A stretch of 64,000 nucleotides of DNA from a virus (lineage: Duplodnaviria > Caudoviricetes). Made by a program: the position numbers and the translations under genes. The DNA is taken from positions 1 to 64,000 of IMG/VR virus record IMGVR_UViG_3300037067_007581; one strand, written 5' to 3'. The notes under the pieces were generated by a model. That model did no database searches. It had not been told where the DNA came from and saw only the letters and a list, made by a program, of their open reading frames with translations. Shown here piece by piece: positions 1 through 64,000 of this stretch (within the stretch, counting starts at the first letter, position 1; every line of letters begins with the position of its first letter).

Positions 1-71
1 CGAAGACAAATTAATCTTAATTACAGAAAATGGTATAACTATTCAAGCAAAGAAAGCTGATTTTACTAATT

Positions 72-566
72 ATGACCATTATAAGAAATCCGTTGAAAAT
101 AATCGCTGTAGACCCCGGTTTAAGTAAGACTGGCATAGTTATCCTATTAGGGCAGAAACTCCTCTATAAGGAGCTTATAACGCTAAATAAGGATGAATGG
201 GGACGACTTAGACAAATACATGAAAGAATACGGAAGATTACCGAGCAATTTCAACCAGATTACCTGGCTATTGAAAATCAGTACTTAGGTTTTAATGCGG
301 GAGTGGCCATTAAACTTTCAGCATTACGAGGTATAATAATGGGAGCATATTGGGGTTATAATATAAAAGGTGAAATAGTTTTAGTCAGCCCACTGGAAGC
401 TAAATCTGCTATGGGGGTAAACACTAAATTGAAAAGAGACGAAAGCAAGTTAGCAGTAAGAAAAATGGTAGAATTGATGTATCCGGAATTAAAGGGTGAA
501 GAAGAAGATATTATTGACGCTATAAGTATTGCTTTAGGGGGTTTTAATAAAATATTTTTAGAATAA
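72..566 (+). CDS. ruvC: RuvC-like Holliday junction resolvase
   Basis: N-terminal IIAVDPGLSKTG, LAIENQ and C-terminal DIIDAISIA match the acidic catalytic motifs of RuvC; size 164 aa is typical. Confidence 0.8.
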   Translation: MTIIRNPLKIIAVDPGLSKTGIVILLGQKLLYKELITLNKDEWGRLRQIHERIRKITEQFQPDYLAIENQYLGFNAGVAIKLSALRGIIMGAYWGYNIKGEIVLVSPLEAKSAMGVNTKLKRDESKLAVRKMVELMYPELKGEEEDIIDAISIALGGFNKIFLE

Positions 567-597
567 ATTAATGCTTCGCCGTTAATTTTAAAAAGGT

Positions 598-867
598 ATG
601 AACAATTTATTTATTACACATCACGCCAAGAAGCGTTTGTTTGAAAGATTTCCTTACATGATAACGGAAAAGAATTATAGGAATCATGTAGAAATGGCCT
701 ATAATAGCCGAGAACAATTATCCCCAGCCAGACTAAATAAATATTTAGATGAAAGAAATTGGGGTAAGAGGATATTTTTTAAACAATATAGAAAAAAGGT
801 CTTTGTTTTTGCAGAGCAGGGTTCAATAGCACAAACTAAAATAATTTTAGTTACTGTTTATAATTAG
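598..867 (+). CDS. Hypothetical protein (ITxHAxxR motif, possibly RelE/DUF4258-like fold)
   Basis: ORF track; basic 89-aa protein with FITHHAKKRLFER. Confidence 0.4.
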   Translation: MNNLFITHHAKKRLFERFPYMITEKNYRNHVEMAYNSREQLSPARLNKYLDERNWGKRIFFKQYRKKVFVFAEQGSIAQTKIILVTVYN

Positions 868-876
868 TATTTTCTT

Positions 877-922
877 TTATCCACAATAAAAACTTGACAA
901 AGTCTAAAAAGTATCTTATAAT
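877..922 (+). promoter_or_regulatory. Sigma70-type promoter with upstream DnaA box
   Basis: TTATCCACA 877-885, TTGACA 894-899, 17-nt spacer, TATAAT 917-922. Confidence 0.85.
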
Positions 923-949
923 ACAATTATAATAACTTATATTAATTCT

Positions 950-1384
950 ATGAGGAAAGGGGTAGTAATAATATTATTTTTTTTATTTCTTTTATTGGGC
1001 GCTTGGGACATTTATAGGCATAAATTAAAAGAAAATGAACATTTTAATATTAAGCAGGAAGAAGTCAAAATTACTATTGAAGATTTTAAGCTAGAAAAGC
1101 CTAAAGATTTGGTGGATATTATTTTAGAATCCGCGGATAAGTATAGTATCAGTAGGGTGTTACTTCATAGAATAGCAATTTGTGAAAGCCAAATGAATCC
1201 AAATGCTATTGGTAGGATAAATGAAGCAGATAGAGGACTTTTTCAGTTAAATAGTTATTATACAAAAGTTTCCAATGAATGTGCTTTTGACCCAAAGTGT
1301 AGTTCTGAGTGGACAGCTAAAGCAATTTCAGAAGGAGAACTTTGGAGATGGAATTCTTCAAAGAGTTGCTGGAACAATTTTTAA
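950..1384 (+). CDS. Membrane-anchored lytic transglycosylase (SLT-like)
   Basis: N-terminal hydrophobic helix; IAICESQMNPNA (catalytic ES motif) and DRGLFQLN. Confidence 0.8.
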   Translation: MRKGVVIILFFLFLLLGAWDIYRHKLKENEHFNIKQEEVKITIEDFKLEKPKDLVDIILESADKYSISRVLLHRIAICESQMNPNAIGRINEADRGLFQLNSYYTKVSNECAFDPKCSSEWTAKAISEGELWRWNSSKSCWNNF

Positions 1385-1553
1385 TTTATTATATGAATAA
1401 GACAAGGTTAAAACAATTAAGGAAGAGATTCTATTCAGAGTTTTTTAGAAATCCCACAAAGAGTGAATTTAGGGTTTATAAAAAGAATTTTATAATTCAA
1501 AAATCACATGGGATTTTACATAAGGATATAGACTAATTATTAATTTTAAAAAT

Positions 1554-1823
1554 ATGAAAACACTAAAAGAATTTTATGACAATTACCTGGACAAAGAGGG
1601 GTATTTAAATATCTCGGTAGTTAACTTTGAGGCTGAACTGACTGAATTATTAAACAGCCTTGTGCCTGAGGAAGAAGAATTACCAGTAAGCGATTGCTCT
1701 TGTAAAAATTTTGACAGGTGTTATAAATGTTCGGGTCTACAAAAAGAGAGGAATGAAATAGCTATAAAAAATAAATGGAAGCGTGAAATTAAGTCTAAAA
1801 TCAGTAGTCTAATTAATAATTAA
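1554..1823 (+). CDS. Hypothetical protein with Cys cluster
   Basis: ORF track; CSCKNFDRCYKC. Confidence 0.5.
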   Translation: MKTLKEFYDNYLDKEGYLNISVVNFEAELTELLNSLVPEEEELPVSDCSCKNFDRCYKCSGLQKERNEIAIKNKWKREIKSKISSLINN

Positions 1824-1828
1824 ATATT

Positions 1829-2077
1829 ATGGGAGAAACAACAACACTAAGTATTATTAGTCAAGAGCAAATTCACGAATTTAGGAAAACAATTTCTGCG
1901 GCGATTAGAACGGCAAGGGGATTTAGTAATGGTTATTTTAAAGAAGTTGGAAGCACTCGCGGAAAAAGAGAAATTGCTCTTGTTATCACTAAACTTCAAG
2001 AAGCAAAAATGTGGTGCGGTAAAGTCTTAGAAGAAATCGGAGAACAATTACCAGAAGAATTTAGAGATGATGTTTAA
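1829..2077 (+). CDS. Acb2/Tad1-like small helical protein (possible cyclic-nucleotide sponge)
   Basis: KREIALVITKLQEAKMW resembles the RExA/SLAxTxLEEAxMW hairpin motif of the Tad1/Acb2-related family. Confidence 0.45.
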   Translation: MGETTTLSIISQEQIHEFRKTISAAIRTARGFSNGYFKEVGSTRGKREIALVITKLQEAKMWCGKVLEEIGEQLPEEFRDDV

Positions 2078-2124
2078 AATAGTTTACTGACAGACTCCCT
2101 TCGGGGAGTAGTGAGTAAATTATT
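2078..2124 (+). other. Intergenic hairpin with UUCG tetraloop
   Basis: ACTCCC-TTCG-GGGAGT (2094-2109), enclosed by AATAGTTTACT/AGTAAATTATT. Confidence 0.75.
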
Positions 2125-2137
2125 GTATTTATTCTGA

Positions 2138-2207
2138 GTGGGCAGGGAATCCCTGCGGATGACTAACGGCATCCGCTATGATGACCGTTATACAATTCAT
2201 AGCCCAC
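2138..2207 (+). ncRNA. Putative structured ncRNA: four-way junction with loop-loop pseudoknot
   Basis: P1 GTGGGC/GCCCAC, P2 AGGG/CCCT, P3 GCGGATG/CATCCGC and P4 TATGA/TCATA abut with no unpaired linkers; loop TAACGG (2164-2169) is complementary to loop CCGTTA (2185-2190). Confidence 0.65.
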
Positions 2208-2250
2208 GTAGTATGAATATAATTAGTGAGTAAATTATTAACTTGAATAT

Positions 2251-2466
2251 ATGAAATTTGATGAATGGTTTATAAGAGGATGGGGCTTAAATAAAACCAT
2301 TAAAAAGATTGAAAAATTGAAGCAGTTAGTTAAAAACAAAGCAGAGCATAACAAAGAACAACGGATTATTTATTCTATGAGAATGGAACTTTATCAGATA
2401 ATTAAGCACCAAAAACTTTTAATGAGACAAGTATTTGAGATTGAGAAGTTGTTTAATAAAAAATAA
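2251..2466 (+). CDS. Hypothetical protein
   Basis: ORF track, AT-rich start context. Confidence 0.5.
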   Translation: MKFDEWFIRGWGLNKTIKKIEKLKQLVKNKAEHNKEQRIIYSMRMELYQIIKHQKLLMRQVFEIEKLFNKK

Positions 2467-2473
2467 TTCTTAA

Positions 2474-2650
2474 CTCTCTCATTGGCAGGATGTGGCGGAA
2501 TAAGACGCTACAAGTAGATTGGCTAAAAACAAAAATTGGCTTTAAGCTCTTGAGGCTCCAACAGGTTGTAAAATTTTACACCGCCCCATATAGGGTGTTG
2601 CCATTTAATCGTATAGACTGAAATTGTCTATCTTCCTGCCAAGTAGAGAG
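2474..2650 (+). ncRNA. Putative tRNA-like structured ncRNA
   Basis: Terminal stem CTCTCT/AGAGAG plus TTGGCAGGA/TCCTGCCAA; D-arm-like TGTGGCG-GAATAAGA-CGCTACA; T-arm-like ATAGAC-TGAAATT-GTCTAT; about 100 nt inserted between the arms. Confidence 0.55.
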
Positions 2651-2670
2651 CTAATAATTAAATATGTTTT

Positions 2671-3000
2671 ATGGATAAGAGAATTTTAAAATTTAGGGCG
2701 TGGAGTAAAAAACTTAAAAGAATGTGGAGCTGGGAAGAGTTAAGAAATTTACCACTATCAGACCTTGAGAGAGATGATTTAGATTGGCTTCAATACAGTG
2801 ATTACGAAGATAAAGAAGGCAAAGAAATTTACGAAGGGGATTTGTTAAAATATCCAAATACTAAAATGGTGTTTGAGGTCATATGGAGAAGAGGAACCTT
2901 TTGTTATCAAGTGTCAGATGGAGTGTTTCAGATTTTTGACCAAACTCAATGCGAAGTTATCGGCAATATTTACGAAAACCCAGACTTACTCACTAAATAA
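2671..3000 (+). CDS. YopX family protein
   Basis: LKFRAW, QYSDYEDKEGKEIYEGD and EVIGNIYENPDLL signature. Confidence 0.9.
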   Translation: MDKRILKFRAWSKKLKRMWSWEELRNLPLSDLERDDLDWLQYSDYEDKEGKEIYEGDLLKYPNTKMVFEVIWRRGTFCYQVSDGVFQIFDQTQCEVIGNIYENPDLLTK

Positions 3001-3005
3001 AAAAT

Positions 3006-3158
3006 ATGGACTCAACTAAGATGTCAGACAAAAAATTGTTAGCAATACATGAAGCATTGTATGGATATTTACTGCTAATAATAAAGAAGAGAGATATTGA
3101 TAAATTAAATGACTTGCTTGAAGTAGAACGTGAATTAACATTAAGAGAAAATTTATAA
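3006..3158 (+). CDS. Small hypothetical protein (not in ORF track)
   Basis: Manually translated: MDSTKMSDKKLLAIHEALYGYLLLIIKKRDIDKLNDLLEVERELTLRENL. Confidence 0.45.
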   Translation: MDSTKMSDKKLLAIHEALYGYLLLIIKKRDIDKLNDLLEVERELTLRENL

Positions 3159-3449
3159 ATAAAAAATATGACCGAGAAAGAAGTAGAATGTAGTCATAAT
3201 TGGTTTGACGATAATTTTAAAGGTTTTACTTATTGTGATAAATGTGGAATAAGTTATAACGACTATATCCACGAAAAAGAAAGGCAAGAATTACTTAACC
3301 AAAAATAATATGACAAGTTTTTGTGATGTTGAAAGTGCTTTATATAATGACTTCGGTATTATTAGATGTCAATATTGTAGCGGACAAGTATCACTTAAGA
3401 GAGAACTGGAATATAAAGATACGAGTTTAATTATTAATATAAACAAAGT

Positions 3450-3599
3450 ATGCCAGAAGAAGAATTAAATCCAGAGGAAGAAACTGCGTCTCCAGAAAGT
3501 GTTGAGGAACAAGAAGCGTTACCGGAAGACGAGGAAGGTTCTGATAGTGGTCTCGAAGACACAGAAGAAGAGGAAGAAGAAGATTTGGACGAAGAATAG
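3450..3599 (+). CDS. Extremely acidic 49-aa peptide (not in ORF track)
   Basis: MPEEELNPEEETASPESVEEQEALPEDEEGSDSGLEDTEEEEEEDLDEE; 27 of 49 residues are D/E and there is no K/R. Confidence 0.65.
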   Translation: MPEEELNPEEETASPESVEEQEALPEDEEGSDSGLEDTEEEEEEDLDEE

Positions 3600-3722
3600 A
3601 AATTAATGGGCGGGCTGGAAGGTTTTTATTTCTTTGAGCCTCATAAACGCCCGTGGAGTAACCAGTCTAAACTCCACAGTAACAACAATTATTTATATAT
3701 TAATTTATTAAGGAAACAACCT

Positions 3723-4658
3723 ATGAGTTATTTTCTTGACGATAATGGCAATTTAAAGCCTAAATTAGTCATTTACGCTATTATTGGGTTATTTATTACA
3801 CTAATAGTCATAGCAAATTTGCCCTTTAAGGTCGTAGGGGCAACAGAGAGAGGTTTAGTATTTAATATGGGAGCTATTCAGGATAAGGTTTTAAGTCAGG
3901 GTTTTAATTTCCGAATACCTTTTTACCAGCAAATTAAGGTTATTACTATTCAGCCTATTCAGTTAGACCATAAAGTTGAGGTAGGACGAGACGCGGCTAT
4001 CACTAAAGATAATCAATCAATCGGTGCAGATTTAACTATTTTTTATAAATATAATCAAAATGATTTAGTTAGAATGTATAAAGATTATGGTGTTGATAAT
4101 TTAAAAAGTATTATTTTATCCACATTAAGAGAGAGTTTTAAAGGTACTATTGGCGAATATGATATCTTTACTTTGCCTACTATTCAGGATGAAATCCGTG
4201 GTAAAGTTTTAGTAAAGATTAGGGAAAAGATGTCTTCTTATCCTATTGAAATTACGGAATTAAAAATAGTCAATTATGATTGGTCAGATGAATTTGATAA
4301 GCAAATTCAACAGACAATGGAACGGGCACAGCAGGTAAAACAAAAAGAGCAAGAGCTTTTAATTGCAGAGCAGGAAGCACAGAAGAAAGTTAAACAGGCA
4401 ACTGCGGATAAGGAAGCGATGATTACAATAGCTGAAGGACAAAAAGAAGCCGCAGCTTTAAATGCAGATGCTAAAGCATTAGAGGGTGAGGGTATTAAGA
4501 AATATAATGTTTCTGTTCAAGCTAATATGGAACTTGAGATAAGGTTAAGGCAGTTAGAAATTGAGAAGGCAAGAGTTGATAAATGGGACGGCCATTATGT
4601 TTCTACTAATAATTATTCGCCTATTCCTATTAGTAATAGTGCTTTATTAGGTCAATAA
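3723..4658 (+). CDS. SPFH/Band 7/prohibitin family membrane protein
   Basis: TM helix, then VVGATERGLVFNMG, GFNFRIPFYQQI and a C-terminal coiled coil. ATG 3723 follows AAGGA; the ORF-track start at 3606 lies in a structured leader. Confidence 0.9.
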   Translation: MSYFLDDNGNLKPKLVIYAIIGLFITLIVIANLPFKVVGATERGLVFNMGAIQDKVLSQGFNFRIPFYQQIKVITIQPIQLDHKVEVGRDAAITKDNQSIGADLTIFYKYNQNDLVRMYKDYGVDNLKSIILSTLRESFKGTIGEYDIFTLPTIQDEIRGKVLVKIREKMSSYPIEITELKIVNYDWSDEFDKQIQQTMERAQQVKQKEQELLIAEQEAQKKVKQATADKEAMITIAEGQKEAAALNADAKALEGEGIKKYNVSVQANMELEIRLRQLEIEKARVDKWDGHYVSTNNYSPIPISNSALLGQ

Positions 4659-4670
4659 TAAATATTTTAT

Positions 4671-5087
4671 ATGTCTAACTTTAATATTGGAGATGTCGTT
4701 AAATTTACTTCTTCTCAACATAAAGATGGTGGTTACTTTAAAAATGATATAAAAGCCACTATTCAGAATAGGGAAATGGGTATTGATGGGTCAATTTTTT
4801 ATAGAGTTTCCATAGATAATTTTTGTGGAGCTAAGGATGTGTGGGAAGAAAATTTAGAGTTAATAATTAATAAAAATACTATGTCAAATATTGTAGAATT
4901 TTTCAAAAATATTTCGGCGTCAAAAGAAGACAAACTTTTAAAAGAGATGGGGATTGAAGACCCAATCAATGTTCCAACAGAAGAGGGATTAAAACTTTCA
5001 GGAATGATTGACTACAAAAAGAACCGGGATGATATTATCAAGATTTGCCAGCAGAAAAAAGCAGAAGAAGAGGTTAAAAAAGAATAA
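4671..5087 (+). CDS. Hypothetical protein (N-terminal KOW/SH3-like FNIGDVV)
   Basis: ORF track. Confidence 0.5.
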   Translation: MSNFNIGDVVKFTSSQHKDGGYFKNDIKATIQNREMGIDGSIFYRVSIDNFCGAKDVWEENLELIINKNTMSNIVEFFKNISASKEDKLLKEMGIEDPINVPTEEGLKLSGMIDYKKNRDDIIKICQQKKAEEEVKKE

Positions 5088-5138
5088 GTTTATTGTTTTA
5101 CCACCTAATTAGTTTTGGGTGGTATCTATAATAAAATT

Positions 5139-5426
5139 ATGCAAAAAGAAATATTACATGGGAAAATAAATTTATATTCACAAAAGAAGCATTATGAATT
5201 AGTGTTTTCTTTTCCTAGAAAAAATAAAAAGCATATCGTAAAATGTCTTTCGGAAAATGTATATTCAGCAATGACAATAGCCGTAGAATTACTTATAAAG
5301 AAACATCCAGAGTGGTCTAATAAAAGGATGTGCGTATTTGTTCAGAGCGTAACTCCTCTAAACTTTATAAGGAATAATGAAGATAAACAAGGTTTAAATA
5401 TAAAGAATGTTTATTATGAAGACTAA
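5139..5426 (+). CDS. Hypothetical protein
   Basis: ORF track; ATG 5139 preferred because the TTG at 5115 lies in a 10-bp hairpin (5099-5124). Confidence 0.45.
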   Translation: MQKEILHGKINLYSQKKHYELVFSFPRKNKKHIVKCLSENVYSAMTIAVELLIKKHPEWSNKRMCVFVQSVTPLNFIRNNEDKQGLNIKNVYYED

Positions 5427-5646
5427 TAATTTAGAACATTATTTTATTAATCCAGGTATTTATAAAGAAGCTCTTGTAGGGCAGGTTGCTTGTGTTAAAT
5501 GTGGCTTGAATTTCAGATATTTAAACATAGAACCTTTCTGTAAAGAAAAAGGTTCTTATAAAAATTTACTAACAGGGACTTTTATTAGGAATAATTATCG
5601 AAAATCGTTACTATTACTAGAAAACGTTATTACATATAAGAAATAA
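5407..5646 (+). CDS. Hypothetical protein
   Basis: ORF track; CVKC motif. Confidence 0.4.
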   Translation: MFIMKTNNLEHYFINPGIYKEALVGQVACVKCGLNFRYLNIEPFCKEKGSYKNLLTGTFIRNNYRKSLLLLENVITYKK

Positions 5647-5648
5647 CT

Positions 5649-7388
5649 ATGGATAAAATAGAACTTAGACCCTATCAAAAAGATAGCCTTAATGCCGTTG
5701 TTAAAAAAGTTCAAGAGGGTAAAAATAAGTTAGTTATTGTTATGGCAACAGGTTTAGGAAAAACTTGCGTATTTTCTACTTTAGCTACTACTATTTCAAC
5801 TAAATTAGGGGGTAAAACTCTTATTATTGCTCATAGAGAGGAACTTCTTGACCAAGCTAAAGATAAAATTTTAAGAATTGCCCCAGAATTAAAAGTAGAA
5901 ATAGAACAGGGTGAGAGAAGTGTTTTGGAAAGAAATTATGATGTTATTATTGCTTCTGTTCAGACTTTAGGTAGAAGTGGTACAAAAAGAATAAAAAAAT
6001 TTAATCCGAATGAATTCTCTTTTATTTGTATAGACGAATGTCATCACTGTGCCAGTGAGAGTTATAAACGTATTCTAGAATATTTTGGTGTTTTAAAGGG
6101 AAAGGAATTCGGCAAAGGCAAAATATTATTAGGCGTTACGGCAACACCTTCTAGAGCCGACCATATAGGGTTAGACACCATTTTTGATGAGATAGCATAT
6201 AGTTATTGTTTGAAAGACGGAATTAAGGATGGTTATCTAGCAAATATAAAAGCTTTTACGGTATTTACTAAGGAAGACCTTTCAGGAGTTGGTACTAGAA
6301 TGGGTGACTTTATTGAGAGCGAATTAGCAGACGCGGTTGATACAGAAGAACGAAATAGATTAGTAGTTGAAACATATTTAGAAAAAGTACCTAATACAAA
6401 AGCATTAGTATTTGCCTCGAGCGTAGAACACGTTTTGAATTTAACAGAGATGTTTCAGAAAGCAGGTATTAAAGCTGAATATGTAGTAGGTGAGACGTCA
6501 ACAGAAAAAAGAAAGAAAATCTTAGAAGATTTTAAACAAGGGAAAATAAAAGTTTTAGTTAATGTGGGCTGTTTTACGGAAGGTTACGATGAACCTACTA
6601 TTGAAACAATAATGATGGCAAGACCAACTAAAAGTTCTGTTTTGTATCAGCAAATGGTTGGGCGTGGTAGTCGTAGAACAGAAACAAAAGAATATTTTAA
6701 TTTAGTGGATTTTGTGGACAATACAGGAAAGAACAAAATAGTCACTCTGCCAACCTTATTCGGAGTACCAAAGACTTTAAAAGGCAACGGCAAGATGATA
6801 ACAGAACTTTATGAGAAGGCTGAAAAAATATTAGAACAGCGACCTAATTATGATGTAGAAAATATTGAAAACTGGGATGATGAGAGTATTGATAAAATTA
6901 TTAAAGAAGTAGATATTTTTGCTCAAGCAGAATTAGCTATGGAAATAAAGGAATATTCTAAAAATAGCTGGGAGAAATTATATAATGGCTATAAATTATC
7001 TATACCAGAAAAAGATGGTAAAAAGTATATTATTAAGATTGCTCAAAATCTTTTGAATCAATGGGAATTAAGTGTAAATACTTTAGGCAAAGATATTCCA
7101 ACTTATCGAAATGGGTTTTCGAAATGGTTTTTAATGGATGAAAAGGTTTTATATTCTACACCAAATTTAGAGGAGGCTTTTCAGAAAGGAGACCAGTATT
7201 TAGGAATATCTTTTTCTGAATATAAGACAATGTTTAATTCTAATGCGGAGTGGCGTAATCAGCCTCCGACAGATAGTCAATTAAGTTTATTAAGACGATT
7301 TGGAGTATTTCCCCCTAAGACAATTTCTAAAGGGCAATGCTCTGTATTAATTTCAAAAATATTGGCGGAAAGAAGGGGTAAATATTAA
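5649..7388 (+). CDS. SF2 DEAD/DEAH-box helicase (Irc3/ResIII-like)
   Basis: LRPYQ, ATGLGKT (Walker A), IDECHH (Walker B), GVTATP, TEGYDEP and QQMVGRGSR motifs. Confidence 0.92.
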   Translation: MDKIELRPYQKDSLNAVVKKVQEGKNKLVIVMATGLGKTCVFSTLATTISTKLGGKTLIIAHREELLDQAKDKILRIAPELKVEIEQGERSVLERNYDVIIASVQTLGRSGTKRIKKFNPNEFSFICIDECHHCASESYKRILEYFGVLKGKEFGKGKILLGVTATPSRADHIGLDTIFDEIAYSYCLKDGIKDGYLANIKAFTVFTKEDLSGVGTRMGDFIESELADAVDTEERNRLVVETYLEKVPNTKALVFASSVEHVLNLTEMFQKAGIKAEYVVGETSTEKRKKILEDFKQGKIKVLVNVGCFTEGYDEPTIETIMMARPTKSSVLYQQMVGRGSRRTETKEYFNLVDFVDNTGKNKIVTLPTLFGVPKTLKGNGKMITELYEKAEKILEQRPNYDVENIENWDDESIDKIIKEVDIFAQAELAMEIKEYSKNSWEKLYNGYKLSIPEKDGKKYIIKIAQNLLNQWELSVNTLGKDIPTYRNGFSKWFLMDEKVLYSTPNLEEAFQKGDQYLGISFSEYKTMFNSNAEWRNQPPTDSQLSLLRRFGVFPPKTISKGQCSVLISKILAERRGKY

Positions 7389-7418
7389 GGCACTTATAAC
7401 GCATTATAAGTTGTTCTT

Positions 7419-7464
7419 TTATCCACAGCAAAAAGTTGACAAAGTTTAAAAAGTAATATATACT
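7419..7464 (+). promoter_or_regulatory. Sigma70-type promoter with upstream DnaA box
   Basis: TTATCCACA 7419-7427, TTGACA 7436-7441, 17-nt spacer, TATACT 7459-7464. Confidence 0.85.
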
Positions 7465-7513
7465 TAAATTATAAATAGTTCATTGACAATTGAAAAGGGA
7501 AGAAAAATATAAT

Positions 7514-7936
7514 ATGAAAATACCAAATTGGGTAAATTTGCTTTTAGAGCAGGTTGCCAAAGAGTATCCTAGAATGATATTACCAAATATAATTTGGCGT
7601 CATTACCATAATAAATACATTCCGTCTAAAGTTGTAGGTCAATATAGTAGGGTAAAAAATTTATCGGAGCAGTCCTCTGGACATTGTAATTATTCAAAAG
7701 GAATTACAATTACGGCAGGTAGGTTGAGAAAAGACCAGAAATTAGTTTTGCTCCACGAGTTAGCCCATTGGATATTACCAGCGGGTGAAAATCATAGTAA
7801 GGATTTTTGGGACTTAGCTTTTGAGATATATCGTAAGTTTAAAGTTCCAATGTACTACGCCTTAAATAGAGAGAAAGATTATCGAAAGGAAGCTGTAATG
7901 GCTTATAGGCGTAATAGAAAAACTATTCCGCACTAA
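7514..7936 (+). CDS. SprT-like zinc metalloprotease
   Basis: LVLLHELAHW followed by ENHSKDFW (HExxH plus distal H). Confidence 0.7.
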   Translation: MKIPNWVNLLLEQVAKEYPRMILPNIIWRHYHNKYIPSKVVGQYSRVKNLSEQSSGHCNYSKGITITAGRLRKDQKLVLLHELAHWILPAGENHSKDFWDLAFEIYRKFKVPMYYALNREKDYRKEAVMAYRRNRKTIPH

Positions 7937-7982
7937 TTCATTAATCCCTTTTCAATCGCCAATTAATTATTAAATAAATCTT

Positions 7983-8207
7983 ATGAACATTCCATCAACT
8001 AAAGATTTAATGCAGACCGAAGAAAAATTACAAACCCCAGAAATCAGAGTTTGGGTTCACCCAGGTTCTGGGGATGACTATTTCAACGTTTTTAAATCTT
8101 TTAAAGATGCGGAGGCGTTTATCAAAAAGAATAAGCACACCGAGTTCGTTCCCTTAATAGCTTTCCGGGGTTACGAATTTAATTTATATGATGAAAGTGT
8201 TAAATAA
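7983..8207 (+). CDS. Hypothetical protein
   Basis: ORF track. Confidence 0.5.
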   Translation: MNIPSTKDLMQTEEKLQTPEIRVWVHPGSGDDYFNVFKSFKDAEAFIKKNKHTEFVPLIAFRGYEFNLYDESVK

Positions 8208-8222
8208 TTAAAATAAAATTTT

Positions 8223-8540
8223 ATGTCAACAGACCAATCAACGGAGACCTTAACGGAGGCGTTAAAAGTCGTTAGAGAGATTAAGGAAATTGAAGAAGGA
8301 CGACTTGCCCAGTTAAAAGGCTTATTAGATAATTACAAGGAAAAAATTAAAAGGGATTTGGTTCAGTCCGGAAACAAAAAGTCCAGTTGCCTTTTAGGGG
8401 AAGTAAAAATAGTTGAGAAAACTACACCAAGTAAATTAAATGAATTGGAAATTGCTAAGCAGTTGGGTGTAGATGACTTATCTGGTTTCAGAATACAAGG
8501 TAAACCTATCAGTTATGTTCAATTTAATTTAGTTAAATAA
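8223..8540 (+). CDS. Hypothetical coiled-coil protein
   Basis: ORF track; amphipathic N-terminal helix. Confidence 0.5.
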   Translation: MSTDQSTETLTEALKVVREIKEIEEGRLAQLKGLLDNYKEKIKRDLVQSGNKKSSCLLGEVKIVEKTTPSKLNELEIAKQLGVDDLSGFRIQGKPISYVQFNLVK

Positions 8541-8640
8541 ACACTCCAGGATAGTATAGTCTATTCCGGGGTATAAAATAGCCACTTAGGCATAAAAACT
8601 TGTCCTAGGGGGCAAATTTTAAGAAATTAAGGTATATTAT

Positions 8641-8868
8641 ATGAGCGATAGTAAGAAGGTAGCCCGTTTAGAAGAAGAGGGGTTAAAAGACACTTATATT
8701 TTAGCAATCAAAATTAAAGGTCATCAGACTTGGAGGATTCCAGGAACAAATCGTAAAATAGAAAAAGTTTTAAAGTTTGTTTCCGATGATAAAACAAAAA
8801 TAGTAGAATTTAAAATGTTTAAGTTAAACGGAATAACCGGAATAATTACTGAGGAAAAATCAAAATGA
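8641..8868 (+). CDS. Hypothetical protein
   Basis: ORF track; overlaps the next start (ATGA/TGA). Confidence 0.5.
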   Translation: MSDSKKVARLEEEGLKDTYILAIKIKGHQTWRIPGTNRKIEKVLKFVSDDKTKIVEFKMFKLNGITGIITEEKSK

Positions 8869-9212
8869 GAATGTGGGCTTTAGAAACCAAATCAATGTGC
8901 CGTAAGCATCTATTGGGGGAACACTTGGAATGTCATATGTTTCTAGGAGCTATTTGTCAGGAGAAGAAATTAGAGGGTTTTGTTAGAAAGGGTTTATTGG
9001 TTATAGAAAAATTAGCGGAAAGGCATAATTTGTTGGCAGAGGAAATGGGACGGCGAGGGTATAAACATAATACTCCTTTTCAGGATTACCTTATTGGATT
9101 AGATTATTATACCCTTTATGGTGGAGCTACTTTAACACCACAAGATGTTTTATTAAATCGTTGTTCGGAATGTAAAAAACTATATGATAATAACCACAAA
9201 AGAAAAAGCTAA
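8865..9212 (+). CDS. denV: Pyrimidine dimer DNA glycosylase / endonuclease V-like
   Basis: MRMW...MCRKHLLGEHLECH and EMGRRGYKH are typical of the T4 DenV-related family. Confidence 0.75.
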   Translation: MRMWALETKSMCRKHLLGEHLECHMFLGAICQEKKLEGFVRKGLLVIEKLAERHNLLAEEMGRRGYKHNTPFQDYLIGLDYYTLYGGATLTPQDVLLNRCSECKKLYDNNHKRKS

Positions 9213-10959
9213 AGAATTTATAGAAAGTATTCCTTATGAAAGTATGGTATCTATTGATACAGAGTGCGAGGAGTTTACGAAGGAAAAAGACCATTCTTTT
9301 GATTTAGGCTTATATGGTATCGGTTTATATTTAAATGAAAAGAATAAGGCATATATAACAACAGAAGCATTACCAGACAATTTTCAGAATTTTTTAAATA
9401 AGTGTACCTTTATATTTCATAATGCTAAATTCGATTTAACTATAATAGAAAAACAAGGTTATGATATTAGTAAATTAAAATATCATGATACGTTAATAAT
9501 GAGCTGGTTAGTTAATGAAAGTCGTAGGTCGCATAAACTAAAAGATTTGGCAGAAAGTATTTTGAAGGTAAATAAAGCAACTAAGTTTAAGGAATTGACT
9601 AAAAAACCTTTAATGGAAGACTATCAGATAATACCAAGTCAGTTTCCAGTGGACTTTGAAAAATGGAGAATTGAACTCGGAGAATATTGTATTTTAGACT
9701 GTAAATATACTTATAAGTTATTTCAGAAATTTCAGGAAAAAGTAAAGAAAGATAATCTGCAAAAGGTATATGAAAATTTAGAGTTGCCATTTATTAACGT
9801 TCTTAGGAAAATGGAAAATCGTGGGGTTAGTATTGATACGGAATATTTAAGAGTAATGGGTTCTGAAATGGAACAAGAGATTATTCGTATTCAATCTGAA
9901 ATTTGGAAATTAGCTGGTAAGGAAGTTGATATAAATAGTCCCAAGCAATTAAGTGAAATCTTCTTTAAGGAAAAGAAATATGAACTTCCAAATGATTATA
10001 GGACACCAAAAGGGGAATATTCAACGGATGTAGAATCCTTAACTTATTTGTCAGAGAAATATAATTGTGAGTTAAGTAAAAAGATATTAGAATATAGAGA
10101 GATGTTTAAGCTTTATAGTACCTATATCTTAGGGTTACTAGAGAAGCAGAGAAATGGCGTTATCTATGCTAGTTTTAGTCAGACAGGAACGGTCACTGGC
10201 CGTCTGTCCAGTTCATCGCCAAATCTCCAAAATCTTCCCGCCAGAGATGACAAGTTTAATATCCGTAAGGCGTTTATTCCAAGACAAGGTTATACTTTTA
10301 TTACCGCCGACTATTCCCAAATTGAACTGAGAATATTAGCTTATTTCAGTAAAGACCCAGTTTTAGTTGAAGCTTATAAAGAAGGTAAAGATATTCATAA
10401 AGCAACAGCAGATATTTTAGGTTGCGAAAGAAAGACGGCAAAAGCGGTAAATTTTGGTATTATTTATGGTCAGACAGATTATGGTTTGTCAAAAGGTTTG
10501 GGTATTAGCTTAGAAGAAGCAAAGAAATTTATTGATGGATATATGAATAAATTTAAGTCCGTAGCTATATTTCAGCAAAAAGCCATTAATACTTTACAAA
10601 GAAATTATGCGGTGTGGACTATTTTAGGTAGAAGAAGGCATTTCCCAAAATATGCTGAGGCTAAAAAGAAAAAGGACTGGAAAGCTATGGGTGGGTTTCA
10701 CAGGCAAGCTACAAATACCGTTATTCAGGGGTCTGCCTCAGATTTAATTAAAGTAGCAATGAGAAACTTAGATAAAAAACTTTTAAATTTTGATGCACAT
10801 ATTCTTATTCAGGTTCACGATGAATTAATTATAGAGGTGCCAGAAAATAGAGCGGAAGAATTATTGCCAATAGTAAAATTTGAAATGGAACATGCTTTAG
10901 ATTTGTCTCCAGTGCCCATAATAGTGGAGCCTAAAATAAATAAAATATGGTCTAAATAA
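9184..10959 (+). CDS. polA: Family A DNA polymerase with 3'-5' exonuclease domain
   Basis: Exo motifs IDTE, FHNAKFD and YCILD; polymerase motifs ADYSQIELRILA, KAVNFGIIYG and QVHDEL. Confidence 0.95.
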   Translation: MIITTKEKAKEFIESIPYESMVSIDTECEEFTKEKDHSFDLGLYGIGLYLNEKNKAYITTEALPDNFQNFLNKCTFIFHNAKFDLTIIEKQGYDISKLKYHDTLIMSWLVNESRRSHKLKDLAESILKVNKATKFKELTKKPLMEDYQIIPSQFPVDFEKWRIELGEYCILDCKYTYKLFQKFQEKVKKDNLQKVYENLELPFINVLRKMENRGVSIDTEYLRVMGSEMEQEIIRIQSEIWKLAGKEVDINSPKQLSEIFFKEKKYELPNDYRTPKGEYSTDVESLTYLSEKYNCELSKKILEYREMFKLYSTYILGLLEKQRNGVIYASFSQTGTVTGRLSSSSPNLQNLPARDDKFNIRKAFIPRQGYTFITADYSQIELRILAYFSKDPVLVEAYKEGKDIHKATADILGCERKTAKAVNFGIIYGQTDYGLSKGLGISLEEAKKFIDGYMNKFKSVAIFQQKAINTLQRNYAVWTILGRRRHFPKYAEAKKKKDWKAMGGFHRQATNTVIQGSASDLIKVAMRNLDKKLLNFDAHILIQVHDELIIEVPENRAEELLPIVKFEMEHALDLSPVPIIVEPKINKIWSK

Positions 10960-10960
10960 T

Positions 10961-11581
10961 ATGAAAATATTGAACTTATATTGTGGTCTAGGCGGTAATC
11001 GTAAAAATTGGGGAGATAGTCACGAGATTACTGCCATTGAGAATGTTCCTGAAATAGCTAAAATATATCAGGACTTTTTCCCAAAAGATAAGGTTATCAT
11101 AGCAGATGCTCACCAGTATCTATTAGACCATTATAAAGAGTTTGATTTTATCTGGTCATCTCCACCTTGTCCGAGCCATAGCCAATTAAGATACAATCTG
11201 GGATTTAAAGCCAATCGTAAATATAAAAAGGTTGACGCAGTATATCCAGATATGACGCTATATCAAGAAATTATTTTGCTTAAATATTGGTTTAGTGGAA
11301 AATGGGTAGTTGAAAATACAATACCTTATTATGAGCCATTAGTTGCTGGCCAGAAAGTAGGCGGTCATATTTGGTGGGCGAATTTTATAATCAATAATTT
11401 CAATCACGGAAATCGCAATCATAGAGGCGGAACAGTTGAAACACTACAAGATAGAAAATGTTTAGATATTTCAAAGTATAATATACAAAATAAACGCCAA
11501 ATATTGAGAAATTGTGTAGAGCCTGAAACTGGATTATGGGTATTCCAAGAAGCGTTTAAAGAAAATAAAACTTTAATCTAA
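10961..11581 (+). CDS. Compact C5-cytosine methyltransferase-like protein
   Basis: KILNLYCGLGG (motif I), FIWSSPPC (motif IV) and VVEN (motif VI); only 206 aa. Confidence 0.65.
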   Translation: MKILNLYCGLGGNRKNWGDSHEITAIENVPEIAKIYQDFFPKDKVIIADAHQYLLDHYKEFDFIWSSPPCPSHSQLRYNLGFKANRKYKKVDAVYPDMTLYQEIILLKYWFSGKWVVENTIPYYEPLVAGQKVGGHIWWANFIINNFNHGNRNHRGGTVETLQDRKCLDISKYNIQNKRQILRNCVEPETGLWVFQEAFKENKTLI

Positions 11582-11594
11582 TAAGAAATAAATT

Positions 11595-12782
11595 ATGAAA
11601 GTAATCTCAACAGAAAAAATACCAATTAAAATGTGGCTAGAAGAAATTGAAGACGGAGCGGTTGAACAAGCTAAAAACCTTGCTAATTTGCCTTTTGCTT
11701 TTAAGCATATTGCGATAATGCCAGATAGTCATATTGGCTATGGTATGCCTATTGGTGGAGTATTGGCTACAAAGGATGTAATTGTCCCAAATTCTGTCGG
11801 TGTTGATATTGGATGTGGAATGTGTGCCGTAAAAACTTCTTTGACCGAATTAGACACTCCAACACTTAAAAAGATAATGGGTGAAATTAGAAAACAAATC
11901 CCAGTCGGGTTTGGACACCATAAAGAAAAACAAGACGAGAACTTAATGCCTCGTATTCCGTTAGCAACAGAACCTATTGTGAATGAGGAATATAATTCAG
12001 CCTTAACTCAAATAGGAACTCTTGGCGGTGGTAATCACTTTATAGAAATTCAAAAAGGTTCCGATGGTTATATTTGGATAATGATACATTCTGGGTCAAG
12101 AAATCTTGGATTAAAAATTGCTAAGTATTATAATGATTTGGCTATCAAATTAAATAAGAAATGGTTTAGTGAAGTTGACCCTAAATGGGAATTAGCATTT
12201 TTACCTATTGAAAGTGATGAAGGTCAGGCGTATATCAGGGAAATGAATTATGCGGTTGAATTTGCTCTGGCTAATAGAAAATTAATGATGGACAGAATAA
12301 TGAAAATAATTTATGACACTATTGAAGTTTCTTCAGAAGATGGACAATTTGGTGGAGTAACTTTCGAGCCGATGATAAATATCGCTCATAACTATGCTCA
12401 AATGGAAAATCATTTTGGTGAGAATGTAATGGTTCATAGAAAAGGGGCGACACTTGCCAGAAAAGATACTATTGGGATTATTCCAGGGAGCCAAGGAACA
12501 AAAAGTTATATTGTTAAGGGTTTAGGTAATAAGGAAAGTTTTGAAAGTTGCTCTCACGGAGTTGGTAGAAAAATGGGCAGAAAAGATGCTGAAAGAAGAT
12601 TAAATTTAGAGGATGAGATTAAAATGCTTGACGACCAGGGAATTTTACACGCCATTAGAGGAAAAGCAGATTTGGATGAAGCACCTGGTGCTTATAAAGA
12701 TATAAAAACAGTAATGGATAATCAATCTGATTTAGTAGAGATATTAGTAGAATTAACTCCGTTGGGAGTTATTAAGGGGTAA
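11595..12782 (+). CDS. rtcB: RtcB RNA ligase
   Basis: MPDSH, VGVDIGCG, GTLGGGNHFIE, HSGSR, HNY, HRKGAT and DEAPGAYK motifs. Confidence 0.95.
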   Translation: MKVISTEKIPIKMWLEEIEDGAVEQAKNLANLPFAFKHIAIMPDSHIGYGMPIGGVLATKDVIVPNSVGVDIGCGMCAVKTSLTELDTPTLKKIMGEIRKQIPVGFGHHKEKQDENLMPRIPLATEPIVNEEYNSALTQIGTLGGGNHFIEIQKGSDGYIWIMIHSGSRNLGLKIAKYYNDLAIKLNKKWFSEVDPKWELAFLPIESDEGQAYIREMNYAVEFALANRKLMMDRIMKIIYDTIEVSSEDGQFGGVTFEPMINIAHNYAQMENHFGENVMVHRKGATLARKDTIGIIPGSQGTKSYIVKGLGNKESFESCSHGVGRKMGRKDAERRLNLEDEIKMLDDQGILHAIRGKADLDEAPGAYKDIKTVMDNQSDLVEILVELTPLGVIKG

Positions 12783-12788
12783 TTGTTG

Positions 12789-12861
12789 TATGATAGATTA
12801 GTCTCTAAAAAAGATGATAGCTCGCCTGCCGTCATCAGTCTAAAGAGGCTAATCTATTATA
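12789..12861 (+). other. Long intergenic RNA hairpin after rtcB
   Basis: TATGATAGATTAGTCTCT/AGAGGCTAATCTATTATA: 18 bp including 2 G-U pairs, plus inner GATGAT/GTCATC. Confidence 0.7.
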
Positions 12862-12881
12862 TAATAATTAACTAAAATTTT

Positions 12882-13307
12882 ATGGAAGAGAGACTTCTTA
12901 TTAACATTCATTCGTTTGTAGACGTTATAACCAATAGCTCTACTGAATTATTTATTTGCAACACAGAAAAAACATTGGACGCAATTAGAGAACAACTTTA
13001 TGAGCTAGTAAATTATTGGAACGCGGGCGTAGAAAAGGGCATTAATTCTAGGTTAGTTGATATAGAAGATTTTAAAGTTGAAGTTTATACACAGGAAGTT
13101 TTTAATAAATTTTCAAAGGAAAAAGAAGAATATATTAAAAATGATAAGGATGGTTTTTATGCTAAGTATGGGTATGGATGGGCATATGAAAGACAAGAAA
13201 ATGTGGGTAAAATATTAATTTCAGGAACGGAAGATAATATTATTCCTTATGAAATGTTTGCTCAAATTGAGACTATATTTAATGCTACTAGGTATCATTT
13301 AGGTTAA
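12882..13307 (+). CDS. Hypothetical protein with N-terminal DVITNSSTELF motif
   Basis: ORF track; adjacent to the radical SAM gene. Confidence 0.55.
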   Translation: MEERLLINIHSFVDVITNSSTELFICNTEKTLDAIREQLYELVNYWNAGVEKGINSRLVDIEDFKVEVYTQEVFNKFSKEKEEYIKNDKDGFYAKYGYGWAYERQENVGKILISGTEDNIIPYEMFAQIETIFNATRYHLG

Positions 13308-13311
13308 TTTT

Positions 13312-14136
13312 ATGGCTATTAGAATAAGAAAATTTGAAGCTAGTAATTATTACGCTATTCACTGTAAAGGAAAGACACTACGAATGACGTTAGACCCTAA
13401 AAAACCTATTACAGAATTAAAGTTTCCTGAGTTTTATGATATTAAAATCACGGGGTTTTGTGCAGGAAATTGCCTTTATTGTTATCAGAATTCAAAGAAG
13501 ACCAACCGCCATTATAAAAATATAATTGGCAAGACTAAAAAATTCTTTGGTAGGATGAAAGAAAATGAAAGGCCTTTTCAGGTAGCATTAGGGGGTGGTA
13601 ATCCAAATCAACATCCAGACTTTATAAAGTTATTAAAAACCTTTTCGGAAATGAATATATTGCCTAATTATACTACTAATGGAATGGGTTTAACTAAGGG
13701 AATTATAAAGGCAACTAAGACATATTGTGGGGGAGTAGCGGTTTCAACACATAGTCATTTAAAGGAAGTTTGGGAACGGGCAGTAAAAAAATTAGTTTTA
13801 AATGGTATTAAAACTAATTTACACCTTATTATTTCAGACCAGGATAGTATTGACCAATTTGTTAGTATCTATAAACAATGGAACTCTTTAATAGACTACT
13901 TTGTTTTATTGCCATATACCGCTAAAGGTAGAGCGGTAGTAAAGAAAATTGACTATGCTTATCTACGAAAAAGATTAAAACAGCTTGATTTAAGAAAAAT
14001 AGCTTTTGGGGCAAATTTTTATTCATTTTTAAGGAAATTTCATAAGGAGTTTAAAATTTCATTATACGAACCAGAAATATTGAGTAAGTATTTAGACTAT
14101 AAAGATATGAAAATTTATAAATCAAGCTTTAGCTAG
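13312..14136 (+). CDS. Radical SAM protein
   Basis: CAGNCLYC (CxxxCxxC), VALGGGNP and NYTTNG. Confidence 0.85.
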   Translation: MAIRIRKFEASNYYAIHCKGKTLRMTLDPKKPITELKFPEFYDIKITGFCAGNCLYCYQNSKKTNRHYKNIIGKTKKFFGRMKENERPFQVALGGGNPNQHPDFIKLLKTFSEMNILPNYTTNGMGLTKGIIKATKTYCGGVAVSTHSHLKEVWERAVKKLVLNGIKTNLHLIISDQDSIDQFVSIYKQWNSLIDYFVLLPYTAKGRAVVKKIDYAYLRKRLKQLDLRKIAFGANFYSFLRKFHKEFKISLYEPEILSKYLDYKDMKIYKSSFS

Positions 14137-14283
14137 AATATTATGTCTATTTGGTATCCTCACGAACAGAAAAAGAACCCTAATAGGAAGTGGTATCAGT
14201 TTTGGAAACCTAAATATATTTGGGCTAGAATTAATATGAAGAAAGAAAACTAATTTATCTTAATTATTAATATATCAATTATT

Positions 14284-14556
14284 ATGACAGTAGAGCAATT
14301 AGAAGAAATTTTTAATAAGGAAGATTGGGTAGATGGTACTGGGCCACAAGGAGATTGTGTTTTAAAGGGTTTACACATTATAGCTAAATATATTAACCCG
14401 GAAAAAGAGGATTTAATTATGGGGGCAGGAAGGGATATTATTTATTCGTTAGGTGTAGGGGAGTTGCTAGAAAAGGGTTTAACAGAAGAAGATGCCAGAG
14501 AATTATCTAGGCTAAATTGGTGTATTGAAGAGGATTCCTTAGCTTGTTATGTATAG
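14284..14556 (+). CDS. Hypothetical protein
   Basis: ORF track. Confidence 0.5.
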   Translation: MTVEQLEEIFNKEDWVDGTGPQGDCVLKGLHIIAKYINPEKEDLIMGAGRDIIYSLGVGELLEKGLTEEDARELSRLNWCIEEDSLACYV

Positions 14557-14579
14557 AATTAATAATTAATTATAAATTT

Positions 14580-14897
14580 ATGCAAGTAAAAACTACAACT
14601 AACGTAGAGAAAAAGGTATTTTGTAAAAATTGCAAATTTTGTGGTTCTGGTACGTGGCCTTGGTGCGGTAAACTTAATCTTTATACAGGATTAGAAGACC
14701 CTCCTAATGTCAGAAAGAATGAAAAGAATTTAGAGGGGAATTGCCCAGATTATCAAGAGGATAAGAGCTTATTTTGGAAAGACATTTTGCGTAGAAGTTC
14801 TACCATGTTAGATGTAATCGCTATAACCGTAATTAGTTTGGGGATAACATTGGGCATTATAGTACTGCTACTTTTGTCCTGTAAATCTTTCCTATAA
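14580..14897 (+). CDS. Hypothetical Cys-rich protein with C-terminal TM helix
   Basis: CKNCKFC...C...C and a hydrophobic C-terminus. Confidence 0.5.
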   Translation: MQVKTTTNVEKKVFCKNCKFCGSGTWPWCGKLNLYTGLEDPPNVRKNEKNLEGNCPDYQEDKSLFWKDILRRSSTMLDVIAITVISLGITLGIIVLLLLSCKSFL

Positions 14898-15032
14898 AAG
14901 AATGAGCAATAAGGGTTAGAGAAGGAGTAATCTATGAGGCGAGAATTACAGAAATATAATAATCGTATTCAAAAGGCTAATATAATAGGAAAATGTAGGG
15001 TAATAAACTTTAATTATTAACTAAAAACAATT

Positions 15033-15197
15033 ATGACAAAGAAAAAGACTTTTTATCAAGTATCAGTAGCTTGCTCTAATTGTGGGTATAAAGGAAAGAT
15101 AGCTATTGGCTATGGTAACCCTGTAATGGGTCAGATATGCCCTAATTGCGGTTGCCAAAACTTGAGGAAAGTGGGAGTAAAAGAGGATATGTATTAA
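15033..15197 (+). CDS. Small zinc-ribbon protein (not in ORF track)
   Basis: Manually translated 54 aa with CSNC...CPNC. Confidence 0.6.
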   Translation: MTKKKTFYQVSVACSNCGYKGKIAIGYGNPVMGQICPNCGCQNLRKVGVKEDMY

Positions 15198-15221
15198 AAG
15201 AACTTTTGTAAATAATAAGTT

Positions 15222-15232
15222 TGTGTTATAAT
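15222..15232 (+). promoter_or_regulatory. Extended -10 promoter
   Basis: TGTGTTATAAT (TRTGn-TATAAT); the predicted start at about 15239 coincides with the 5' end of the structured RNA. Confidence 0.65.
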
Positions 15233-15238
15233 ATTAGA

Positions 15239-15392
15239 ATAAGTTTCTGAAAGCCCGAGAGGGTTAAGAATTAACCAATGCGCGGCAACAGTTTGGGAAA
15301 CAGCCTTAATCTTTGACTCCCGTGAGCGAGAGTTAAGGATTGGGCTTTCAGGAACTTATCTATTAAAAAATGGGGTCAAGTCAAGGAGTCAA
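15239..15392 (+). ncRNA. Putative riboswitch-like structured leader / ncRNA
   Basis: 20-bp closing stem 15239-15258/15340-15359 with G-U pairs; three internal hairpins; TTGACTCC 15313-15320 is complementary to SD-containing GGAGTCAA 15385-15392. Confidence 0.65.
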
Positions 15393-15395
15393 GTT

Positions 15396-15773
15396 ATGTT
15401 AAAAAAAATTATTAAAGTATGGCACACAGTCAAAGGTCACGATAAGTTCATAGAAAGTAGCACCTTAGAGGAATATGAGAAAGAGCTAAATCCTAACTAT
15501 TTTCATGGGTTGGGAGACTATTCATTCATTCAGTCCAGAATGAGTAAGTTATTAGGAATGGTTCTAACAGTTATTGACGCTTCAATATCCGACAAGGTTC
15601 AAAATAAAGCCATTAAGGATTTAATCAAAACAGACTTTGTAGAGGAATATGCTTTCCTTTCAGAGAGTTTAATTGACGACCAATACATTCAGGATGCACA
15701 AGAGGACGTAGCTTTGGAAGACTTGGGGGAAGTAGATGCGCTGGCGGTCGTTGAAGAAGACGCAAAACGCTAA
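15396..15773 (+). CDS. Hypothetical protein with acidic C-terminus
   Basis: ORF track; AAGGAG SD upstream. Confidence 0.65.
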   Translation: MLKKIIKVWHTVKGHDKFIESSTLEEYEKELNPNYFHGLGDYSFIQSRMSKLLGMVLTVIDASISDKVQNKAIKDLIKTDFVEEYAFLSESLIDDQYIQDAQEDVALEDLGEVDALAVVEEDAKR

Positions 15774-15813
15774 TTAATTAAACACTTTGACCCCAGTTTT
15801 AAATATATTAACT

Positions 15814-16332
15814 ATGGTAACAGGTAAATTTTCAATAATTTCAGCTAATATAGCTTTTGAAAAATTTTGTCCCATATTAGACGCTGATATAGATTTAAAC
15901 GACCGTGAAGGGCAAAAAATGTATGCTACTTGTTTATTTATTTTAATATTATCTTATTTAAAAGGTTTAGCTACTAATATTAAAAATACTACAGGAACAG
16001 TCCCTTTTATTCCAATGGGTTTAGTTCGTGGGAATATTTATTATCCCGAGCAGAGATTATTAGTATTAGATTATGAGTGGTTAGAAGTACAAGAAGAATT
16101 GATAGATTTAATTTTGGGTAAAATGTGTAATCCTTCCTTAACTTCTTTAAATTTGCCTTTATTCCCAGCAATTATTTTGACTAATAAAATAGGTAGTTTA
16201 ACTCACAATAAAGTAGAAGTTTATACCGAGGAGAGAATATATAGCAGAATGGAGACTCCAATTAAATTAAAAGACGGCACTTCTCCGCAAATGAAAGTAT
16301 ATTTAAAGAAATTCGGGGGAATTTATGTTTAA
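15814..16332 (+). CDS. Hypothetical protein
   Basis: ORF track; ATG 15814 preferred to TTG 15787. Confidence 0.5.
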   Translation: MVTGKFSIISANIAFEKFCPILDADIDLNDREGQKMYATCLFILILSYLKGLATNIKNTTGTVPFIPMGLVRGNIYYPEQRLLVLDYEWLEVQEELIDLILGKMCNPSLTSLNLPLFPAIILTNKIGSLTHNKVEVYTEERIYSRMETPIKLKDGTSPQMKVYLKKFGGIYV

Positions 16333-16417
16333 AAACTTTCTTAGTATATTTAGCATTATTATATTTGTCTTATTAAGTTTTCTTTTAGTACTAACTGTAT
16401 GTGGCTTTAAGTAAAAC

Positions 16418-16446
16418 TTGACAAAATAAAAAAGGTACTGTATAGT
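16418..16446 (+). promoter_or_regulatory. Sigma70-type promoter of the modification operon
   Basis: TTGACA 16418-16423, 17-nt spacer, TATAGT 16441-16446. Confidence 0.85.
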
Positions 16447-16460
16447 GCCTAATATAATAA

Positions 16461-16529
16461 AGGGCGTTCAACCCGTACCATTAAAAGGTCTGACTTTTTA
16501 ATTGGTGCTAGGAACGTCTTTTTATTTTT
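16461..16529 (+). promoter_or_regulatory. Structured leader / possible attenuator
   Basis: Outer GGGCGTTC/GAACGTCT stem, inner GTACCATTAAAAGG/CTTTTTATTGGTGC hairpin, then a T-tract. Confidence 0.55.
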
Positions 16530-16539
16530 ATATATATTT

Positions 16540-17265
16540 ATGAAAACAATTCAAAAACTTACAGTTAGCGAAATTTATGCAGGTATTACTACGGAAACTA
16601 TTAATTCAGGGGTACCTGCTATTTTTATTAGGTTGTCGGGACACAACTTGACTATAAAAAATGACCCTTACTCTTATACCTGGGATGAGAGCAATAAGGC
16701 AGTTGGATTACAGATGACCGCGAAAGATATAATTTTAGCTATTAGTAAATTAAAAGTTAAGACTAATCATTTAGTCATTACAGGGGGGGAACCTTTATTA
16801 CAAGACGCTGGTATTATAGAAGTTTTAAAAGAATATCAGTTTACTTTTAATAAAAAGCCTTTTGTAGAAATAGAAACCTGCGGGACTATTATTCCTAGTA
16901 AAGGTTTACAGACGTTGACAGATTTGTTTTCAGTTAATATTAAGTTAGCTAATTCTTTTTCTGGGTCTGCTAGAGATACCTTTTCTACGAGGATAAAGAA
17001 TAGTGTAATCAATTATTTTAATCAGAAAGACATAAAGTCTTATTTTAAATTTTATATTAAAGACATTGGAGATTCTTCAGAATTATTGGAATTAAAAAAG
17101 ATGTTTAAAATAGAGCTTAGTAGAATAGTATTAGTACCAGATGGCTTAAACTATACACAATTTATGAGAATATCTGGAGCAGTTTGGAACTTATGTATTA
17201 GTTCTGGGTTTAAATTTGCTATCAGAACCAAATTTTTAATTTGGGGAGATAAAAGAGGTTTATAA
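16540..17265 (+). CDS. QueE-like paralogue lacking the radical SAM CxxxCxxC motif
   Basis: VSEIY, PAIFIRLSG, VITGGEPLLQ, IETCGT and LIWGDKRG are retained; the Cys motif is replaced by HNLTIKND. Confidence 0.8.
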   Translation: MKTIQKLTVSEIYAGITTETINSGVPAIFIRLSGHNLTIKNDPYSYTWDESNKAVGLQMTAKDIILAISKLKVKTNHLVITGGEPLLQDAGIIEVLKEYQFTFNKKPFVEIETCGTIIPSKGLQTLTDLFSVNIKLANSFSGSARDTFSTRIKNSVINYFNQKDIKSYFKFYIKDIGDSSELLELKKMFKIELSRIVLVPDGLNYTQFMRISGAVWNLCISSGFKFAIRTKFLIWGDKRGL

Positions 17266-17284
17266 TAATTAATTTTTTATATCT

Positions 17285-17860
17285 ATGCTAAAAGTAGGAA
17301 CAATTAAAAAAATTATAATGCCTGAAGGAGTTTGGGCGGGTACTGCTTGTATCTTAGCCGATTTCACTGATGAAAGCGGTTTAGAAAAGGACTCGAATAC
17401 TATTATTGAAGAAATTTTAAAATTAGGCTTACGAAGTGTTTTGGTTAAAGGCATAGTTCGAGAAAGTCCAGAACTAAAAGACATCTTAATTGGGTTATCT
17501 ACTAAAGGTAAGGTTATTACCTTAGTAACAGAAGCTACGGACTTAGTAGAATTAATTAGGCCTTTAAAATATACTAGGGTATTTATGCGGTTACCTATTC
17601 TGGGTATAGAAGAAGCTAAGATTGAGTTGCGTAATTTGCCTCTAATGAAAGATGACGATGAAGTTAAAATTATTATCAAAAGTAAAGAAGATTACGCAGG
17701 TGCTAAAACATTTTTAAAAAATAGGTTAATGACACGCCCAACAATTTTATTTTATTTATCTAGCGATTTAGAAAATCCAGAAGAAATTATTAACCAGTAT
17801 TTAGAGGATTGTGGCAAGTTTATCTTTAAGAGCCGTATAATTAATGCTTATACTAAATAA
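17285..17860 (+). CDS. Second degenerate QueE-like paralogue
   Basis: MLKVGTIKKIIMPEGVWAGT resembles the QueE N-terminus; IIEEILKLG and DEVKIIIKSKEDYAGAK resemble the QueE core; the Cys loop is absent. Confidence 0.55.
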   Translation: MLKVGTIKKIIMPEGVWAGTACILADFTDESGLEKDSNTIIEEILKLGLRSVLVKGIVRESPELKDILIGLSTKGKVITLVTEATDLVELIRPLKYTRVFMRLPILGIEEAKIELRNLPLMKDDDEVKIIIKSKEDYAGAKTFLKNRLMTRPTILFYLSSDLENPEEIINQYLEDCGKFIFKSRIINAYTK

Positions 17861-17870
17861 ATATCCTATT

Positions 17871-18287
17871 ATGAAAGCTAAAAATATCAGTTGGAATAAG
17901 CTAGTTAGAGACATGAACTCTTTATCCGACTTAATTCCAAAGAATAAATTTAAAGCTATTTTGTGTATAACTAAAGGGGGTTTAATTCCTGCTTATTACT
18001 TAGGCAAGAATTTAGGCATTTCAGTTATTGAGACAATGGGTTTAAAATCCTATCACGGCACTAAGAGAGGAAATATTGAGCTGAAGAAACTGCCTGTTAT
18101 TAAAGATTCTTCAACCTTATTAATTGTTGACGACCTAGTGGATAGTGGAGCTACACTTCAATATGTTAAAAAGTATTTTAAGAAAGCCAAGACGGCGGTA
18201 ATTTATAAAAAACCCACCAGTACTTTTGAGCCTACTTATTGGTTATCAGAACAAAAAGGCTGGGTTAATTTTCCTTATGAAATCTAA
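17871..18287 (+). CDS. Purine phosphoribosyltransferase (Gpt-like, type I PRT)
   Basis: ILCITKGGLIPA, LLIVDDLVDSGATL (PRPP-binding) and WVNFPYE. Confidence 0.88.
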   Translation: MKAKNISWNKLVRDMNSLSDLIPKNKFKAILCITKGGLIPAYYLGKNLGISVIETMGLKSYHGTKRGNIELKKLPVIKDSSTLLIVDDLVDSGATLQYVKKYFKKAKTAVIYKKPTSTFEPTYWLSEQKGWVNFPYEI

Positions 18288-18831
18288 TAGAGAAGAACTA
18301 ATTAAACAGTTATTAGACACTATTCCTAATGAAGACTCTAGCAGAGAGGGTCTGCTTAAAACTCCAGAAAGAGTATCCAGAATGTATGATGAAATATTTT
18401 CTGGATATGAAGCTAGAGAAGAAGAATTATTTAAATCCGTATTTTTTTCTGATAATGAGGAAATGGTGGTGGTTCGAGATATAGACTATTATTCTCAATG
18501 TGAACATCATATGGTTCCATTCTTTGGTAAGGTTCATATTGGTTATATTCCAGAGGGTAAAGTTTTAGGGCTTAGTAAGTTTGCCAGATTAGTTGAGGTT
18601 TATGCCAGAAGGCTTCAAATACAAGAACAAATGACTTTTCAGATAGCTTCTGCTATTGAAAAGCACCTTAATCCGAAAGGTTTAATTGTAGTGGTTACCG
18701 GAACCCATTTATGTATGTGTATGCGAGGAGTAAAGAAGGCTAATGCCGTTACTATTACATCAGCTGTTCGAGGGTGCTTTAAGAATGATTTAGGTGTTAA
18801 AGAAGAATTTTTGAAATTAATTAAAATATAA
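18277..18831 (+). CDS. folE: GTP cyclohydrolase I
   Basis: TPERVSRMY, CEHHMVPFFG, GLSKFARLV, QIQEQMT and HLCMCMRGV. Confidence 0.95.
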   Translation: MKSNREELIKQLLDTIPNEDSSREGLLKTPERVSRMYDEIFSGYEAREEELFKSVFFSDNEEMVVVRDIDYYSQCEHHMVPFFGKVHIGYIPEGKVLGLSKFARLVEVYARRLQIQEQMTFQIASAIEKHLNPKGLIVVVTGTHLCMCMRGVKKANAVTITSAVRGCFKNDLGVKEEFLKLIKI

Positions 18832-18833
18832 TT

Positions 18834-20252
18834 ATGTGTTCTATTAATGGTGTTATTAAATTAAAAGGGACTTTAAACCAGGGAGAATGGTTAAAGTTTT
18901 CGGAAATCTGCAAAAAAGGTTCTTTTCGAGGTAGGGATAGTTTTGGCGTAGAGGCTTTCTATGACAGGGGGTTTAGTGCTTTTTCAGAAAGAAGGATAGG
19001 CAATAATAGGGTAATGTCTGTAATGAATTTAGAAAAATTTAAGGAAGGTATTAAAGTTGCTATCAGTAATAATCGAGCAGAGCCTACTACGGAATATGTT
19101 TTAAATAAAAAGGAAAGCGATGTTCAGCCGTATAGTTTTTCTGGTTACCATAAATATTGTAATAGGTATTGGGTAGTTCATAATGGTACTATTGCTAATG
19201 ATAAACAGTTAATTAAAAAATATAATTTCTCTACCCCCAGTAAAATAGATTCTGCTGTAATAGCTCCTTTATTGGATAAGAAGTGGACAAGTAAGGGTAG
19301 TTTAAGGCAGTTAGCTAATATTTTAAGCAGAGAAGTTTTAGGTTCCTATGCTTTTGCTATTTATGATAGATTTACTCCAGAGGCGTTATATTTAGCGGTA
19401 AATTATAAACCATTATTTTTAGAAAAAGTTGGAGATACTATTTATTTCACTAGTCTAAAAGAATTTTTTGGTAAAGAAAGTAATCAGCTATTAGCTAGTA
19501 ATATAGTTCAGATACCACCATATTCTGCAGTAAAGATTAGTGATTCAGGTATTGAAGTTATTAATCTTAGGAAACCTAAAAAAAAGAAAACTGCTTTAGT
19601 GGTGTGTTCGGGGGGTTTAGACAGTACAGTATCCGCGCAAGTAATGAAAAACAAAGGATATAAAGTAACCCTATTACATTTTCAGTATAATTGCCGAGCG
19701 GAATCTAGAGAAGTTCAGGCGGTAAAAGAAATTGCTGAGGCAATGAAAGTGCCTTATTGGTTTATAACTACTGATATTTTCAGCAAAGTAATTAAGCATA
19801 GTCCTATTTTAGATAAAAAGAAACCTGCTGTAGCTAAGATGGATAAGGGAGTAGAATTAGCATATGAGTGGGTTCCTGCTAGGAATTTAATTATGCTTTC
19901 AATAGCTACTGGAATAGCGGAAGCGTACGGGTTTGATAAAATAGTTCTAGGTAATAATTTAGAGGAATCTGGTGCTTATCCAGACAACGAGGCTATTTTT
20001 ATAGAAAAATTTGCTGAGATATTGCCTTATGCTGTGAATCTGAATAAAGAAATTCAGATTGAAATGCCTGTGGGTAACTTAATGAAACATGAAATTATTA
20101 AATTAGGTATCCGAGAAAAAGCACCTTTAGATAAAACCTGGAGTTGCTATGATAACGGAATTTTACATTGTGGAGTATGTGGCCCTTGTCGTATGCGTAA
20201 GGTGGGTTTTCAGATGAATAATATTAAAGACAGTATTAATTATTTAAAATAA
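18834..20252 (+). CDS. queC: Glutamine amidotransferase-QueC fusion (Gat-QueC)
   Basis: Ntn class II GATase (MCSING, NNRAEP, VHNGTI, DS) fused to QueC (VCSGGLDST, VPARN, YPD, SCY...CGVCGPC). Confidence 0.92.
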   Translation: MCSINGVIKLKGTLNQGEWLKFSEICKKGSFRGRDSFGVEAFYDRGFSAFSERRIGNNRVMSVMNLEKFKEGIKVAISNNRAEPTTEYVLNKKESDVQPYSFSGYHKYCNRYWVVHNGTIANDKQLIKKYNFSTPSKIDSAVIAPLLDKKWTSKGSLRQLANILSREVLGSYAFAIYDRFTPEALYLAVNYKPLFLEKVGDTIYFTSLKEFFGKESNQLLASNIVQIPPYSAVKISDSGIEVINLRKPKKKKTALVVCSGGLDSTVSAQVMKNKGYKVTLLHFQYNCRAESREVQAVKEIAEAMKVPYWFITTDIFSKVIKHSPILDKKKPAVAKMDKGVELAYEWVPARNLIMLSIATGIAEAYGFDKIVLGNNLEESGAYPDNEAIFIEKFAEILPYAVNLNKEIQIEMPVGNLMKHEIIKLGIREKAPLDKTWSCYDNGILHCGVCGPCRMRKVGFQMNNIKDSINYLK

Positions 20253-20255
20253 AGT

Positions 20256-21071
20256 ATGCCCTCAAAGAAAATAGCTATTATTGGTATTGGAGGAGTTGGT
20301 AAAGAGCATATTCGAGCGGCTAGGAATTTAGGTTTAGAAATTATTGGCGTTGATAATAACTTAGAAGTACTACGGGAATATGAAAATGTATTTTTCCCAA
20401 CTAAAACAATAGTTAATAAATGGGGCAAAGTTGAGGAGAAGTTTGAAATAGAACCTTTTAAATTATACACTGATTTATTTTTTGTTCCAGAATATGATTA
20501 TGCGGTTATAGCCACCCCAACTTTTACACACCAGGTTATATTAGATTCAATTTTTAATGATAAACCGGTACTGATTGAAAAGCCTATGAATATAGATTGG
20601 AATTTACTTTCTTGTAATATTCCTAGTCGTGTCTTTGGCGGTTATACTTATGCCTGTTTAGACTTAAAGAAAAAACCCGTTAAAGAGCATACTTTTGTTT
20701 TAACAGTAGATGACCATTATAATAGCCAGACTTGGAGAGCCGATAGCACACCTGCTGAAGACTTAATACCACATTTACTGGCTTTAGGGGCAGTCTATTT
20801 TAAGCAAGATTCTATTAAATTACTATCTATACAGAAGTTTAAAAATAGCGCTATGCTTGAGGTGCTGTATGGGGAAACAGATAAAGCTATCTTAATAGGT
20901 ATTTATGGCAAAGACGGCCATAACCTAACAATAAACGGTAAAGGAATACCAATAAACTATGAGGAGTTATTTACTAAACAATTAAAGAAGTTTATTTCAG
21001 GAGAGAAGCAGACTTATTTACAAAATATAGAAAATTTTTATGCTACACATCTTAAAAGCACCAGAGTATAG
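20256..21071 (+). CDS. Gfo/Idh/MocA family NAD(P)-dependent oxidoreductase
   Basis: IAIIGIGGVGKEH, AVIATPTFTH and VLIEKP. Confidence 0.8.
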   Translation: MPSKKIAIIGIGGVGKEHIRAARNLGLEIIGVDNNLEVLREYENVFFPTKTIVNKWGKVEEKFEIEPFKLYTDLFFVPEYDYAVIATPTFTHQVILDSIFNDKPVLIEKPMNIDWNLLSCNIPSRVFGGYTYACLDLKKKPVKEHTFVLTVDDHYNSQTWRADSTPAEDLIPHLLALGAVYFKQDSIKLLSIQKFKNSAMLEVLYGETDKAILIGIYGKDGHNLTINGKGIPINYEELFTKQLKKFISGEKQTYLQNIENFYATHLKSTRV

Positions 21072-22041
21072 GGGAAGACCAGAACCCTTAATTAATCAAG
21101 CTATAATTAAAACGGCTATTGATAGGGGGATAGATTTTCTAACCTATGACATTACGAGACCCAATTCAGAAGTTGAGACTGTGGGTTCTTGTTATAATAA
21201 TGATAAAACTGTTAGAGGTCAGATAATCCAATTCCAAAACTTTATATTTAATTTTGAAGAAGGAGATGATGTACTATGCTTAGAAGGTTTTAATCCTGCA
21301 TTATTATTCCTACCTTTAATGGCTAAAAAGACCGGGAAAGTTGGTGTTCTTTATCATTCCTCAACTGCTATTTCCGCAGACGCATATTCAAATAATTATC
21401 CTGTTTCTGAAATGGAAAAAGGCATATCAAATTTATCAGATGTTATCTTTTGTGCAACACAATATATTTCCGATAAAATCAAAAATTGTGAACCTAGTGC
21501 TAAAACTTTGGTAACAGGTTTGCCTTTTGACACTTTAAATGAAGTTTTTGTTTTAGCTAGAAAGAAAGAGAAGAAAGATGTTGTTATATTTAATCATCGA
21601 TGGGCTAATGATAAAAGACCAGAAATGTTTTTAGAGTTAGCTAAAAGGTTCCCAAAATACCAGTTTATAGTTTTAACTCCTTATGAGAATGTAATTTCTC
21701 AGGTTATTAAAGATAGGAAATCTAATAATGTAATAGGGAAACTATGTCGGACAAGAATAGACTATTTTAAAGAGCTGTCAGAAGCAAAATATATATTCTC
21801 AGCAGCAGAATTAGAAACTTTTGGTTATTCTGTATTAGAAGGAGTAGCTTGTGGGGCAATTCCGATTCTAACTAATACCGCTTGTTATAATGAGTTATAT
21901 CCTTTACAGTATTTGGGGGATACGGTTAATGACCTTGCTAGAATAATGAATGAAATTAAAGTATTCGACAGCTTTATATTGAAAAATTTAGAAAAATATC
22001 GTTATTCATCAGAGAGAATCTTAGACTTCTTTAATAAATAA
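21040..22041 (+). CDS. GT-B (GT4-like) glycosyltransferase
   Basis: VIFNHRW..DKRPE and ELETFGYSVLEGVACGAIPI (E-x7-E). Confidence 0.8.
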   Translation: MLHILKAPEYRGRPEPLINQAIIKTAIDRGIDFLTYDITRPNSEVETVGSCYNNDKTVRGQIIQFQNFIFNFEEGDDVLCLEGFNPALLFLPLMAKKTGKVGVLYHSSTAISADAYSNNYPVSEMEKGISNLSDVIFCATQYISDKIKNCEPSAKTLVTGLPFDTLNEVFVLARKKEKKDVVIFNHRWANDKRPEMFLELAKRFPKYQFIVLTPYENVISQVIKDRKSNNVIGKLCRTRIDYFKELSEAKYIFSAAELETFGYSVLEGVACGAIPILTNTACYNELYPLQYLGDTVNDLARIMNEIKVFDSFILKNLEKYRYSSERILDFFNK

Positions 22042-22046
22042 GTTTT

Positions 22047-22949
22047 ATGAAATTATTTTTAGTGGTAAGTCCAATTAAGAAGTATATGACTACAATACGA
22101 AATAGCGATGTTAAGAATATCTTAATTTCATATTTTTATTGGAAAGATGTTAAACCCCCTGAATTATTAGACTTTTTTAAGGAAATGCAGTCTAAGGGGG
22201 TTACTATTTTCCTAGATTCAGGAGCATTTACTTTTATTAATCAGCAAAGGAAGAATAAGCAGTTAGTAGCTAAAGATAAACTGACAGAATATTTTTTTCA
22301 GTTTACTAATGACTATATAGGTTTTATTAAGCAGTATTATAATTATATTGCTGGTTACGCTGAAATGGATGTAGACACAGTAATTGGGTTTCAGAAAGTT
22401 TTAGCGTTAAGGAATTTATTTCCTCAAGAAATATTACCAAAATTAATCCCAGTATATCATCCTGAAACTAGAACAATGGAGGATTGGAAACATGACTGTA
22501 ATAACTACCCTTTTGTTGCTTTAGGTTCTAAGACAGGTAGTACAGAAATGAGCTATTATAAAACTATGACTAAATATCCATATCAGAATGGAAATAAAGT
22601 TCATGGATTTGCTTTAGTAAACCAGACTATATTAAAAAAGTATCCTTTTTATTCAGCAGACAGTTCTTCTTGGATGTCTTGCAGTAGATATGGGCAATTA
22701 ATGGTATTTGATAAAGCTTTAGGCAGATTAGTTCAATTTCATTACCGGAATAGAGAAAAAATATTAAAATATTTGCCCACTATAATGAAATATGTTCCTA
22801 ATTTTAAAGAGATGTACGAAAGAGAGGGTGTTCAAGGTAGGATAAGTAGAATAGAACGATTAAAAGTAACTGCTTCTTCTTATAAGGAATTAGAGGAATA
22901 TTTGACTAGAGTATGGGAACGTAAAGGCATTACTTGGTCAGAGGATTAA
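22047..22949 (+). CDS. dpdA: DpdA-like 7-deazaguanine DNA transglycosylase (TGT fold)
   Basis: IFLDSGAFT, YAEMDV, LIPVYH, VALGS, KVHGFA and YSADSSSW; located within the queC/folE locus. Confidence 0.8.
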   Translation: MKLFLVVSPIKKYMTTIRNSDVKNILISYFYWKDVKPPELLDFFKEMQSKGVTIFLDSGAFTFINQQRKNKQLVAKDKLTEYFFQFTNDYIGFIKQYYNYIAGYAEMDVDTVIGFQKVLALRNLFPQEILPKLIPVYHPETRTMEDWKHDCNNYPFVALGSKTGSTEMSYYKTMTKYPYQNGNKVHGFALVNQTILKKYPFYSADSSSWMSCSRYGQLMVFDKALGRLVQFHYRNREKILKYLPTIMKYVPNFKEMYEREGVQGRISRIERLKVTASSYKELEEYLTRVWERKGITWSED

Positions 22950-22965
22950 CTATTAATTATATACT

Positions 22966-23130
22966 ATGCCTAAAAAATTAAATCATCGAGAAAAATTACG
23001 TTTAGCCAGAAGGTTACGAAGAACTGATGAAATAGAAAGGGGTATTCCACCTTTTGATTGTAGTGGTTGGAGTCATAGAAGGAATGAAATTTCAAAACGT
23101 GTTTCTAAAAAATTAAAACATAAGAAATAA
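22966..23130 (+). CDS. Small basic protein (not in ORF track)
   Basis: MPKKLNHREKLRLARRLRRTDEIERGIPPFDCSGWSHRRNEISKRVSKKLKHKK. Confidence 0.55.
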   Translation: MPKKLNHREKLRLARRLRRTDEIERGIPPFDCSGWSHRRNEISKRVSKKLKHKK

Positions 23131-23133
23131 CCT

Positions 23134-23838
23134 ATGGAAATAAAAAATATTTCACTCGAACAAATTAAGCCTAATAAATATAATCCGAATATAGTACCAG
23201 ATAAAATAATGGGGCAACTAAAGAAGTCTATTCAGAGAGATGGTTTTTTACAGCCTTTAATAGTCCGAGAAAGTCCAACAGAACCAGGTTTTTATGAGAT
23301 TATTGATGGAGAACATCGCTGGAAAGTCCTTTCAGATTTACCCGATTATAAAGAAGCTCCTTGTTTAGTAATTAATAAAGACGACAACTTATCTAAGATT
23401 CAGACTATTAATTTAAATAAACTACGCGGAGAATTTGATAGTATTAAATTAGCAGAGGTATTAGTTAGCTTGAAGAAGATTTATTCTGACGAGGAGTTAG
23501 AGGAAATGCTTGGTTATACTAAAGAAGAAATCCAGGGTTATGAAGAATTATTGACTTTTGACTTTGATAGCTTTAAAAAGGAAGATGAAGTTGATGTTAG
23601 TGAAGCTATTAAAGACCCAGAAATGTCGGAAGAGATGAACTTAATGCTAAATGATAAGCAATTAATCATTATTACCGCAACACTAGAATTAAAAGATATT
23701 AATAGTCGGGAAGAATCTCTTTCAGATATTTGTAAGGAATATTTACAAAAATTATACCCTGAAAAATGGGCAGATGTAGAGAGAAGACTACAAGGTTTGG
23801 AAACTCCTTTAAAAACTACAGAGACGGAAGTACTTTAA
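23134..23838 (+). CDS. ParB/Srx N-terminal domain protein
   Basis: IKPNKYNPN, SIQRDGFLQPLIV and YEIIDGEHRW. Confidence 0.85.
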   Translation: MEIKNISLEQIKPNKYNPNIVPDKIMGQLKKSIQRDGFLQPLIVRESPTEPGFYEIIDGEHRWKVLSDLPDYKEAPCLVINKDDNLSKIQTINLNKLRGEFDSIKLAEVLVSLKKIYSDEELEEMLGYTKEEIQGYEELLTFDFDSFKKEDEVDVSEAIKDPEMSEEMNLMLNDKQLIIITATLELKDINSREESLSDICKEYLQKLYPEKWADVERRLQGLETPLKTTETEVL

Positions 23839-23841
23839 AGG

Positions 23842-23886
23842 TTATCCCCCCAAAAACTTGACAAAGTTAAAAAACTATCTTATAAT
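23842..23886 (+). promoter_or_regulatory. Sigma70-type promoter with degenerate DnaA-box-like site
   Basis: TTATCCCCC 23842-23850, TTGACA 23858-23863, 17-nt spacer, TATAAT 23881-23886. Confidence 0.85.
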
Positions 23887-23892
23887 ACTTGT

Positions 23893-24192
23893 ATGGAATT
23901 AAAAAAGTTTATAACACTAGAATCCTTAAACGAATTTTTAAAAACCGCCAAGAATGTAAAGAAGGTAAAACTTCTGACAGAGGGCGGAGAGGAGTTGAGA
24001 CATTTTAAATTAATAACTGTTTTTTATGTCTTATTTGACAATGAAGGGGAATACCAAAAGAATATAGAAGATATAGGTTTTGTTAAACCTAATAAAGGGA
24101 AGCCTTCTTATAAAGAAATAATTGACCAACCTATTAAGGACGATAAATATTTTCAAGAACCCGATGGTTCCAGTATAGGGTTACCATTTTAA
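23893..24192 (+). CDS. Hypothetical protein
   Basis: ORF track. Confidence 0.5.
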   Translation: MELKKFITLESLNEFLKTAKNVKKVKLLTEGGEELRHFKLITVFYVLFDNEGEYQKNIEDIGFVKPNKGKPSYKEIIDQPIKDDKYFQEPDGSSIGLPF

Positions 24193-24210
24193 TTATTAAA
24201 TAAAAACATT

Positions 24211-24429
24211 ATGGCGTTTAAAGAGTTCTTTCAAGGTCATAAAAAGCAATTTAAAAAAGACCAAGAAGAGTTGAAGGGTAAGGCAAAAGATTTTCAGAAA
24301 GAGTATGAAGCAATTTGTGATAAATATGGTTTAGAATTAGCAGTTGGTTTAGATTATCAAAAGCATGGTATTTTTCCTAAAATAGAATTGATTAAGAGGC
24401 AGGGCATTGAAAAACCTATTAACGTTTAA
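24211..24429 (+). CDS. Hypothetical protein
   Basis: ORF track. Confidence 0.5.
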   Translation: MAFKEFFQGHKKQFKKDQEELKGKAKDFQKEYEAICDKYGLELAVGLDYQKHGIFPKIELIKRQGIEKPINV

Positions 24430-24447
24430 TTATTAATATATAAAATT

Positions 24448-24723
24448 ATGGGAGATGAAGTTAAAACCAAATTGCCTTCTTCCGGAATTTCTATTGCCGG
24501 ATTATGCTTAGGCATTACTTCATTATTGCTGTTTTGGGTTCCAATAGTACACTTCATAGTAATGGTTTTAGGTGTAATATTTGGTTCAGTAGCAATAAGT
24601 AGAAAGCAAAGATTTGGCGTAGCTGGTCTAGCGACATCTTTGGGTAGTGAGGTACTAGCCATCGGTTACTTTTTAGTCATTATCTACATTTCAGCGGCTA
24701 CTGCTTATAATATGCCAGTATAG
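24448..24723 (+). CDS. Small membrane protein (DUF4190-like)
   Basis: SIAGLCLGITSLLLFWVP..GVIFGSVAI..GVAGL pattern with multiple TM helices. Confidence 0.55.
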   Translation: MGDEVKTKLPSSGISIAGLCLGITSLLLFWVPIVHFIVMVLGVIFGSVAISRKQRFGVAGLATSLGSEVLAIGYFLVIIYISAATAYNMPV

Positions 24724-24799
24724 AATTTTAAAAGGTAGTAAACGAGAGTAATTAATTTTACTTTTCGTTTACAGTATGTTTATTCCTAATTAAAATCTT

Positions 24800-25036
24800 A
24801 TGTCTCCAGATACATTAATCATAGCTACTATCAACGGCACTACTCCTATTGCTTTATATGGCAATATGAATGAAATGAATAATCTTTTTTCAGAGGCTAC
24901 GAAGGCTTTTTATGATAAACAGAAGAGAATAAAAGAATTGTTTACTAAGCGAGGGGAAGAATATTTAGAAGAAGCTGTTCAAAAAGTTGAGTTTAGCTTT
25001 CCTATCATTACTGAGTCTTTAAAAAATAAGCTTTAA
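24800..25036 (+). CDS. Hypothetical protein
   Basis: ORF track. Confidence 0.5.
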   Translation: MSPDTLIIATINGTTPIALYGNMNEMNNLFSEATKAFYDKQKRIKELFTKRGEEYLEEAVQKVEFSFPIITESLKNKL

Positions 25037-25040
25037 TATT

Positions 25041-25466
25041 ATGTTTAATATCTCAAAAGAAATAACTTTTGAAGCAGCACACCGACTGCCAAATCATCAA
25101 GGTCTTTGTAAAAATATACATGGGCATCATTATAGAGTTGAAATGGAAATACAAGGTGACAAGTTGGAGGAAGGACAAGGGTTCTTAATTGACTTTTCTG
25201 AAATAAGAAGAAAGACCGAACAATACTTTCATCGTTTTGACCACGCTTGTATATTGTGGCTTAAAGACCAAATAATAATTCAAGCATTAGACAAATTAGG
25301 AATGAAGATAGCTGAAATGCCTGAAATACCTACTGCCGAAAATATGGCGAAAATGTTTTTTAATGATTTATCAGAAATATTAAATACAAACGATATTAAT
25401 TTATCGGCTATAACTGTTTGGGAAACCCCAACAGGCAAGGCTACTTACTCAAACATAAACTTATGA
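25041..25466 (+). CDS. queD: 6-carboxy-5,6,7,8-tetrahydropterin synthase
   Basis: FEAAHRL, CKNIHGHHY, RFDHA, PTAENMA and VWETP. Confidence 0.93.
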   Translation: MFNISKEITFEAAHRLPNHQGLCKNIHGHHYRVEMEIQGDKLEEGQGFLIDFSEIRRKTEQYFHRFDHACILWLKDQIIIQALDKLGMKIAEMPEIPTAENMAKMFFNDLSEILNTNDINLSAITVWETPTGKATYSNINL

Positions 25467-26236
25467 CATTAGGAACCACAAGTTATACTAATGCTAATTT
25501 TTTAAGAGTTGCCAAAATGCCTGATGGAACTCCAGAGGTATATCAAGCAGTTCAGGGAGAAGGTATTTCAACGGGCAAGCCTATGGTAATTGTTCGTTTA
25601 GCTTTATGCACGTTAAAGTGTTCTTTTTGTGATTCCAAATATACACATCAGTTTGAGGGGGGGAATAGAAATTTTGAGGCCTACGTAGTTAAGATGTCTA
25701 TTCCAGAATTAGGAGACTTAATAGAAAAGACCAGGGGAAATCATAAAAATGTAATGCTGACGGGAGGAGAACCTTTATTTCAGCAGGTTACTTTGATTTT
25801 ATTAATGGACTACTTGAATAATACTTATGGTAAGGGTTGGAATTTTGAAATAGAAACTAATGGTACAATCGTTCCTGTAAAGCCCTTTTGGAAAAGAGTA
25901 GGTTTAATTACTTGTTCACCTAAACTCGCCTCTAGTGGCAATACAGAGGCAAATAGAGATATACCAGAGGCTATTACTGCTTTATTAAAGGTGAAAAAGC
26001 CAGTTTGGTTTAAATTTGTTATCTCTAACAGTTGGGCGCAAGATTTACAGGAGATAAAAGATTGGCAGGATAAATATCGTGTTCCAAATAATAGAATCTA
26101 CTTAATGCCAGAAGGTATTGAGCCAAAAGAAGTAATTACTAATGGGAAAATAGTAAATGAATTAGCTATCAGACATGGTTATTTAGCTTCAAGTCGTATT
26201 CAGGTTTTAATTTATGGAAATCGAAGAGCAATTTAA
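25463..26236 (+). CDS. queE: 7-carboxy-7-deazaguanine synthase (intact radical SAM)
   Basis: VQGEG, CTLKCSFCDS (CxxxCxxC), LTGGEP, IETNGT, CSPKL and YLMPEG; ATG overlaps the queD TGA. Confidence 0.93.
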   Translation: MTLGTTSYTNANFLRVAKMPDGTPEVYQAVQGEGISTGKPMVIVRLALCTLKCSFCDSKYTHQFEGGNRNFEAYVVKMSIPELGDLIEKTRGNHKNVMLTGGEPLFQQVTLILLMDYLNNTYGKGWNFEIETNGTIVPVKPFWKRVGLITCSPKLASSGNTEANRDIPEAITALLKVKKPVWFKFVISNSWAQDLQEIKDWQDKYRVPNNRIYLMPEGIEPKEVITNGKIVNELAIRHGYLASSRIQVLIYGNRRAI

Positions 26237-26250
26237 ACTTAAATTTTTTT

Positions 26251-26460
26251 ATGCTAGGTTATGTTGGATTAACATTATTGGTATCCTCTTATATTTTACT
26301 AGTAACGAAATACAGCAAATGGTTTATTCCAATTGATATTTTAGCTAGTGTATTATTGGCAGTTCATGCTTATTTAATTCAAGACCTGCCTTTTTTATTA
26401 GTTAATAGTTTAATTTCAGGTTTTTTACTTATAAAATTATTACAAAAGAAATATATTTAA
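26251..26460 (+). CDS. Small three-TM membrane protein
   Basis: Hydrophobic 69 aa with PFLLVN motif. Confidence 0.55.
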   Translation: MLGYVGLTLLVSSYILLVTKYSKWFIPIDILASVLLAVHAYLIQDLPFLLVNSLISGFLLIKLLQKKYI

Positions 26461-26461
26461 T

Positions 26462-27064
26462 ATGGAAGAAACAAAAGAATTGACAATTCAAGAACCTAAT
26501 AAGTCTACCGCAGGTAGAAAATCAATTCCTTTAAGCCTGTTGAAAGAGCGTAGGAAATACGAGGTCAGTTTAAAGCTGACTGGTTTAAGTACTTCTGCTA
26601 TTCAGAAGCAGGTTAATTCTCAAGCAACCGTTAAAGGTTGGGGTACTGTTGGTATTGCTACTATTAATAAAGATATTGCCCATCATTATTCTAAAACTAG
26701 AGTAATTGAAACTAAAGATTTTGATTACATGAGTAATCTTAGAGAGGCTATGCTAGCGCAAATGGAGGTAACTATGGAAAAGATGTCTATTCATATAATT
26801 AAAAATAAGAGCTGGAAACCTTTTCAGTATGAAGACGCTTTAGAGAAATTACACAAAATGCAGATGGATTATGTAGAGATACAAAACTGGAATTTAAGCA
26901 AGAAAAACATAATGAATTTTATTCAGAATAATATCAATACGGTTTATGATGAGGGGTCAAGAGAATTAAGAAAAGCGCCTCCCGAAGCTATCCAAAAATT
27001 AGCAGGCTATCTTGATGAAGTTATTGAAAAGATAGAAAAGGGCGTGGTAGAGGAGGAAGAATAA
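26462..27064 (+). CDS. Probable terminase small subunit
   Basis: HTH-like N-terminus plus helical body; immediately upstream of the large terminase. Confidence 0.6.
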   Translation: MEETKELTIQEPNKSTAGRKSIPLSLLKERRKYEVSLKLTGLSTSAIQKQVNSQATVKGWGTVGIATINKDIAHHYSKTRVIETKDFDYMSNLREAMLAQMEVTMEKMSIHIIKNKSWKPFQYEDALEKLHKMQMDYVEIQNWNLSKKNIMNFIQNNINTVYDEGSRELRKAPPEAIQKLAGYLDEVIEKIEKGVVEEEE

Positions 27065-27066
27065 TT

Positions 27067-28881
27067 ATGATAGAGGATTTAAAATTACCAGAGGAGTTAG
27101 TAGCTAAAGAGGGTATTGAAAGCATTAAAGAGCATTTGAATATGTGCCAAAATGCTCAAGATGTGAAGTATTTAAAAGAATGGCTACTAGACCCTTTAAA
27201 ATGGCGTTATCCCAGAGTGTCTTTTGACACTTTCCTTAATGGTGCTTTATATCTAAATGCCGGTGAAAATGTTTATCCCGAATTAAGAAGAATGGGTAAT
27301 GACATTTTAAATGGTAAATATTCAGAAGGAGTTATTGTAGCTGGAATTGGTGCTGGTAAAACTACTCTTTCAGAATTACTAGTGTGCTACGCTACGCATT
27401 ATTTATTATGTTTAAGGAATCCACATAAGACTTATAAATTAGCAAAAGATAAGCCGATAACTATTATTAATATGGGAACTACGGCAACACAGGCATTAGA
27501 GGTAACTTTTGCTGGTATTAAGAATTTTATCTTTAATAGTCCGTGGTTTGGTAATTTTAATCCAAATATACTTTCCGGAACTATAAGGTTCTCCCAGAAT
27601 AATATTTTATTAATGTCTGGTAATTCAAGGGCTACTACTCCATTAGGATATAATATTTTTTGTGGTGTTTTAGACGAAGCAGCATTTTATATGGATAATG
27701 ATAATCATCAGACCGCGGAAGAAATTTATACTGCTCTTCAGAGACGTGTTACTTCCAGGTTTGGTTATGATGGTTTAGTAATTATGATTTCATCTCCTAG
27801 GTATGAAGGGGATTTTATTATGAGGAAACTAGAAGACGCTAAAAAGTTTCCTGAATATGTTTATGGCAGGCAAATACCTACTTGGAAATGTAAACCTATT
27901 GATAAAGCTGATTTAGCCAATAAATTCTTATTTAATCAGAAACGAGGCGTTATTGTTTCTAGTGCGGAAGGGTTACCTGTTAGTCTATTGGAAGATGCAA
28001 TTTTTGACCAAACTAAGGATATATGGGAAATTCCAGGTGAATATAGAAAAGCTTTTCAGCAAGACCCAGAAAAAGCTAAAAGAGATTTTGCGGCAGTACC
28101 TAGTAAAACAATTCAAGCTTTTATGCCTAATACGGATTTAATTGGTAAAATGTTTACGGAAGCCGAAAGCCCAATACCTTTAGATGAAAAAACTGGTATA
28201 TCTTCTTTATCGGGAAAATATAAATTCTCAGAATTGCCCCTTAGAACTTCTTATTTTATCCATGTTGATTTAGCTTTAAATAAAGAGGGAAAAGGAGACT
28301 ACGCAGGTCTTGCCATGGCGCATTTAGATGGTTGGAATGAAGACCCTATAACTAAAGAGAGAAGTAAAAAGGTAGAAGTAGATTTAGCAGAACGGATTGG
28401 AGCTGGTCCCACAGGTGAAATACGGTTTTCAGATGTTAGGGAAAAGATTTATGCTTTAAAAGCTATGGGGTTTACTATAAGATTAGTAACCTTTGATGGT
28501 TTTAATTCCGCGGACGCTATTCAAATATTACGTTCGAAGGGTATAAGGTCGGAATTACTTTCTGTGGATAGGATAATGGAACCTTATGACACACTAAAAG
28601 AATTAATTTATGACCTTAGAATTAAATGTCATAAAATGCCTAAACTGAAAGAAGAGTTATCCAGATTAGAGCAAACAAAAGCGGCAAAAATTGACCACCC
28701 AGAAGGTGGCTCAAAGGATGTGTCAGACGCAGTATGTGGAGCTGTTTATAATGTAATAAAAAACACTTCTAATTCTGAAATGGGTATTTTAACTTCAGAC
28801 GTTAATCCAACTATTAAACCAGAGAGTCGTGATGACTATTATAGGAGGCTTGACAAAATGGCAAAAGAGGGTTTACTTTAA
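27067..28881 (+). CDS. Terminase large subunit
   Basis: AGIGAGKT (Walker A), VLDEAAF (Walker B), ISSP, FIHVDLA and KDVSDA nuclease motifs. Confidence 0.92.
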   Translation: MIEDLKLPEELVAKEGIESIKEHLNMCQNAQDVKYLKEWLLDPLKWRYPRVSFDTFLNGALYLNAGENVYPELRRMGNDILNGKYSEGVIVAGIGAGKTTLSELLVCYATHYLLCLRNPHKTYKLAKDKPITIINMGTTATQALEVTFAGIKNFIFNSPWFGNFNPNILSGTIRFSQNNILLMSGNSRATTPLGYNIFCGVLDEAAFYMDNDNHQTAEEIYTALQRRVTSRFGYDGLVIMISSPRYEGDFIMRKLEDAKKFPEYVYGRQIPTWKCKPIDKADLANKFLFNQKRGVIVSSAEGLPVSLLEDAIFDQTKDIWEIPGEYRKAFQQDPEKAKRDFAAVPSKTIQAFMPNTDLIGKMFTEAESPIPLDEKTGISSLSGKYKFSELPLRTSYFIHVDLALNKEGKGDYAGLAMAHLDGWNEDPITKERSKKVEVDLAERIGAGPTGEIRFSDVREKIYALKAMGFTIRLVTFDGFNSADAIQILRSKGIRSELLSVDRIMEPYDTLKELIYDLRIKCHKMPKLKEELSRLEQTKAAKIDHPEGGSKDVSDAVCGAVYNVIKNTSNSEMGILTSDVNPTIKPESRDDYYRRLDKMAKEGLL

Positions 28882-28939
28882 CTTTTTCAGATTTTGAGTT
28901 ATACTGTTATCAGTAATATAACTTCTTAATAAAAATACT

Positions 28940-30283
28940 ATGCCAAAAATTTTAGAAACCATCTTTGATAGACTAGGTTATGTAACGAAAGCTAAATACA
29001 AAGCAATTGCTTATGAACCTAGTTTAAAAATATATGGTAATATTGGTGACGGAATACCGAAACCAGGTAGGATTTCTTTTGAGCAATTACGAAAAATTGC
29101 TAAATATGATTCTTTAATTCGTATTTGTGTTAATACAATTAAAAAAGAAGTTGCGCAGTCTACTTGGGATATTATCCCAAGAAAAGGTTGGGAAACTACT
29201 GTTAATCAGAAACATGTAGAACAAGCTACGAATCTATTTCTAGAACCCAATTCTAATGGAGAGACTTTGCGTGTTTTATTAGAGAGAATTTTAGAGGATT
29301 TATTAGTATTAGATGCGGCAACCATAGAAAAAGTTTGGAATTTGAAAGGTGAGTTACTAGAACTAAATTCTGTTGATGGCGCTACAATTCGACCAGTATT
29401 CAATATCTACGGAGAAGTTGACCCAAATTATGCTTTTGTTCAGGTTATTAACGGAAAAACCATGGCAGAATTTAAAAAGAATGAAATGATTTATATTATG
29501 CAGAACCCTCAAAATGATATCATGACTTTTGGGTATGGTTTATCTCCAATTGAAAGCATTTTATTACAAGTTCAGGCCTCTCTTAATGCTGATATGTATA
29601 ATGCTCGTTCTTTTTCAGAGGATAATATTCCCCCCGGTATTCTTGATTTAGGTGATATGTCCGAGGATGAAGCTAATAGATTTAAAGCCTTATGGGACGC
29701 TACTGTTGTTGGTAATACACAAAAAATGAAATTTGTATGGGGAAGTAATAACTCAAAGAAATATATTCCTTTTCAGCAAAACAATAAAGATATGCAGTTT
29801 GTAGAGTATGTTGATTGGCTTAGTAGAATTAAATTAGCAGTTTATGGCTTATCTACTTTAGACGCTAATATTACCCAAGATGTGAATAGGTCGACTGCGG
29901 AAACGCAGTATAATATTTCTAATTCTAGAGGTATTAGAAGTGTAAAGAAATTAATAGAAGAATATTTTAATCGAGAAATATTAATGGCAATGGGTTTTAA
30001 TGATGTAGTATTTAAATTTGACGAATTGCCTAATATTCAGGATAAAAAAACACAAGCAGAAATAGATAAAATCTATATTGAAACTGGAGTAACAGACCCA
30101 AATGAAGTTCGTGTTCGAGAAGGTCAAGATGAATTAGATTATGGTGTTTCTGGGGATACAGTAGAGGATTTAGAACCAGAAGGTAAAGAGACTGCTCCAG
30201 AAGAAACTACAGATGAAACACCAGACGCTACCTCTCCACAAAAAAGTTTTAAGAAAAAATATTTTAAACCTCTTTATGAATAA
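28940..30283 (+). CDS. Portal protein (HK97-like)
   Basis: LLVLDAA, VDGATIRP, YGLSPIE and PPGIL; follows the terminase. Confidence 0.9.
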   Translation: MPKILETIFDRLGYVTKAKYKAIAYEPSLKIYGNIGDGIPKPGRISFEQLRKIAKYDSLIRICVNTIKKEVAQSTWDIIPRKGWETTVNQKHVEQATNLFLEPNSNGETLRVLLERILEDLLVLDAATIEKVWNLKGELLELNSVDGATIRPVFNIYGEVDPNYAFVQVINGKTMAEFKKNEMIYIMQNPQNDIMTFGYGLSPIESILLQVQASLNADMYNARSFSEDNIPPGILDLGDMSEDEANRFKALWDATVVGNTQKMKFVWGSNNSKKYIPFQQNNKDMQFVEYVDWLSRIKLAVYGLSTLDANITQDVNRSTAETQYNISNSRGIRSVKKLIEEYFNREILMAMGFNDVVFKFDELPNIQDKKTQAEIDKIYIETGVTDPNEVRVREGQDELDYGVSGDTVEDLEPEGKETAPEETTDETPDATSPQKSFKKKYFKPLYE

Positions 30284-30285
30284 TT

Positions 30286-31686
30286 ATGGACGATAGAAAT
30301 AAGGTGTTAGACAATTTGGAACGAAGCCAACAATATAAAAGAATGGAAAAGCTAATTCAGAAAGCATTGTTTGAGCAGTGGCAGGATTTGGCATTATCTG
30401 GTATTATTAATACTTTATTTAACCGATATAAAGAATTTGTTATTCAGAGGAAAAGGTTTAAAATAAAAAAATCTTTTAAAAAGCAGGTAGAAGAAGAGGT
30501 AGCCTCTGCTGATTTAAAAAGTAAAGAAAAAGAACAATTAAAGGCAGATAAAATTTTGACTCCGATGAATGTTCTGAAAATAGGTTCTTTACTATTATTT
30601 TTAGAGAGTTTAATAAATAAGAATACTAAATCTATTGCTAATTATTATAACTTTAAGCCTGAGATGCGTAATTGGCTTAATATTGCCGCAAATAAGGGTG
30701 GGCAAAGTATAATTAGCTTAATTAACCCTTCTGTGACTTTTAGGCTGTCTAAGGCTGAATATAAAGCTAAAATAGGCGAACGAGTAAACACCTTAGTTAA
30801 AGGTTTAGATGACACTACGAAAAAGAGGTTAACTAATTCTTTAGTTAAAGGTATTCGAGATGGAGAAACAAAATCAGAAATGGTTAAGCGTATTCAGAAA
30901 GAAGGCTTTGATTTGTCAAAAAATCGGGCTAAAAGAATAGTTGGAACTGAGACTGAGGCAATTAATGAATATATGAGATATGAAACTGCCAGATTAAATG
31001 GTGTTACTAGTAAACAGTGGATAACAGTAGGTGATGAGAGAGTATGTCCTATGTGTGGTCCGATGCATGGTAAAACTATTAAAATGCCAACCAATTTTAA
31101 ATCTAATTCTAAAGATATAAGTTTTGAGGGCTTATATCCACCTGTTCATCCTACCTGTCGTTGTTGGGTAACCTATAATGTAAATACTTCATTATGTTCA
31201 GCTTTTATCAAAAATAAAAAAACCTCTTTTGAGTTAATAGATGAAATACTTGCTAAGGCTAAAAAAGAGGAAGAGTTATATACTCCTGGTAAAGCAGAAA
31301 GTGATACCTGTGTTAATCCAGAAGCTTGCTGGGCAGGTGGTGAGAGCTTAGTAGGTGTGGATAAAGCTGTGGGTAACTTTTATAATAATATTTCTGAAGA
31401 TGAAAATTTTAAAGAAGCTTATAAATTACTTTTAGGGAAAGATGAAAATGGTACTAAAGTCTTAGAGATGTTTACAGAAGATTTTAAATTAATGGAAAAA
31501 GAATACGGTAAAGAGATTTATAGTAAACTAACAACTTTGAAAGAAGCTATTTTATTAACTCCTGTGGAAAACTTATTTTTAAGAAACATGACAGATACAG
31601 AATTAAAGTTTTTACAGGCAAAATATAGTTTAACGGAATCTGGGTTTATTCAGTTAAAATTAAATCTTGGTATTATTAAAAAATAA
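30286..31686 (+). CDS. Head morphogenesis (MuF/SPP1 gp7-like) protein with C-terminal extension
   Basis: RAKRIVGTE, KQWITVGDERVCPMC and PPVHPTCRC. Confidence 0.85.
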   Translation: MDDRNKVLDNLERSQQYKRMEKLIQKALFEQWQDLALSGIINTLFNRYKEFVIQRKRFKIKKSFKKQVEEEVASADLKSKEKEQLKADKILTPMNVLKIGSLLLFLESLINKNTKSIANYYNFKPEMRNWLNIAANKGGQSIISLINPSVTFRLSKAEYKAKIGERVNTLVKGLDDTTKKRLTNSLVKGIRDGETKSEMVKRIQKEGFDLSKNRAKRIVGTETEAINEYMRYETARLNGVTSKQWITVGDERVCPMCGPMHGKTIKMPTNFKSNSKDISFEGLYPPVHPTCRCWVTYNVNTSLCSAFIKNKKTSFELIDEILAKAKKEEELYTPGKAESDTCVNPEACWAGGESLVGVDKAVGNFYNNISEDENFKEAYKLLLGKDENGTKVLEMFTEDFKLMEKEYGKEIYSKLTTLKEAILLTPVENLFLRNMTDTELKFLQAKYSLTESGFIQLKLNLGIIKK

Positions 31687-31687
31687 C

Positions 31688-31717
31688 TTGACACTAAATA
31701 ACATATTGAATTATAAT
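31688..31717 (+). promoter_or_regulatory. Sigma70-type promoter
   Basis: TTGACA 31688-31693, 18-nt spacer, TATAAT 31712-31717; only 4 nt before the ATG at 31722, so the mRNA may be leaderless. Confidence 0.65.
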
Positions 31718-31721
31718 AAAT

Positions 31722-32024
31722 ATGAACGAGTATCGTTGCTACAACTGTGGAAAACTTTTATATAAAGCAGAAGGACGTATTGAAGTGGAGTGTATCTGCC
31801 CACGATGTAATTGTATAAACTATTCTTCAGATGAGATTAATGAGCTAGGAATCCGAGGCAGAGAATTTCAGTTGCAATCTATTAACCATTTATGCTATAA
31901 TGAAAACTGTAAACGACTTTTGTTTAAAAGTATAGGATATGGTATAATAGAAACGAAATGCGGACATTGTAAACAAATCTCTAACTTTGATACGGAGAAA
32001 TTACGGCAAGAAATAACAATTTAA
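31722..32024 (+). CDS. Tandem Mu Com-like zinc-finger protein
   Basis: Two repeats: YRCYNCGKLLYK..IECICPRC and LCYNENCKRLLFK..IETKCGHC. Confidence 0.7.
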   Translation: MNEYRCYNCGKLLYKAEGRIEVECICPRCNCINYSSDEINELGIRGREFQLQSINHLCYNENCKRLLFKSIGYGIIETKCGHCKQISNFDTEKLRQEITI

Positions 32025-32033
32025 TAAACATAA

Positions 32034-32112
32034 TCTCGGGTTTGAACGCCCTGAGACCCCTAGAGGGCCGACTAACAGTTCAAAATTTTATTTTGGTCGG
32101 TCTTCTTTTTTT
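32034..32112 (+). promoter_or_regulatory. Structured leader of the head operon
   Basis: Hairpin TCTCGGG/CCCTGAGA; CCGACT/GGTCGG stem followed by TCTTCTTTTTTT; loop TTTGAAC 32041-32047 is complementary to GTTCAAA 32078-32084. Confidence 0.55.
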
Positions 32113-32135
32113 AACAAATTAATTAACCACACTTT

Positions 32136-34208
32136 ATGTTCAGGATAACAATACCTGTGCTAAAGGCAGAACGGAATGAAAAAGGGAAGTTAGTGGTTCG
32201 GGGCGTTGCTTCGGATTCTACTATTGATAGGGACTCCGAGCGTTTTGACGGAAAAGCTCTTCTGAAAATGAAGAACAGTGTCAATGACGCAGCACTCCCG
32301 ATTCGCCTAGAGCATGAAAACAAAATTTATACAGATATCGGGGTTTGGAAAATGGCGGATATAAACTCTGAAAATAGAATGGTTGTGGAGGGTGAGATAG
32401 ACACGGAATTGTCTTTAGGCAAAGACATTGAAGTGTTAGCGAAGCGCGGAGAACCTTTATATCTATCCGTTGGTGGCAAAGTTATTGACGCTGGTTTTGA
32501 GTATTCTAAAGAACTTAATAAAAATATTAAGGTGTATAAGGATGTAGAATTAAACGAAATTTCTATCGTCAAAAATCCTGCTAATGCCAATACTTCGCTT
32601 AGTTTAGCCAAATCTGTTGACTGGGAAGGTACTGAAAAAGATAAAAAGATAGAATATACTACAGAAGCCCAAAAAATAGTTGCCTTTTATAAATCTTTTC
32701 AGAAAGTTTCTGTGGAAGATTTTACTAAAAAGGCTTTAACATCAGAAGAGCGGAAAAATTTACCCGACTCCTCTTTTGCGTATGTTTCAGAGGGTAAAGG
32801 CGGTAGTAAAGTTCGTAAATTACCTATTCATGACCCAGCCCATGTCAGAAATGCCTTAGCTATTTTAGGTGGTGCCAGAGGCGGTGTAAAAGGTATCCCC
32901 GAGGGAGATTTAAAAGAAGTTAAAGCTAGAGTAGAAGCCGCGGCTAAGAAATTTGGTATTGGTGAATATAAACAAAAGACATATACGAATTGGTCTGAAA
33001 TGTTTGAAGAAATACTGCCTTTGTTTTCAGAATCCATTGCCAAAGATTATGAAGAATGCCCAGTATCCTTTTGTTCTGGTGGTATTAGCGCAGAAGATAT
33101 GAATGTTATTATTCAGATAACAAAGTTTTTATCAGAAGTGGATATTCCAGAAGAAATGGACCGACCTAAACAATTAGATGACCCTTTGTTCTATGAAAAA
33201 TTAGGTGAGGAAAGTTTTGTTGTTTTGGGTAATCGAAGAATGGTATTACCACACCACAATATGGACTTTTCCGTTAATAAAGAGTTTTTAGCGTATGCTT
33301 TAAAACAATTATTTGATGGAAAAGGTTACTGGACTCCAAAAGATTATAGTATAGCCGTTAATCATTTATATTATCATCTGAAAGAAGAAGCTATGCTTAA
33401 AGCTTGTAAAACACCTAAAAGCAAGACTCCTATGAAAAAGGGTCTTTCAGACATAGAATTAGCTTTTTTAAAAAGTTCTCATTCTTATTTTAAAGGTGAA
33501 TTAAAGGAAAAACCGGCCTTAGAGGGTACAGAAGTTACTGATGATTTAATTAAGAGAGCGGCGCAAGCTTATGAGTCCCTATTACAAAAACCCGAATATC
33601 TTAAATCATTAACCGAAAATAACACTATGCCAGAAATTAAAAAGACCGAGGGTGAAATCCCAGAAGTAACACCGGTGGAAACACCTGTGGAAACTCCTGT
33701 CGAAACACCCGCTGAGACCCCGGCCGAAGAGCCGAAGGTTGAAGAAAAACCAGTAGAACAACCAAAGGCGGAAGAAAAACCCGTAGAAACACCAGCCGAA
33801 GAGCCGGTGAAACCTGCGGAAACGCCTGAAGTTGAAAAGAAAGAAGTAGAAAAAAAGTTTGACGGAGAAGCTTTAGAAAAGGCTATCTCTGACAAAGTTT
33901 TAAGCAAAGTAGACGAGATGCTGAAAAAATTAGCCACAGCGGTTGATTTACTTTCAGAAAAAGTAACTAAATCAGAAGGCGCTTCTAAGACGATTGAAGA
34001 CATCCAGAAAACTTTGGATACCCAAAGCGAAATTCTGGACAAATTAGCTTCAGTCTCTACACAGCGCAAATCAGTAGCCGTTTTTCAGGCTGTTGAAAAA
34101 GCATTTTTACCAAGCGAAGAAAGTAAATCCTTCGAGGAAAAGATGGAGAAATATATGGACGAAGGCAAAACATTCGTTGAGGCCTATAAATTGACCAAAA
34201 GTGCTTAG
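32136..34208 (+). CDS. HK97-type prohead protease fused to scaffold region
   Basis: VRGVASDSTIDRDSE, LEHE, LSVGG and EISIVKNPAN; Pro/Glu-rich linker and coiled-coil C-terminus. Confidence 0.88.
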   Translation: MFRITIPVLKAERNEKGKLVVRGVASDSTIDRDSERFDGKALLKMKNSVNDAALPIRLEHENKIYTDIGVWKMADINSENRMVVEGEIDTELSLGKDIEVLAKRGEPLYLSVGGKVIDAGFEYSKELNKNIKVYKDVELNEISIVKNPANANTSLSLAKSVDWEGTEKDKKIEYTTEAQKIVAFYKSFQKVSVEDFTKKALTSEERKNLPDSSFAYVSEGKGGSKVRKLPIHDPAHVRNALAILGGARGGVKGIPEGDLKEVKARVEAAAKKFGIGEYKQKTYTNWSEMFEEILPLFSESIAKDYEECPVSFCSGGISAEDMNVIIQITKFLSEVDIPEEMDRPKQLDDPLFYEKLGEESFVVLGNRRMVLPHHNMDFSVNKEFLAYALKQLFDGKGYWTPKDYSIAVNHLYYHLKEEAMLKACKTPKSKTPMKKGLSDIELAFLKSSHSYFKGELKEKPALEGTEVTDDLIKRAAQAYESLLQKPEYLKSLTENNTMPEIKKTEGEIPEVTPVETPVETPVETPAETPAEEPKVEEKPVEQPKAEEKPVETPAEEPVKPAETPEVEKKEVEKKFDGEALEKAISDKVLSKVDEMLKKLATAVDLLSEKVTKSEGASKTIEDIQKTLDTQSEILDKLASVSTQRKSVAVFQAVEKAFLPSEESKSFEEKMEKYMDEGKTFVEAYKLTKSA
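33669..33728 (+). repeat. 12-nt tandem repeat (TPVE/TPAE x5)
   Basis: acaccggtggaa acacctgtggaa actcctgtcgaa acacccgctgag accccggccgaa. Confidence 0.8.
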
Positions 34209-34238
34209 TCGTTTTTAATAATTAATTTTTTTCTTACT

Positions 34239-35216
34239 ATGCCTATTCCTGTAAATTTAGAGGAAACCTTGGCAAAGGTTGAAAAAACCATCTCTACTCC
34301 TGTCTATACTAACCCATCAGCGTTGGTATTGGTTAGAGAAAATCTTTCAGCTTATGTCGACCGGTTAACCTCAAAAGAAACTGCTATTCGTGACCGCTTA
34401 CCTCGTAAGACTGGTTCTGGTTTAGCCGCTTCTTGGAACGTTTTAACAGCTATTGTAGCTAATGACGCTCCTTTCACTGAAGGTAGTACTCCTACCGAAG
34501 ACAATGCAACTTATGCTCGTCGTTCAGCTGTCTATAAAGAATTGGGTAAAACCAAGTCTATTACCGATAAAATGATTGCCGCTGGTAAAAGCTTTATCGA
34601 TATGGAAGCAGAACAGACCGAGGTTGCTATTCGAGAAGTTGTTCAAAATGAGGAAAGTTTAATCATCACTGGCGATGCTACTGGCACTCCAACCCAATTT
34701 GATGGTTTACGAACTTTAATTACTACCAATACTTTTGATGATTTAAATAGTGCGTTAGGTTTCAGAACCGATTTATTAGATATGGCTGTTGCCACTATTG
34801 TCAATACTTATGGTGTTAAACCGACCGCTATTTATTGTTCTTGGGGTATGAAGAGAGCTATTAATCAATCTTTAGCTGGTGATGTTCGTGTCAATTTAGA
34901 CCAATCTAACCAGGTTTCAACAGGTGTTGATGTAGCTTTTTATCAGTCAATGGTTGGTAAATTACCTTTCATTGCAACCTTTGGTATTACCGATGACACT
35001 ACTACTTATGCTGGTAATACTGTTGGTGACATTTACATCGTAACCGAAAATACTTCTGGTCAACCAGTTTTATACATGGAAGATTTATATCCATTGGGTA
35101 AAACAATGTTAGATAGAACTGGTGCCGCTATCAAGTTTATGGTAACCGAATGTACAGTCTTAGTTTGCCGAGCGCAAGAATTCCAGTACAGAATTACTGG
35201 TGTCAGAATTGCTTAG
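34239..35216 (+). CDS. Major capsid protein
   Basis: Follows the protease/scaffold; 325 aa; FDGLRTL motif and P-domain-like C-terminus; followed by a stable hairpin. Confidence 0.85.
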   Translation: MPIPVNLEETLAKVEKTISTPVYTNPSALVLVRENLSAYVDRLTSKETAIRDRLPRKTGSGLAASWNVLTAIVANDAPFTEGSTPTEDNATYARRSAVYKELGKTKSITDKMIAAGKSFIDMEAEQTEVAIREVVQNEESLIITGDATGTPTQFDGLRTLITTNTFDDLNSALGFRTDLLDMAVATIVNTYGVKPTAIYCSWGMKRAINQSLAGDVRVNLDQSNQVSTGVDVAFYQSMVGKLPFIATFGITDDTTTYAGNTVGDIYIVTENTSGQPVLYMEDLYPLGKTMLDRTGAAIKFMVTECTVLVCRAQEFQYRITGVRIA

Positions 35217-35223
35217 TTGCTTA

Positions 35224-35250
35224 TGGGGCTGGCCTAAACCCCCAGCCCCA
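35224..35250 (+). other. GC-rich hairpin after the capsid gene (no U-tract)
   Basis: TGGGGCTGG/CCAGCCCCA, 9 bp. Confidence 0.7.
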
Positions 35251-35272
35251 CTAAATAAATAACTTTATACTT

Positions 35273-35881
35273 ATGTCTGTAATTAAACGGTTGTCTCAAA
35301 CTTTGGGACAATTAAGAAAGGGGTATGCCGTTGACACCAAACAAGGTGGTTACCCTGTTGAACAAACATTGTTCAATGTCCCTGCAGTATCCGCAACCGC
35401 TATTCATGCGGCAGTTACTTTAACTACAGTAGCACAAACAATTTCTACTGCTATTACCAATCCAACCATTTATCGAACATTATCTGTAACCGGTAATGGT
35501 GCAGGTGTCTATGGTTCTGTTACTATTTATGGAAAAAATTGGGCAGACCAAACAATTTCAGAAACAATTATCGCCTCTGGTTCTGGTGCTATTAAAGGTA
35601 ATATGCCTTTTAAAACAGTAAAGAAAATTGTTTTCCCGGCTAGAGTGGCTCCTGGTGACACTATTTCCGTTGGTATTAGTGATAAGTTAGGTTTATATCG
35701 TCCGTTATTTGGTGCAACTTCCGCTAGTTTAATTGAAGTTCAAAGAAGAGCTTCGGCTGGAACTTCTTATGCTAAAGAAACTGCTCCTACGATTGATGCT
35801 ACTTATGACACTATTCTTCCAAACGGCGGTATTACCGCGGCAGATAATTTCAAGGTTTCTTATTTATCAGATATCTTTTAA
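35273..35881 (+). CDS. Probable capsid decoration/virion protein
   Basis: Thr/Ala/Gly-rich beta protein directly after the MCP. Confidence 0.55.
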   Translation: MSVIKRLSQTLGQLRKGYAVDTKQGGYPVEQTLFNVPAVSATAIHAAVTLTTVAQTISTAITNPTIYRTLSVTGNGAGVYGSVTIYGKNWADQTISETIIASGSGAIKGNMPFKTVKKIVFPARVAPGDTISVGISDKLGLYRPLFGATSASLIEVQRRASAGTSYAKETAPTIDATYDTILPNGGITAADNFKVSYLSDIF

Positions 35882-35935
35882 TTGGTTGCTATATTTGCCT
35901 ATCAGGAAACTGGTGGGCAAACTATAATAACTAAC
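35882..35935 (+). other. Long intergenic hairpin with GAAA tetraloop
   Basis: TTTGCCTATCAG-GAAA-CTGGTGGGCAAA (35894-35921) plus an AT-rich basal extension. Confidence 0.7.
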
Positions 35936-35948
35936 TCAAAAAACTACT

Positions 35949-36206
35949 ATGATTAATGTTAAGGGCTTTAGAACCATTACCATACAACAAATGTTAGACC
36001 CGAAGAACGAGCCTAATATTAAGCAATATTTTGTTGTTGATGCTGATGGCGATGTAACCAACTTATTTATGGCACAATCTAATGCTGGAACGGGTACTGC
36101 ATGTTTAGAGCAAGTTTTTCAGTATAATACGGTTAGCGGTGTTAAAAGTTTACAAAAAATAGCTTGGCGTGATTCTACTTGGGCAGGTGCTGCTTGGGAC
36201 ATTTAA
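35949..36206 (+). CDS. Hypothetical virion-module protein
   Basis: ORF track. Confidence 0.5.
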   Translation: MINVKGFRTITIQQMLDPKNEPNIKQYFVVDADGDVTNLFMAQSNAGTGTACLEQVFQYNTVSGVKSLQKIAWRDSTWAGAAWDI

Positions 36207-36275
36207 AAAATTCTCACTTATAATACATTATAAGTTTTTGTCTACTGGCTTTGCCCAGTCTACAAATTAATTAAT

Positions 36276-39200
36276 TTGTCTACAAAAACTATGGGTTTCA
36301 AAGTTATACATAAGGGGCAACACCCTTTAAAACATAAATCTCAAGAAATTAGTTATCAGAATGTCGGTTATCCTGTTGTTCAGAACGTTAAAACAGGTTT
36401 GGATACCGCATTTACTCTTATTGCTGGTGGGTTAAACTGGAAAGCACCAGTTGCTACTCCCGCCGATTTGCCTTTAGTAGGCAACTCTTTAAATGATGCT
36501 AGAATAGTTGCAAATGATGGAGATGGTAAAAGAGCACTCTATGTGTGTATTGCTACTGTTGGGACATTACCTCAACAATGGTTAAAAATATCAGACCCTG
36601 ATTGGGGTTTGACTACTTTAGATATAGCTTATGACGGCCATTCTGGTGCTGGTTCCGGTAAACTTATTACAGCGGACAGCGGTGCCGTTCAAATAAATGC
36701 TTCTGGTGCAGGCGGTGCTTTAATATTGGATGGGAATAATGCTGAAATGCTTTTAGTCAGAAAATTAGGTGATAGTGGTGATGTTTTTTCAGTTAATACT
36801 GTTGTTCCTGGTATAAATGTTTTAGGCGGAGTAACTGTGGATAATGGTTTGACTAATGGTGGTAGATATTATTTTGATGGTGGCACTACGAAATATTTGG
36901 GCAGTTCTGCTGATGGTGCAACTTTATATGAAAGTGGATTTACTACTTTTGAAATAGGCAATGATGTTTATATAAATGGTGGCTCATTGAGTGTAGGTTT
37001 TCCTCCTATCCCAACAGTTGTTATCTACGGAACAAAACAATGGACTACTTTAACAGGTTATAATTATGGACTTGGTATAACTGCGCAAGCAGACCCTGCT
37101 TCAGCGTCCGCCGCTACTTTAATTGGCGCGGATATCTCAGCGGAAAATATTTATTCAGGAGTAGGTGACTTTACTGGGACAGTTACTGGTGCTACTATTT
37201 ACGGAAAACATTCTGCGTTAGGTTCCATACCAAGTGTTATAGGCTTAGCTACAGGTGCTGATTCTGAAGGTGATGTACTTGATATGATGGGTATTTCTGC
37301 CTATACTTATATAGCTAATGGAAAAACAGATACTGAGCAAACAATAATTTCAGCGGAATCCTATAATGAAGGAGCGGTTACGACTTTTTATGCTTTTAAG
37401 TATAGTAATGGAGATTCCGGTGGCACTTATGTTAATAAATATGGGTTATATATAGACGCTATTTCAGGAGCTACTGCTTTAAATTACGCTATTTATACGG
37501 CAGGTGGCGACACTTATTTTAATGAAGGAACATTAACTGCTATTAAAGGCGGTGCGGCATCCATTTCCTCTAGTGTAGTCCCAGCTACAGCTAAAATATT
37601 TAATAATAATCCTCTTCCAGACCTTATTCATATACCAATAGGTTTATTTGTTGAGAGCGCACCGGTTTCCTCTCTTGCTGTTGGTGTATATATGCTGGGT
37701 AATAATTACTCCACAGATTTTATTGATGGCAAATATATTGCTAAAGATGAGGTATCAACAATTACCGCTAATAATGTGGTTACTTTTGGAACTACTAATA
37801 TCGCGATTTCAAATATTACAGAAAGTGATAGTTGGGATTATATAACTATTAGCGGAACAACGAATGGTAAAGATGGTATGTATCCTGTTGATTCAGTAGT
37901 TGGTTCTGCGGTAACTTTAAAAGATTTATCAGGTGGTAATCCTGGGTTTAATCCTGGTGATAGCGTAATAGCTTCATATACCTCGGCTAGAGCGTCTTTT
38001 GGAGATGCTAGTAGTAATTCTGTTTACTGTATACAAGGTCGTGTAGGTGGTTCAGGATTAGTAGTTGAGGGTTTTGCTGAAGCTACTGGTTCTTTATCAA
38101 GATTTGAATCTAATATTGCTACCTATTCGGGTTCAATGATATATATTGACAACGCAGGAACAGGGTATGCTATTGAAAGTCTTAAAGGTAATGTTCATAT
38201 TGCGGCGGGTAATATTGAATGTCATGGTAATTTTAATAGTGGTGTGATAGGTGGTTCTTCAGGAGCTTTATTATTAAATGGTTCTACTTCAGGAGTAGTT
38301 ACTGTTACTGTTGGGGTTGCGGCTGGAACTTATACGTTAACTTTGCCTAATTCTAATGGTGACCCTAGTCAATTTTTACAAACTGATGGAGATGGTAATT
38401 TGTCTTGGGCTTCCATTACTTATCCAGTACCAACCACAATTACAGTGGCAGACGAGTCTACTGATACTTTGTGTTATCCAATTTTTGTAACCGCGGCAAC
38501 TGGCGACTTAGAACCAAAAACTAATGCTAAGTTATTCTATGATTCTCTTTATGGAACTTTAAATATTCAGGGTGGTGGCGGTTCTCCTTCACTTACTTCT
38601 CCTTCATTAACTAATACTGTTAATGTTTTCAATAATAATGGAATGTCTGATACTATTCATTTCCCTCTTGGATTATATGTAGAAAGTTGCCCTGCTTCTC
38701 CAATGGCAATAGGTTTATTATTGGGTGGTTCACCTTCATATTCTACTGATTTTGCTGATGGTAAGTTTATTACTAAAGATGAAGCAACTCTTGTTACTGG
38801 GACAAATGAACTTACTTTTAGTGTTACTGATATAGCGGCGAGTAATATAACCGGAGTGGCTGGATTTGATTTAGTAATTATTGCCGGAACTAGTAATAAT
38901 AAAGATGGCATGTATTTACCAGTAGGTGCTGTTGGTGCTGTTGTTACTATAACAGATTTAGCAGGCGGTGCTCCAGGATTAAATCCTACCGATAATATTG
39001 TTGCTTCATTTTTCTCGATGAGAGTTAGCCTTGGAGACGCTTCAGGTTCCTCTGCAATATTTATGCAAGGGAAAACAGTGGGTCATGCTATATCCGTTCA
39101 AGGATATGGAACTGGAAGTTCAGATTTGGTTGAAATGATAGCAAATGATGTTACTTTTACTGGTGATGTTTTATCTTTGGATAATAAGGGTACTGGTTAT

Positions 39201-40004
39201 GCTTTAAACATTGTTAATGGAGATGTATTGTTTGGAACTTCTAGATTCCTTACTTCAGGTACTATAGCTACTGCGGCTAATGATATGACTTTAGTTGATG
39301 CTAATTATTTTATAGTTTCTGGTAATACTCAGATAAATGCTATTACTACTGCTGGTTGGCAAGCAGGTTCTACTTTAGGCTTAATATTTACAGGCACTCC
39401 TACTGTTAAGAACAATACCGCTGGAGGTGCCGGAACTGCTAAAATACTTTTAGAGGGTGGTAGGGATTTAGTTTGCGCGGCAAATACTACTTTATATTTA
39501 GCTTATGATGGCACACAATGGCAGGAAATAAGCCATAAATCTCCCTCAACTGCTGGTTCTATACTAGGCAGTATGCTTCAAAATACACCTACGGATTTAG
39601 GTGCGGCTAACGTAACTATTAATTTAAGTAATAGTAATGGTTCTTACGTAACCAATTTGACTATTGATGGCGCTTTCTCAACCGATAATATTACTGTGAC
39701 AGGTTCTCATACTTATGATGTTACTACTGCTTCAGGAGCTACTTATCAAACCGATGGTACAGAATTTATTATTCACTGTACTTATTCTACAACAGGCACT
39801 CAAGCTATTACTTTGGATACTGATGAATTAGTTTCAGGTCGTATGCTGGTTATTAAAGATACTGCTGGAGGAGCTGCGACATTCCCTATTACTATCTCAA
39901 CTGAAGGTGCGGAAAAGATTGATGGGCAAGATACTTATGTTATTAATGTTAATTATGGTTCAGTAACTTTATATTCTAATGGGACGCATTGGTTCGTGGT
40001 TTAA
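36276..40004 (+). CDS. Large fibre-like virion protein with internal duplication
   Basis: 1242 aa, Gly/Thr/Ser-rich; two related ~200-aa segments; start may be TTG 36276 or ATG 36291. Confidence 0.7.
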   Translation: MSTKTMGFKVIHKGQHPLKHKSQEISYQNVGYPVVQNVKTGLDTAFTLIAGGLNWKAPVATPADLPLVGNSLNDARIVANDGDGKRALYVCIATVGTLPQQWLKISDPDWGLTTLDIAYDGHSGAGSGKLITADSGAVQINASGAGGALILDGNNAEMLLVRKLGDSGDVFSVNTVVPGINVLGGVTVDNGLTNGGRYYFDGGTTKYLGSSADGATLYESGFTTFEIGNDVYINGGSLSVGFPPIPTVVIYGTKQWTTLTGYNYGLGITAQADPASASAATLIGADISAENIYSGVGDFTGTVTGATIYGKHSALGSIPSVIGLATGADSEGDVLDMMGISAYTYIANGKTDTEQTIISAESYNEGAVTTFYAFKYSNGDSGGTYVNKYGLYIDAISGATALNYAIYTAGGDTYFNEGTLTAIKGGAASISSSVVPATAKIFNNNPLPDLIHIPIGLFVESAPVSSLAVGVYMLGNNYSTDFIDGKYIAKDEVSTITANNVVTFGTTNIAISNITESDSWDYITISGTTNGKDGMYPVDSVVGSAVTLKDLSGGNPGFNPGDSVIASYTSARASFGDASSNSVYCIQGRVGGSGLVVEGFAEATGSLSRFESNIATYSGSMIYIDNAGTGYAIESLKGNVHIAAGNIECHGNFNSGVIGGSSGALLLNGSTSGVVTVTVGVAAGTYTLTLPNSNGDPSQFLQTDGDGNLSWASITYPVPTTITVADESTDTLCYPIFVTAATGDLEPKTNAKLFYDSLYGTLNIQGGGGSPSLTSPSLTNTVNVFNNNGMSDTIHFPLGLYVESCPASPMAIGLLLGGSPSYSTDFADGKFITKDEATLVTGTNELTFSVTDIAASNITGVAGFDLVIIAGTSNNKDGMYLPVGAVGAVVTITDLAGGAPGLNPTDNIVASFFSMRVSLGDASGSSAIFMQGKTVGHAISVQGYGTGSSDLVEMIANDVTFTGDVLSLDNKGTGYALNIVNGDVLFGTSRFLTSGTIATAANDMTLVDANYFIVSGNTQINAITTAGWQAGSTLGLIFTGTPTVKNNTAGGAGTAKILLEGGRDLVCAANTTLYLAYDGTQWQEISHKSPSTAGSILGSMLQNTPTDLGAANVTINLSNSNGSYVTNLTIDGAFSTDNITVTGSHTYDVTTASGATYQTDGTEFIIHCTYSTTGTQAITLDTDELVSGRMLVIKDTAGGAATFPITISTEGAEKIDGQDTYVINVNYGSVTLYSNGTHWFVV

Positions 40005-40021
40005 TAAAATTAATCTTATAT

Positions 40022-40597
40022 ATGTCCTATCTACCTGCTAATAATGGAAAACTTACCTTGCGACCTAATATTGTAAATACTCAACCAAAAATAAACGACA
40101 ATAAGCCAACCGAAGTATACAGGGGTTGTGATGTCGGATATTCTTTTCCAATATATGCCGCAGATGATGAGGAACTAAATTTTAGAATGAGAATACCTTC
40201 GGAATGGGACGGGGCAACTGACCCTCAATTTGGAATGATGTGTACCATTACAGGAGCAGAAGATGTAGGAGACAAATTTAAATTTCAGCTAGAGTGGCAG
40301 ACTACTACTTGTGGTGGGGATACCGTTATGGGAACAACTACCTCAAACTGTGTTTCAGAGCAAACTATTATTACTGGTGGTGCCTCAGCTTATACTGCAT
40401 ATTGTGTATTTTTTAATATAGATACAGATGACGCAACTAATCCTTTAATAATTGGCCGTATGCTTCAAGGCAGATTAAGAAGAATTGCCGCGAGTGCTAA
40501 TGAAGTAACTAATGAAATAGCAGTTTGGGATTGGGCAATTATGTGGAGAACAGATAAGATGTTTGGCGCTTGGAGCGTAGAAACCAATGTTGTTTAA
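40022..40597 (+). CDS. Hypothetical virion-module protein
   Basis: ORF track; ATG 40022 preferred. Confidence 0.55.
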   Translation: MSYLPANNGKLTLRPNIVNTQPKINDNKPTEVYRGCDVGYSFPIYAADDEELNFRMRIPSEWDGATDPQFGMMCTITGAEDVGDKFKFQLEWQTTTCGGDTVMGTTTSNCVSEQTIITGGASAYTAYCVFFNIDTDDATNPLIIGRMLQGRLRRIAASANEVTNEIAVWDWAIMWRTDKMFGAWSVETNVV

Positions 40598-40612
40598 TTA
40601 ATAATTTTATAT

Positions 40613-41032
40613 ATGTCTTATCTACCAATAATTCCTTACGGAAACGAAACCTTAAAAACACTAACATTTAGTTCTAGTTCAGGAGCTTTGCCAATAGTAA
40701 CTATTACTGGTGACGTTATTCTTAGATTTATAGCTGTTTGTAAAACAGGTTTAGCTTCTGGAGCTGGTGGAAGTATTTCTTTAGGTGTTTCTGGGAATAC
40801 TGCTATATTAAATCCTTTAACTTTAGCTACTGATTTATTAGAAAACGAATTGTGGTTTGACGCTTCTCCCGATACTACATTTGATACTTTAACTAATGCT
40901 ATGAAAGATTTTGTTGTTAGCAATGGTCAGGATATAATATTAACTTGTTCAGATGTTATAGATTCAGGGGCTATTGACTTTTATTTCTTTTGGACACCTT
41001 TATCTGCTAATGCTTCTGTTGTAGTTGCTTAA
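40613..41032 (+). CDS. Hypothetical virion protein, paralogue of the next gene
   Basis: Shares its N- and C-terminal segments with 41049-42032. Confidence 0.6.
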   Translation: MSYLPIIPYGNETLKTLTFSSSSGALPIVTITGDVILRFIAVCKTGLASGAGGSISLGVSGNTAILNPLTLATDLLENELWFDASPDTTFDTLTNAMKDFVVSNGQDIILTCSDVIDSGAIDFYFFWTPLSANASVVVA

Positions 41033-41048
41033 TAGCTAATTTTAAAAT

Positions 41049-42032
41049 ATGCTAAAAAATGTCTTTTTACCATTAGAACATTTTGCCAGTAAAACTTTAA
41101 CTATTACCAGAACAAATGGTATATCTAATTTATTTACTGTTGCTGGTAAAGTTGCTATTCGTCTTATAGCTATTTGTAAATCAATGGACGCGCAAGTTAC
41201 TAATGAAAGCTTATTTCTTAATGGTTCGGGATACGCTTCCGGCACAGGCACTGGAATATTTAATACTGCAACTACTGTAATAAAGACGAGATTTAAACCT
41301 TACTTCCCGATAGTTACTGCTGGTCCCTTTTTCTTTTTAATGTATGCGAGTAATGGTGGTAGATATACTATTTACATTCCTGCTGGCAATTCGATGATTA
41401 TTAATCTGGGAAATACTCCGGTCTTTACAATATCTTATGCTACTTGGTCAGCGGCGTGGAATAATTATGATTGGAATGAGATGACAATTACTGCTGTTGA
41501 GGCTGGTGGAGCAGGTTCAACAGTGGTCTTAAATGGAGTAACAATCGCTGCGACTGGTGCTGCGTTCACAAAAGATAATCCTGCTGTTCTTTATGTCGGA
41601 TGCAGATATGATGCAACTGGTAAATTTAAGGGAGAAATTGATTATATCCGTATTTATTCTGATGCTGGAATGACTACTTTAACAGCTAACTATGAATTTA
41701 ATGGTGATTATACTAGCGGAGTAAGTTCTACCAATGACCTATCGGAACAGGGTTCCGGAAATTCTTTTTCCTGTATAATATCTTTGGGGTTACAGACGCC
41801 TTTAACAGGATTTATTACTGATACAGAGGCTAGTAGTTTATTAGCAAATGAGATATGGTTTGATACTACTCCAGACACTACTATTGATACTTTAGATAAT
41901 GCCTTATTAAGTTATGTAATTAATGGTGCTTCAATATTTGCAAATACAACGGGTGGTATCAATTCTGCTCAAATAGCTTTTTATTGTTTCTGGACGCCAC
42001 TTTCCGTAGGAGCTTCAGTAACACCTACTTAA
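41049..42032 (+). CDS. Paralogue of the previous gene with an inserted LamG/concanavalin-like domain
   Basis: LLANEIWFDTTPDTT and FYCFWTPLS are shared with 40613; the insert carries FKGEIDYIRIY and YEFNGD. Confidence 0.6.
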   Translation: MLKNVFLPLEHFASKTLTITRTNGISNLFTVAGKVAIRLIAICKSMDAQVTNESLFLNGSGYASGTGTGIFNTATTVIKTRFKPYFPIVTAGPFFFLMYASNGGRYTIYIPAGNSMIINLGNTPVFTISYATWSAAWNNYDWNEMTITAVEAGGAGSTVVLNGVTIAATGAAFTKDNPAVLYVGCRYDATGKFKGEIDYIRIYSDAGMTTLTANYEFNGDYTSGVSSTNDLSEQGSGNSFSCIISLGLQTPLTGFITDTEASSLLANEIWFDTTPDTTIDTLDNALLSYVINGASIFANTTGGINSAQIAFYCFWTPLSVGASVTPT

Positions 42033-42058
42033 TAATTATACTTAAAGGAGGGTTAGGA

Positions 42059-42217
42059 ATGTCAGGGTGCAACCACGAGAGATATAACTGGGTAACGAAG
42101 ATTACTGCCGATAAGGTTACATATACAAAAGTATGCTTTATCTGCGGTAAAAAACTTGACGAACAGTCAGTTCCAGTAAAGGAGGTAGATGCGAGCCTTA
42201 TACAAGAAGAAGGTTGA
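42059..42217 (+). CDS. Small CxH...CxxC zinc-finger protein
   Basis: MSGCNHER...CFIC; AAAGGAGG SD. Confidence 0.6.
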   Translation: MSGCNHERYNWVTKITADKVTYTKVCFICGKKLDEQSVPVKEVDASLIQEEG

Positions 42218-42359
42218 GGAATGTCAGCATGAACGCAAATATTGGAAACTGATAGGCAAGACAGTAGTTACCAATCCGCTAACACATATACAGTATATTT
42301 ACTATTGGTATGTTTGCGATTTGTGCGGAACGAACAGAAACGAAAAAAAGGAACTTTAA
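42189..42359 (+). CDS. Small CxH...CxxC zinc-finger protein (not in ORF track)
   Basis: MRALYKKKVEECQHERKYW...CDLC; AAAGGAGGT SD. Confidence 0.6.
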   Translation: MRALYKKKVEECQHERKYWKLIGKTVVTNPLTHIQYIYYWYVCDLCGTNRNEKKEL

Positions 42360-42379
42360 AAAAGGAGGTGGGCAAAAAC

Positions 42380-42532
42380 TTGTTTAAAGTAAAGGTTAAA
42401 AGAATTTGCTTAAATTGCGGAAATGAATTATCACCTATTCTATTGCCAAGGAAATTTTCAGGAAAGGTTATAAAAGTGATATGTGCTAAATGCCAATCAG
42501 AAAGAGAGAAAAAGGGGGTGAGTAAAGTGTAA
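42380..42532 (+). CDS. Small CxxC...CxxC zinc-ribbon protein
   Basis: CLNC...CAKC; AAAGGAGGT SD at 42361-42369; start (TTG 42380) uncertain. Confidence 0.45.
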   Translation: MFKVKVKRICLNCGNELSPILLPRKFSGKVIKVICAKCQSEREKKGVSKV

Positions 42533-42600
42533 CTAATTTGGCTTTTCAGGGATTTGAGCCTTATCAATCCCTGACCATATTAATTAATAACTAAAATAAA

Positions 42601-42930
42601 ATGGCCGGGGTAAAAGAAGAAAGTAGAATACCTAATATATTATACAGACAAGTATCTTTAATCTTATCTTTAATTAGTGTTGTTAGTATTATAATTGGTG
42701 CTTTTGTTTACTTAACCTCTCCTACAAAAGATAATGACACTGCCATACAATTACAAGAGCAACGAATTGCTACACAGGATAAAACTATTGAAACTCTGAC
42801 TAAAACACAACAAAATGATACCCAAGAAGTAAAAACAGCTATTACCAGTTTAAATAAAGAAGTTAACGATTTAAAAATATATATCAGTAATCTTTCTACG
42901 ATTATTGATGAGAGGATACCTAAAGAATAA
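42601..42930 (+). CDS. Membrane-anchored coiled-coil protein
   Basis: One TM helix followed by a heptad-rich segment. Confidence 0.55.
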   Translation: MAGVKEESRIPNILYRQVSLILSLISVVSIIIGAFVYLTSPTKDNDTAIQLQEQRIATQDKTIETLTKTQQNDTQEVKTAITSLNKEVNDLKIYISNLSTIIDERIPKE

Positions 42931-43144
42931 TGGAAGATGATTTTATTCAGTTAGCTTTAAAAATGATATTTTCAATACTATTAATATTATTTTTATCTTT
43001 AGTTGCGTTTGGCTACTTGATAAAATTAATATCTTTATTAAATAGTTACATATTATGAAAGAAGAATTACTAAACATAGTAGGCGATTTAGGTCAAGATG
43101 TTATAGAATGGGTATTTGATAAAATAGCAAGTATACTCCCCGAT

Positions 43145-43217
43145 TAGAACCCCTTAATTTATCGTAAAATGCCCCCTATTTAACGTTTTACTTACTAATA
43201 GGTATAAAATAACCTTT
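43145..43217. repeat. Bipartite intergenic element, copy 1
   Basis: TAGAACCCCTTAATTT ... AGGTATAAAATAACCTTT, block starts 55 nt apart; second copy at 53363-53436. Confidence 0.6.
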
Positions 43218-43240
43218 TTAAATAATTAACGCCTAAGAGC

Positions 43241-43372
43241 ATGAATACCAAAATACAAAGGCAACCTTGCGAAGTGTATAGTAGAATAGTAGGTTATATA
43301 AGACCTGTTAATCAATGGAATAAAGGAAAAAAGTCAGAATTTAAGGATAGAAAAGTATATAAAATAATTTGA
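43241..43372 (+). CDS. Stand-alone NrdD C-terminal (glycyl radical)-like peptide (not in ORF track)
   Basis: MNTKIQRQPCEVYSRIVGYIRPVNQWNKGKKSEFKDRKVYKII matches the C-terminal RxxGY..P...WN.GK..E..DR motif of class III RNR. Confidence 0.8.
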   Translation: MNTKIQRQPCEVYSRIVGYIRPVNQWNKGKKSEFKDRKVYKII

Positions 43373-43398
43373 CAAAGTTAAAAAAATTATGGTATTGT
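43369..43398 (+). promoter_or_regulatory. Sigma70-type promoter (extended -10)
   Basis: TTGACAAAGTTAAAAA shared with the other promoters; TG-g-TATTGT 43393-43398. Confidence 0.7.
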
Positions 43399-43428
43399 AA
43401 AAATAGCTAATTAATTTAATCATATTGT

Positions 43429-43746
43429 ATGTTAAAAGTAGAAGACTTAAATGTCGTGATGAAAAAGTTTAACGGAGACACCATAAAGGATATGGATGCC
43501 TCTGACTTAACTTTAAAAAAAGTTTTATTAAATCAACTGGGTAGTTTCCCTGGTCAAGGGCAAAGAGCCTCTGGGGCAGAACAAATTAAGGCTTATGATT
43601 TGGGCATAACAATCCAAAAATCTGAGAAAGAAATTTCCTTAGAAGATGAACAAGTAAAATTTATTGTTGAGAAGGTTATTTCAGCTAATCCATTATATGC
43701 CTCAATAGTTACAGGTCAGGTTTTAAAATTATTAAAAAATGAATAA
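43429..43746 (+). CDS. Hypothetical protein
   Basis: ORF track. Confidence 0.55.
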   Translation: MLKVEDLNVVMKKFNGDTIKDMDASDLTLKKVLLNQLGSFPGQGQRASGAEQIKAYDLGITIQKSEKEISLEDEQVKFIVEKVISANPLYASIVTGQVLKLLKNE

Positions 43747-43757
43747 ATAATTCCTTT

Positions 43758-44414
43758 ATGGCAGACGTAATTACATTATCAGAATATAAAACTGCTAAAA
43801 ATATTACGACTAATAGTAATGATACGCAACTTTCTTCTTTAATACCTTTAATAAGTGATTATATTCAGAAGTATTGTAACCGAGAATTCGGAATCGGTCT
43901 TTACACAGAAAGAAGAGAAGGCGTGAATACTTATGATGGTCGGTATATGTTTTTTGCGTCTAATAAACCTATTATTAGCGTATCGCAAATAAATTTATAT
44001 TTTTATGGAATTACTACGCCAGTTTCCCTTAATGTTAGTCTTTTAGATATATTTAATAAAGCGGGTTATGCTTATTATTCTGGGGCTTTAACTTTTAATC
44101 AATCTGTTATCCGAGACGAATATAGAGAAGGATATTATTATGATATAATTTATTCAGGGGGTCAACCTGCTCCAGGAGCGGTTAAGTTAGCGGCTATTAA
44201 TATGTTAACAGATACTTTTGAAAGGTTTTATGAAGACCCTATTTCAAGCGGTATTGATAATAGAACAGGTGACTTAAAATCTCTGAAAATTGGAGACTAT
44301 CAAGAAACTTATGCAGAAGATAAAGATGTTCTACACAATGCTAATACAGGCTTAATCATGACTAAAACCGTAGAAGATTTGTTAAAACCTTATAAATCTA
44401 CGGGAGTATTATAA
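43758..44414 (+). CDS. Head-tail adaptor (gp6/gp15-like)
   Basis: ITLSEYK...DTQLSSLI..ISDYIQKYCNREF, PGAVKLA and LLKPYK; synteny. Confidence 0.75.
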   Translation: MADVITLSEYKTAKNITTNSNDTQLSSLIPLISDYIQKYCNREFGIGLYTERREGVNTYDGRYMFFASNKPIISVSQINLYFYGITTPVSLNVSLLDIFNKAGYAYYSGALTFNQSVIRDEYREGYYYDIIYSGGQPAPGAVKLAAINMLTDTFERFYEDPISSGIDNRTGDLKSLKIGDYQETYAEDKDVLHNANTGLIMTKTVEDLLKPYKSTGVL

Positions 44415-44418
44415 CTTT

Positions 44419-44799
44419 ATGTCAACTACTAAAATACCAGACCGATTATTTAATACTGTTGTCCGCTTAGAAAGACGAACAACCACTCTTGATTCTATTG
44501 GGGATTTTACAGAAGTCTGGACTAGTATAGTAGATAATATTAAAGCCTCTATTCAGCCTACTTCTGCAACTGAAAGTAAAGTTTATAGTGCAGAAGAACA
44601 AGGAAGAGAATATACTGCTAGTTTTAAAATATATTTTAATCGCGATTTACCACAAGCTCCTTTATTTGGAGACCGAGTAGTAGAAATAGCAACTGGCAAA
44701 ATGTATCCTATCATAGGAGTCAATCTTTTCAGAACTCCTACGGCAGGTAGTCATCACTATAAACTTTATTTAGAAATACCAAGAGAAACTAAGTCCTAA
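44419..44799 (+). CDS. Head closure / head-tail joining protein
   Basis: DSIGDFTEVW..IKASIQP and GDRV; synteny. Confidence 0.7.
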   Translation: MSTTKIPDRLFNTVVRLERRTTTLDSIGDFTEVWTSIVDNIKASIQPTSATESKVYSAEEQGREYTASFKIYFNRDLPQAPLFGDRVVEIATGKMYPIIGVNLFRTPTAGSHHYKLYLEIPRETKS

Positions 44800-44803
44800 A
44801 AAT

Positions 44804-45178
44804 ATGATATCATTTACTATAAAAGGACTGGAACAAACTATAAAAAATATTAATAATATAGAAGTCAATTTAACGCCAGTATTAAATAAGGCATTAAAAG
44901 CTTCTGCGACTTTAACCCTAAATAGATTGAAACAAAATACTCCTGTGGATACCGGTGCTTTAAAGGGCAGTGAAAAGATAACCATTAATGGTTTAGTTGC
45001 CACTATCGGCCCAGGAGACGCTTATATACCTCATTATGCTCCAGATGTAGAATTTGGGCATCACACCAGAAGCGGTAGCTGGGTGCCAGGACAGCATTTT
45101 ATTGAGAGAACTAGGGTGGAAACCAATCGTGATATACAATTATTATTCTATACAGCAATTGCCAGTCTATTCAAATAA
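44804..45178 (+). CDS. HK97 gp10-like tail completion protein
   Basis: TPVDTGALKGS, YAPDVEFG and VPGQHF. Confidence 0.85.
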   Translation: MISFTIKGLEQTIKNINNIEVNLTPVLNKALKASATLTLNRLKQNTPVDTGALKGSEKITINGLVATIGPGDAYIPHYAPDVEFGHHTRSGSWVPGQHFIERTRVETNRDIQLLFYTAIASLFK

Positions 45179-45184
45179 ACTATT

Positions 45185-45607
45185 ATGTCTAGAAATACAC
45201 AAACTTTAAAAGAATTAATCATGACTACACTTACGGCTGACGGGACACTTCAGACACTTTTAGGCGGGGCAGGAAAAATTCGGCATGCTAATCCAAGTCA
45301 ATTAGCAGAATATCCCTGTGTAGTATATTCTATAATCACAGAAGACGATAATGCTTATTCCACAGACAGGAAAAGTGATATAACCAATACTAGACTAGGA
45401 ATACAAGTTTTCAGTAAAACTACTTCTTGCCAAGAAGCAGATTCTATCAGTGATAGAATATTTGAGATTTTAGATGGGCAAAATCTAGTAGCTTCTGGAA
45501 TATTATGCTATTCCTGTTATCGTATTAGTTCTTTCCCAATGTTCGAACCTGATGTTAAAGTTTGGAGAATTGAAAATAGATTTAATTTAATAAATACTAT
45601 TTTATGA
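45185..45607 (+). CDS. Tail terminator protein
   Basis: LTADGTLQTLLG, YPCVVY and IQVFS; synteny. Confidence 0.7.
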   Translation: MSRNTQTLKELIMTTLTADGTLQTLLGGAGKIRHANPSQLAEYPCVVYSIITEDDNAYSTDRKSDITNTRLGIQVFSKTTSCQEADSISDRIFEILDGQNLVASGILCYSCYRISSFPMFEPDVKVWRIENRFNLINTIL

Positions 45608-46059
45608 CCGACATACTTTGGAAATGGGATAACAATGACAAATTTCCTTTTGGTAAAGAAATGGTATTGAGATTTGAAAAATGGACAGGTATTAAAAATC
45701 CTGATATTTCAGAGGCTTTAAGGGACTTAACGGCAGATACATATTGGGAAATGAGGAAATTAGAGGCAGTATGTTTATCTGAAATAGAAAGATTAATACT
45801 GGAAGATAAATATCCTGGTTATTTAAATGGTGTTGAATTAACATTGGAGCAAAAGAATTTATTAAAAGAAAAATCGGATGCTGTTAAAGAAGATTTAAAA
45901 GAATTTTTCAGAAAGACTTTATATAAGAGATGGTGCGCTTTATTAACCAGGCAAAAGATTGGGGTGGATAAATTAGGAATTGCTATTAAACCATATATTA
46001 GTTATAATAATGGACAAGAAGACCAAAAAGATAAAATTCGTGCTTCCAGCGAGGAGTAG
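45604..46059 (+). CDS. Hypothetical protein
   Basis: ORF track. Confidence 0.5.
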   Translation: MTDILWKWDNNDKFPFGKEMVLRFEKWTGIKNPDISEALRDLTADTYWEMRKLEAVCLSEIERLILEDKYPGYLNGVELTLEQKNLLKEKSDAVKEDLKEFFRKTLYKRWCALLTRQKIGVDKLGIAIKPYISYNNGQEDQKDKIRASSEE

Positions 46060-46231
46060 ATACGATGTGTTCAAATACGGAGAATTTATGTTCCGTGTTG
46101 ACCGCAATCTGAAACCTATTCCAGTTGAAGTGCCAAGCGGAGTAGCAGACCTTCTTCTGCAAATGACGGATAAGAGTTGCCGTTGTCATTATCGGCCTCC
46201 CCGAAAAATGTTTGAGGAAGTTTTTAACTAA
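46010..46231 (+). CDS. Hypothetical protein
   Basis: ORF track; ATG 46010. Confidence 0.45.
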   Translation: MDKKTKKIKFVLPARSRYDVFKYGEFMFRVDRNLKPIPVEVPSGVADLLLQMTDKSCRCHYRPPRKMFEEVFN

Positions 46232-46249
46232 TTAACTACATAAATCCTT

Positions 46250-46807
46250 ATGCCTATTGATGTATCAAAAATTAATACTGGCGGTGCGGTAGTAACTATC
46301 GGTGGTTCAATTTTGAACAACCCAGATGCAGATGGTTATTACTGGGGTACAGTGTCCGGTCTAGATGTCGGCTGTACAACAGGGGGTGTTACTGTAAGCT
46401 ATTCCTTTGAAAAGCAGGATATTTTCTGCGACCAAACCTTAGCGGCAGTAGAATCCTCTATTATTTCAGAAAAAGCAGAAGTTAAAATGTCTATGTTAGA
46501 AACAGACGCTGCGAAATTACGTTATGCTATTCAGCAATGTACTTATATGACTACTGCTGGTGTGGCTAGTAAAATAGGTGTTGGTGGTGTTACAGCATTA
46601 GCTTTTGTGCCATTAAAATTAGAAATTACGGAAAATGACACTAGTAACTTAATCACTTGGACTTTTTATAAAGTATTAACTGGCGGTATTGAAATTAACT
46701 TTGAAAGAGATAATCCAACCAAGTGTGATGTTACTTTTACAGCTTATGCGGATACTACACACGCCGCAGGCCATCAGTTATTCTCAGTTCATGAAGATTT
46801 AAGCTAA
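46250..46807 (+). CDS. Major tail tube protein
   Basis: DVGCTTGGVTVSY...DQ and EAEVKMSMLETD pattern; upstream of the chaperones and TMP. Confidence 0.75.
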   Translation: MPIDVSKINTGGAVVTIGGSILNNPDADGYYWGTVSGLDVGCTTGGVTVSYSFEKQDIFCDQTLAAVESSIISEKAEVKMSMLETDAAKLRYAIQQCTYMTTAGVASKIGVGGVTALAFVPLKLEITENDTSNLITWTFYKVLTGGIEINFERDNPTKCDVTFTAYADTTHAAGHQLFSVHEDLS

Positions 46808-46825
46808 TTATTAATCTAATAGTTT

Positions 46826-47302
46826 ATGTCAAAGATGACACAAACCGAACCCGCTATTCCAAAGTTTAGTTCCTCTATGGAATTAACACTTCCAGCTAGC
46901 GGCGAGGTTGTTAAGATAGAAAAATTGAAAGCTGGAAAATACTATGAGGCTCAAAAAGTTTATGTAGAATGGTTACAACAGATTAGAGAGCTGATTGATG
47001 AGTCTTCTGGTAAAATTGACCCTAAAAAGTTTACAGACGAAAAGGGTAAAGTAGATACTGTTGCTATGGAGAAGGAAGTAGACGCGCAGGGTGGGCATGT
47101 TAATATTGCTGTTATGTTAAGTAAAGCAGAAGGAAGTGCTAAGAAGCAAGTTCAGTTATTAGCCATTTGTCTGGGTAAATCCGAAGAAGAAATTCTAAAT
47201 AATTATTTTCCAGAAGATATGAAATTTCTAGTTGATAAAGCTATTACTCTTAATAATTTTATAGAAAATTTAAGAAAATCCGTAGCCCCTTCAGTAGGCT
47301 AG
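46826..47302 (+). CDS. Tail assembly chaperone (G-like)
   Basis: Between the tail tube and TMP; contains an in-frame slippery heptamer. Confidence 0.75.
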   Translation: MSKMTQTEPAIPKFSSSMELTLPASGEVVKIEKLKAGKYYEAQKVYVEWLQQIRELIDESSGKIDPKKFTDEKGKVDTVAMEKEVDAQGGHVNIAVMLSKAEGSAKKQVQLLAICLGKSEEEILNNYFPEDMKFLVDKAITLNNFIENLRKSVAPSVG

Positions 47303-47730
47303 GGGGAGAATCGGATACTCCAGTATTTGCGGGTGTTCACTTGCCTACGGTAGAACCTTTCTATCTTATAGTGGACACCTTAGCAAAGAGATACGGATGG
47401 TCATTCTCAGAAATATATTGGAATATGTTTTGGGAGGATGTTTACCAAATGTATGAATTAGCATGTAATTTTAATTCACTTGAAACAAATGACGAAATGA
47501 AATTTCAATTCATATTGCATGCGGATTCAAAAAGTAAATGGCAAGATTTGTCACTGCCTTATCCAGATAAAGATTTTATTAAAACAAAAGCGCCCAAAAG
47601 AGAAGAACCGTTCTTTGTTCAACGGGTAACTAAGCGGGAAAAGGCCTCTGTTCAGCAATTAGAAAGAGCCAAATACGTAAAAAATAGGTTAGCCGAACAT
47701 AAAAAGAAACTTATAGAAATGGGCTATTAA
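47257..47730 (+). CDS. Tail assembly chaperone extension (T-like), expressed as a G-T fusion
   Basis: -1 frame open across the slippery site; LAKRYGWS motif typical of GT chaperones. Confidence 0.7.
   Translation, partial: FYRKFKKIRSPFSRLGGESDTPVFAGVHLPTVEPFYLIVDTLAKRYGWSFSEIYWNMFWEDVYQMYELACNFNSLETNDEMKFQFILHADSKSKWQDLSLPYPDKDFIKTKAPKREEPFFVQRVTKREKASVQQLERAKYVKNRLAEHKKKLIEMGY
47266..47316 (+). other. Programmed -1 frameshift signal
   Basis: A AAT TTA (47266-47272) in the correct phase; 5 nt later, stem ATCCG/CGGAT enclosing TAGCC/GGCTA; the -1 frame is open 47257-47730. Confidence 0.8.
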
Positions 47731-47737
47731 TTTACTT

Positions 47738-50700
47738 ATGGCGACTTCATCAGACCAAATTAATATCATAATTAGTGCTGTAAACCAAGCGTCCGCGGTG
47801 CTTAGTCAGGTTGAAGGCGATTTGAAAAAGTTAAGTGATACAGCTAGTAAATCAATGTCTAGCATTGAGAAATCTAGCGAATCATTAATGTCCAGTTTAC
47901 GTAATGTAGGTTTAACTTTAAGCACAGCAGTAACTGCTCCTTTGACTTTATTGGGCAAAGCTATGGTATCTCAAGTAGGGCAATTAGAACAATATAAAAT
48001 TGCTTTTGATACTATGCTAGGCTCCGTAGAAAAGGGCAGTTTTTTGTTGAAACAAATTTCAGATTTCGCAATGAAGACTCCGTTTACTTTACAGTCAGTA
48101 GCTGAAGGTACAAAACAATTATTAGCTTATGGGTATAGTCTTCAAGAAATTATACCTAATTTGCGTATGTTAGGTGATGTCGCCGCAGGCGTAGGCGCTC
48201 CTATTCAGGATATTATTTATCTACAAGGCACTTTAAAAGCACAAGGTCAAGCTTATATGATGGACATTCGGCAGTTAGCTAATAGGGGTATTCCTATTTA
48301 TAAGGAATTAGCTCGTGTTTTTGGTGTTAATGTTTCAGCGGTCAGAGATTTAGTAACGGATGGCAAAGTAGGATTTGCAGAAGTTCAGAAAGCTTTTATT
48401 AATATGACTTCTGAAGGGGGACTATATTATAACTTGATGAAAAAACAGTCTGAAAGTCTTAATGGTATTATTTCTAATATTAAGGATAGTTTTTTGAGAG
48501 TTTCTGCAGCAATATTAGGTGTTACGTTAGAATCAGGAAAATTAAATACTGTTATTAAAGGTGGTGCTTTTGACCAGTTAAAAAATGTTGCTACTTCAAT
48601 AATGAACGCTATGTCAGCATTAGCGGAGGCTTTCAGTAAATTAAGCCCTTCAACGAAAGCGATGATAATAAATTTAACCCTATTAGCCGCGGCTTTAGGT
48701 CCAATAGCTCTATTAATTTGGGGGATAAATGTGGCACTAGGTGCTTTATTAACACCACTAGGTTTAGTTTCTCTAGCTATCGTAGGCATAGTAGCTGGAT
48801 TTGTTATTTTAAAAAAAGTATTTGAAGATTATATTAATAGCCAAACAAATTTTAATCAAGAACAATTAGATACTCTTAATGCTGGATTTGCTGAACGCAG
48901 AGCTTTATTGGAAGAAGCCTATAAAGTAGAATTGGATATTGCCACAAAACATTATACGGAATTAAATAACGAAATTGCTACTGCAGTAGATAACGCTAAA
49001 GCTAAAGAAGGCAAAGCACTTGATGATAAATTACAAAAAGCTAAAGAAAGTTATTTAAAGACTATTGAAGAAAATAAAAATAAAAATAATTTAGTTTCTT
49101 CAGACGACAATGAAACGCATAGCATTTTACTGGATAAAGCAACAAAATATTATGCGGAAGCTTTAAAAGAACATGGAGATGGTATGGAAGCTATTGAGAA
49201 TAAGGTTAGAGAAGGTTATCAAGGGCAGTTATCCGCGGCGGATGAAGAACTGAAAAATATTCTAGAAAGACAAATTCAAGCAGACAGGGATATAGAATTA
49301 GAGCAGATTAAAAGTGCTGAAAAGCAGGGTGGTATTTATGACGCTAAAAATAAAGTAATTTTACTAGGTTGGAACGCTCTTTGGTTTCAGATGAAGAACG
49401 GATTTTTAAAGTGGAGCGAAATAATTTTAACTTCTGTTATAAAATGGGGTAATGATATGATTAGCAAGGGAACTGCCATTGTTAATGGTATTATTTCCGC
49501 ATTTCAAAAAGGCTGGGCAAAAATTAAAGAAGGCTGGGATAATCTAAGAGCTGGTAAAATTGTAGAAGCTGGCATATCTTTTTCAGAGGGTATTTCCCCC
49601 GAGAAACTATTAAGTAATATTATTGTAGAGGCTAATGATAGTATGGAGAGTGCGGTTTCTGAAAATTTAGCCCATTATCAAACAGCAATAGAAGACATAA
49701 ACAAACGATATTCGACAAAGACTGGGGATTATTTTAATATGGACGAAGAATTAGCTAAATCATTAAAGAATATTAAAGACAGTATTAGTTCTGTAAATAC
49801 GGAATTAGACAAAGAGCCTACGGGTGGGGATAGTGCTAGTGATAAGGCTAATAAGCTAGAAAAACAGGTTAAAGAATTAGGGCAAACCCTAGAAGATTAT
49901 GGTGTTTTTGCTATTAAAGCAGGAGATAAAGTTGTTGCTACTTTTAAGGATGCTCGGGGGGGTGTAGACGCGGCAAAAAAGGCTATTGAAGATTTAAATA
50001 AATCGCATGAAACTTTTGGAAATGACGTAATAGAAATTGAGAATAAAATAGGTAAATCACTTGATGAAGAATATACTAAGCGGGAAAAAAGCTTAGATTC
50101 TTATGATTCAGTAAATGAGAAATTAAAAGAAGTCAGTAAGAATGTAGACACGATTATCTCTAAACATCAAAAATGGCTTGATGACGCTAAAAAAGGTTTA
50201 GAGGATTATGATACTTCTTTACTGAAAATTAATGAAGACTATAAAAAAATAGCTAGGGAATTACAGGAAAGTTCTGCGGAAGAGTTAGTTAATGGTTATG
50301 TTGACGCAGAAGAAAAAAGAGCAGAAGCTATTGAGAAAGTTCAGGAAGCCCAAGAAGATTTAGATAAGCTATTATCTAGTGGTACCGCAGAAGGAGATTC
50401 GATAGCGGATGCTACTAAAAAGGTTGCGGATTTAACTGCGGAATTAGATAAGATTAATAAGTATCAGGCTGATTTTAATAATCTAAAAAATACTACTACT
50501 GATTTTGCGACTCAATTAGAGGCTGTAAAAAAACAATTAGAAAACACTACCTTATCCGAAGAAGAAAGAACTCGCTTAATAAGAGAGCAATATACTTTAA
50601 TGGGTAAACAACAGCTAATGGGAGAAGCTTTAGCGGATGTTGATAGCGAAATGGCTGATTTTAAAGCAGAACAACAATTATCAGAAATTGATTTTATTGC

Positions 50701-51397
50701 TTATAAATTAGGTAAAGAATTAGAGGCTACAGAAATTAAAAAACAAGCGGAAATTAAGGCTCTTGAAGATATGAAGAAAGTTAATGAAGCTATTATGGCT
50801 GGAACTATTGATATTGAAGCGTTAAAAGCTGGCGGTGTTACTTCTGAAGAAGCTTTATTAAAAGCACAACAAGCACAACAGGATTTGGTAGATTATCAAT
50901 CAAAATTAGAGGCTCAAAAACTTCTTTTAGAGCAATACAAAAATGAAGAAGTTACGATTTATTCCAATACCAGATTACAATTAGAAGAACAACAGGCGAT
51001 TTATGAATCTTATTTAACGGCTAGTATAGATAGATTAATAAAGAAGTATCAGGAATTAGCCGCGGCGGCAATATCTGCAAAAAATGCTGGAGCTTCTACT
51101 CCTAGCGCTACTCCAATAGCACCATATTCTTCTGGAGGATTTACTCCTATTGGGAATATTAGCGATATAGCCGGCGTAGTTCATAAGGGAGAATGGGTGG
51201 CGCCAAATTGGATGATAAAGAAATTTGGAGACCTATTTAAAAATCTAGAAGGTGTTAGAACGAATAGAGGGTTTTCAGGAGGCGGTTATACTTCTCCAAC
51301 ATATAATCAAACCTTTAATATGAATAATAATATTAATGACATGTTAGACTTTAACGCTATAATGAAAAATGCCGCTTGGATAATGAGGTCAATGTAA
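47738..51397 (+). CDS. Tape measure protein
   Basis: 1219 aa helical protein; AFDTMLGS...FAMKTPF tape-measure domain, hydrophobic segment, GIVHKGEWV-like C-terminal motif. Confidence 0.92.
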   Translation: MATSSDQINIIISAVNQASAVLSQVEGDLKKLSDTASKSMSSIEKSSESLMSSLRNVGLTLSTAVTAPLTLLGKAMVSQVGQLEQYKIAFDTMLGSVEKGSFLLKQISDFAMKTPFTLQSVAEGTKQLLAYGYSLQEIIPNLRMLGDVAAGVGAPIQDIIYLQGTLKAQGQAYMMDIRQLANRGIPIYKELARVFGVNVSAVRDLVTDGKVGFAEVQKAFINMTSEGGLYYNLMKKQSESLNGIISNIKDSFLRVSAAILGVTLESGKLNTVIKGGAFDQLKNVATSIMNAMSALAEAFSKLSPSTKAMIINLTLLAAALGPIALLIWGINVALGALLTPLGLVSLAIVGIVAGFVILKKVFEDYINSQTNFNQEQLDTLNAGFAERRALLEEAYKVELDIATKHYTELNNEIATAVDNAKAKEGKALDDKLQKAKESYLKTIEENKNKNNLVSSDDNETHSILLDKATKYYAEALKEHGDGMEAIENKVREGYQGQLSAADEELKNILERQIQADRDIELEQIKSAEKQGGIYDAKNKVILLGWNALWFQMKNGFLKWSEIILTSVIKWGNDMISKGTAIVNGIISAFQKGWAKIKEGWDNLRAGKIVEAGISFSEGISPEKLLSNIIVEANDSMESAVSENLAHYQTAIEDINKRYSTKTGDYFNMDEELAKSLKNIKDSISSVNTELDKEPTGGDSASDKANKLEKQVKELGQTLEDYGVFAIKAGDKVVATFKDARGGVDAAKKAIEDLNKSHETFGNDVIEIENKIGKSLDEEYTKREKSLDSYDSVNEKLKEVSKNVDTIISKHQKWLDDAKKGLEDYDTSLLKINEDYKKIARELQESSAEELVNGYVDAEEKRAEAIEKVQEAQEDLDKLLSSGTAEGDSIADATKKVADLTAELDKINKYQADFNNLKNTTTDFATQLEAVKKQLENTTLSEEERTRLIREQYTLMGKQQLMGEALADVDSEMADFKAEQQLSEIDFIAYKLGKELEATEIKKQAEIKALEDMKKVNEAIMAGTIDIEALKAGGVTSEEALLKAQQAQQDLVDYQSKLEAQKLLLEQYKNEEVTIYSNTRLQLEEQQAIYESYLTASIDRLIKKYQELAAAAISAKNAGASTPSATPIAPYSSGGFTPIGNISDIAGVVHKGEWVAPNWMIKKFGDLFKNLEGVRTNRGFSGGGYTSPTYNQTFNMNNNINDMLDFNAIMKNAAWIMRSM

Positions 51398-51424
51398 ATA
51401 TTTTTAAATATTAAGTAAAAACAT

Positions 51425-53365
51425 ATCTTAAATTACATCTATACTATTACAAATTCTTATACTGGAGAATCGGTATACATTAATGCTAATAACATTAATG
51501 GAGTGCCTGGTACCATTACTTGTGGTGCTGGAGAAGGTTTAATTTTGCAGGAATATCCTGGTTTTGAATTAGATGTTAGAAATGAAGAACAGGTAAAAGC
51601 AGGTCAGCATGGAATTTGGGATTTTTTCAGTTTTTATGGTAAGCGGAATATTACTTTTTCTGGAATAATATTAGGAGCAGACCATTCAGAAGTAGTGACT
51701 TTAGAAGAAAGATTAAAAAAGGTGTTTTCTCTTCCCTCTCAACCCATTGAGAATATTAATGATGGTTATATCACTATCAGCTGGGTAGATGTTCTAGGAC
51801 AGGCATGGCAACTAAACGCTAAAATACAGCAGGATTTACAATTTAGAAGAACTCTTGGGATAAAAAATCAGGCAAGCTTTTTTATTAGTTTAAAAGCAAG
51901 CGACCCCTATATTTTATCCGTAGATGAATTTTTAATAACATCTTTAATGGGCTGGAGACAAGGACAATTTATCTTGCCTTCGTTTTTACCTAACAATATT
52001 AATATCTTTTATAATAATTTAGTTCAGTTTTATCAAAACGGAACTTCCGAAGCACCTGTTACTTTTAAACTTTATGGCTCATCTTCTAATCCTAAAATAA
52101 CTAAACTAGTAGAAGATTTTTCTTCCAGTAGTTTATTGTCCAATTTTAATTCAGGCTGGATTGGTGGTACTGATGATACAGACCATTTTCAGACTACTTC
52201 TCCTGGTAGAAAATTAACATCTTCTGGTTCCCAAGATTTTATGAATTTAGCAGGTAGTTTTGATTTAGATTATTCTAATACTTTTACCGAAGATACTATT
52301 TTAAATAGTTGCGATGGTTATGCTTTAGATGGAACTTTTATAGGATTATATGACGCTACTAATGTACGGACGGATTTAGTGGAAAAAATAGAAGGTAGAG
52401 GTGCTGTTGCGTTTGATATTGTTGTTAGCATAAGCCCTAATAATTATGCAGAATTAAGAAATACTACAATATCTTTAAAAGATATAACGGATTTTGATGA
52501 TGGTTATTTAGAATTTTATACCTATATTCCTGATGTAACCAATATAACATCAATTGATTTGACTGTGGGTAGTAATTCGGGTGCTAATGGTTTAACCTCT
52601 AGTATTACTACTGATTATCTAGGCAACCCTTTTTCTAATGGCTGGAATAAACTTCAAGTAGATTTTTCAGCAATGACTACTTATGGTACAGGCTTAGATT
52701 ATTCCGCTCTTGATACAGCCATTATAAGATTTAATTATGGTGCTGGTCAGGGGGATATGAATGATTGTAGAATAGATTGTCTTACAGCTTATAAGAGAAT
52801 AAGAAGGCAGTGGATAACTTTTTGGATGTATATTGACGATATCAGTAATATGGCTATTGGTGATTATTCTACAAGCCAGAATTATATCAAGTTTTCCGAA
52901 ACTATTGGAGTTGATGAATTTGTGCTAGATTTTAGAACTATTAATGCTACGCTACAAGATGGTTGGAATTTTTGTAAAGTTCTAAAAGACCAGTTTGAAA
53001 TTATTGGTAGTCCTAGCTGGAATAATATTGTTAATATAGAGTTTAGTATTAAATCTCGCCCATTAACATCCTTAAATATTACTTTTTCAGATTTATATGT
53101 TCAGAATATTGACTTTACGGAATATAAACTAGAATTAGCGTATGTAATACCTTCAGGCAGTTATGTAGAATTTGATTCTAAAGAAGGTACTATTCTTCTT
53201 GATGGTATAACAGATGTTTCCTCTTATCTAACTTCAGATAGCGAATGGTTTTATGCCAGCCCAAAACAAAATACTTTTATTTATGAAAGTGATACTAACC
53301 CTAATATAACTTTTGAATATCCTACACAAAGATTTGATGTAAGTTGGCGGGATGCTATGTTATAG
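51425..53365 (+). CDS. Distal tail (Dit-like) protein with inserted carbohydrate-binding-like domains
   Basis: Follows the TMP; RNITFSG, ISLKASDPY and FDVSWRDAML; frame open from 51419, proposed start ATC 51425 (ORF track: GTG 51503). Confidence 0.7.
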   Translation: MLNYIYTITNSYTGESVYINANNINGVPGTITCGAGEGLILQEYPGFELDVRNEEQVKAGQHGIWDFFSFYGKRNITFSGIILGADHSEVVTLEERLKKVFSLPSQPIENINDGYITISWVDVLGQAWQLNAKIQQDLQFRRTLGIKNQASFFISLKASDPYILSVDEFLITSLMGWRQGQFILPSFLPNNINIFYNNLVQFYQNGTSEAPVTFKLYGSSSNPKITKLVEDFSSSSLLSNFNSGWIGGTDDTDHFQTTSPGRKLTSSGSQDFMNLAGSFDLDYSNTFTEDTILNSCDGYALDGTFIGLYDATNVRTDLVEKIEGRGAVAFDIVVSISPNNYAELRNTTISLKDITDFDDGYLEFYTYIPDVTNITSIDLTVGSNSGANGLTSSITTDYLGNPFSNGWNKLQVDFSAMTTYGTGLDYSALDTAIIRFNYGAGQGDMNDCRIDCLTAYKRIRRQWITFWMYIDDISNMAIGDYSTSQNYIKFSETIGVDEFVLDFRTINATLQDGWNFCKVLKDQFEIIGSPSWNNIVNIEFSIKSRPLTSLNITFSDLYVQNIDFTEYKLELAYVIPSGSYVEFDSKEGTILLDGITDVSSYLTSDSEWFYASPKQNTFIYESDTNPNITFEYPTQRFDVSWRDAML

Positions 53366-53436
53366 AACCCCCTAATTTGCCTAAATTTGCCCTTTTAAGG
53401 GCAGTATAGCAAGTAAAAGGTATAATTTTAACCTTT
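53363..53436. repeat. Bipartite intergenic element, copy 2
   Basis: TAGAACCCCCTAATTT ... AGGTATAATTTTAACCTTT, block starts 55 nt apart. Confidence 0.6.
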
Positions 53437-53448
53437 AATTATAAAAGT

Positions 53449-54531
53449 ATCTACAAACTAACTATATACAATAAAGACTTTTCAGTAGCATTAACCTCCT
53501 TGTTCCTTGGAGCAGACATTTATAATTTATCTTATTCTAATGAAATAAATAAGCCCGGAGCATTAACTTTTTCTATTCCCATTAAAAATGGTAAGGCAAG
53601 TACCCTAAATTTGAAACCTTTTAATAAAGTTATTTTAGAGAAAGGAACTACTGGTAAATTTATAGGTTATATTGAGGATATGCAAGTTGATTTAAATCAG
53701 ATACTAGTAAATTGCGTAGGTATGCTAGGTTTCTTTAAGTATAGACTTTATTCAGCCAATATTTTAGCAACTCCAGCTAATACAGCTATCTCAAATATTC
53801 TGACAACAGTAAATGCTTCAGATAATACAGGTATTACTTTAGGCACAGCAACTGTTACTAATATAGTAAATGATATTAACTTTAGTCGTTCAGACGTTTT
53901 ATCCGCTTGGCAAAAAATTGCCCAAATGGCAAATAATTCTGAGTTTATAATTAATACGGATAAGACTTTAGACTTTTTACCCAAACTAGGAACTGACAAA
54001 AGCGGTACAATAGTTTTTAGGTATATTAGCAGTCAAATTAATACAGCAACCATATATGATTTTAATATAGAACTTTCTGGTAAAGACATGGCTAATTCTA
54101 TTCAGGGATATACTTCGGGGCTTTCCTCTTTTCAGCAAGACGCTCCTTCAATATTAGTGTTTGGTCAATTAGACGAAGCTAAAGATTTTAGCCAAACTAA
54201 TAATGGGCTCGATTTAGCAAGTGAGGTTTTAAGTTATCTTGATAACCATAAAAGTGAATTTTATGTGCCTAAAATAGTCCCCAATATACAAAAAATAGAT
54301 ATAGAAAGTTTTGATTTAGGGGATATTGTAAAAATTAAATTAGACAACGGATTTATTTCAATAGACGAAAACCAAAGAATTATTAAAAAAACTATTAAAA
54401 TCTCAAATAATTTAAAAGAAAACTGCGAGCTTAATTTATCTTCTGTAACTAAGAATTTATTGCCCTCTCCTTTTCTAGGTGATATACTGGAAATGGAAAA
54501 AAGAATTAAATTACTCGAAGGAAATATTTAA
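53449..54531 (+). CDS. Baseplate hub / Tal-like tail protein
   Basis: LSYSNEINKPGALTFSI and FDLGDIVKI; proposed start ATC 53449 (ORF track: TTG 53500). Confidence 0.7.
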   Translation: MYKLTIYNKDFSVALTSLFLGADIYNLSYSNEINKPGALTFSIPIKNGKASTLNLKPFNKVILEKGTTGKFIGYIEDMQVDLNQILVNCVGMLGFFKYRLYSANILATPANTAISNILTTVNASDNTGITLGTATVTNIVNDINFSRSDVLSAWQKIAQMANNSEFIINTDKTLDFLPKLGTDKSGTIVFRYISSQINTATIYDFNIELSGKDMANSIQGYTSGLSSFQQDAPSILVFGQLDEAKDFSQTNNGLDLASEVLSYLDNHKSEFYVPKIVPNIQKIDIESFDLGDIVKIKLDNGFISIDENQRIIKKTIKISNNLKENCELNLSSVTKNLLPSPFLGDILEMEKRIKLLEGNI

Positions 54532-54547
54532 AAATTAATAAGATACT

Positions 54548-56509
54548 ATGTCGATAAAAACATACATAATCAATAGTAATCAAGCAGAATATACTGATTC
54601 TGAGTTTAGTGCTATTCAGACAGAATTATATGACGAGGGTGTTTTAAATCAACAGGCTTCTAATAACGATTTAGAGGTTATTCAGCATGGAGCAGGAGAC
54701 ATGACTGTTGATATTAGAGCCGGTGGTTGTTTAATTGATTATTTAAAAAATGGGGATACCTGGAAAGTTATTACTAAAAATAATGCTACGGTAAATAAGG
54801 TTATTTCAGCAAATGCTGGAGGTACTAATCGTGTTGATGCGGTTATAGTACATCTAAAACAAACGGAGCCAAATTCCTTGAAGAATAATGTAGCAGAAAT
54901 AGTAGTAGTTACCGGAACAGGAATAACAGCGTTAACAGATGGTGATATAGATACAGCAGAAGGGGATACTAATTGGTATAGATTAGCGGATATTACAGTA
55001 GTCCCTGCTGCTACACAAATTTTAACAGCAGATATTACTGACACAAGAACTCCTGTGGCAATAGGTATTAATACAGGTGGTTATCAAACTATTTTCCATG
55101 GTAATATTGTAGAAAACCCAATGATAGCTAATTTAGACTGTGCGAGTTTTCAAATCCAAAATACTGGGGATATTTATCCTGATGTGGACAGTACGCGAGA
55201 TATCGGCACACCTCTTAATAGATATGACCATATTTATGCCGATTATTTTGATGGGGATGGCAGTGGAATTACAGGCGTAGGAGCAGATTCAGAAATTATT
55301 ACCTTAATAGCTGGTGAAAATATTAATGCTGGAGACGAATTAACTTATTTGAAATTTACTTCTTTTGCTCAAACAGATAAGACTTATGTTGATAGTGCTA
55401 ATCCTACAACTAACTATAATGCTTCTCCATATATTTATACTGCTACTACGGAAAAGATTTATATCCATTTTCCAGTTACTGCTAATATTCCAGTAGGAGC
55501 TACTGTTGAGTTTGCAGAATTAACATTTACTAATTACGCGGCAGGTTCTAGTGGTAATGGAGGAACAGCACAAGTATCTATTCCAGATACCGATTGGGTC
55601 TCTACTACCCTAACCTGGAATAACCAACCTGCTGGTTCTTTAGTTTCAGAAACAGCAAGATACGTATGGAGAATTGGAGGCGGAGCAGGAGATTTGAAAA
55701 ATTTCCATGATGTTACTAATTTAGTTCAAGGAATACGAGCAGGAACGTATGCTAATAATGGATTTAGAATTTTTAGTGCGGCGGTTGGCGCTTATAGTAA
55801 TACTATTGGATATACCGCGACAGGTTTATTATCCGTATTTTATAGAGAAACAGGTAAAGTCTATAAATTTAGCACTTCTACTGATAGAAGTAAAAGAGGA
55901 ACTATGGCTAAATATGCCGGAATTGCTATTGACACAGTATCCGCAGGAGACCCTGTAAGAATTAGAATTAGTGGCAGATGTCCTGAAAAAACAGGTTTAA
56001 CGCCAGGAGCTTATTATTATGCTCAAAATAATAATACTATTTCAACCACGCCTGATGCAATATTGTCCGTTAAAATAGGTAAGTCGGATGCCGATGGAAA
56101 TTTAATATTATTTCCTAATGTAGAGTTACTATACGAAGGCTCTTTTTCTAGTGCCTTAACTAATGAGTGGACTTATTTTGCTACTTATGCGGCAGTCCCT
56201 GCTAATTATCTTTTAGAATTTTATGCACCTTATTTAGGCTTTCAGGCTGTAAATATGGACTGGCAAACTTTTAATACTGCAGGAACAATAGGTTGGATGT
56301 CTCATTGGTCTATTAATCAAACTGCTTCTTATGCTTATATAGTTAATAATACAAGTAATGGTATTTATAATAATGTGTATTTAGAGAATTATTTAATAAC
56401 TCCACCAGCTTTTACATATGTCAATGGCCGATATGCTAGACTCGCAGGAAGTATCCCAAGCGCAGCGTTAGTCACTGCTTATAGAATATTTAGGGCTACT
56501 AATTATTAA
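54548..56509 (+). CDS. Tail fibre / receptor-binding protein with DNRLRE-like domain
   Basis: N-terminal GDMTVDIRAGG, RVDAVIV and WYRLADITV; central DKTYVDSANPTTNY...LTWNNQP. Confidence 0.7.
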   Translation: MSIKTYIINSNQAEYTDSEFSAIQTELYDEGVLNQQASNNDLEVIQHGAGDMTVDIRAGGCLIDYLKNGDTWKVITKNNATVNKVISANAGGTNRVDAVIVHLKQTEPNSLKNNVAEIVVVTGTGITALTDGDIDTAEGDTNWYRLADITVVPAATQILTADITDTRTPVAIGINTGGYQTIFHGNIVENPMIANLDCASFQIQNTGDIYPDVDSTRDIGTPLNRYDHIYADYFDGDGSGITGVGADSEIITLIAGENINAGDELTYLKFTSFAQTDKTYVDSANPTTNYNASPYIYTATTEKIYIHFPVTANIPVGATVEFAELTFTNYAAGSSGNGGTAQVSIPDTDWVSTTLTWNNQPAGSLVSETARYVWRIGGGAGDLKNFHDVTNLVQGIRAGTYANNGFRIFSAAVGAYSNTIGYTATGLLSVFYRETGKVYKFSTSTDRSKRGTMAKYAGIAIDTVSAGDPVRIRISGRCPEKTGLTPGAYYYAQNNNTISTTPDAILSVKIGKSDADGNLILFPNVELLYEGSFSSALTNEWTYFATYAAVPANYLLEFYAPYLGFQAVNMDWQTFNTAGTIGWMSHWSINQTASYAYIVNNTSNGIYNNVYLENYLITPPAFTYVNGRYARLAGSIPSAALVTAYRIFRATNY

Positions 56510-56518
56510 CTTTTTAAT

Positions 56519-56827
56519 ATGTTTAGTTTCATACAAAAAACCTACGAAACAAAATTTACTTCCACAAAAGAATTAATCGTTACACATAATTTAAATAATT
56601 ATGTAGAAAATATAGTCATTGTAGCAGAAGATTTAACTCCTATCCCTTCGGAAAAATATACTATTATGGAACGAACAGAAAATTCTTTAAAGATAGTTTT
56701 TTCAGAGGAAACTTCGGGTAGTATTTTTATTACTTCTCAAAAATTATTGGCTACTACCAATCAAGGTAAACAATTTTATATGACTATTTCCGAAGAAGGT
56801 GAATTAGGTTCTATATTAATAAGCTAA
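56519..56827 (+). CDS. Hypothetical tail-associated protein
   Basis: IVTHNLN motif; synteny. Confidence 0.5.
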   Translation: MFSFIQKTYETKFTSTKELIVTHNLNNYVENIVIVAEDLTPIPSEKYTIMERTENSLKIVFSEETSGSIFITSQKLLATTNQGKQFYMTISEEGELGSILIS

Positions 56828-56838
56828 CTTAAATATTT

Positions 56839-57969
56839 ATGCCAAAACAGTTTACAATTAATGGACATGTTATTTCTTTAGGAGCGATAAAAGATAAAGA
56901 CGATAGAAGAGACTATCAAGTAGCTGATATTATGGGTGCGGCAGAAGACGTGTATATTCCTGATGAATTTGAGGTCGCTCCTATTACTAAAATTAAATAC
57001 CAAAATGGGTACCCTAGTTGCGTAGGACAAGCTACATCAGCGGCAAAAGAGCCAGATGAAGGTGTGGAGTTATCTGCTCGTGGTGTTTACATTAAATGTA
57101 AAGAAAGAGACGGCAATACTAATTGGGGAACTTCTTTAAGATGCGCTCAATTAGTTTCTATTAATCCAGGTATACCAGAAGAAAAATTATTACCGGAAGA
57201 CCATACAGGTGGTGTAGAAAAATACCTTAATTTAGATTATTATACAGATACTGTTAAGGCCAATGCTATCCAGCACGCTAATCAGAGCGTTTATTCAGTG
57301 GGTAAAAAATGGTTAGGCGACCATTATGATTATTTTGAAGATGTAATTAAAGCAATATGGCAATTTAAAAAAAGAGTAATAACGGGTTGTGATTGGTATG
57401 AAAGTTATGATAATATGCAATCCAGTAATTTTATATTAAAAAATCCTACTGGTGTCCTTAGAGGAGGTCATTGCTTTTATTCAAATGGAGTTAAAAAGAT
57501 TAATGGTGAACGGCATATAATTTTTGTAAACAGTTTCGGTGACTGGTGGGGAGATAAAGGTAAATTTTATGCTAATAAAGAATGGTTTAATAAATATGCC
57601 TATAACGGCTGGTTACATATTGACCTGCCTAAAAAATTACCTATTGACCTTAGATATTATCCTATTGACCGAACAAATTATAACCCAGACAATACTGGCT
57701 GGAGACCTTGGAATAAATATTTATTAGAAAAAGCAATGTTAGCCTATTGGACTACAAAACTAGGTCATTTCCCTACTGTTCGAGAAATTAATGGCTCTGT
57801 ATATGGTTTATGGGATAAAGAAGCTCTTTGGAGTAATCGAGTAGGTGACGCTTGGCTTTATTGCCAAAAACCTTCTTATGATAAATGGAATAAGGAAGGC
57901 ATATTAGAAAATAAATTAGCGGAAATAAAAATTAAGTGCCAAAATAGTAATTGGGATGGTAAAATTTAA
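56839..57969 (+). CDS. Papain-like (C1 family) cysteine peptidase
   Basis: YQNGYPSCVG (Q and catalytic C), GGHCF (H) and FVNSFGDWWGDKGKFY (N). Confidence 0.85.
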   Translation: MPKQFTINGHVISLGAIKDKDDRRDYQVADIMGAAEDVYIPDEFEVAPITKIKYQNGYPSCVGQATSAAKEPDEGVELSARGVYIKCKERDGNTNWGTSLRCAQLVSINPGIPEEKLLPEDHTGGVEKYLNLDYYTDTVKANAIQHANQSVYSVGKKWLGDHYDYFEDVIKAIWQFKKRVITGCDWYESYDNMQSSNFILKNPTGVLRGGHCFYSNGVKKINGERHIIFVNSFGDWWGDKGKFYANKEWFNKYAYNGWLHIDLPKKLPIDLRYYPIDRTNYNPDNTGWRPWNKYLLEKAMLAYWTTKLGHFPTVREINGSVYGLWDKEALWSNRVGDAWLYCQKPSYDKWNKEGILENKLAEIKIKCQNSNWDGKI

Positions 57970-57988
57970 CAATTAATTATATTTTAGA

Positions 57989-58615
57989 ATGAATACAAAA
58001 GAAGCTAGGCATAACTTAGTAGGGCCAGGTCTTCGTTGGGAAACTGCTAGACAATTTCAGAAAGATTTTATTTTAAAGCAAGGTTTAAAACCAACGAATT
58101 TATTTTTAGATATTGGTTGTGGAACTTTAAGAGGAGACATTCCTATTATCTGTTATTTAGACGAAGGTAATTTCTTTGGTATTGATGTTCGAGATTCTGT
58201 AATAGAAGAAGCTAAACTGGAAGCCATAGAAGAAAGCGTAATAGAAAAGAAACCCAACCTTATTGCTTTTAAAGAATTTTCAGAATTAAATCTTCCTGAA
58301 ATGGATTTTATTTGGGCATTTTGTGTTCTAATTCATCTTTCCGATAAAATCCTAGAAGATTGTTTTGCGTTCGTTTCTAAAATATTAAAACAAGGTGGAG
58401 TATTCTATGGTAATGTAAATAGTTATAGTGAAGAAAAGCAAGCCGCAACTTGGCACCAGTTTCCTATCCAGTTTAAGCGTGTAGAAGTCTATAAAGAATT
58501 GGGAGAAAAATATGGTTTGAAAATGGAAATTGTAGGGGAGTTACCAGACTTAGGATATATTCCAGACGGCCCAACGGAAGTGAAATTAGTAATGTTAAAA
58601 TTTACTAAAACTTAA
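57989..58615 (+). CDS. Class I SAM-dependent methyltransferase
   Basis: FLDIGCGTLRG, FFGID, MDFIWAFCVLIHL and LKQGG. Confidence 0.85.
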   Translation: MNTKEARHNLVGPGLRWETARQFQKDFILKQGLKPTNLFLDIGCGTLRGDIPIICYLDEGNFFGIDVRDSVIEEAKLEAIEESVIEKKPNLIAFKEFSELNLPEMDFIWAFCVLIHLSDKILEDCFAFVSKILKQGGVFYGNVNSYSEEKQAATWHQFPIQFKRVEVYKELGEKYGLKMEIVGELPDLGYIPDGPTEVKLVMLKFTKT

Positions 58616-58632
58616 TTCTTAATCTTTCTAGT

Positions 58633-58905
58633 ATGGAAATTTTATTGGCGTCCATTGTGACCATTCTGACCGAAGCGGTCAAATGGCTTTATCAGAAAAT
58701 AGATAATAAAAAGCTGGCAGACAGCCTGGTCATTCTTACGACTTTTGTTCTTTCTTTAATTGCTAGTATTGCCTATTTTGCAGTTAAGGATAAATTAAAC
58801 TGGGAAATTATAGCGGTTATCTGGGGAAGCTCAATAGCTATCTATGAATTGCTTTTAAAAAGGATTCTTACTCCAGTTATTGGAGTTATATTTCGTAAAC
58901 AGTAA
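58633..58905 (+). CDS. Putative holin
   Basis: 90 aa with several hydrophobic helices and a basic C-terminus; end of the late module. Confidence 0.6.
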   Translation: MEILLASIVTILTEAVKWLYQKIDNKKLADSLVILTTFVLSLIASIAYFAVKDKLNWEIIAVIWGSSIAIYELLLKRILTPVIGVIFRKQ

Positions 58906-58913
58906 TACACAGC

Positions 58914-58958
58914 TTATACACTTAAAAACTTGACAAAGATTAAAAAGTGCCTTAAAAT
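58914..58958 (+). promoter_or_regulatory. Sigma70-type promoter with DnaA-box-like site
   Basis: TTATACACT 58914-58922, TTGACA 58930-58935, 17-nt spacer, TAAAAT 58953-58958. Confidence 0.8.
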
Positions 58959-58991
58959 ATAAATATAATAGGCACTTTTTTATTATTAAAA

Positions 58992-59234
58992 ATGAAAATT
59001 TCTAATTTATTACAATCATGGTTAAAGGAAAATGGGTTTCAGTGGGCTATTCAACATTCAGAACATCCTGGGTGTTGGGATAAGCAATGTTCCCATTATA
59101 TAGAGGAAGTAGTAATTTGGGAGCAAAAAGAACCTACAATGAAATGGGCTTTCGAAAGAGGTTGTTCTGATGACTTTATTATAAAAACTTTATTAAAAGA
59201 TATTAAGATAAACAATTTATGCCAACACCTTTAA
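58992..59234 (+). CDS. Hypothetical protein
   Basis: ORF track. Confidence 0.45.
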   Translation: MKISNLLQSWLKENGFQWAIQHSEHPGCWDKQCSHYIEEVVIWEQKEPTMKWAFERGCSDDFIIKTLLKDIKINNLCQHL

Positions 59235-60184
59235 AAAAAATTTTAGACGACCTCAAAAAGACTTATGGAGAAGGGACTATTTTAGACTTTTCCAAAGATG
59301 AAAGAATTGCTGTGGAGACCATTACTACGGGTCTTCCTTCATTGGATTTTATCCTTGGTGGGGGGATACCAAAAGGCAGGATAATTGAAATCTATGGAAC
59401 GGAGGGTTCAGGGAAAACTACTATGGGTTTAACCATACTTTCTAAATGTCAAGAGAAAGGTAAAAAGGTTTGTTTTATTGATGCGGAAAATAGTTTTGAC
59501 CCTGCTTATGCAGAAAAGATAGGGGTAAACTTAAATAATTTATTACTTAACCAACCTAATTCTGGGCAAGAGGCTTTAAATATAGTTGAAAAATTATGTC
59601 AATCTGGTGAGGTTAGTGTTATTGTTATAGATTCCGTAGCTAATCTAGTTCCACAAGCAGATTTAAATAAGGAAATTGGTGATAGTTCTAATATAGGAAG
59701 TCGAGCGCGTATGCTTTCAGAATTATTGCCTCGTCTTTCTACTGAAGCTCGTAAAACAGGCACAACCTTAGTATTTATTAATCAAATTAGATTTAAGATA
59801 GGAGAAATATATGGCAATCCAATGACTACGCCTGGCGGTATGGCTTTGAAATTTAATGCTTCTCTTAGAGTAGAAGTTCATGCTAGTAAAGAAGAAGAAC
59901 AGAATGGCAAGACCGGTGTTAAGGTTACTGTTAGAGTCCGTAAAAATAAAATAGCACGCCCTTTCAGAAAAACAGAGCTATTTTTAGAATTAGGAATTGG
60001 CTTTGACGTATTTACGGATTTAATTGAAACGGCTATAACAGCTGGAGTAATAGAACAAAAAGGAGCTTGGTATGTTTATGGAGATTTAAAATGTCAGGGT
60101 TTTGAAGAATTATTGGCAAAACTTACAGAAAATGATAAACTAAAAAAAGAGATAGAACAAAAGCTTTTAACAATTAAGATATAA
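59219..60184 (+). CDS. recA: RecA-family recombinase
   Basis: SLDFILGGGIPKGRIIEIYGTEGSGKTT, VIDSVANL, FINQIR and GGMALKFNASLR. Confidence 0.95.
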   Translation: MPTPLKKILDDLKKTYGEGTILDFSKDERIAVETITTGLPSLDFILGGGIPKGRIIEIYGTEGSGKTTMGLTILSKCQEKGKKVCFIDAENSFDPAYAEKIGVNLNNLLLNQPNSGQEALNIVEKLCQSGEVSVIVIDSVANLVPQADLNKEIGDSSNIGSRARMLSELLPRLSTEARKTGTTLVFINQIRFKIGEIYGNPMTTPGGMALKFNASLRVEVHASKEEEQNGKTGVKVTVRVRKNKIARPFRKTELFLELGIGFDVFTDLIETAITAGVIEQKGAWYVYGDLKCQGFEELLAKLTENDKLKKEIEQKLLTIKI

Positions 60185-60191
60185 ACTTTAT

Positions 60192-60434
60192 ATGATAAAG
60201 AAATCTATTAAAATTAAAAAAGACGACCTTAATCCAGAACCAGTGGAATTACTGGCAAAATCTATTATTCAAGTTTCAGAGGCTTCTGAAAAACTATTGT
60301 CTAGCGGTTTAAATATGCGAGGATTAGTAGTTTTATTACAACATAAAATAGGTGCTTCTAATATTTCACAATATCAAATTCAATTAGTTTTAGAAAATCT
60401 TCCTAAATTAAGGGCGTGGTATATTAATAATTAA
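60192..60434 (+). CDS. Hypothetical protein
   Basis: ORF track. Confidence 0.5.
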   Translation: MIKKSIKIKKDDLNPEPVELLAKSIIQVSEASEKLLSSGLNMRGLVVLLQHKIGASNISQYQIQLVLENLPKLRAWYINN

Positions 60435-60441
60435 ATATAAT

Positions 60442-61374
60442 ATGAAAATACTTCTAGCGACAAATTTTTTAGAAGGTTATACTGGTTCCGAAAGTTTTAT
60501 TTATACTTTAGGTAAAGAATTAAAAAATTTAGGGCATGATGTCAAATTTTATTGTAATGCTTTTGGTTGGTTTGGCCATAAAATGCGAGAAGAAGGTTTT
60601 ACCGTTTATCATAATGAATTACCCGATACGGAATATGATGTAGTTCATTTTCAGCATAATGAAGTAGTTACAAAAATTTATCCTTTAGTCCCTAAAGCAA
60701 AAAAAGTATTCATGTCCCATGGTATTTTACCTCCGCTGGAACAAGCTTTGCCTTATGAAAAATATCCAATGGATGGTTATTTGGGTTGTTCAGAAGAAAC
60801 ATTAGATAACTGCTTATTTAAAGCTATGCCGATAGCTGGAGCAACAAAAAATGGTATTTTAAGAAATTTAATTGATACTAAAAAGTATTTTACTGACCGA
60901 CCTATTCACACAAAACTAGAAAATGTTTTAATTATTTCTAATTATATTGGCAGAACACCACAATATATTGGTTTAATAGCTCAAGCTTGTTCAAAGATTG
61001 GGGCTAATTTGAAAATTATAGGAGATGCTGGTATTCGCGTACCAGATACCAGAGTATTTATACCAGAAGCGGATTTGGTTATAGGTTTAGGAAGATGTAT
61101 TTTAGAAGCGATGTCTATGTGTAGAAGCGTATTAGTTTTTGATTATCAGGGAATGGAAGGTTTAATAGATAGCAAAGATACTTATGAGCAACTAAAAACC
61201 TGTAATTTTTCTGGTAGGAAAAAGAAACAGGTGAACGTAAATATAGGTATGGTTATGAACGAATTTTCAAAATATAAACGAGAACAAGGAAATTTTAATC
61301 GAGAACTTATTTTAAAAAATCATCACTTTAAAGAAATTGCTTTAGAAGCAGAAAGCTTTTATTCTTCCCTATAA
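60442..61374 (+). CDS. GT-B glycosyltransferase
   Basis: MKILLAT..GSESF, VVHFQH and ADLVIGLGRCILEAMS. Confidence 0.8.
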   Translation: MKILLATNFLEGYTGSESFIYTLGKELKNLGHDVKFYCNAFGWFGHKMREEGFTVYHNELPDTEYDVVHFQHNEVVTKIYPLVPKAKKVFMSHGILPPLEQALPYEKYPMDGYLGCSEETLDNCLFKAMPIAGATKNGILRNLIDTKKYFTDRPIHTKLENVLIISNYIGRTPQYIGLIAQACSKIGANLKIIGDAGIRVPDTRVFIPEADLVIGLGRCILEAMSMCRSVLVFDYQGMEGLIDSKDTYEQLKTCNFSGRKKKQVNVNIGMVMNEFSKYKREQGNFNRELILKNHHFKEIALEAESFYSSL

Positions 61375-61377
61375 ATT

Positions 61378-62150
61378 ATGAAAACCTCCATTATAATCTT
61401 ATCCTACAACACGTTAGAATTTACTAAACTCTGCCTTTTAAGTCTAAAGCACACGAACCTAAAATACCATATGAGATTATAGTTTTAGACAATTGTTCAA
61501 CGGACGGCAGTCAAGAATGGTTAAAGCAAATAAAATGGCCTAATTTCAAATTTGTTAGCCTAAATCAAAATACTCTATTCAGTCGTGGTAATAATATTGC
61601 CCGATACTTTATTTCCGAGGACAGCACACACTTATTACTTTTAAATTCTGATGTTTTAATTAATGAAAATGGTTGGCTAGAAGAACGCATTAATCCTTTA
61701 CAAGGAAATATAGCTATTTCAGGAACTCCAGGAAATTGCCATAATTGGAAAACAGGTGGTAAATTTTTCTTTGACGACCTAATAAATAGAACTACTTCTC
61801 CAGGAGATAAACAAAAAACTGAATTATCTTTTGCTTTGAATTGCTTATTGCCAGACGGAATTATTAATGAAATTACTGGTTGGAGTTTAGCAACTACAGT
61901 AGAACTTTGGGATAAATTAGGAGGTTTAAGAATAGAAGGTAAATATGCTCACATGTGGTCAGATACAGAATTTTGTATTCGAGCTCAATTATTAGGTTAT
62001 AAATTATGTAGACAAGGTTATAATAATAAAATGATTCATTTTTCAGGGTTGTCTCATTCTGCTATTCATAATAAAGAAAATTATGATAAAAGAGTTTTGC
62101 TAATTAGAGATAAATTAAAATACTATGAGCAAAATACAGCTATTAATTGA
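61378..62150 (+). pseudogene. GT2 family glycosyltransferase split by a frameshift near 61461-61464
   Basis: Frame 1: MKTSIIILSYNTLEFTKLCLLSL stops at 61482. The -1 frame continues IPYEIIVLDNCSTDGS...LLLNSDV...WSDTEFC to 62150. Confidence 0.75.
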
Positions 62151-63141
62151 TTCTGCTTGTAATGAAAATAGCAGTTTAGGCAGAGTGGGTCACTATTTAA
62201 TTAGCTATTTTTTAAAACAACCAGAATATAACACTTGGATTCGACCTTGGCTTGGTTCTAATTTTACAAAAGAAATGGAACCTTGTTTAAGGCAACCTAC
62301 TGAAGGAATAGATGTAATATTAAGGAAAAGCGACCCCTATATGTCGGGGTTCTTACATCAGATTTGTCGTAAAGGAGTAATTTCTTTCATTTATTATGAT
62401 AATAGGAATATTGACCCTAAAGTAATTGAAGCTTTGAACCATTGTGTTAAATTACTAATTGTTCCATCCATTTTTTTGAAAGAAAGATTTATAAAATTTG
62501 GGGTAACTATACCTATTAAAATAGCTCCTTTGGGAGTAGATAGAAATGTCTTCCAGAATTTTCAAAAAGTAAAAAAGAATACCTTTACTTTTATTAATTA
62601 TGGTGAACAATCTGAAAGAAAAGGTAGCGATTTACTTCTTAAAGCTTTTGTAGAAGAATTTGGCAATAATCCTAATGTGTTCTTAAAAATATTATGCTCT
62701 TCTTGGAAATACGTTCAATTTGAAAATTTTAAACAGTATAAAAATATAATCTTTATAGAAGACAAATTAAGTAATGAAGATTTAGTTAAGGAAATAAATA
62801 GTGCGGAATGCTTTATAGCTTTAACTAGAGAAGACAGTTTTGGTATGTGCGGTCTAGAAAGTATGTCTTGTGGACTTCCTGTAATAGCTCCTGAGAAATC
62901 TGGTTATAGTCAGTATGTGGATACGATTAATGGTTTCTTAGTCCAGAGTGAGGAAATAGAACACGAGAGGTGGCAATATATTCCAAAAATTATTTCTGCA
63001 AGGATACAAATGAAGAAGGCAGTAGAACTATATGAAACTCCCGAATGGTCTAAAAAGGTTCTTTCAGCTATTAGAACGGCCAATAAATTGTCTTGGGAAC
63101 GACTGGGCAATCAATTAAATAAATTAATTCAAGAGTTATGA
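62125..63141 (+). CDS. GT4 family glycosyltransferase
   Basis: ERKGSDLLLKAF and REDSFGMCGLESMSCGLPVIA. Confidence 0.85.
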   Translation: MSKIQLLIDSACNENSSLGRVGHYLISYFLKQPEYNTWIRPWLGSNFTKEMEPCLRQPTEGIDVILRKSDPYMSGFLHQICRKGVISFIYYDNRNIDPKVIEALNHCVKLLIVPSIFLKERFIKFGVTIPIKIAPLGVDRNVFQNFQKVKKNTFTFINYGEQSERKGSDLLLKAFVEEFGNNPNVFLKILCSSWKYVQFENFKQYKNIIFIEDKLSNEDLVKEINSAECFIALTREDSFGMCGLESMSCGLPVIAPEKSGYSQYVDTINGFLVQSEEIEHERWQYIPKIISARIQMKKAVELYETPEWSKKVLSAIRTANKLSWERLGNQLNKLIQEL

Positions 63142-63899
63142 AATTAATAGGTTTAATCCGACAAAGAAATGAAGACTACTTATTAGAGAAATGTTTAAAA
63201 CATGCACTTATTTTTTGTGACCATATTATAATTTACGATGACTATTCCAACGATAAAGGTACTTTAAGCCTATTATATAATTTAGATACTTTTAATGACC
63301 GAATAACCGTAGTTTATAATTCAAATTGGAATGACGGCTTTCGAGAGGCAGATGAAACAAAACATCGGCAAATATTACTAGATAAAGCAAGAGAATTTTT
63401 TGGTAATGATATTTGGTTATACTATTTTGATGCAGATGAGGTAGTAGAAAGTCCCGAGCAGATTAGAGAGCAATTAGCAGTTACTAAAGAGAAAGCATTT
63501 AAGGTAAGATTATTTGACGCGTATGCTCTTAAAAGCGAGCAACCTTATATAAACCAGAAATTATGGAATTTCAGAAAATATTTTGGGCCAGAATATAGGG
63601 ATATAATAATGTTTTGGAAAAATAGTCCTGATGTTAATTTTCTAGGTATTGATAAAAGAGAGCCAGAAGTTAAGGCTTCTAAAATATTAACTTATTGCCA
63701 ACATTATGGTAAGGCGTTATCTGAAAAAAGGTTTGAAGATAAATGCGACTATTATATAAAGCATTTCTCTAAAAGATACCAAGATAAATGGCGCCAAAGA
63801 AAAGGTTTTTATTACCATAATACACTTTCAGATTTTGGCAGACATTTAATAACCTGGAAAGATGCTCGAGACGAAACAAAGATTATTAAACTAACTTAA
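63138..63899 (+). CDS. GT2-like glycosyltransferase
   Basis: LIRQRNEDYLLEKCL, IIYDDYSND and YFDADE (DxD). Confidence 0.8.
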   Translation: MKLIGLIRQRNEDYLLEKCLKHALIFCDHIIIYDDYSNDKGTLSLLYNLDTFNDRITVVYNSNWNDGFREADETKHRQILLDKAREFFGNDIWLYYFDADEVVESPEQIREQLAVTKEKAFKVRLFDAYALKSEQPYINQKLWNFRKYFGPEYRDIIMFWKNSPDVNFLGIDKREPEVKASKILTYCQHYGKALSEKRFEDKCDYYIKHFSKRYQDKWRQRKGFYYHNTLSDFGRHLITWKDARDETKIIKLT

Positions 63900-63906
63900 A
63901 TAAATT

Positions 63907-64000
63907 ATGGAAAACAACTTACGTTTTAACATGGTCAATAGTTCCGACTGCTGGTATAGTATAGCACAGCAGATAGAACGAAAATTAATTGCTTTAGGAG
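63907..64000 (+). CDS. Partial ORF (continues beyond the window)
   Basis: MENNLRFNMVNSSDCWYSIAQQIERKLIALG...; product cannot be determined. Confidence 0.45.
   Translation, partial: MENNLRFNMVNSSDCWYSIAQQIERKLIALG

Follow-up and report, generated by a model that had tools for sequence, protein, structure and literature searches.

An intergenic element of 70 nt (positions 2138–2207, plus strand) in the genome of an uncultured phage reads as a perfect four-way RNA junction, two neighboring arms of which carry exactly complementary loops. We regard this element as a credible but unproven candidate for a one-off structured RNA that is specific to its lineage. It was found in a 64-kb window, by which we mean the whole 64,000-nt stretch of DNA analyzed here; the window is the start of an 86-kb IMG/VR virus record, and the phage genome is at least 86 kb in length. 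The element is the core of a larger block (2125–2223) that looks like a discrete insertion, judging from a 16-bp duplication at its borders, its foreign GC content, and its absence from relatives. This is the best-supported single conclusion of the analysis.

The four-way junction and its loops

Four helices make up the core, as determined by direct reading of the plus strand and by RNAfold. H1 (2138–2143/2202–2207; GTGGGC/GCCCAC, 6 bp) closes the structure around three hairpins: H2 (2144–2147/2151–2154; AGGG/CCCT, 4 bp, loop AAT), H3 (2155–2161/2170–2176; GCGGATG/CATCCGC, 7 bp, loop ACTAACGG), and H4 (2177–2181/2197–2201; TATGA/TCATA, 5 bp, 15-nt loop). The first-pass annotation of this DNA had described the helices as abutting one another with no unpaired bases at the junction, and direct reading agrees: 22 of the 22 core pairs are Watson-Crick, the number of unpaired junction bases is zero, and the loops measure 3, 8, and 15 nt. 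The complement claimed for the loops of helices 3 and 4 (TAACGG/CCGTTA) is likewise exact. The segment UAACGG of loop 3 lies at 2164–2169 and its partner CCGUUA of loop 4 at 2185–2190, both on the plus strand, and the predicted 6-bp L3-L4 duplex has an energy of -6.8 kcal/mol. A second candidate contact, in which the 3′ half of loop 4 would pair with 2122–2128 over 7 nt, was dropped as not significant (p = 0.13).

The MFE form of the element is a branch-migrated isomer with arms of 4/6/5/7 bp (-27.8 kcal/mol), while the form drawn first, with arms of 6/4/7/5 bp, has an energy of -27.1 kcal/mol. There is a third isomer (5/5/6/6), and all three are perfect and fall within 0.7 kcal/mol of one another. 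The two innermost pairs of H1 and the two pairs that open H3 are both G-C/C-G, which lets the junction slide by 2 bp; H1 and H4 together contribute 11 bp in every isomer, as do H2 and H3. Linker-free four-way junctions are expected to stack pairwise in an antiparallel form, as exemplified by the natural hairpin ribozyme. Stacking of this type, with H1 on H4 and H2 on H3, would set arms 3 and 4 alongside each other, making an intramolecular 6-bp clamp between their loops geometrically sensible.

Statistics for the rarity of the MFE, the GC content, the junction, and the loop match are all post hoc figures; even so, their combination makes a chance origin of the fold unlikely. The MFE of -27.8 kcal/mol (RNAfold) corresponds to a z-score of approximately -4.0 to -4.2 and was reached by 0 of 200 dinucleotide shuffles in one set and 1 of 5000 in another. 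With a GC content of 0.53, compared to 0.325 for the genome, the element ranks in the top 0.2% of the genome's 70-nt windows. The 6-nt match between loops 3 and 4 has a p-value of 0.006 against loop shuffles and 0.011 against genome composition. We also ran a descriptor scan for a perfect stem that encloses three perfect hairpins with no bases between them, counting junctions of at least 20 bp. Within the 86-kb genome the element is the sole perfect four-way junction of that size. The same scan of 2.34 Mb of other phage DNA returned three such junctions, and one after that DNA had been shuffled. The three were considered as possible kin and rejected, as they are AT-rich or coding palindromes unrelated to the element.

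Genomic setting and the putatively inserted block

The element occupies part of a 173-nt spacer between two ORFs (1829–2077 and 2251–2466), which confirms its first description as intergenic. The upstream gene (1829–2077, plus strand) encodes an 82-aa Acb2/Tad1-hairpin-like small protein (Pfam PF24729). The protein scores 21.1 bits against PF24729, under the cut-off of 27, and most of its homologues have a match to this family. Besides itself there are 21 homologues, at 45–70% identity. The closest of these (70% identity, Logan SRR26784438) is followed by a 294-nt gap. The downstream gene (2251–2466, plus strand) encodes a 71-aa protein of no known family; it has no Pfam or PHROG match, and among 1.84 billion representatives it has five remote homologues with 38–44% identity.

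All ORFs of at least 150 aa lie on the plus strand with the exception of one, which is nested within a plus-strand ORF of 690 aa. The genome has HK97-like head genes and also encodes a portal, a large terminase, and an RtcB RNA ligase. The RtcB gene is located 9 kb from the element, and a RuvC-like resolvase is encoded at 72–566. No cultured phage is close to this one, the best helicase identity being 34%.

A consensus sigma-70-type promoter, TTGACA-17-TATAAT, is found at 894–922 on the plus strand (12/12 consensus match) within a conserved cassette. Near-identical copies of the cassette occur at 894–922, 7436–7464, and 16418–16446, and one related phage has a similar box. The promoters at 894 and 7436 are the only strong ones near the element, weaker matches being no commoner than in shuffles, and no intrinsic terminator is predicted in 1500–3700. 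We infer that the element is transcribed within a polycistronic RNA that originates at the 894–922 promoter and starts near 930. The genes of this phage have AT-rich junctions ahead of them and no Shine-Dalgarno sites, and thus the GC-rich fold is not a mask for a ribosome binding site. Very stable hairpins are also present in other intergenic regions, which makes structured punctuation a habit of this phage genome. GC-rich structured inserts occur at 2125–2223, 2474–2650, and 15222–15398; these three and the other structured spacers have no sequence in common, apart from a shell.

Outside the core, the closing stem extends outward into P0, the 5′ strand of which (2125–2137, plus strand) pairs with 2209–2220. 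The pairing of 2125–2136 with 2209–2220 comprises 8+3 bp with single-base mismatches and includes three G·U pairs. P0 and the closing stem P1 together amount to 17 bp with two single-base mismatches, and could stack on H4 or H2; with P0 included, the folded unit is ~99 nt long (2125–2223). The 3′ strand of P0 (2208–2223, plus strand) contains a weak promoter-like TATAAT at 2218–2223. This is probably a chance match, as it agrees at 10/12 positions and such matches are no commoner than in shuffles.

Upstream of P0 is hairpin A (2078–2124, plus strand), taken from the MFE structure of a 181-nt spacer. It consists of an 11-bp AU-rich outer helix (2078–2088/2114–2124) around a 6-bp hairpin with a UUCG cap, which we located at 2094–2109 and which had been noted earlier as preceding the element. 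Hairpin A has a U-rich run after it and could attenuate transcription ahead of the element. It contains one G·U pair, favoring the plus strand as the strand that folds. The 181-nt spacer has a folding energy of -64.3 kcal/mol on the plus strand (z = -7.45) versus -48.9 kcal/mol on the minus strand. This advantage of ~15 kcal/mol and the four G·U pairs found in total across the flanking helices (P0 and the upstream hairpin) suggest that the structure belongs to RNA of the plus strand and not to palindromic DNA.

The block is bracketed exactly by a direct repeat. The 16-mer TAGTGAGTAAATTATT is present at 2109 and 2224 only, as identical plus-strand copies at 2109–2124 and 2224–2239, the second of which ends 11 nt before the next start codon; between them lie the 99 nt of the block. 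Shuffling the spacer 2000 times gave repeats of at most 12 nt, compared to the 16 nt observed. Without the block and one copy of the repeat, the spacer would be 58 nt long and consist of the hairpin, the 16-mer, and a start codon 11 nt on. A repeat of 16 bp could also originate by routes other than insertion. Translational bypass between the two copies was considered and rejected, as the repeat is not part of the upstream ORF and contains stop codons when read in the downstream frame.

Known RNA families and the search for relatives

The first-pass annotation had proposed a search of Rfam, and this recovered no known family at gathering score: with Rfam 15 at gathering thresholds, none matched in the whole window. 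When the threshold was relaxed to E ≤ 10 on 2050–2300, no match went beyond the first few bases of 2138–2207. What this search did return was a sub-threshold Whalefall-1 match and two snoRNA noise matches, all on the upstream hairpins. The Whalefall-1 match (RF01762; 17.2 bits versus a cut-off of 37, E = 0.04) covers 2090–2143 and not the four-way junction, and was rejected; the Whalefall-1 consensus pattern found nothing in IMG/VR. A tRNA was also rejected. ARAGORN finds none in the window, and RF00005 does not match. A tRNA cloverleaf has a 7-bp acceptor stem, linkers at 8-9 and 26, a 7-nt anticodon loop, and the T-loop consensus, whereas the element has a 6-bp closing stem, no linkers, and loops of 3, 8, and 15 nt. 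On the genome as a whole ARAGORN reports one unrelated tRNA-Leu at 81444, and its permissive mitochondrial mode gave noise only.

Models of the hammerhead, twister, twister-sister, pistol, hatchet, hairpin, and HDV-like ribozymes gave no match at E ≤ 10, in keeping with the initial remark that hammerhead, twister, pistol, and HDV cores could not be recognized. Riboswitch, pRNA, and Y-RNA models did not match the element either. As no arm is interrupted and every junction base is paired, known catalytic cores and junction pockets cannot be placed in this fold. The element had been called an unclassified compact ncRNA, possibly a ribozyme, nuclease-resistant RNA, or aptamer. That it is unclassified holds, given the lack of any Rfam or tRNA match and the exceptional plus-strand fold, while nothing positive was found for any of these three functions.

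Comparison with individual systems is nevertheless informative. A likeness to purine riboswitches had been suggested, and it is retained for the loop-loop pairing, where a 6-nt complement is predicted, but not for the three-way junction with its pocket bases. The purine riboswitch (RF00167) and the element both have side-by-side helices, Watson-Crick pairs between loops, a closing P1 stem, and a length of ~70 nt. However, RF00167 is a three-way junction in which unpaired strands form the pocket, whereas the element is a four-way junction with none unpaired; the loop contact is 2 bp in the former and 6 bp in the latter, and the element has neither an expression platform nor a match to the model. 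In the natural hairpin ribozyme, a perfect 4H junction brings elements of two adjacent arms into contact. There, two internal loops dock to form the active site, whereas the arms of the element are perfect, the contact involves terminal loops, and no model matches.

The pRNA of phi29 (RF00044) is, like the element, a small phage RNA whose multi-helix junction is accompanied by a long imperfect stem and complementary loops. It differs in that its junction is three-way and its loops pair between molecules, building a ring at the portal in phages that are small and protein-primed. The phage under study is unlike phi29, being at least 86 kb in size with a canonical large terminase and portal, and RF00044 does not match. 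PeSL cassettes of T4-type phages are repeated promoter-plus-hairpin units (PMC2839356, PMC4122927). They resemble the element as short intergenic modules in gene-shuffling regions, accompanied by orphan small genes and short flanking homologies, and these homologies permit insertion and excision (PMC2839356, PMC4122927). Insertion of the block would likewise resemble cassette movement in the hyperplastic regions of T4-type phages (PMC2839356), except that the block is not repeated. Assignment as a PeSL-type cassette was rejected, as the element occurs once, lies outside the promoter cassette of the phage, and has no significant internal promoter. The element is unlike all of the families tested; it is most sensibly grouped, by kind, with multi-helix junction RNAs that have a loop-loop clamp.

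Relatives of the element were sought by sequence, by pattern, and with a covariance model. Blastn with 701-nt and 98-nt queries against 50,697 phage records found no homologue. Neither the H3 hairpin pattern nor the H1-H3 pattern found a homologue in IMG/VR, and a pattern of the flank plus start codon found no relative there. A pattern consisting of both loops and a free spacer matched 90 stretches of IMG/VR, 80 loci of which were screened with the model and were all chance. In one genome per GTDB species, a 19-base H1-H3 pattern gave 19 chance matches, in GC-rich genomes. JGI metagenomes contained no homologue by a 28-position pattern (eight junction-closing pairs plus two loop segments) or by a hairpin-plus-repeat pattern. 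An empty site was matched neither by the flank and start-codon pattern in IMG/VR nor by the hairpin and repeat pattern in the JGI metagenomes.

The covariance model of the element finds a single copy in the whole phage and no second one. It has no match in 80 helicase-related IMG/VR loci (1.3 Mb), in three syntenic relatives (~53% helicase identity), in the contexts of homologues of the upstream and downstream genes, or in 453 sampled bacterial genomes from three phyla. Beside those upstream-gene homologues for which DNA or gene positions were available, the element was not found, and either the next gene is close or the spacer is unrelated. Three homologues of the downstream gene were looked up; each abuts its upstream neighbor, and the model finds no element in their loci. 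In all sequence searched (IMG/VR, JGI, GTDB, syntenic relatives, and flanking-gene homologues), the element is a singleton.

Possible roles of the element

The insertion signature of the block is compatible with a role of the RNA in cis, with a role in trans, and with no function at all. The explanation we favor, tentatively and with less than even confidence, is that the element acts in cis as a processing or stability module between the messages on either side. A ~99-nt GC-rich block (2125–2223) would have been inserted into the short spacer of two small early genes, leaving the 16-bp duplication on both sides of it. Plus-strand transcription from the 894–922 promoter would then include the block in a polycistronic RNA, which is predicted to fold into an imperfect ~17-bp stem topped by the perfect four-helix junction, with arms H3 and H4 locked side by side by the putative 6-bp loop-loop helix. 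This clamp would freeze the junction as a rigid closed body above the 17-bp stem. A double-strand-specific RNase could enter at the long stem, and exonucleases could be stopped at the clamped junction. In this manner the message of the Acb2/Tad1-like gene would be made independent, in stability and expression, of the next gene's message, and a small stable RNA might be released.

We favor punctuation in cis because of the position of the element in an operon, because it lacks its own promoter, terminator, and expression platform, and because other spacers of this phage contain stable hairpins. Phage T7 offers a comparison: its early and late transcripts have intercistronic RNase III hairpins with an internal loop, ~10 per genome. 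Similar to the element, the T7 hairpins are stable, are placed between the cistrons of a polycistronic RNA, and have a long imperfect stem. They are recurrent simple hairpins, however, whereas the element is single-copy and branched. An RNase III-type site calls for about two helical turns of largely continuous double strand; P0 and P1 supply 17 bp with two single-base mismatches. Since a plain hairpin is enough to stop exonucleases or to serve RNase III-type cleavage, a punctuation role leaves the elaborate fold unexplained.

It is possible, although we think it unlikely, that the element is instead a small stable RNA that is excised from the operon transcript and acts in trans as a decoy, sponge, or scaffold in an anti-defense or accessory region. 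Its compact, GC-rich, self-contained fold and long terminal stem are typical of excised stable RNAs, its neighbors include the Acb2/Tad1-like gene and, at 2474–2650, another orphan structured RNA, and the RtcB RNA ligase of the phage suggests an investment in RNA-level conflict. In a variant of this proposal, the loops might pair between molecules, hand in hand, as in phi29 pRNA rings or in ROOL/GOLLD; the six-nt complementary loops of the element match pRNA-type self-association, which relies on loops of this length (PMC4201828). Yet no pRNA match was obtained at E ≤ 10, and both the large terminase and the portal of the phage are canonical. Adjacent arms in a linker-free junction moreover favor a contact within the molecule over self-association. 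The absence of a promoter and terminator belonging to the element weighs against any independent RNA, as does the failure to find a homologue, since phage ncRNAs that have a function are as a rule shared by the members of a genus, if not more widely.

A functionless insertion, selfish or neutral, has a similarly small chance of being correct. The block would then be either a scar left by recombination or a mobile element of the miniature, palindromic type, and the fold a by-product of nested inverted repeats. The 16-bp duplication, the imperfect terminal inverted repeats formed by P0, the foreign GC content, and the restriction to this phage are all consistent with such an origin, and the block is missing from all related contexts examined. 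Miniature mobile or repeat elements (MITE, REP/BIME, ERIC-like) are expected to have terminal inverted repeats and a flanking target duplication; the block has imperfect inverted ends (P0) and a direct repeat of 16 bp, which is longer than transposase duplications usually are. Elements of these types also have many dispersed copies per genome, whereas the phage has one, and no true copy turned up in GTDB species genomes with the 19-base pattern or in the 453 sampled genomes with the model. More generally, known miniature elements are multi-copy and have duplications far below 16 bp, whereas this block is single-copy in the phage, with no copy in the searches of GTDB species, the 453 genomes, IMG/VR, and JGI. 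The abutment of four helices and the loop complement also represent more order than terminal repeats require.

The most far-reaching proposal is a long shot: the element would be the first member of an undescribed class of linker-free, kissing-loop-clamped four-way-junction RNAs in phage anti-defense islands, acting in trans alongside the Acb2/Tad1-like sponge protein, either by self-assembly through its loops or by binding a host defense component or signal. If the element is real and functional, a natural RNA of very small size would reach a rigid, closed fold in three dimensions with nothing beyond Watson-Crick helices, a junction free of linkers, and a single loop-loop helix. Such a design would be relevant to RNA structure and nanotechnology, and would add to the growing hints that phage accessory and anti-defense regions contain many uncatalogued folded RNAs. 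As a singleton, the element is chiefly worth a straightforward probing experiment, for which it is a clearly delimited candidate.

A site that acts as DNA, whether through nested operators or by using its inverted repeats in recombination or replication, is improbable. The sequence AGGGAATCCCT is a perfect 11-bp palindrome, the 22/22 Watson-Crick pairs of the core are equally palindromic on both strands, and the branch migration of the junction is Holliday-like in a phage that encodes a RuvC-like resolvase (72–566). Protein-binding palindromes, however, have no need of a nested arrangement in which one outer repeat closes three inner ones, and the boxes are not repeated elsewhere in the genome. 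The G·U pairs of the flanking helices and the much better folding of the plus strand also point away from DNA.

A riboswitch-like aptamer controlling the downstream 71-aa gene is very unlikely. The element does lie 43 nt upstream of the start codon, its loop-locked side-by-side helices recall the purine and lysine aptamers, and the 16-nt repeat can pair alternatively with 2078–2088. A pocket, on the other hand, would need free bases in the junction or in an internal loop, and the element has none; no riboswitch model matches, the three homologues of the downstream gene that were looked up have no leader of any kind, and with no terminator and with genes that lack Shine-Dalgarno sites there is no expression platform.

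We give hardly any weight to a small self-cleaving ribozyme, in spite of the attraction that its 2′,3′-cyclic phosphate and 5′-OH products would be substrates for the RtcB encoded 9 kb away. The combination of a multi-helix junction and a tertiary clamp is reminiscent of the hammerhead and hairpin ribozymes, but no model matches at E ≤ 10, and perfect helices and a perfect junction leave no room for the known cores. It is just as hard to credit a 31-codon protein gene running from GTG at 2138 to TAA at 2231–2233, with the RNA structure incidental. The frame opens exactly where the element begins and ends within copy 2 of the repeat, but its per-codon log-odds of -0.16 compare poorly with 0.14–0.6 for real genes and 0.08–0.27 for the small neighbors. 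Three of its five Arg codons are CGN where the genome prefers AGA, it has no Pfam match, and its GTG start is buried in H1.

Least probable of all is a chance cluster of palindromes without biological meaning: the element is a singleton without the support of conservation, but 1 in 5000 shuffles attains its MFE, its GC content is in the top 0.2%, its loop complement has p ~ 0.01, and a perfect four-way junction of at least 20 bp arises about once per 2.3 Mb of shuffled phage DNA.

Structured RNAs in the early region and their distant relatives

Approximately 0.3 kb downstream of the four-way-junction element (2138-2207, plus strand) lies a neighbouring orphan structured RNA at 2474-2650, which has a fold z of -5.0 and returned no Rfam match, even at E ≤ 5. 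A paralogous "shell" of this RNA was found 64 kb distant, outside the window, at positions 67010-67078 of the whole phage genome. The two copies share identical terminal stem halves, CTCTCATTGGCAGG and CCTGCCAAGTAGAGAG, and in both of them the stem halves are followed by CTAATAATTAA. The interior enclosed by the stem halves is approximately 145 nt in the 2.5-kb copy versus approximately 34 nt in the 67-kb copy. Because the shell is the same and the interiors differ in this way, the 2.5-kb copy looks like the 67-kb hairpin bearing a structured insertion.

The whole genome's most stable 100-nt window is found elsewhere, in a hairpin of approximately 30 bp at 12781-12870 that directly follows an RtcB-type RNA ligase (PHROG 1075, E = 7e-122); both the ligase and the adjoining hairpin lie within 11595-12880.

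Potential pairing and an overlapping ORF at the element

The 3' half of loop 4, the 15-nt loop of the fourth helix, reads AUACAAU (2190-2196) and is complementary to AUUGUAU at 2122-2128, on the border between repeat copy 1 and P0, the outward extension of the closing stem. Taken alone, this complement falls short of significance (p = 0.13); with it, almost none of loop 4 is left without a possible pairing partner. The element's first base is also the start of a 31-codon ORF (2138-2233), which opens with GTG and terminates within repeat copy 2. Codon usage speaks against its being a coding gene.

Genes around the element

The 82-aa protein encoded upstream of the element (1829-2077) matches the Acb2/Tad1 hairpin domain with 21.1 bits, below the Pfam cut-off of 27. 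A precomputed match to the same domain is present in most of its 21 homologues, and the contig of one homologue also encodes a Tad2-like protein. At the locus of a phage carrying a homologue of this upstream gene, a GC-rich GCAA-loop hairpin, TTCTGCGGGGCAACCCGC, is repeated after two genes (positions 948-966 and 1487-1506 of that locus). It resembles PeSL in being a repeated stem-loop, and its position is comparable to that of the UUCG hairpin 5' of the element.

A 350-aa protein (3606-4658) contains an SPFH/Band 7 domain (Pfam E = 5e-25) and is labelled "lipoprotein" in PHROGs. In the relative L120, the Band_7, LemA and TPM-phosphatase genes are consecutive.

Promoters and gene starts

The window contains three copies of a conserved promoter cassette, TTTATCCACA ... 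TTGACAAAGT ... TATAAT, at 872-932, 7414-7474 and 16413-16446. A recognisably similar box occurs at about 6950-7010 in L120, whose helicase is only about 53% identical. The conserved promoters of the phage are of the classical -35/-10 type. Throughout the genome the Shine-Dalgarno motif is essentially absent at gene starts, and AT-rich junctions of the TAATTAATAATTAA type lie 5' of them. For guessing the host, classical -35/-10 promoters together with a near-absent Shine-Dalgarno motif are an unusual pairing.

Follow-up and report, generated by a model that had tools for sequence, protein, structure and literature searches.

A predicted multi-helix RNA element, found in a single phage, within the pentamer-repeat leader of a conserved phage gene

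The leader of the gene for a 125-aa protein in this phage raises the question of whether its long stem belongs to a translational switch, in which one strand alternately hides and releases the SD sequence, as proposed in a preliminary description of the locus, or serves the transcript in some other way. The window (the whole stretch of DNA analysed, 64,000 nucleotides) covers the opening 64 kb of an 86-kb IMG/VR record (IMGVR_UViG_3300037067_007581) with an estimated completeness of about 72%. The genome has a GC content of about 32%, and the + strand holds all genes, those in the window including PolA, a helicase, the terminase large subunit, the portal and the major head protein. An RtcB gene (11595-12782) lies 2.5 kb upstream of the element, and a 7-deazaguanine DNA-modification cluster, with two QueE-like genes, a purine PRT, FolE and Gat-QueC, starts at 16540, about 1 kb downstream of it. 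The portal protein showed less than 30% identity to the portal of any cultivated phage, blastn against the INPHARED phages gave no match, and single-protein searches of IMG/VR with the 125-aa protein, Gat-QueC or PolA yielded no close relatives. The best matches to PolA in the JGI metagenomes reached only 32-36% identity, again with no close relative, and synteny with the window was absent from the 40 RtcB loci that were retrieved. GATC sites were observed 0 times in positions 1-64000, against about 189 expected from the base composition.

All the sequence features listed in the preliminary description were found in place, and they are collected in Table 1 together with those assigned here. 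The element had a minimum free energy (MFE) of -51.3 kcal/mol on the + strand (15235-15362; z -6.13), none of 200 dinucleotide shuffles being equally stable, and it ranked in the top four of the most stable 130-nt stretches of the window. The minus strand of the element was weaker (-42.8 kcal/mol). Its GC content is about 42%, compared to 32% for the genome, and it contains no ORF of at least 20 aa. The 20-bp stem reported earlier was borne out: positions 15240-15256 pair with 15342-15358 and, together with flanking pairs, render 20 contiguous pairs (24 if one bulged A is allowed) in a helix (P1) with a pair probability of 0.97. Three helices had been described inside it, of which P4 (0.93) and P2 (0.79) stood up well and P3 proved weak (0.18-0.32); therefore, a three-way junction is possible, in which a 29-nt G+C-rich strand would be floppy. 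The non-canonical pairs, as previously claimed, were all G-U on the + strand (3/3), one in P1 and two in P4. A competing CCC-GAGA-GGG hairpin was discarded, its probability being 0.008. Support for the fold comes from thermodynamics and from the three G-U pairs; covariation cannot be assessed, because the element has no homologues and the phage has no close relative.

Table 1. Features of the leader and of the gene that follows it (positions in the window)
Feature	Position	Strand	Description
Extended -10 element TGTTATAAT	15224-15232	+	Read from sequence; predicted start at about 15238-15241
Whole element	15235-15362	+	P1 closing P2, weak P3 and P4; fold prediction, z -6.1
P1 5' arm	15238-15253	+	Contains AATAAGTTTCTGAAAG; direct repeat (D2) of 15214-15225
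P2 hairpin GGTTAAGAATTAACC	15262-15276	+	GGTTAA/TTAACC; 5' arm resembles the repeats (GTTAAG); forms direct repeat D1 with 15328-15341
G+C-rich junction strand with weak P3	15277-15307	+	GGC..GTTT GGG AAAC..GCC
P4	15308-15341	+	12 bp; 5' arm AATCTTTGACTC, 3' arm GAGTTAAGGATT; two G-U pairs
P1 3' arm	15342-15362	+	GGGCTTTCAGGAACTTATCTA, inverted copy of box; inverted repeat I1
Canonical leader part	15363-15395	+	TTAAAAAATGGGG, then tandem GTCAAG GTCAAG GAGTCAAG TT; predicted single-stranded
125-aa protein gene	15396-15773	+	Phage family; core LADYSFIQ..LGKVLTIIDASI.D..QNKAxKDLIK

The extended -10 promoter TGTTATAAT would place the start of the transcript 7 to 9 nt downstream and therefore at the base of P1, in agreement with the earlier description. 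The sequence TGnTATAAT occurs six times in the 64 kb, and only the copy at 15224-15232 is followed by such a structure. No terminator was found between the element and the 125-aa gene, and no U-tract follows the helix. These predictions support the existence of a real + strand RNA structure in the 5' leader, just past a plausible promoter; the promoter, the start site and any cleavage of the transcript are predicted. In transcripts reading through from the upstream gene, positions 15353-15370 (the 3' side of P1 plus an A-tract) could instead pair with 15204-15221, a second, upstream copy of AATAAGTT that is 78% complementary to them over 18 nt.

Relatives of the element were sought with a single-sequence covariance model, nhmmer and blastn-short. 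In the 86-kb record the covariance model found only the element itself, which is thus single-copy, and it found nothing in 40 RtcB-anchored loci or in 75 loci of the downstream gene family (115 in all). The three methods together gave nothing across all loci, including those retrieved with PolA and with patterns. An exact 23-mer was absent from IMG/VR, and a two-arm pattern yielded three unrelated chance matches in GTDB genomes. Rfam gave 0 matches at the gathering score over the 64-kb window and, at E values up to 10, only three chance-level matches in 15100-15500 (CRISPR-DR65, PCGEM1 and a 22-nt IMES-2 fragment); the CRISPR-DR65 match, on the minus strand at 15177-15212 with an E of 0.54, was regarded as noise. 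The riboswitch classes covered by Rfam, among them preQ1-I/II/III, SAM-I and THF, were thus without a match. Judging from these searches, the element is a one-off orphan, unique to this phage.

The switch had been proposed because TTGACTCC (15313-15320), within P4, is the exact complement of GGAGTCAA (15385-15392), which covers the SD of the downstream gene. The complementarity is exact, and an 8-nt complement to the -20 to +3 region was found in 1.7% of shuffles. The gene is also, as had been stated, among the few with an SD, since SD-like motifs precede 5 of the 74 gene starts in the window. The pairing itself was examined by folding the transcript 15239-15420 either freely or with the anti-SD:SD helix forced. 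The forced state reached -38.8 kcal/mol versus -50.7 kcal/mol for the ground state, that is, 12 kcal/mol worse, and the pair probability in the ensemble was 0.000, so that the two-state switch did not withstand this analysis. The SD and the start codon were predicted to be unpaired, the anti-SD was fully paired inside P4, and P4 would be complete about 45 nt before the SD is transcribed. According to the fold, the gene is constitutively accessible unless something actively opens P4.

The broader reading as a riboswitch fared no better. Known riboswitches have a short switching P1, unlike the 20 to 24 bp of P1 here. No near-isoenergetic alternative fold that could act as an expression platform was present, no conserved aptamer with covariation appeared in the searched loci, and no link between gene and ligand emerged: the downstream 125-aa and 181-aa genes match no known family, and the first of them, the gene behind the element, codes for a phage protein and does not count as a metabolic gene. 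The que-like cluster sits behind its own TTGACA-17-TATAGT promoter and a terminator-like hairpin. Downstream of that promoter, of near-consensus sigma-70 type, a nested hairpin and then a long U-tract lead straight up to the first QueE-like gene (16418-16529); therefore, the deazaguanine cluster has its own promoter and an attenuator-like leader. The element lacks every riboswitch property that was examined. A striking fold plus an anti-SD complement is insufficient grounds for calling a riboswitch.

A different picture arose from the leaders of homologous genes. The 125-aa protein had no match in Pfam, PHROGs, NCBIfam or the ESM Atlas, and its AF2 model (pLDDT 80), a beta-hairpin plus a helical hairpin, had no fold match in PDB or BFVD with Foldseek. 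At E<1e-3, 203 representatives of the phage family to which it belongs were found. Members of the gene family in about 60 further phages stand behind a leader that lacks the element and measures only 32 to 54 nt (roughly 40 nt). In it, an extended -10 (TGnTAnAAT) is followed 6 to 12 nt later by a box, (A)GTTCTTTGAAA, at the position of the predicted transcript start, then by a spacer often ending in GGGG, and then by three to seven pentamers of the form AAGT(C/T) or, more broadly, A(A/T)GT(C/T), that extend into the start codon (consensus AAAGTTATGTCAAAA). The loci used were window positions 15363-15410 and loci L002-L005, L010, L012, L048-L054 and L056-L125. Two or more pentamers in the last 40 nt were found in 41 of the 58 non-redundant leaders, compared to 2.9% of random positions, and the box was found in 29 of the 58, compared to 3.3% of random positions. 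The canonical part of the window's leader was assigned by eye alignment with L049, L053 and L094, by the consensus and the GT periodicity, and by unpaired probabilities. Its repeats include, 7 nt ahead of the ATG, the SD-like sequence AAGGAG, which the repeats of 8 of the 58 non-redundant leaders contain as well. In 875 kb of phage DNA, the pattern GT[CT]AAGT[CT]AA was almost exclusive to the leader of this gene family; therefore, the SD sequence GGAGTCAA is one unit of the array and not a free-standing SD.

A possible role for this conserved leader is that of a translational operator. Rfam does not contain it, and a literature search on the repeat motif gave unrelated matches only. The box-plus-pentamer leader is a more general new observation than the structured element; if the repeats did serve as such an operator, possibly with the protein encoded by the gene as their reader, the leader would be a portable autoregulatory cassette across many uncultivated phages. 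In the window, a 10-codon out-of-frame uORF (15370-15402; ATGGGGTCAAGTCAAGGAGTCAAGTTATGTTAA) runs across the repeats and ends 4 nt past the main ATG; its conservation was not seen in the homologous leaders inspected.

Compared with these leaders, that of the window is expanded between the box and the gene, the box-to-ATG distance being 153 nt versus 32 to 54 nt in the homologues. The order in the window is TGTTATAAT, 10 nt, a box-like GTTTCTGAAAG in the 5' arm of P1, the junction, an inverted box, CTTTCAGGAAC, in the 3' arm of P1, then TTAAAAAATGGGG, the repeats and the ATG. From a comparison with L003, L005, L012, L049, L072 and L094, the AATAAGTTTCTGAAAG of the P1 5' arm is likely the counterpart of the GTTCTTTGAAA box of the family. 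The arms of the junction also resemble the leader, with repeat-like units in P2 (GGTTAAG) and P4 (GAGTTAAGG) and the complements of such units on the opposite strands (TTAACC and CTTTGACTC, respectively). Thus, the 5' arm of P4 is an anti-repeat that includes the so-called anti-SD, and its 3' arm is a repeat-like copy. In addition, GAGGGTTAAGAATT forms a direct repeat with GAGAGTTAAGGATT and AATAAGTTTGTG with AATAAGTTTCTG, and the internal repeats comprise the direct ones D1 and D2 and the inverted ones I1, I5 and I6. Since the arms are copies or complements of repeats in the leader itself, local duplications, both direct and inverted, seem to have built the element on the spot, and such an origin would account for the anti-SD complementarity without calling for a function. 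As regards the homologues, the element was wholly absent from about 60 phages, and an equivalent complement reached p<0.05 in 5 of 56 leaders, a chance level.

An independent, non-alignable multi-helix insert was observed between two copies of the box in a different phage, in front of the same gene family (locus L115, 1249-1346). It has a 14-bp closing helix (z -4.2), and a GUCAA unit together with its complement again makes up the first hairpin. In L087, a long hairpin at the equivalent place is a less clear case. The window and L115 would show leaders growing new RNA structure from their own repeats.

We regard the element as a structured phage leader, which is a known kind of RNA. The reading that we tentatively prefer, with a confidence that falls a little short of even, is that of a lineage-specific, cis-acting structured module, an insertion of about 120 nt made from reiterated leader pieces ahead of a gene of early type, whose likely role would be that of a 5' stabilising or RNase III helix. 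The leader box would have been turned into the 5' strand of a helix of 20 to 24 bp closing a multi-helix junction, and we infer a module that works constitutively and in cis rather than by sensing a ligand. A helix formed from the first transcribed bases would shield the 5' end of the mRNA. P1, with two turns of perfect dsRNA, would also be a natural candidate substrate of RNase III, for which about 20 bp or more of near-perfect dsRNA is expected, a length that P1 attains at a pair probability of 0.97. Cleavage would free the junction and leave an mRNA starting near the canonical leader (…CUAUUAAAAAAUGGGGUCAAG…). Either way, the repeat array with AAGGAG would stay open to ribosomes or to a factor that reads the repeats.

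Two points argue against this role: a junction with a G+C-rich unpaired strand exceeds the needs of a stabiliser or of an RNase III site, and the complement to the SD, which only 1.7% of shuffles contain, could have a function and need not be a side effect of descent from the repeats. Further long, perfect helices with + strand G-U pairs lie between genes of this phage, which fits a shared role in processing or stability. The most stable structure of the window is a near-perfect helix of 27 bp closing a small hairpin (12780-12870; z -8.7), located between the RtcB stop codon, which it adjoins, and the next gene, with several + strand G-U pairs and no U-tract. A leader junction RNA was also observed at 2125-2222 (z -7.8 for 2078-2250). 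The sequence UUCUGA occurs both in the helix that closes it and in P1 of the element, and the covariance model of the element found no relation between the two RNAs.

In its proposed role the element comes closest to the RNase III helices of phages and to 5' stabiliser hairpins, both of which it exceeds in complexity. RNase III processes helices in phage transcripts at the early-region sites of T7 and in the lambda N leader. Like the element, these sites occupy an intergenic or leader position in a long one-strand transcript, with about two turns of dsRNA enclosing further structure beside a translation start that is sensitive to accessibility. The T7 sites differ in having two stacked helices around an internal loop; the element has a predicted junction and shares no sequence similarity with them. 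Simple 5'-terminal stem-loops stabilise mRNAs in the ompA leader of Escherichia coli and in the SP82 and ermC/aprE leaders of Bacillus subtilis, and the element would resemble them in a helix that lies 0 to 2 nt from the 5' end (a predicted end in our case), works in cis with no ligand and keeps the RBS accessible. These known stabilisers are simple hairpins, in contrast to the 128-nt multi-helix junction of the element, whose start site is predicted. Riboswitches with a four-way junction (SAM-I) and the preQ1 classes, which control que genes, invite comparison because the element is a multi-helix structured 5' UTR near 7-deazaguanine genes, with an A-rich tract after the helix; they differ in that P1 of the element is three to four times too long, in that the element has no Rfam match, no near-isoenergetic alternative fold and no conservation, and in that the que-like genes have a promoter and leader of their own. 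As for the conserved leader, tandem-triplet operators are bound by oligomeric RNA-binding proteins, as in the (G/U)AG-N2-3 repeats of TRAP, the sites of HutP and the GGA sites of CsrA. Like the TRAP sites of trpG and trpP, the conserved leader has units repeated three to seven times with a 5-nt period across the start codon; unlike them, its unit is A(A/U)GU(C/U), with GU best kept, and the motif travels with one phage gene family.

Several other classes were considered. Of these, the Y RNAs, the pRNAs and the PeSL cassettes were rejected, and membership among the MITEs could not be demonstrated. An 18-nt terminal inverted repeat is present, with AT at both ends, although 2 nt carries no weight as a target-site duplication; dispersed copies were not found, the element being single-copy in its own genome, and the two-arm pattern gave only three chance matches in GTDB. 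A Y RNA (YrlA-like) is expected to have a Ro/Rsr (TROVE) partner gene and a tRNA-like domain with a T-loop; the 86-kb record, although it carries RtcB, gave no match to TROVE, ARAGORN made no tRNA-like call, and no Rfam Y RNA was matched. The pRNA of phi29 belongs to the packaging of small protein-primed podoviruses without a terminase; the present phage is longer than 86 kb and encodes a terminase large subunit, and no Rfam match to such a pRNA was obtained. The PeSL cassettes of T4-type phages combine a sigma-70-like promoter with a stem-loop and travel with small accessory ORFs, one subclass having the stem-loop downstream of the -10 box; they are about 100 bp long and multi-copy per genome, and their stems act as terminators (PMC2839356). 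The element differs in its single copy, its lack of a U-tract and its far greater complexity.

Three further explanations were weighed against the cis-acting module. The element could be a neutral or selfish palindromic insertion (MITE-like), or a relic of local duplication, tolerated since the initiation region was left free. By inspection, deletion of 15240-15355 leaves the canonical spacing (TATAAT, 7 nt, TCTATTAAAAAATGGGG, repeats), and the terminal inverted repeats of 16 to 18 bp, flanked by AT on both sides, and the restriction to this phage agree with such an origin. We nevertheless hold it to be unlikely: the element is single-copy in 86 kb, with the 23-mer absent from IMG/VR and only chance matches in GTDB, each of its three non-canonical pairs is a G-U in the transcribed strand, and the interior is itself highly structured and G+C-enriched. 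A stand-alone sRNA, in which a junction domain of about 85 to 120 nt would be excised by RNase III within P1 and act in trans (as a sponge or decoy, for instance, of an AAGUY-binding factor or of a protein of host defence or RNA repair), appears quite improbable. Such an RNA would be in keeping with the element having its own promoter, a very stable compact fold and a GC content above that of the genome, with a P1 long enough for RNase III, with arms that display repeat units, and with an RNA-repair RtcB 2.5 kb upstream plus other structured intergenic RNAs. It is at odds with the continuity of the element with the conserved leader, no terminator intervening, and with the searches, in which neither another copy or relative, nor a Ro/TROVE partner, nor an Rfam sRNA, Y RNA or pRNA was found.

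A switch driven by a factor would refine the original proposal. A protein or ligand would open P4 through its 3' arm GAGUUAAGG or through the junction, freeing CUUUGACUCC, which would pair with GGAGUCAAG and block initiation. The exact complement of 8 nt (9 with a G-U), rare among the shuffles, speaks for it, as do the two G-U pairs of P4, compared to an SD pairing that is all Watson-Crick, the G+C-rich unpaired strand of the junction, and a suitable position between promoter and start codon. However, the energy gap and the null probability of the alternative state apply here as well, P4 is closed before the SD is transcribed, and a P1 of 20 to 24 bp must either stay closed or open independently. 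Conservation was lacking in Rfam, in the related loci and in IMG/VR, an anti-repeat was not above chance in the homologous leaders, and complementarity is expected from repeat-derived arms. We consider this switch decidedly unlikely. The fuller version, in which the junction senses a phage or host factor or a small molecule that unlocks the anti-repeat strand of P4, which then silences the repeat/SD operator, we consider slightly less probable still; if true, it would be a new phage-born class of regulatory RNA atop an undescribed pentamer-repeat translational operator of a widely conserved early phage gene.

With regard to initiation in the phage at large, a motif of the TAATTA/AATTAA type was observed at -30 to -5 of 39 of the 74 gene starts, compared to 8 +/- 3 for random positions, often in the form TAATTAATTAA, which holds stops in all three frames. 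Together with the rarity of SD sequences, this motif suggests a host that initiates translation without an SD.

Follow-up and report, generated by a model that had tools for sequence, protein, structure and literature searches.

A phage 7-deazaguanine DNA modification locus in which a predicted glycosyltransferase and a predicted sugar oxidoreductase are joined to the base-exchanging enzyme

An uncultured phage carries the genes for exchanging guanine in its DNA for an archaeosine-type base, and joined to the predicted base-exchanging enzyme, DpdA, are a GT4-type glycosyltransferase (GT) and a Gfo/Idh/MocA-family oxidoreductase (Gfo) that travel with it in many phages. Thus, the final base may carry a sugar, an arrangement described in no paper that we searched and one that we infer here from sequence alone. 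The locus occupies positions 16540-26236 of a 64,000-nucleotide window (IMGVR_UViG_3300037067_007581:1-64000). The record is an 86-kb IMG/VR virus contig estimated to be 72% complete. The original prediction held that the locus encodes a preQ0 pathway, Gat-QueC, DpdA, and a ParB-like protein, together with five extra genes: two QueE pseudo-enzymes, a purine phosphoribosyltransferase (PRT), an oxidoreductase, and a GT4. That observation is confirmed: every named gene is present, on the + strand, abutting or overlapping its neighbors. The accompanying claim, that the extra enzymes suggest a product beyond the known derivatives, is only partly supported, because the five extra genes differ in weight.

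The core enzymes are intact. Specifically, FolE (GTP cyclohydrolase I; 18226-18831) matches PF01227 at 1e-71 and TIGR00063 at 235 bits, above cut-off; its likely ATG is at 18277, which overlaps the end of the PRT gene. Gat-QueC (18834-20252; 472 aa), a class-II glutamine amidotransferase fused to QueC, matches QueC at 1e-54, GATase_6/7, and, over its full length, phrog_10428 at 1e-131. It begins with MC and possesses the PP-loop SGGLDS and a C-terminal Cys cluster. QueD (CPH4 synthase; 25041-25466) matches PTPS at 1e-32 and has the canonical CxxxHGH motif as CKNIHGH, the only such motif in the 86-kb record, which contains no DpdL motif. The radical-SAM enzyme QueE (25418-26236) matches phrog_2076 at 3e-50 and the QueE structure 6nhl at 5e-10, and it has the motifs CTLKCSFC, QGEG, and GGEP. 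Its likely ATG, at 25463, overlaps the queD stop. DpdA (22047-22949) has no Pfam hit. However, it matches phrog_887 at 4e-33, and tblastn aligns it to annotated phage DpdAs at 1e-12 to 1e-18. Its AlphaFold model (pLDDT 91) matches Zymomonas mobilis TGT at Z 18.5, with an rmsd of 3.5 A over 271 residues, and DSGA(F) and a second Asp are invariant.

The locus probably comprises two transcription units, 16540-23838 and 23893-26236. A promoter-like site (TTGACA, 17 nt, TATAGT; 16418-16446, +) lies in the 207-nt gap before the first gene of the run. It is the second-best site of the scan, with 11 of 12 matches, but because the total number of sites in the region is no more than expected by chance, it is only a pointer. 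The best site, a perfect sigma-70-like consensus (TTGACA, 17 nt, TATAAT; 12 of 12 matches; 23858-23886, +), lies directly after parB and is a possible start of the second unit. Four small ORFs of 99, 72, 91, and 78 aa (23893-25036, +), with no Pfam family above cut-off, separate parB from queD. A very basic 54-aa ORF (22966-23130, +) lies between dpdA and parB. Its membership in the locus is uncertain, as locus L005 has no room for it between DpdA and ParB.

The GT (21040-22041; 333 aa) ends 5 nt before dpdA and matches Glycos_transf_1 at 28.9 bits, against a cut-off of 26.4. It keeps the E-x7-E motif, its best fold match is the GT-B enzyme BshA (3mbo; E 2e-9), and a PDB profile search returned generic GT4 hits. 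The fold match derives from a model of only moderate quality (pLDDT 67), from which neither donor nor acceptor can be read. The family has 999 representatives at E below 1e-10, and 25 of 31 members examined match Glycos_transf_1. The GT thus looks active, judged from sequence and predicted fold. A non-catalytic role, in which the GT-like protein binds DNA or flips the base for DpdA without transferring a sugar, could account for the rigid adjacency to DpdA, and GT-B enzymes such as the T4 glucosyltransferases bind DNA and flip bases. We consider this reading very unlikely because E-x7-E and the donor-side residues R187 and K192 are conserved across 31 members, and because sugar-tailoring enzymes accompany the GT.

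The Gfo (20256-21071; 271 aa), predicted to be an NAD(P) oxidoreductase, overlaps the GT start by 32 nt. It matches PF01408 at 2e-10, over the N-terminal domain only. Its best NCBIfam hit is UDP-GlcNAc 3-dehydrogenase at 2e-7, far below cut-off. GxGxxG, EKP, and DxxxH are invariant in four orthologs. Gfo accompanies the GT in six further distinct loci: L005, L006, L011, L102, L103, and the cultured Xanthomonas phage PhiXhv-12.

Co-conservation with dpdA had been proposed in advance as a test of the extra genes, and the GT and Gfo pass it. The only two close homolog clusters of the GT among 5.8 billion proteins both lie in Gfo-GT-DpdA-ParB blocks, and L011 is a further such block; the arrangement recurs in L005, L006, and L011 at 27-45% identity. 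GT is present in 18 of 80 DpdA loci. GT-DpdA recurs in 23 distinct loci, and in 18 of these the GT abuts DpdA. On the DpdA tree, 22 of 23 GT-linked rows fall on one side of a branch (SH-aLRT 93), and the GT label requires 3 changes against 20.5 in shuffles, with 0 of 500 shuffles as low. GT-linked DpdAs, including the one here (clade length about 293 aa), are about 43 aa longer. Of four GT-family members sampled down the ranking, two had DpdA directly downstream, one of them also with Gfo upstream, and a third had Gfo downstream. The link also reaches phages without this DpdA clade: GT homologs sit among the deazaguanine genes of the cultured phages ACP17, PA5oct, and PhiXhv-12. PA5oct DNA resists G-site restriction enzymes, and its modified G is unidentified (PMC12191111). 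Neighboring tailoring enzymes vary, as expected for glycan chemistry: Gfo here, a PIG-L GlcNAc deacetylase plus Gfo in PhiXhv-12, an SDR epimerase-like protein in PA5oct, and a GT2 in L039.

The ParB/Srx-fold protein (23134-23838; 234 aa) matches ParB_N at 1e-13 and has a DGEHR motif. ParB is present in 14 of 18 GT-bearing loci compared with 5 of 62 others (Fisher p 2e-8). Bacterial DpdB is a ParB-like ATPase that DpdA needs (PMC10164549), and by analogy the phage protein is a probable NTPase partner of DpdA. In PADLOC, however, the ParB protein matches no DpdB model and the DpdA matches no bacterial DpdA model.

The remaining extra genes do not support the original interpretation as stated. 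The Gpt/XGPRT-type PRT (17844-18287; 147 aa) overlaps the genes on both sides. It matches PF00156 at 1e-11, NF006613 at 106.9 bits (below the 138 cut-off), and E. coli XGPRT structures at about 1e-15, with the PRPP motif and stacking Trp kept. The PRT is a general accessory of phage FolE and no sign of a new product. It sits directly upstream of FolE in Flavobacterium phage immuto_2-6A, whose product is the known fdPreQ1, and a PRT-like domain is fused to FolE in 19 distinct loci, with or without GT. Stand-alone or FolE-fused PRT domains occur in many phage DpdA loci. An alternative route would run at the nucleotide level: the PRT would ribosylate the deazaguanine base with PRPP, as ToyH or TubE do, and GT and Gfo would then act on the nucleotide or nucleoside, yielding a polymerase precursor or a deazapurine nucleoside metabolite. 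PRT plus HAD phosphatase are the signature tailoring enzymes of the toyocamycin and tubercidin clusters, relative L002 has a PRT and a HAD-like N-terminal domain fused to QueC (weak, below-cut-off Pfam matches), and PA5oct has a PRT next to QueE and near the GT. Nonetheless, we regard this route as improbable: the PRT is a typical Gpt/XGPRT with the 6-oxopurine motifs kept, the immuto_2-6A base is explained without it, it is often reduced to a mini-domain fused to FolE, an intact DpdA is present, and Cui et al. 2023 argue for post-replicative insertion.

The two QueE paralogs are lineage-specific. Paralog 1 (16540-17265; 241 aa) matches phrog_2076 at 3e-28 and TIGR03963 at 1e-13, far below cut-off. 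It has a full-length QueE fold and keeps GGEP but lacks the Fe-S cysteines and the QGEG substrate motif. All 61 database homologs keep three Cys, and 57 show QGEG in the first 60 residues. Paralog 2 (17285-17860; 191 aa) matches TIGR04349 at 1e-7, and its Atlas structure matches QueE clusters at TM 0.82. It lacks GGEP, and its Fe-S loop is deleted. It has one sequenced relative, a 34%-identical homolog between QueD and FolE in L002. Neither paralog is shown to be co-conserved with the system at large.

Taken together, homology and intact motifs show a 9g-type dG+ gene set in which FolE, QueD, and QueE convert GTP to 7-carboxy-7-deazaguanine, Gat-QueC converts that to preQ0 or the archaeosine base G+, and a TGT-fold DpdA exchanges guanine in DNA for this base. 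The rest is inferred. The ParB-like protein would serve DpdA; the GT would transfer a sugar from an NDP-sugar, with UDP-GlcNAc or a hexose the best guesses, to the deazaguanine; and the Gfo would oxidize or reduce that sugar or its donor, such that the DNA would carry a sugar-bearing deazaguanine rather than plain dG+. The PRT most likely recycles the guanine released by DpdA into GMP, feeding GTP back to FolE. The cysteine-less QueE paralogs cannot do radical chemistry and may bind a pathway intermediate or a partner protein. We are nearly certain that the locus specifies deazaguanine DNA modification, and consider it likely that the GT and Gfo belong to it. A product beyond the known derivatives is a well-supported prediction, not a result; that the final base carries a sugar, our best reading being that a dG+-type base is inserted and then glycosylated and tailored, has about even odds.

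Against this view, most GT-linked clusters carry a DpdL-motif protein and no QueC, and their predicted base, 7-deazaguanine, has no C7 handle, so one common acceptor site is hard to name. The same GT family serves clusters that should make bases with different C7 groups, and its N-terminal (acceptor) domain keeps conserved residues across them. Thus, a position common to all 7-deazaguanines, such as N2, is as likely as the amidine, although N2 glycosylation would sit in the minor groove and could hinder replication. The DNA could instead carry plain dG+, with GT and Gfo acting on a virion protein, a host envelope glycan, or a soluble metabolite and remaining next to dpdA only as members of the same early or middle operon. 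In favor of this reading, the core set alone is enough for dG+ in E. coli, as 9g Gat-QueC plus DpdA produce dG+ in E. coli DNA (PMC6884629), DpdL-type partners offer no obvious sugar acceptor, and a block at 62-66.6 kb encodes four more glycosyltransferases, along with methyltransferases, so the phage performs glycan chemistry that need not concern DNA. We find this explanation unlikely: the GT abuts DpdA down to 25-30% identity, tracks one DpdA clade, and also sits in deazaguanine clusters with a different DpdA type, and such linkage across genome architectures (siphovirus-like contigs, jumbo phages) is not expected of an unrelated passenger.

The order of steps is a further consideration. 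The original prediction had Gat-QueC make the G+ base and DpdA then insert it; that order is not established, as Hutinet et al. 2019 state that it is unknown. Possibly, the sugar is added to the free base first, and the long-form DpdA has co-evolved to insert the glycosylated base. The separate, longer clade of GT-linked DpdAs would be expected if the base pocket had to change, and HuiG, of huimycin biosynthesis, glycosylates a free preQ0-derived base with UDP-GlcNAc. We consider this doubtful, given that TGT-family pockets bury the base tightly, that a hexose on N2 or on the amidine would need a large opening, and that the GT family also accompanies other DpdA types.

The closest known system is that of phage 9g (FolE, QueD, QueE, Gat-QueC, DpdA1; Hutinet et al. 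2019, PMC6884629), which has the same five enzyme families, and with which the DpdA here shares the TGT fold and the DSGxF motif. Here, by contrast, DpdA belongs to the longer, GT-linked clade, usually with a ParB-like protein, and Gfo, a PRT, and two dead QueE paralogs are added. The 2019 paper never mentions ParB, phosphoribosyl, or glycosyltransferase. Regarding the phages of a 2023 study (PMC10516641), most members of the GT-DpdA-ParB module found here sit behind QueD-QueE-FolE and a protein with the DpdL motif LxxxHRHxF, ACP17 has a GT homolog, gp124, inside its cluster, and phiST has a homologous PRT. The present window uses Gat-QueC instead of DpdL. That study mentions neither the GT nor the PRT, and it reports that ACP17 dpdL plus dpdA gave no dDG in E. 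coli and that other enzymes may be needed. In the bacterial DpdA-DpdB(-DpdC) module (PMC10164549), a TGT-fold DNA transglycosylase likewise sits next to a ParB-superfamily protein, whose ATPase is required for insertion, and the DGEHR motif here resembles DGQQR of DpdB. The phage locus has no DpdC and represents a counter-defense setting, and the partnership is inferred.

Chemical precedent comes from the huimycin cluster (and dapiramicin-type clusters), in which a family-4 glycosyltransferase, HuiG, encoded beside FolE/QueD/QueE/QueC, puts GlcNAc on a preQ0-derived base (bioRxiv 10.64898/2026.04.15.718813). HuiG uses UDP-GlcNAc, and the best fold and profile matches of the phage GT are also UDP-GlcNAc enzymes (BshA, GtfA). 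HuiG makes a free secondary metabolite in actinomycetes that lack dpdA; the phage GT abuts a DNA transglycosylase. Finally, a glycosylated purine in natural DNA appears in none of the papers that we searched, whereas phage DNA glycosylation of 5-hydroxymethyl pyrimidines is established for the T4 alpha/beta-glucosyltransferases and other virus GTs (bioRxiv 10.1101/2023.12.21.572611). Those enzymes act on pyrimidines through a hydroxymethyl handle, but the logic is the same: a post-replicative sugar on an already modified base, with variable tailoring that suits an arms race.

The 64-kb window is the first portion of an 86-kb IMG/VR virus record estimated to be 72% complete. Its GC content is about 32%, and all genes lie on the + strand. 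The window encodes a family-A DNA polymerase, a helicase, RtcB, terminase, portal, capsid, and a tape-measure protein. Megablast of the locus against 50,697 phage records revealed no match at the DNA level. From 16540 to 23838, 10 ORFs abut or overlap, in the order QueE paralogue 1, QueE paralogue 2, a phosphoribosyltransferase (PRT), FolE, Gat-QueC, a Gfo/Idh/MocA oxidoreductase, a GT4 glycosyltransferase (GT), DpdA, a 54-aa very basic ORF (22966-23130), and a ParB-like protein. Four small ORFs follow, and then QueD and QueE, up to 26236. Promoter-like and terminator counts in the region are at chance level. However, the two best promoter-like sites lie just before 16540 and just after parB, making two transcription units plausible, although this arrangement is not shown. 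Rfam, searched at gathering thresholds, gave no hit in the window, and thus no preQ1 riboswitch or other known RNA is present at the locus. Upstream of the locus lie a 206-aa, fragment-length C5-cytosine DNA methylase domain (10961-11581) and a further radical-SAM protein of 274 aa (13312-14136). GATC is completely absent: the window contains 0 sites against 131 expected from shuffles of the window, and about 247 would be expected from base composition in the whole 86,087-base record, which likewise contains none. CATG, GTAC, TCGA, ACGT, and TGCA are each depleted about threefold but are present.

The core pathway is intact. FolE scores above NCBIfam cut-offs, and QueD carries CKNIHGH, a canonical CxxxHGH motif. 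The downstream QueE has the cysteine triad (CTLKCSFC), QGEG, and GGEP, and it matches solved QueE structures. Gat-QueC, which matches GATase_6/7 and QueC, begins with MC, supplying the N-terminal Cys nucleophile, and it has the PP-loop SGGLDS and a C-terminal CxxC-containing Zn Cys cluster. It matches the phage Gat-QueC family phrog_10428 end to end at 1e-131. These components are those of the phage 9g-type dG+ pathway. Specifically, Hutinet et al. 2019 showed that 9g Gat-QueC plus DpdA put dG+ into E. coli DNA, and those authors state that whether G+ forms before or after insertion is unknown. The original prediction held that the base is made first and inserted afterward; that fixed order is therefore not established.

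The DpdA-like protein has no Pfam hit, but it matches phrog_887 and annotated phage DpdAs. A sequence-profile search of the PDB with the DpdA alignment returned nothing, whereas the predicted structure (pLDDT 91) adopts a TGT-type barrel: the top Foldseek hits are TGT, and alignment against Z. mobilis TGT gives Z 18.5 and rmsd 3.5 A over 271 residues. A DSGA(F) motif (D57-S58-G59-A60) and a second Asp (D205) are invariant in 21 clade members. Equivalence of these residues to TGT D102 and D280 is inferred from the motif rather than from a residue-level superposition. tblastn to CAjan-like DpdAs gives only E 2e-6 at 26% identity, and the protein lies in a separate GT-linked clade of a tree that includes no 9g or CAjan sequence.

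The GT has the hallmarks of GT4 retaining glycosyltransferases. It scores 28.9 bits for Glycos_transf_1 against a cut-off of 26.4 and keeps the E-x7-E motif, and 25 of 31 relatives match PF00534. Its model has a GT-B fold, with BshA the best match and MshA and PimA also among the fold matches; the model was built from only four sequences and reached pLDDT 67, and we used it for fold class only. Profile searches return generic GT4 enzymes, several of which use UDP-GlcNAc. Kinship to the queuosine mannosyltransferase QTMAN/GTDC1 is not borne out, as none of 31 family members matches a QTMAN_N model at E up to 0.01. The oxidoreductase scores 41.9 bits for PF01408 against a cut-off of 24, and the Rossmann GxGxxG, the EKP motif, and the downstream Asp/His pair are invariant in four orthologues. 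It has no C-terminal Pfam domain, and PDB profile hits cover only its N-terminal part.

Among 5.8 billion proteins, the GT has only two close homologue clusters, and both lie in the same context. The first (P0045) comprises two contigs: L005, which carries Gfo-GT-DpdA-ParB, and an ENA contig that has the order of the window, namely, a 232-aa ORF, a 197-aa ORF, PRT, FolE, Gat-QueC, Gfo, and GT. The second (P0046; loci L006/L007) reads QueE-FolE-QueC-Gfo-GT-DpdA-ParB. Identities to the window are 27-45%. L011, a locus from IMG/VR, repeats FolE-GatQueC-Gfo-GT-DpdA-ParB. The 54-aa basic ORF that separates dpdA from parB in the window has no counterpart in L005, and the QueE gene of L005 (5682-7663) is interrupted by a Hint/intein domain. 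A full HMMER search shows that the GT belongs to a large family, with 999 representatives below 1e-10.

The link between the GT and DpdA also emerges when the search begins from DpdA. A search for related loci with the single DpdA sequence found nothing, but an alignment retrieved 80 viral loci, of which 18 carry the GT. Counting all distinct loci, the GT abuts DpdA in 18 of 23. ParB is present in 14 of 18 GT-bearing loci against 5 of 62 others (Fisher p 2e-8). On the DpdA tree, 22 of 23 GT-linked DpdAs fall on one side of a branch (SH-aLRT 93), and the GT label needs 3 changes against 20.5 in shuffles. The one GT-less row inside that group, L062, has DpdA at the contig start, so an upstream GT could not be seen. 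Related sequences share labels, and thus the shuffle test shows clustering, not independent events; the adjacency over 25-45% identity is the stronger argument. GT-linked DpdAs are also longer, with a median of 293 aa against 250 aa for the rest. Finally, of four GT-family members sampled down the ranking on short contigs, two had DpdA directly downstream, one of them also with Gfo upstream, and a third had a Gfo-like gene downstream. These findings bear on a test set beforehand, that of co-conservation with dpdA in relatives, and the GT and Gfo pass it.

Two base-synthesis branches feed the same module. Most GT-DpdA-ParB loci read QueD-QueE-FolE-(small T-fold protein)-GT-DpdA-ParB and have no QueC. 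The small protein carries LxxxHRHxF, the DpdL signature published by Cui et al. 2023. By contrast, the subclade of the window (the window, L005, L011, and L002, the closest relative with a long contig), together with L006, uses QueC or Gat-QueC, and all of these except L002 also have Gfo. No DpdL motif exists anywhere in the 86-kb record, in which the only motif of this type is the canonical QueD CKNIHGH. In L002, a HAD-phosphatase-like N-terminal domain is fused to QueC (7724-8764), although the Pfam matches are weak and all below cut-off. Further on (13227-16275 and 18177-19000), L002 has two cytidylyltransferase-like genes, a LicD phosphotransferase, a mannose-6-P-isomerase-type cupin, and a PRT, and it shows no QueE and no Gfo in the 19.7 kb examined. 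The N-terminal domain of the GT keeps near-invariant residues across both kinds of cluster (R13, D76, H106, and D114). This conservation suggests a common acceptor feature, and it is also the main difficulty for naming the attachment site of a sugar.

Cultured phages carry the same GT family inside their deazaguanine genes. Xanthomonas jumbo phage PhiXhv-12 has Gat-QueC, a PIG-L-type GlcNAc deacetylase, the GT, and then a Gfo/Idh/MocA protein. Acidovorax phage ACP17 has QueD, FolE, two unknown proteins, the GT (gp124), a DpdL-motif protein (gp125), and QueE. Cui et al. report that ACP17 dpdL plus dpdA gave no dDG in E. coli and that other enzymes may be required; the GT may explain this failure. 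Pseudomonas phage PA5oct has the GT (gp167), an SDR epimerase-like protein, a PRT (gp163), and QueE (gp162), and its DNA is already reported to contain a modified G, inferred and unidentified. The DpdA clade profile found nothing in the whole genomes of PhiXhv-12, ACP17, or PA5oct or in the 237-kb jumbo phage contig of locus L013, although an empty answer from this search shows little, and ACP17 is reported to have a DpdA of another type. The GT therefore appears tied to the deazaguanine pathway rather than to one DpdA family. Other neighbors of the GT include a GT2, an arginase-family protein, and an ATP-grasp ligase. In L013 (12500-14514), an arginase-family hydrolase and a GARS-like ATP-grasp ligase come directly after GT and Gat-QueC, and these enzymes could act on an amidine or a carboxylate at C7. 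The phage studied here also possesses a second glycan block: a GT4 (62125-63141) that passes the cut-off of PF20706, "GT4 in conflict systems", a GT2 (63138-63899), a GT fused to a SAM methyltransferase (63907-65310), and another GT4 (65324-66631), the block extending beyond the window into the rest of the record (L099, 907-3631). A methyltransferase also lies at 57989-58615. These proteins could extend a DNA glycan or serve virion or host glycans.

The PRT, in contrast, is a general accessory. It is a Gpt/XGPRT-type enzyme in which the PRPP-binding motif VDDLVDSG and the purine-stacking Trp align with E. coli XGPRT, but it scores 106.9 bits for NF006613 against an equivalog cut-off of 138, making it a relative rather than a called equivalog. 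Homologues occur in phiST and its relatives, in Brevundimonas phages, and in Flavobacterium phage immuto_2-6A. In immuto_2-6A, the PRT gene lies directly upstream of FolE, inside the cluster that makes the known fdPreQ1. An iterated search shows a shortened PRT-like domain fused to the N-terminus of FolE in 19 distinct DpdA loci, with and without the GT. This mini-domain of about 100 aa lacks roughly 30 residues of the full enzyme, and it is carried by FolE of loci L003, L015, L016, L017, L021, L025, L027, L029, L048, L050, L053, L054, L056, L061, L083, and L085. We considered reading the PRT as a ToyH/TubE-like deazapurine ribosyltransferase, and we rank that possibility low because the protein keeps Gpt motifs and is widely linked or fused to FolE. 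The simplest reading, which is inference, is salvage: DpdA frees one guanine per exchange, and the PRT would return it to GMP, and so to the GTP that FolE consumes. A regulatory nucleotide-binding role for the fused mini-domain is equally possible. The two deazaguanine papers we checked (Hutinet et al. 2019 and Cui et al. 2023) mention neither a phosphoribosyltransferase nor such a fusion.

The two QueE paralogues share the QueE fold but are not QueE enzymes. Paralogue 1 (16540-17265) aligns with QueE over its whole length but reads HNLTIKND where the cysteines should be and TTET in place of QGEG. A search for a Cys-less relative of paralogue 1 failed, as all 61 database homologues keep three cysteines. 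Paralogue 2 (17285-17860) lacks the entire Fe-S loop and GGEP, yet its Atlas model matches QueE at TM 0.82. A 34%-identical copy sits between QueD and FolE in L002. That degree of divergence matches the other orthologues, so it is maintained by selection. An unannotated 197-aa ORF holds the same position in the ENA contig. Neither paralogue can generate a radical, and no role can be assigned to them on present evidence.

Taken together, the observation behind the original prediction, an expanded 7-deazaguanine DNA-modification locus, is confirmed. Its interpretation, that the extra enzymes point to a product beyond the known derivatives, is supported in part: it is right in its main point for the GT and Gfo and wrong in counting the PRT as a sign of new chemistry. 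What the analysis establishes is gene content, intact motifs, and the linkage of the GT and Gfo to DpdA and its pathway; the presence of dG+ in virion DNA, transfer of a sugar, and the identities of donor and acceptor are inferred, and the product remains a prediction. UDP-GlcNAc as donor is only suggested by the nearest folds and by the PIG-L deacetylase beside the PhiXhv-12 homologue. A bolder hypothesis, which we regard as tentative and slightly less likely than not, is that GT4-DpdA-ParB is a conserved three-protein machine that installs a sugar-bearing 7-deazaguanine. In this view, the sugar would then be diversified by interchangeable tailoring enzymes (Gfo here; a deacetylase, epimerase, or second GT elsewhere), and the base-synthesis branch (DpdL, QueC, or Gat-QueC) would be swappable. 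If so, the product would be the first glycosylated purine known in natural DNA. Such a base would bear on restriction and CRISPR evasion, on modification-dependent nucleases such as the END family, on sequencing artifacts, and on enzyme tools for labeling DNA. Separately, the widespread PRT-FolE link suggests that phages recycle the guanine that DpdA releases.

Full-text literature searches found no paper that describes a glycosyltransferase in a phage deazaguanine cluster or a glycosylated deazaguanine in DNA. The nearest chemistry is that of HuiG of the huimycin cluster, a family-4 GT that puts GlcNAc on a preQ0-derived free base. The same preprint lists PRT plus HAD as toyocamycin and tubercidin tailoring enzymes, and it deliberately excludes dpdA-containing regions. 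For the ParB-like protein, the model is DpdB, the ParB-like ATPase needed by bacterial DpdA. PADLOC, however, gave no hit for the DpdA of the window and no DpdB hit, and the ParB-like protein hits only ParB-like parts of MTase_II models. With respect to phage DNA, the locus pairs a 9g-type core with a GT and an oxidoreductase. The eight 7-deazaguanine derivatives counted in phage DNA by Cui et al. 2023 all lack a sugar, and known DNA glycosylation concerns pyrimidines; a sugar on a deazapurine, as hypothesized here, would be a new class of DNA base.

Follow-up and report, generated by a model that had tools for sequence, protein, structure and literature searches.

What are two QueE-like proteins doing at the head of a phage operon for deazaguanine modification of DNA if neither can bind an iron-sulfur cluster? 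Radical-SAM enzymes, the class to which QueE (CDG synthase) belongs, are defined by their cluster-binding cysteines. The initial annotation of the window (the whole 64,000-nucleotide stretch of viral DNA analysed here) described ORF1 and ORF2 as full-length, uninterrupted QueE paralogues that lack the Fe-S motif and lead an operon with an intact queE 8 kb downstream, and held that their integrity argues against decay. The follow-up analysis showed that ORF1 and ORF2 are retained cluster-less QueE-like proteins of two distinct families and not decaying genes.

ORF1 (16540..17265, + strand; 241 aa; phrog_2076 E 3e-28) has no internal stops, aligns with QueE end to end and carries all of the motifs ascribed to it (IFIRLSGHNLTIKND, ITGGEPLLQ, IETCGT and IWGDKRG). 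H35, I39 and D42 align with the three cluster cysteines of canonical QueE, a triad found in 35/35 canonical sequences compared and in 0/19 members of the ORF1 clade, designated 'QueEx1'. Its only two cysteines are C114 and C219. The structural model of ORF1 (pLDDT 90.8) superimposed on B. subtilis QueE (5th5) with an rmsd of 2.7 over 223 aa, and Z scores were 22.6, 19.3 and 18.4 against the QueE structures of B. subtilis (5th5/5tgs), E. coli (6nhl) and B. multivorans (4njg), respectively. For the models of both ORF1 and ORF2, QueE entries outranked every other radical-SAM enzyme, and the two proteins have the whole-length QueE fold in common, a resemblance that by far exceeds what chance would give. 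Both nevertheless score far under the curated family cut-offs, ORF1 reaching 51.5 bits against 260 for TIGR03963 and 19 against 29.5 for Pfam Radical_SAM.

To describe the active site we used E. coli QueE numbering, in which SAM is contacted by G94 (of GGE), S136 and Q189, the substrate by Q13, E15 and R27, and Mg by T40 (PMC11142719). ORF1 has T17, E19, R31 and Y44 at the Q13, E15, R27 and T40 positions, which means that Glu and Arg are kept while Gln and the Mg-binding Thr are lost; it also keeps GGE, ExETxG, KLxNS and the C-terminal WGDKRG, with Val at the Q189 position and Asn for the serine of the SPK motif. Across the clade, the arginine equivalent to R27 was present in 19/19 members, as was GGEPLLQ (P85 differs in one). 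The positions of Q13, E15, T40, the Ser-Pro of the SPK motif and Q189 were lost or variable, the Gln and Glu positions being mostly K/S, the SPK serine (probably S136) mostly N and the Q189 position mostly K/R. At the former cluster site the clade has conserved residues of its own: T35, D39, D42 and K/R199. Judging from these residues, neither the cluster nor the Mg site survives in the ORF1 clade, and few pterin contacts do.

ORF2 (17285..17860, + strand), the window's member of the 'QueEx2' family, encodes 191 aa without internal stops and contains the annotated PEGVWAGT and DEVKIII motifs; in an alignment with QueE its whole cysteine loop is missing. Its model (pLDDT 94.4) matched 5th5 with a Z score of 16.0 over 183 aa, and the E. 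coli and B. multivorans structures with 14.5 and 13.2; among viral structures, its best match was BFVD entry A0A8S5S940 (372 aa). A profile of the ORF2 family aligned with the QueE profile by hhalign (97.6%, E 2.8e-12, 185 columns), and ORF2 itself matched NCBIfam TIGR04349 (E 1.2e-7; 31.7 bits against a cut-off of 300), resembling a short QueE of that type. The case for homology between ORF2 and QueE is built on the TIGR04349 match, the family profile and the fold. ORF2 had zero Pfam or PHROG matches, its profile found no QueE among PDB sequences, and neither the hhalign alignment of the single ORF2 sequence with QueE nor a BLASTP comparison with ORF1 was significant. The search of 1.84 billion representatives returned 66 homologues of ~190 aa, giving a family of at least 66 members. 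This family has no conserved cysteine column (6/51 members have no cysteine at all, and the two in ORF2 itself are not conserved), while D125 is invariant and R92 nearly so. At the QueE ligand positions, GGE is reduced to G...PE, and of the substrate contacts ORF2 retains the Glu (E15 position) alone, D26 occupying the Arg position; ORF2 also shares with ORF1 the absence of the Mg-binding Thr.

As neither protein could hold QueE's iron-sulfur cluster, both must presumably do something other than QueE's known reaction. A cluster bound through other ligands would leave them radical-SAM enzymes, and 8/19 ORF1-clade members do carry three cysteines at new positions (10, 29 and 219). We regard this as very improbable, since two of these positions are S10 and F29 in the window ORF1, which has only two cysteines and falls short of the Radical_SAM cut-off, and since in ORF2 the whole loop is gone in a family that includes cysteine-free members.

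Phylogenetic analysis placed ORF1 within a monophyletic clade of 19 cysteine-less proteins (SH-aLRT 99) with a cysteine-keeping sister, P0152, and with branch lengths similar to those of canonical QueEs. The cysteines were lost once, in a clade that is old. The intact QueE of the window groups with the co-resident QueEs of two related loci (L011 and L012), separately from the ORF1 clade. The designation as cluster-less, QueE-like proteins stands, but neither ORF is a recent duplicate of the intact queE of this phage, ORF2 being closer in kind to the short TIGR04349-type QueE. Could they still be duplicates heading for loss? At 90% identity ORF1 is a singleton, and no QueE is more than 35% identical to it, as might be expected of a decaying gene. 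Between the related loci L012 and L013, however, dN/dS was 0.109 for ORF1 and 0.091 for ORF2, compared with 0.09-0.13 for the phosphoribosyltransferase (PRT), ParB and QueD genes, values that are approximate with dS at ~0.9-1.0 and near saturation. Frameshifts or stops were found in none of the ORF1 and ORF2 counterparts in any locus examined, and 19 and at least 66 full-length members, respectively, are known, in conserved gene order. These selection and synteny data refute decay, which we consider scarcely credible, and bear out the annotated argument against it: ORF1 and ORF2 are QueE homologues with catalytic residues lost, under purifying selection.

The remainder of the operon, all on the + strand, consists largely of deazaguanine-modification genes. 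ORF2 is followed by a Gpt-like purine PRT (17844..18287; Pfam Pribosyltran E 1.3e-11; NCBIfam xanthine PRT NF006613 E 7e-31, under the curated cut-off), which begins 17 nt before ORF2 ends, and by FolE (GTP cyclohydrolase I, 18226..18831; Pfam E 1e-71, TIGR00063 over cut-off). The reading frames of ORF2, PRT and FolE overlap, which suggests translational coupling. Next come a fusion of a glutamine amidotransferase with QueC (Gat-QueC, 18834..20252; QueC E 1e-54, GATase_7 E 1e-10), an architecture tied to dG+ (PMC6884629, PMC10516641), a GFO/IDH/MocA-type NAD-binding oxidoreductase (20256..21071; Pfam E 1.9e-10) that locus L006 also has, a GT1/GT4-type glycosyltransferase (21040..22041; Pfam Glycos_transf_1 E 1e-6) with counterparts in L002, L006, L007 and L012, and a DpdA-like DNA transglycosylase (22047..22949; phrog_887 'queuine tRNA-ribosyltransferase' E 4e-33) with counterparts in L002, L007 and L012. 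A ParB-like protein (23134..23838; ParB_N E 1e-13) is a possible analogue of DpdB, the ParB-like ATPase of the bacterial Dpd system that DpdA needs for base insertion (PMC10164549). Further downstream lie QueD (CPH4 synthase, 25041..25466; Pfam PTPS E 1e-32) and the annotated intact QueE (25418..26236), which has the CTLKCSFCD triad, exceeds the Radical_SAM cut-off (37.3 bits against 29.5) and matches phrog_2076 (E 3e-50); its true start codon may lie further downstream. A scan of positions 15000-27500 with Rfam gave zero matches.

The pairing recurs elsewhere. An ORF1-type gene directly followed by an ORF2-type gene was found in the window, L002, L003, L005, L012 and L013. In at least five distinct contigs of uncultured phages, all from metagenomes, the pair comes first in a deazaguanine operon, with only about six independent loci behind the pairing evidence. 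The pair is usually followed by PRT and FolE; PRT follows the ORF2 counterpart in L003, L005, L006, L007, L012 and L013 and not in L002. Among 80 viral loci with QueE-like genes, an ORF2 homologue occurred only in the three that have a cysteine-less QueE. Locus L007 (identical to L092) has an intact QueE in the slot of ORF1, while an intact QueE lies downstream of the pair in the window, L002 and L012. The downstream chemistry varies: the window and L005/L006 have Gat-QueC, and DpdL-like proteins are encoded in L002, L007 and L012. In deposited phage genomes, tblastn gave no match to ORF2 at E 0.01, and the matches to ORF1 and P0144 were all canonical QueEs, none more than 35% identical; viral contigs scanned with single proteins (ORF1, ORF2, P0139 and P0144 in turn) yielded no matches.

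The computational results do not discriminate among the roles put forward in the initial annotation (partner, scaffold, ligand sensor or non-radical catalyst). The reading we favour, with a probability of roughly 45%, is that ORF1 and ORF2 assemble into a heteromer that does no radical chemistry and serves the deazaguanine pathway as an accessory or ligand-handling module. The two proteins would work together as a pseudo-dimer built on QueE's dimeric architecture. What they hold might be a base (pterin or 7-deazapurine) or an adenosyl ligand, with PRT, the CDG-modifying enzymes or DpdA as candidate recipients. In the history that we propose, an ORF2-type protein would first have partnered an active QueE, an arrangement that the L007 lineage still shows; a second QueE, beside QueD, would then have taken over catalysis; and the upstream QueE would have lost its cluster, Mg site and most pterin contacts, being kept for the partnership. 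The 66 ORF2 homologues include no ORF1-ORF2 fusion protein, which counts against such a module.

The strict retention of GGEPLLQ and R31 in ORF1 fits a ligand-using enzyme as well as a scaffold. One or both ORFs could encode enzymes of a new, non-radical kind in which the QueE pocket is put to use in polar chemistry, the substrate being a pterin or a 7-deazaguanine carboxylate. SAM might then serve in a transfer to the CDG or CPH4 carboxylate, or the reaction might be a step for glycosyltransferase-linked hypermodification. We hold this to be doubtful, though it has several features on its side. The SAM-binding GGEPLLQ and the R27-equivalent arginine are universal in the ORF1 clade; where the cluster used to sit, this clade conserves a residue set of its own, just as the ORF2 family has D125 and R92. 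Moreover, the top structural match, 5th5, is by its entry title B. subtilis QueE in complex with 6-carboxypterin-5'-deoxyadenosyl ester, so formation of a polar SAM adduct is possible in a QueE pocket. On the other hand, SAM is held in radical-SAM enzymes by the cluster itself, which is gone here; most of the ORF1 clade has also replaced two further SAM contacts (Q189 and, probably, S136), ORF2 has neither the GGE motif nor the arginine, and an acidic residue at 39 with a basic one at 199, seen in 12/19 ORF1-clade members, may do no more than occupy the space left by the cofactor. An extension of the same idea, which we judge unlikely, is that the pair constitutes a new enzyme complex derived from the radical-SAM scaffold, also non-radical, that would act on a pterin or 7-deazaguanine intermediate in a step not described so far, and would be required for a DNA base likewise undescribed; activation or transfer at the carboxylate, or preparation of the base for glycosyltransferase-linked hypermodification, would be examples.

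Two loci with deletions bear on whether the pair serves the phage's own pathway at all. In L013 a TnpB/IS605 OrfB gene stands in place of FolE-GT1-DpdA and an intact QueE is absent; in L003, a 2-kb contig that may be misassembled, what is left of FolE (59 aa) directly adjoins what is left of DpdA (121 aa of its C-terminal part). Both loci keep ORF1, ORF2 and PRT intact, an observation that goes against the favoured module and hints that the pair may be independent of the phage's own CDG pathway. ORF1, ORF2 and PRT could then serve in host purine or 7-deazapurine salvage or sequestration, or as a counter-defence ligand sponge, and the occurrence of the pair with two downstream chemistries would suit such a role. 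We rate this reading as distinctly unlikely: the deletions may be recent, L002 lacks PRT, and PADLOC gave zero matches.

Three known cases help to place the pair. QTRT2 forms a heterodimer with QTRT1 in eukaryotic tRNA-guanine transglycosylase (PMC10164549), and a catalytically dead homologue from the queuosine pathway retained as a partner subunit is the model that we favour for ORF1 and ORF2; its fold and reaction are, however, unrelated, and for our pair the heteromer is only predicted, from conserved adjacency. E. coli QueE moonlights as a cell-division regulator, its R27A variant being dead for queuosine synthesis yet still blocking septation (PMC11142719). The QueE scaffold can thus carry a second, catalysis-free function, although the E. 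coli protein keeps its cluster and activity and its septation effect depends on an enterobacterial surface region. DpdL is a QueD paralogue with LxxxHRHxF replacing CxxxHGH and is a proposed CDG decarboxylase of unproven activity (PMC10516641). It resembles ORF1 and ORF2 in being a preQ0-pathway paralogue whose catalytic motif has changed and which occurs in phage deazaguanine operons, in three of which DpdL-like genes accompany their counterparts, but it has a T-fold, not a radical-SAM fold, and the window has no DpdL. DpdL identity for ORF1 and ORF2 was rejected because DpdL is a QueD paralogue.

To our knowledge, conserved and selected radical-SAM relatives without a cluster are rare, and a literature search found no paper on this pair or on any such relative of QueE. 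Here two such families together head phage operons that rewrite guanine in DNA, some with the Gat-QueC (dG+) chemistry and others with that of DpdL (proposed dDG). Reconstitution of the DpdL route in E. coli failed, and its authors raise the possibility that the route requires further, unknown enzymes (PMC10516641). Present with both chemistries, the pair is therefore a candidate for an accessory factor still missing from accounts of phage 7-deazaguanine modification, and a tractable case of the repurposing of a radical enzyme scaffold.

The region ahead of ORF1 is consistent with the annotated position of the pair as leader of the operon. A promoter-like site, TTGACA-17-TATAGT (16418..16446, + strand), matches 11/12 consensus positions, a consensus match only. 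It is followed by a leader stem-loop and a U-rich run (16459..16521, + strand) that ends 18 nt before the ORF1 start codon; this stem-loop has an MFE of -28 kcal/mol (z -3.9), and 0/200 shuffles folded equally well. L002, L005, L012 and L013 have shorter hairpins, with other stem sequences, at the same place; RNAalifold across the leader hairpins gave no consensus. In these four loci a TTGACA box after an A-rich run is kept 5' of the ORF1 counterpart.

ORF1 and ORF2 are real, selected QueE-fold proteins that lack a site for the [4Fe-4S] cluster and travel as a pair. ORF1 (16540-17265) and then ORF2 (17285-17860) open a gene run, all on one strand, of an 86 kb IMG/VR record (GC about 31%) of which the window covers the first 64 kb. 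They are followed by a Gpt-like phosphoribosyltransferase (PRT), FolE, a Gat-QueC fusion, an NAD-binding oxidoreductase of GFO/IDH/MocA type and a GT1 glycosyltransferase (both within 20256-22041), a DpdA-like transglycosylase, a ParB-like protein, several small ORFs, QueD and an intact QueE (25418-26236), after which the packaging genes begin. FolE, QueD, QueE, Gat-QueC and DpdA make up the gene set tied to the modified nucleoside dG+ of phage 9g (PMC6884629, PMC10516641), and the position of the oxidoreductase and GT1 between Gat-QueC and DpdA suggests a sugar-decorated deazaguanine. DNA polymerase, helicase, RtcB, terminase and portal genes are also encoded in the window, the large terminase being at most 32% identical to any deposited phage terminase. 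Upstream of the operon (11595-14136) lie an RtcB-type RNA ligase (11595-12782) and a separate radical-SAM/Fe-S oxidoreductase-like gene (13312-14136).

All motifs quoted in the initial annotation were present in the ORFs, and its reading of ORF1 as lacking the cluster-binding cysteine triad was borne out by alignments with canonical QueEs, where H35, I39 and D42 occupy the cysteine positions. ORF1 reached 19 bits against Pfam Radical_SAM (cut-off 29.5); the downstream queE, correctly described as intact, carries CTLKCSFCD and passed this threshold. ORF1 has two cysteines in total, the ORF2 family has no conserved cysteine (6 of 51 members contain not a single one), and a relocated cluster site in the window's proteins is highly improbable. 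The cluster is needed for the CDG (7-carboxy-7-deazaguanine) synthase reaction, as established by radical-SAM chemistry, and ORF1 and ORF2 therefore cannot carry out this reaction.

The ORF1 model, built on a 48-sequence alignment (pLDDT 90.8), best matched B. subtilis QueE in the PDB (Foldseek TM 0.79; Z 22.6, rmsd 2.7, 223 residues), followed by the QueEs of E. coli (Z 19.3) and B. multivorans (Z 18.4) and by pyruvate formate-lyase activase (Z 16.4). ORF2 had no match in Pfam or PHROG; NCBIfam TIGR04349, a short QueE type, matched its residues 30-175 (E 1.2e-7). A profile-profile alignment of the ORF2 family to QueE spanned 185 columns (probability 97.6%, E 2.8e-12); in it the cysteine loop is deleted, as had been proposed, and TGGEP has shrunk to G...PE. 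The ORF2 model, built with 51 homologues (pLDDT 94.4), again had B. subtilis QueE as top match (Z 16.0, rmsd 3.1, 183 of 191 residues), ahead of E. coli QueE (Z 14.5), B. multivorans QueE (13.2) and the activase (12.8), and the ESM Atlas model of ORF2 also resembled QueE clusters (TM 0.80-0.82). These structural, profile-profile and ESM Atlas matches therefore dismiss the possibility, raised at the outset, that ORF2 has no QueE fold. Its best viral structural match in BFVD was A0A8S5S940 of Myoviridae sp. ctByu2 (TM 0.86 by query, E 4e-9), which at 372 aa is twice as long as ORF2 and may join a QueE-type domain to another domain. By language-model features, the nearest ESM Atlas clusters were unnamed hypothetical proteins of ~217 aa, mostly from Gemmatimonadota; as a lead, bacteria may therefore also have cluster-less QueE-like proteins.

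A search with ORF1 alone retrieved canonical QueEs only, none of them more than 35% identical. A second cysteine-less copy (36% identity, GTNLEDRND) was found on a related viral contig, L002, directly followed by an ORF2 homologue. A profile from three cysteine-less proteins then separated a group at 196-437 bits from canonical QueEs at up to 166 bits, and the triad is missing from every member of this group except P0152. Once two copies from viral loci had been joined to the profile-recovered proteins, the 19 cysteine-less sequences formed one clade in a maximum-likelihood tree (SH-aLRT 99), with the cysteine-keeping P0152 as its sister (support 94) and terminal branches about as long as those of canonical QueEs. 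This indicates a single, ancient loss of the cysteines. The intact QueEs co-resident in the window and in loci L011 and L012 group in a clade of their own (SH-aLRT 99), apart from that of ORF1; ORF1 therefore does not stem from a recent duplication of the functional queE of this phage. For ORF2 we recovered 66 homologues (E <=1e-3) among 1.84 billion representatives, nearly all of 180-220 aa and none fused to an ORF1-type protein. In this family D125 is invariant and G19, R92 and P152 are nearly so.

In E. coli QueE the substrate is bound by Q13, E15 and R27, the cluster by C31, C35 and C38, Mg by T40, and SAM is contacted by G94, S136 and Q189 (PMC11142719). In a comparison with 35 canonical sequences, 13 of the 19 clade members have K in place of the substrate glutamine, and 13 have S, T or some other residue in place of the glutamate; the triad reads T, D, D in most. 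The Asp-Thr right after the third cysteine is now variable, and changes also affect the SPK motif (its Ser-Pro), FKFV (its Lys) and the Q189-aligned residue (M to K/R). Kept are the substrate arginine (19/19), GGEPLLQ (all 19, with Pro replaced by A in one), ExETNG, R151 and R229. This strict retention of the SAM motif and arginine, together with the polar SAM-derived ester formed in the QueE pocket (PDB 5th5), speaks for a new non-radical enzyme, a plausible reading but one we regard as less likely than the heteromer proposed below. An acidic residue 39 is paired with a basic residue 199 in 12 of 19 members, a sequence pattern that could reflect filling-in of the empty cofactor site; in the window's ORF1 and the sequences nearest to it, position 39 is I or N and position 199 is V. 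With E19, F29, K170 and the WGDKRG tail preserved, the window's ORF1 ranks with the least derived sequences of the clade. In ORF2 only the Glu of the QGEG motif survives; arginine, GGE motif and loop are gone. Cysteines at new positions 10, 29 and 219 (ORF1 numbering) occur in 79%, 42% and 100% of the clade, together in 8 of 19 members; of these the window's ORF1 has C219 alone.

Selection was estimated by the Nei-Gojobori method between loci L012 and L013 (about 80% identical in protein sequence). dN/dS was 0.109 and 0.091 for the ORF1 and ORF2 counterparts, 0.090 for PRT, 0.130 for ParB and 0.094 for QueD, ratios that are approximate because dS was 0.9-1.0 for the first two and 1.5-2.0 for the others. 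No frameshifts or stops occurred in ORF1- or ORF2-type genes in any locus examined. These values of about 0.1 and the intact reading frames indicate purifying selection rather than neutral drift with frameshifts, and uphold the earlier argument from uninterrupted ORFs, so that decay can be excluded.

Locus scans and tblastn mapping revealed a common order: ORF1-type, ORF2-type, (PRT), FolE, ..., GT1, DpdA, ParB, ..., QueD, ..., intact QueE, terminase. The window, L002 (=L004/L011/L091) and L012 show it in full, and L003, L005, L006 and L013 in part. Of 80 viral loci recovered with a QueE-type gene, an ORF2 homologue adjoined that gene in 3, namely only those with a cysteine-less QueE. In L007 (=L092) an intact QueE (CNLCCNYCD) occupies the exact slot of ORF1, followed by ORF2-type, PRT and FolE genes. 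In L013 a TnpB/IS605 OrfB gene (L013:2674-3771) replaces the FolE-GT1-DpdA of L012, and the locus lacks the GNAT-QueE segment ahead of the terminase (L013:6007-7255), leaving no intact QueE; the ORF1, ORF2, PRT, ParB and QueD counterparts are still intact. In L003 a 59-aa N-terminal FolE remnant adjoins a 121-aa C-terminal DpdA remnant (L003:1207-1727), reflecting either a deletion through the modification genes or misassembly of this 2-kb contig. That both loci keep ORF1, ORF2 and PRT intact despite lost or truncated FolE and DpdA, and that L013 lacks an intact QueE, suggests a module that would work independently of the pathway encoded by the phage itself, a reading we consider unlikely.

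Gat-QueC is present in the window, L005 and L006, with the oxidoreductase in the window and L006. In L002, L007 and L012, FolE is followed instead by a 113-121-aa protein with HRW..AP and LxxxHRHxF (L002:3409-3750; L007:9564-9929; L012:7515-7877) that Pfam does not recognize. LxxxHRHxF is the signature of DpdL, a QueD paralogue and proposed CDG decarboxylase; dpdL plus dpdA gave no dDG in E. coli, and the authors suggest that other enzymes may be needed (PMC10516641). Since the pair occurs with two downstream chemistries, its role is probably upstream of, or common to, the Gat-QueC and DpdL branches. Speculatively, it is a candidate for the missing factor of the DpdL route. GT1 recurs in L002, L006, L007 and L012, and L002 additionally has a GT2.

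QueE is a homodimer in crystal structures, and heteromers are often encoded by adjacent homologous genes. Given these points and the L007 arrangement, we tentatively favour (probability roughly 0.45) a non-radical heteromer of ORF1 with ORF2 that would serve as an accessory or ligand-handling module. An ORF2-type protein would first have partnered an active QueE, as L007 suggests; a second QueE beside QueD would have freed the upstream copy to drop catalysis while being retained for partnership, which would explain an ancient, single and stable cysteine loss. A same-pathway precedent is the eukaryotic TGT heterodimer of QTRT1 and its homologue QTRT2 (PMC10164549), and the E. coli QueE scaffold can act independently of catalysis (PMC11142719). 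Both proteins keep the QueE-family scaffold but fail the features that define this family. We found no description of cysteine-less QueE homologues in the papers searched, no ORF2 homologue in deposited phage genomes, which held canonical QueEs only, and no match in PADLOC.

A TTGACA promoter box, conserved upstream of ORF1 and its counterparts, precedes a leader hairpin just 5' of the start codon (window 16418-16539; L002:1440-1493; L012:5150-5197; L013:790-838; L005:3285-3326). The stems differ in sequence between loci, a purine-rich Shine-Dalgarno-like run begins the 5' arm, and the hairpin is longer in the window (63 nt, z -3.9). It had no match in Rfam and could be a split-SD device or regulatory element. 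L007 encodes a family A DNA polymerase with an intein (L007:3771-6998), and a 1303-aa terminase ORF (L013:7255-11166) matches the window terminase in three separate pieces, which suggests inteins there too. Within the window, GC rises to 0.37-0.38 at 32000-42000, against about 0.31 elsewhere, and AT skew flips sign.
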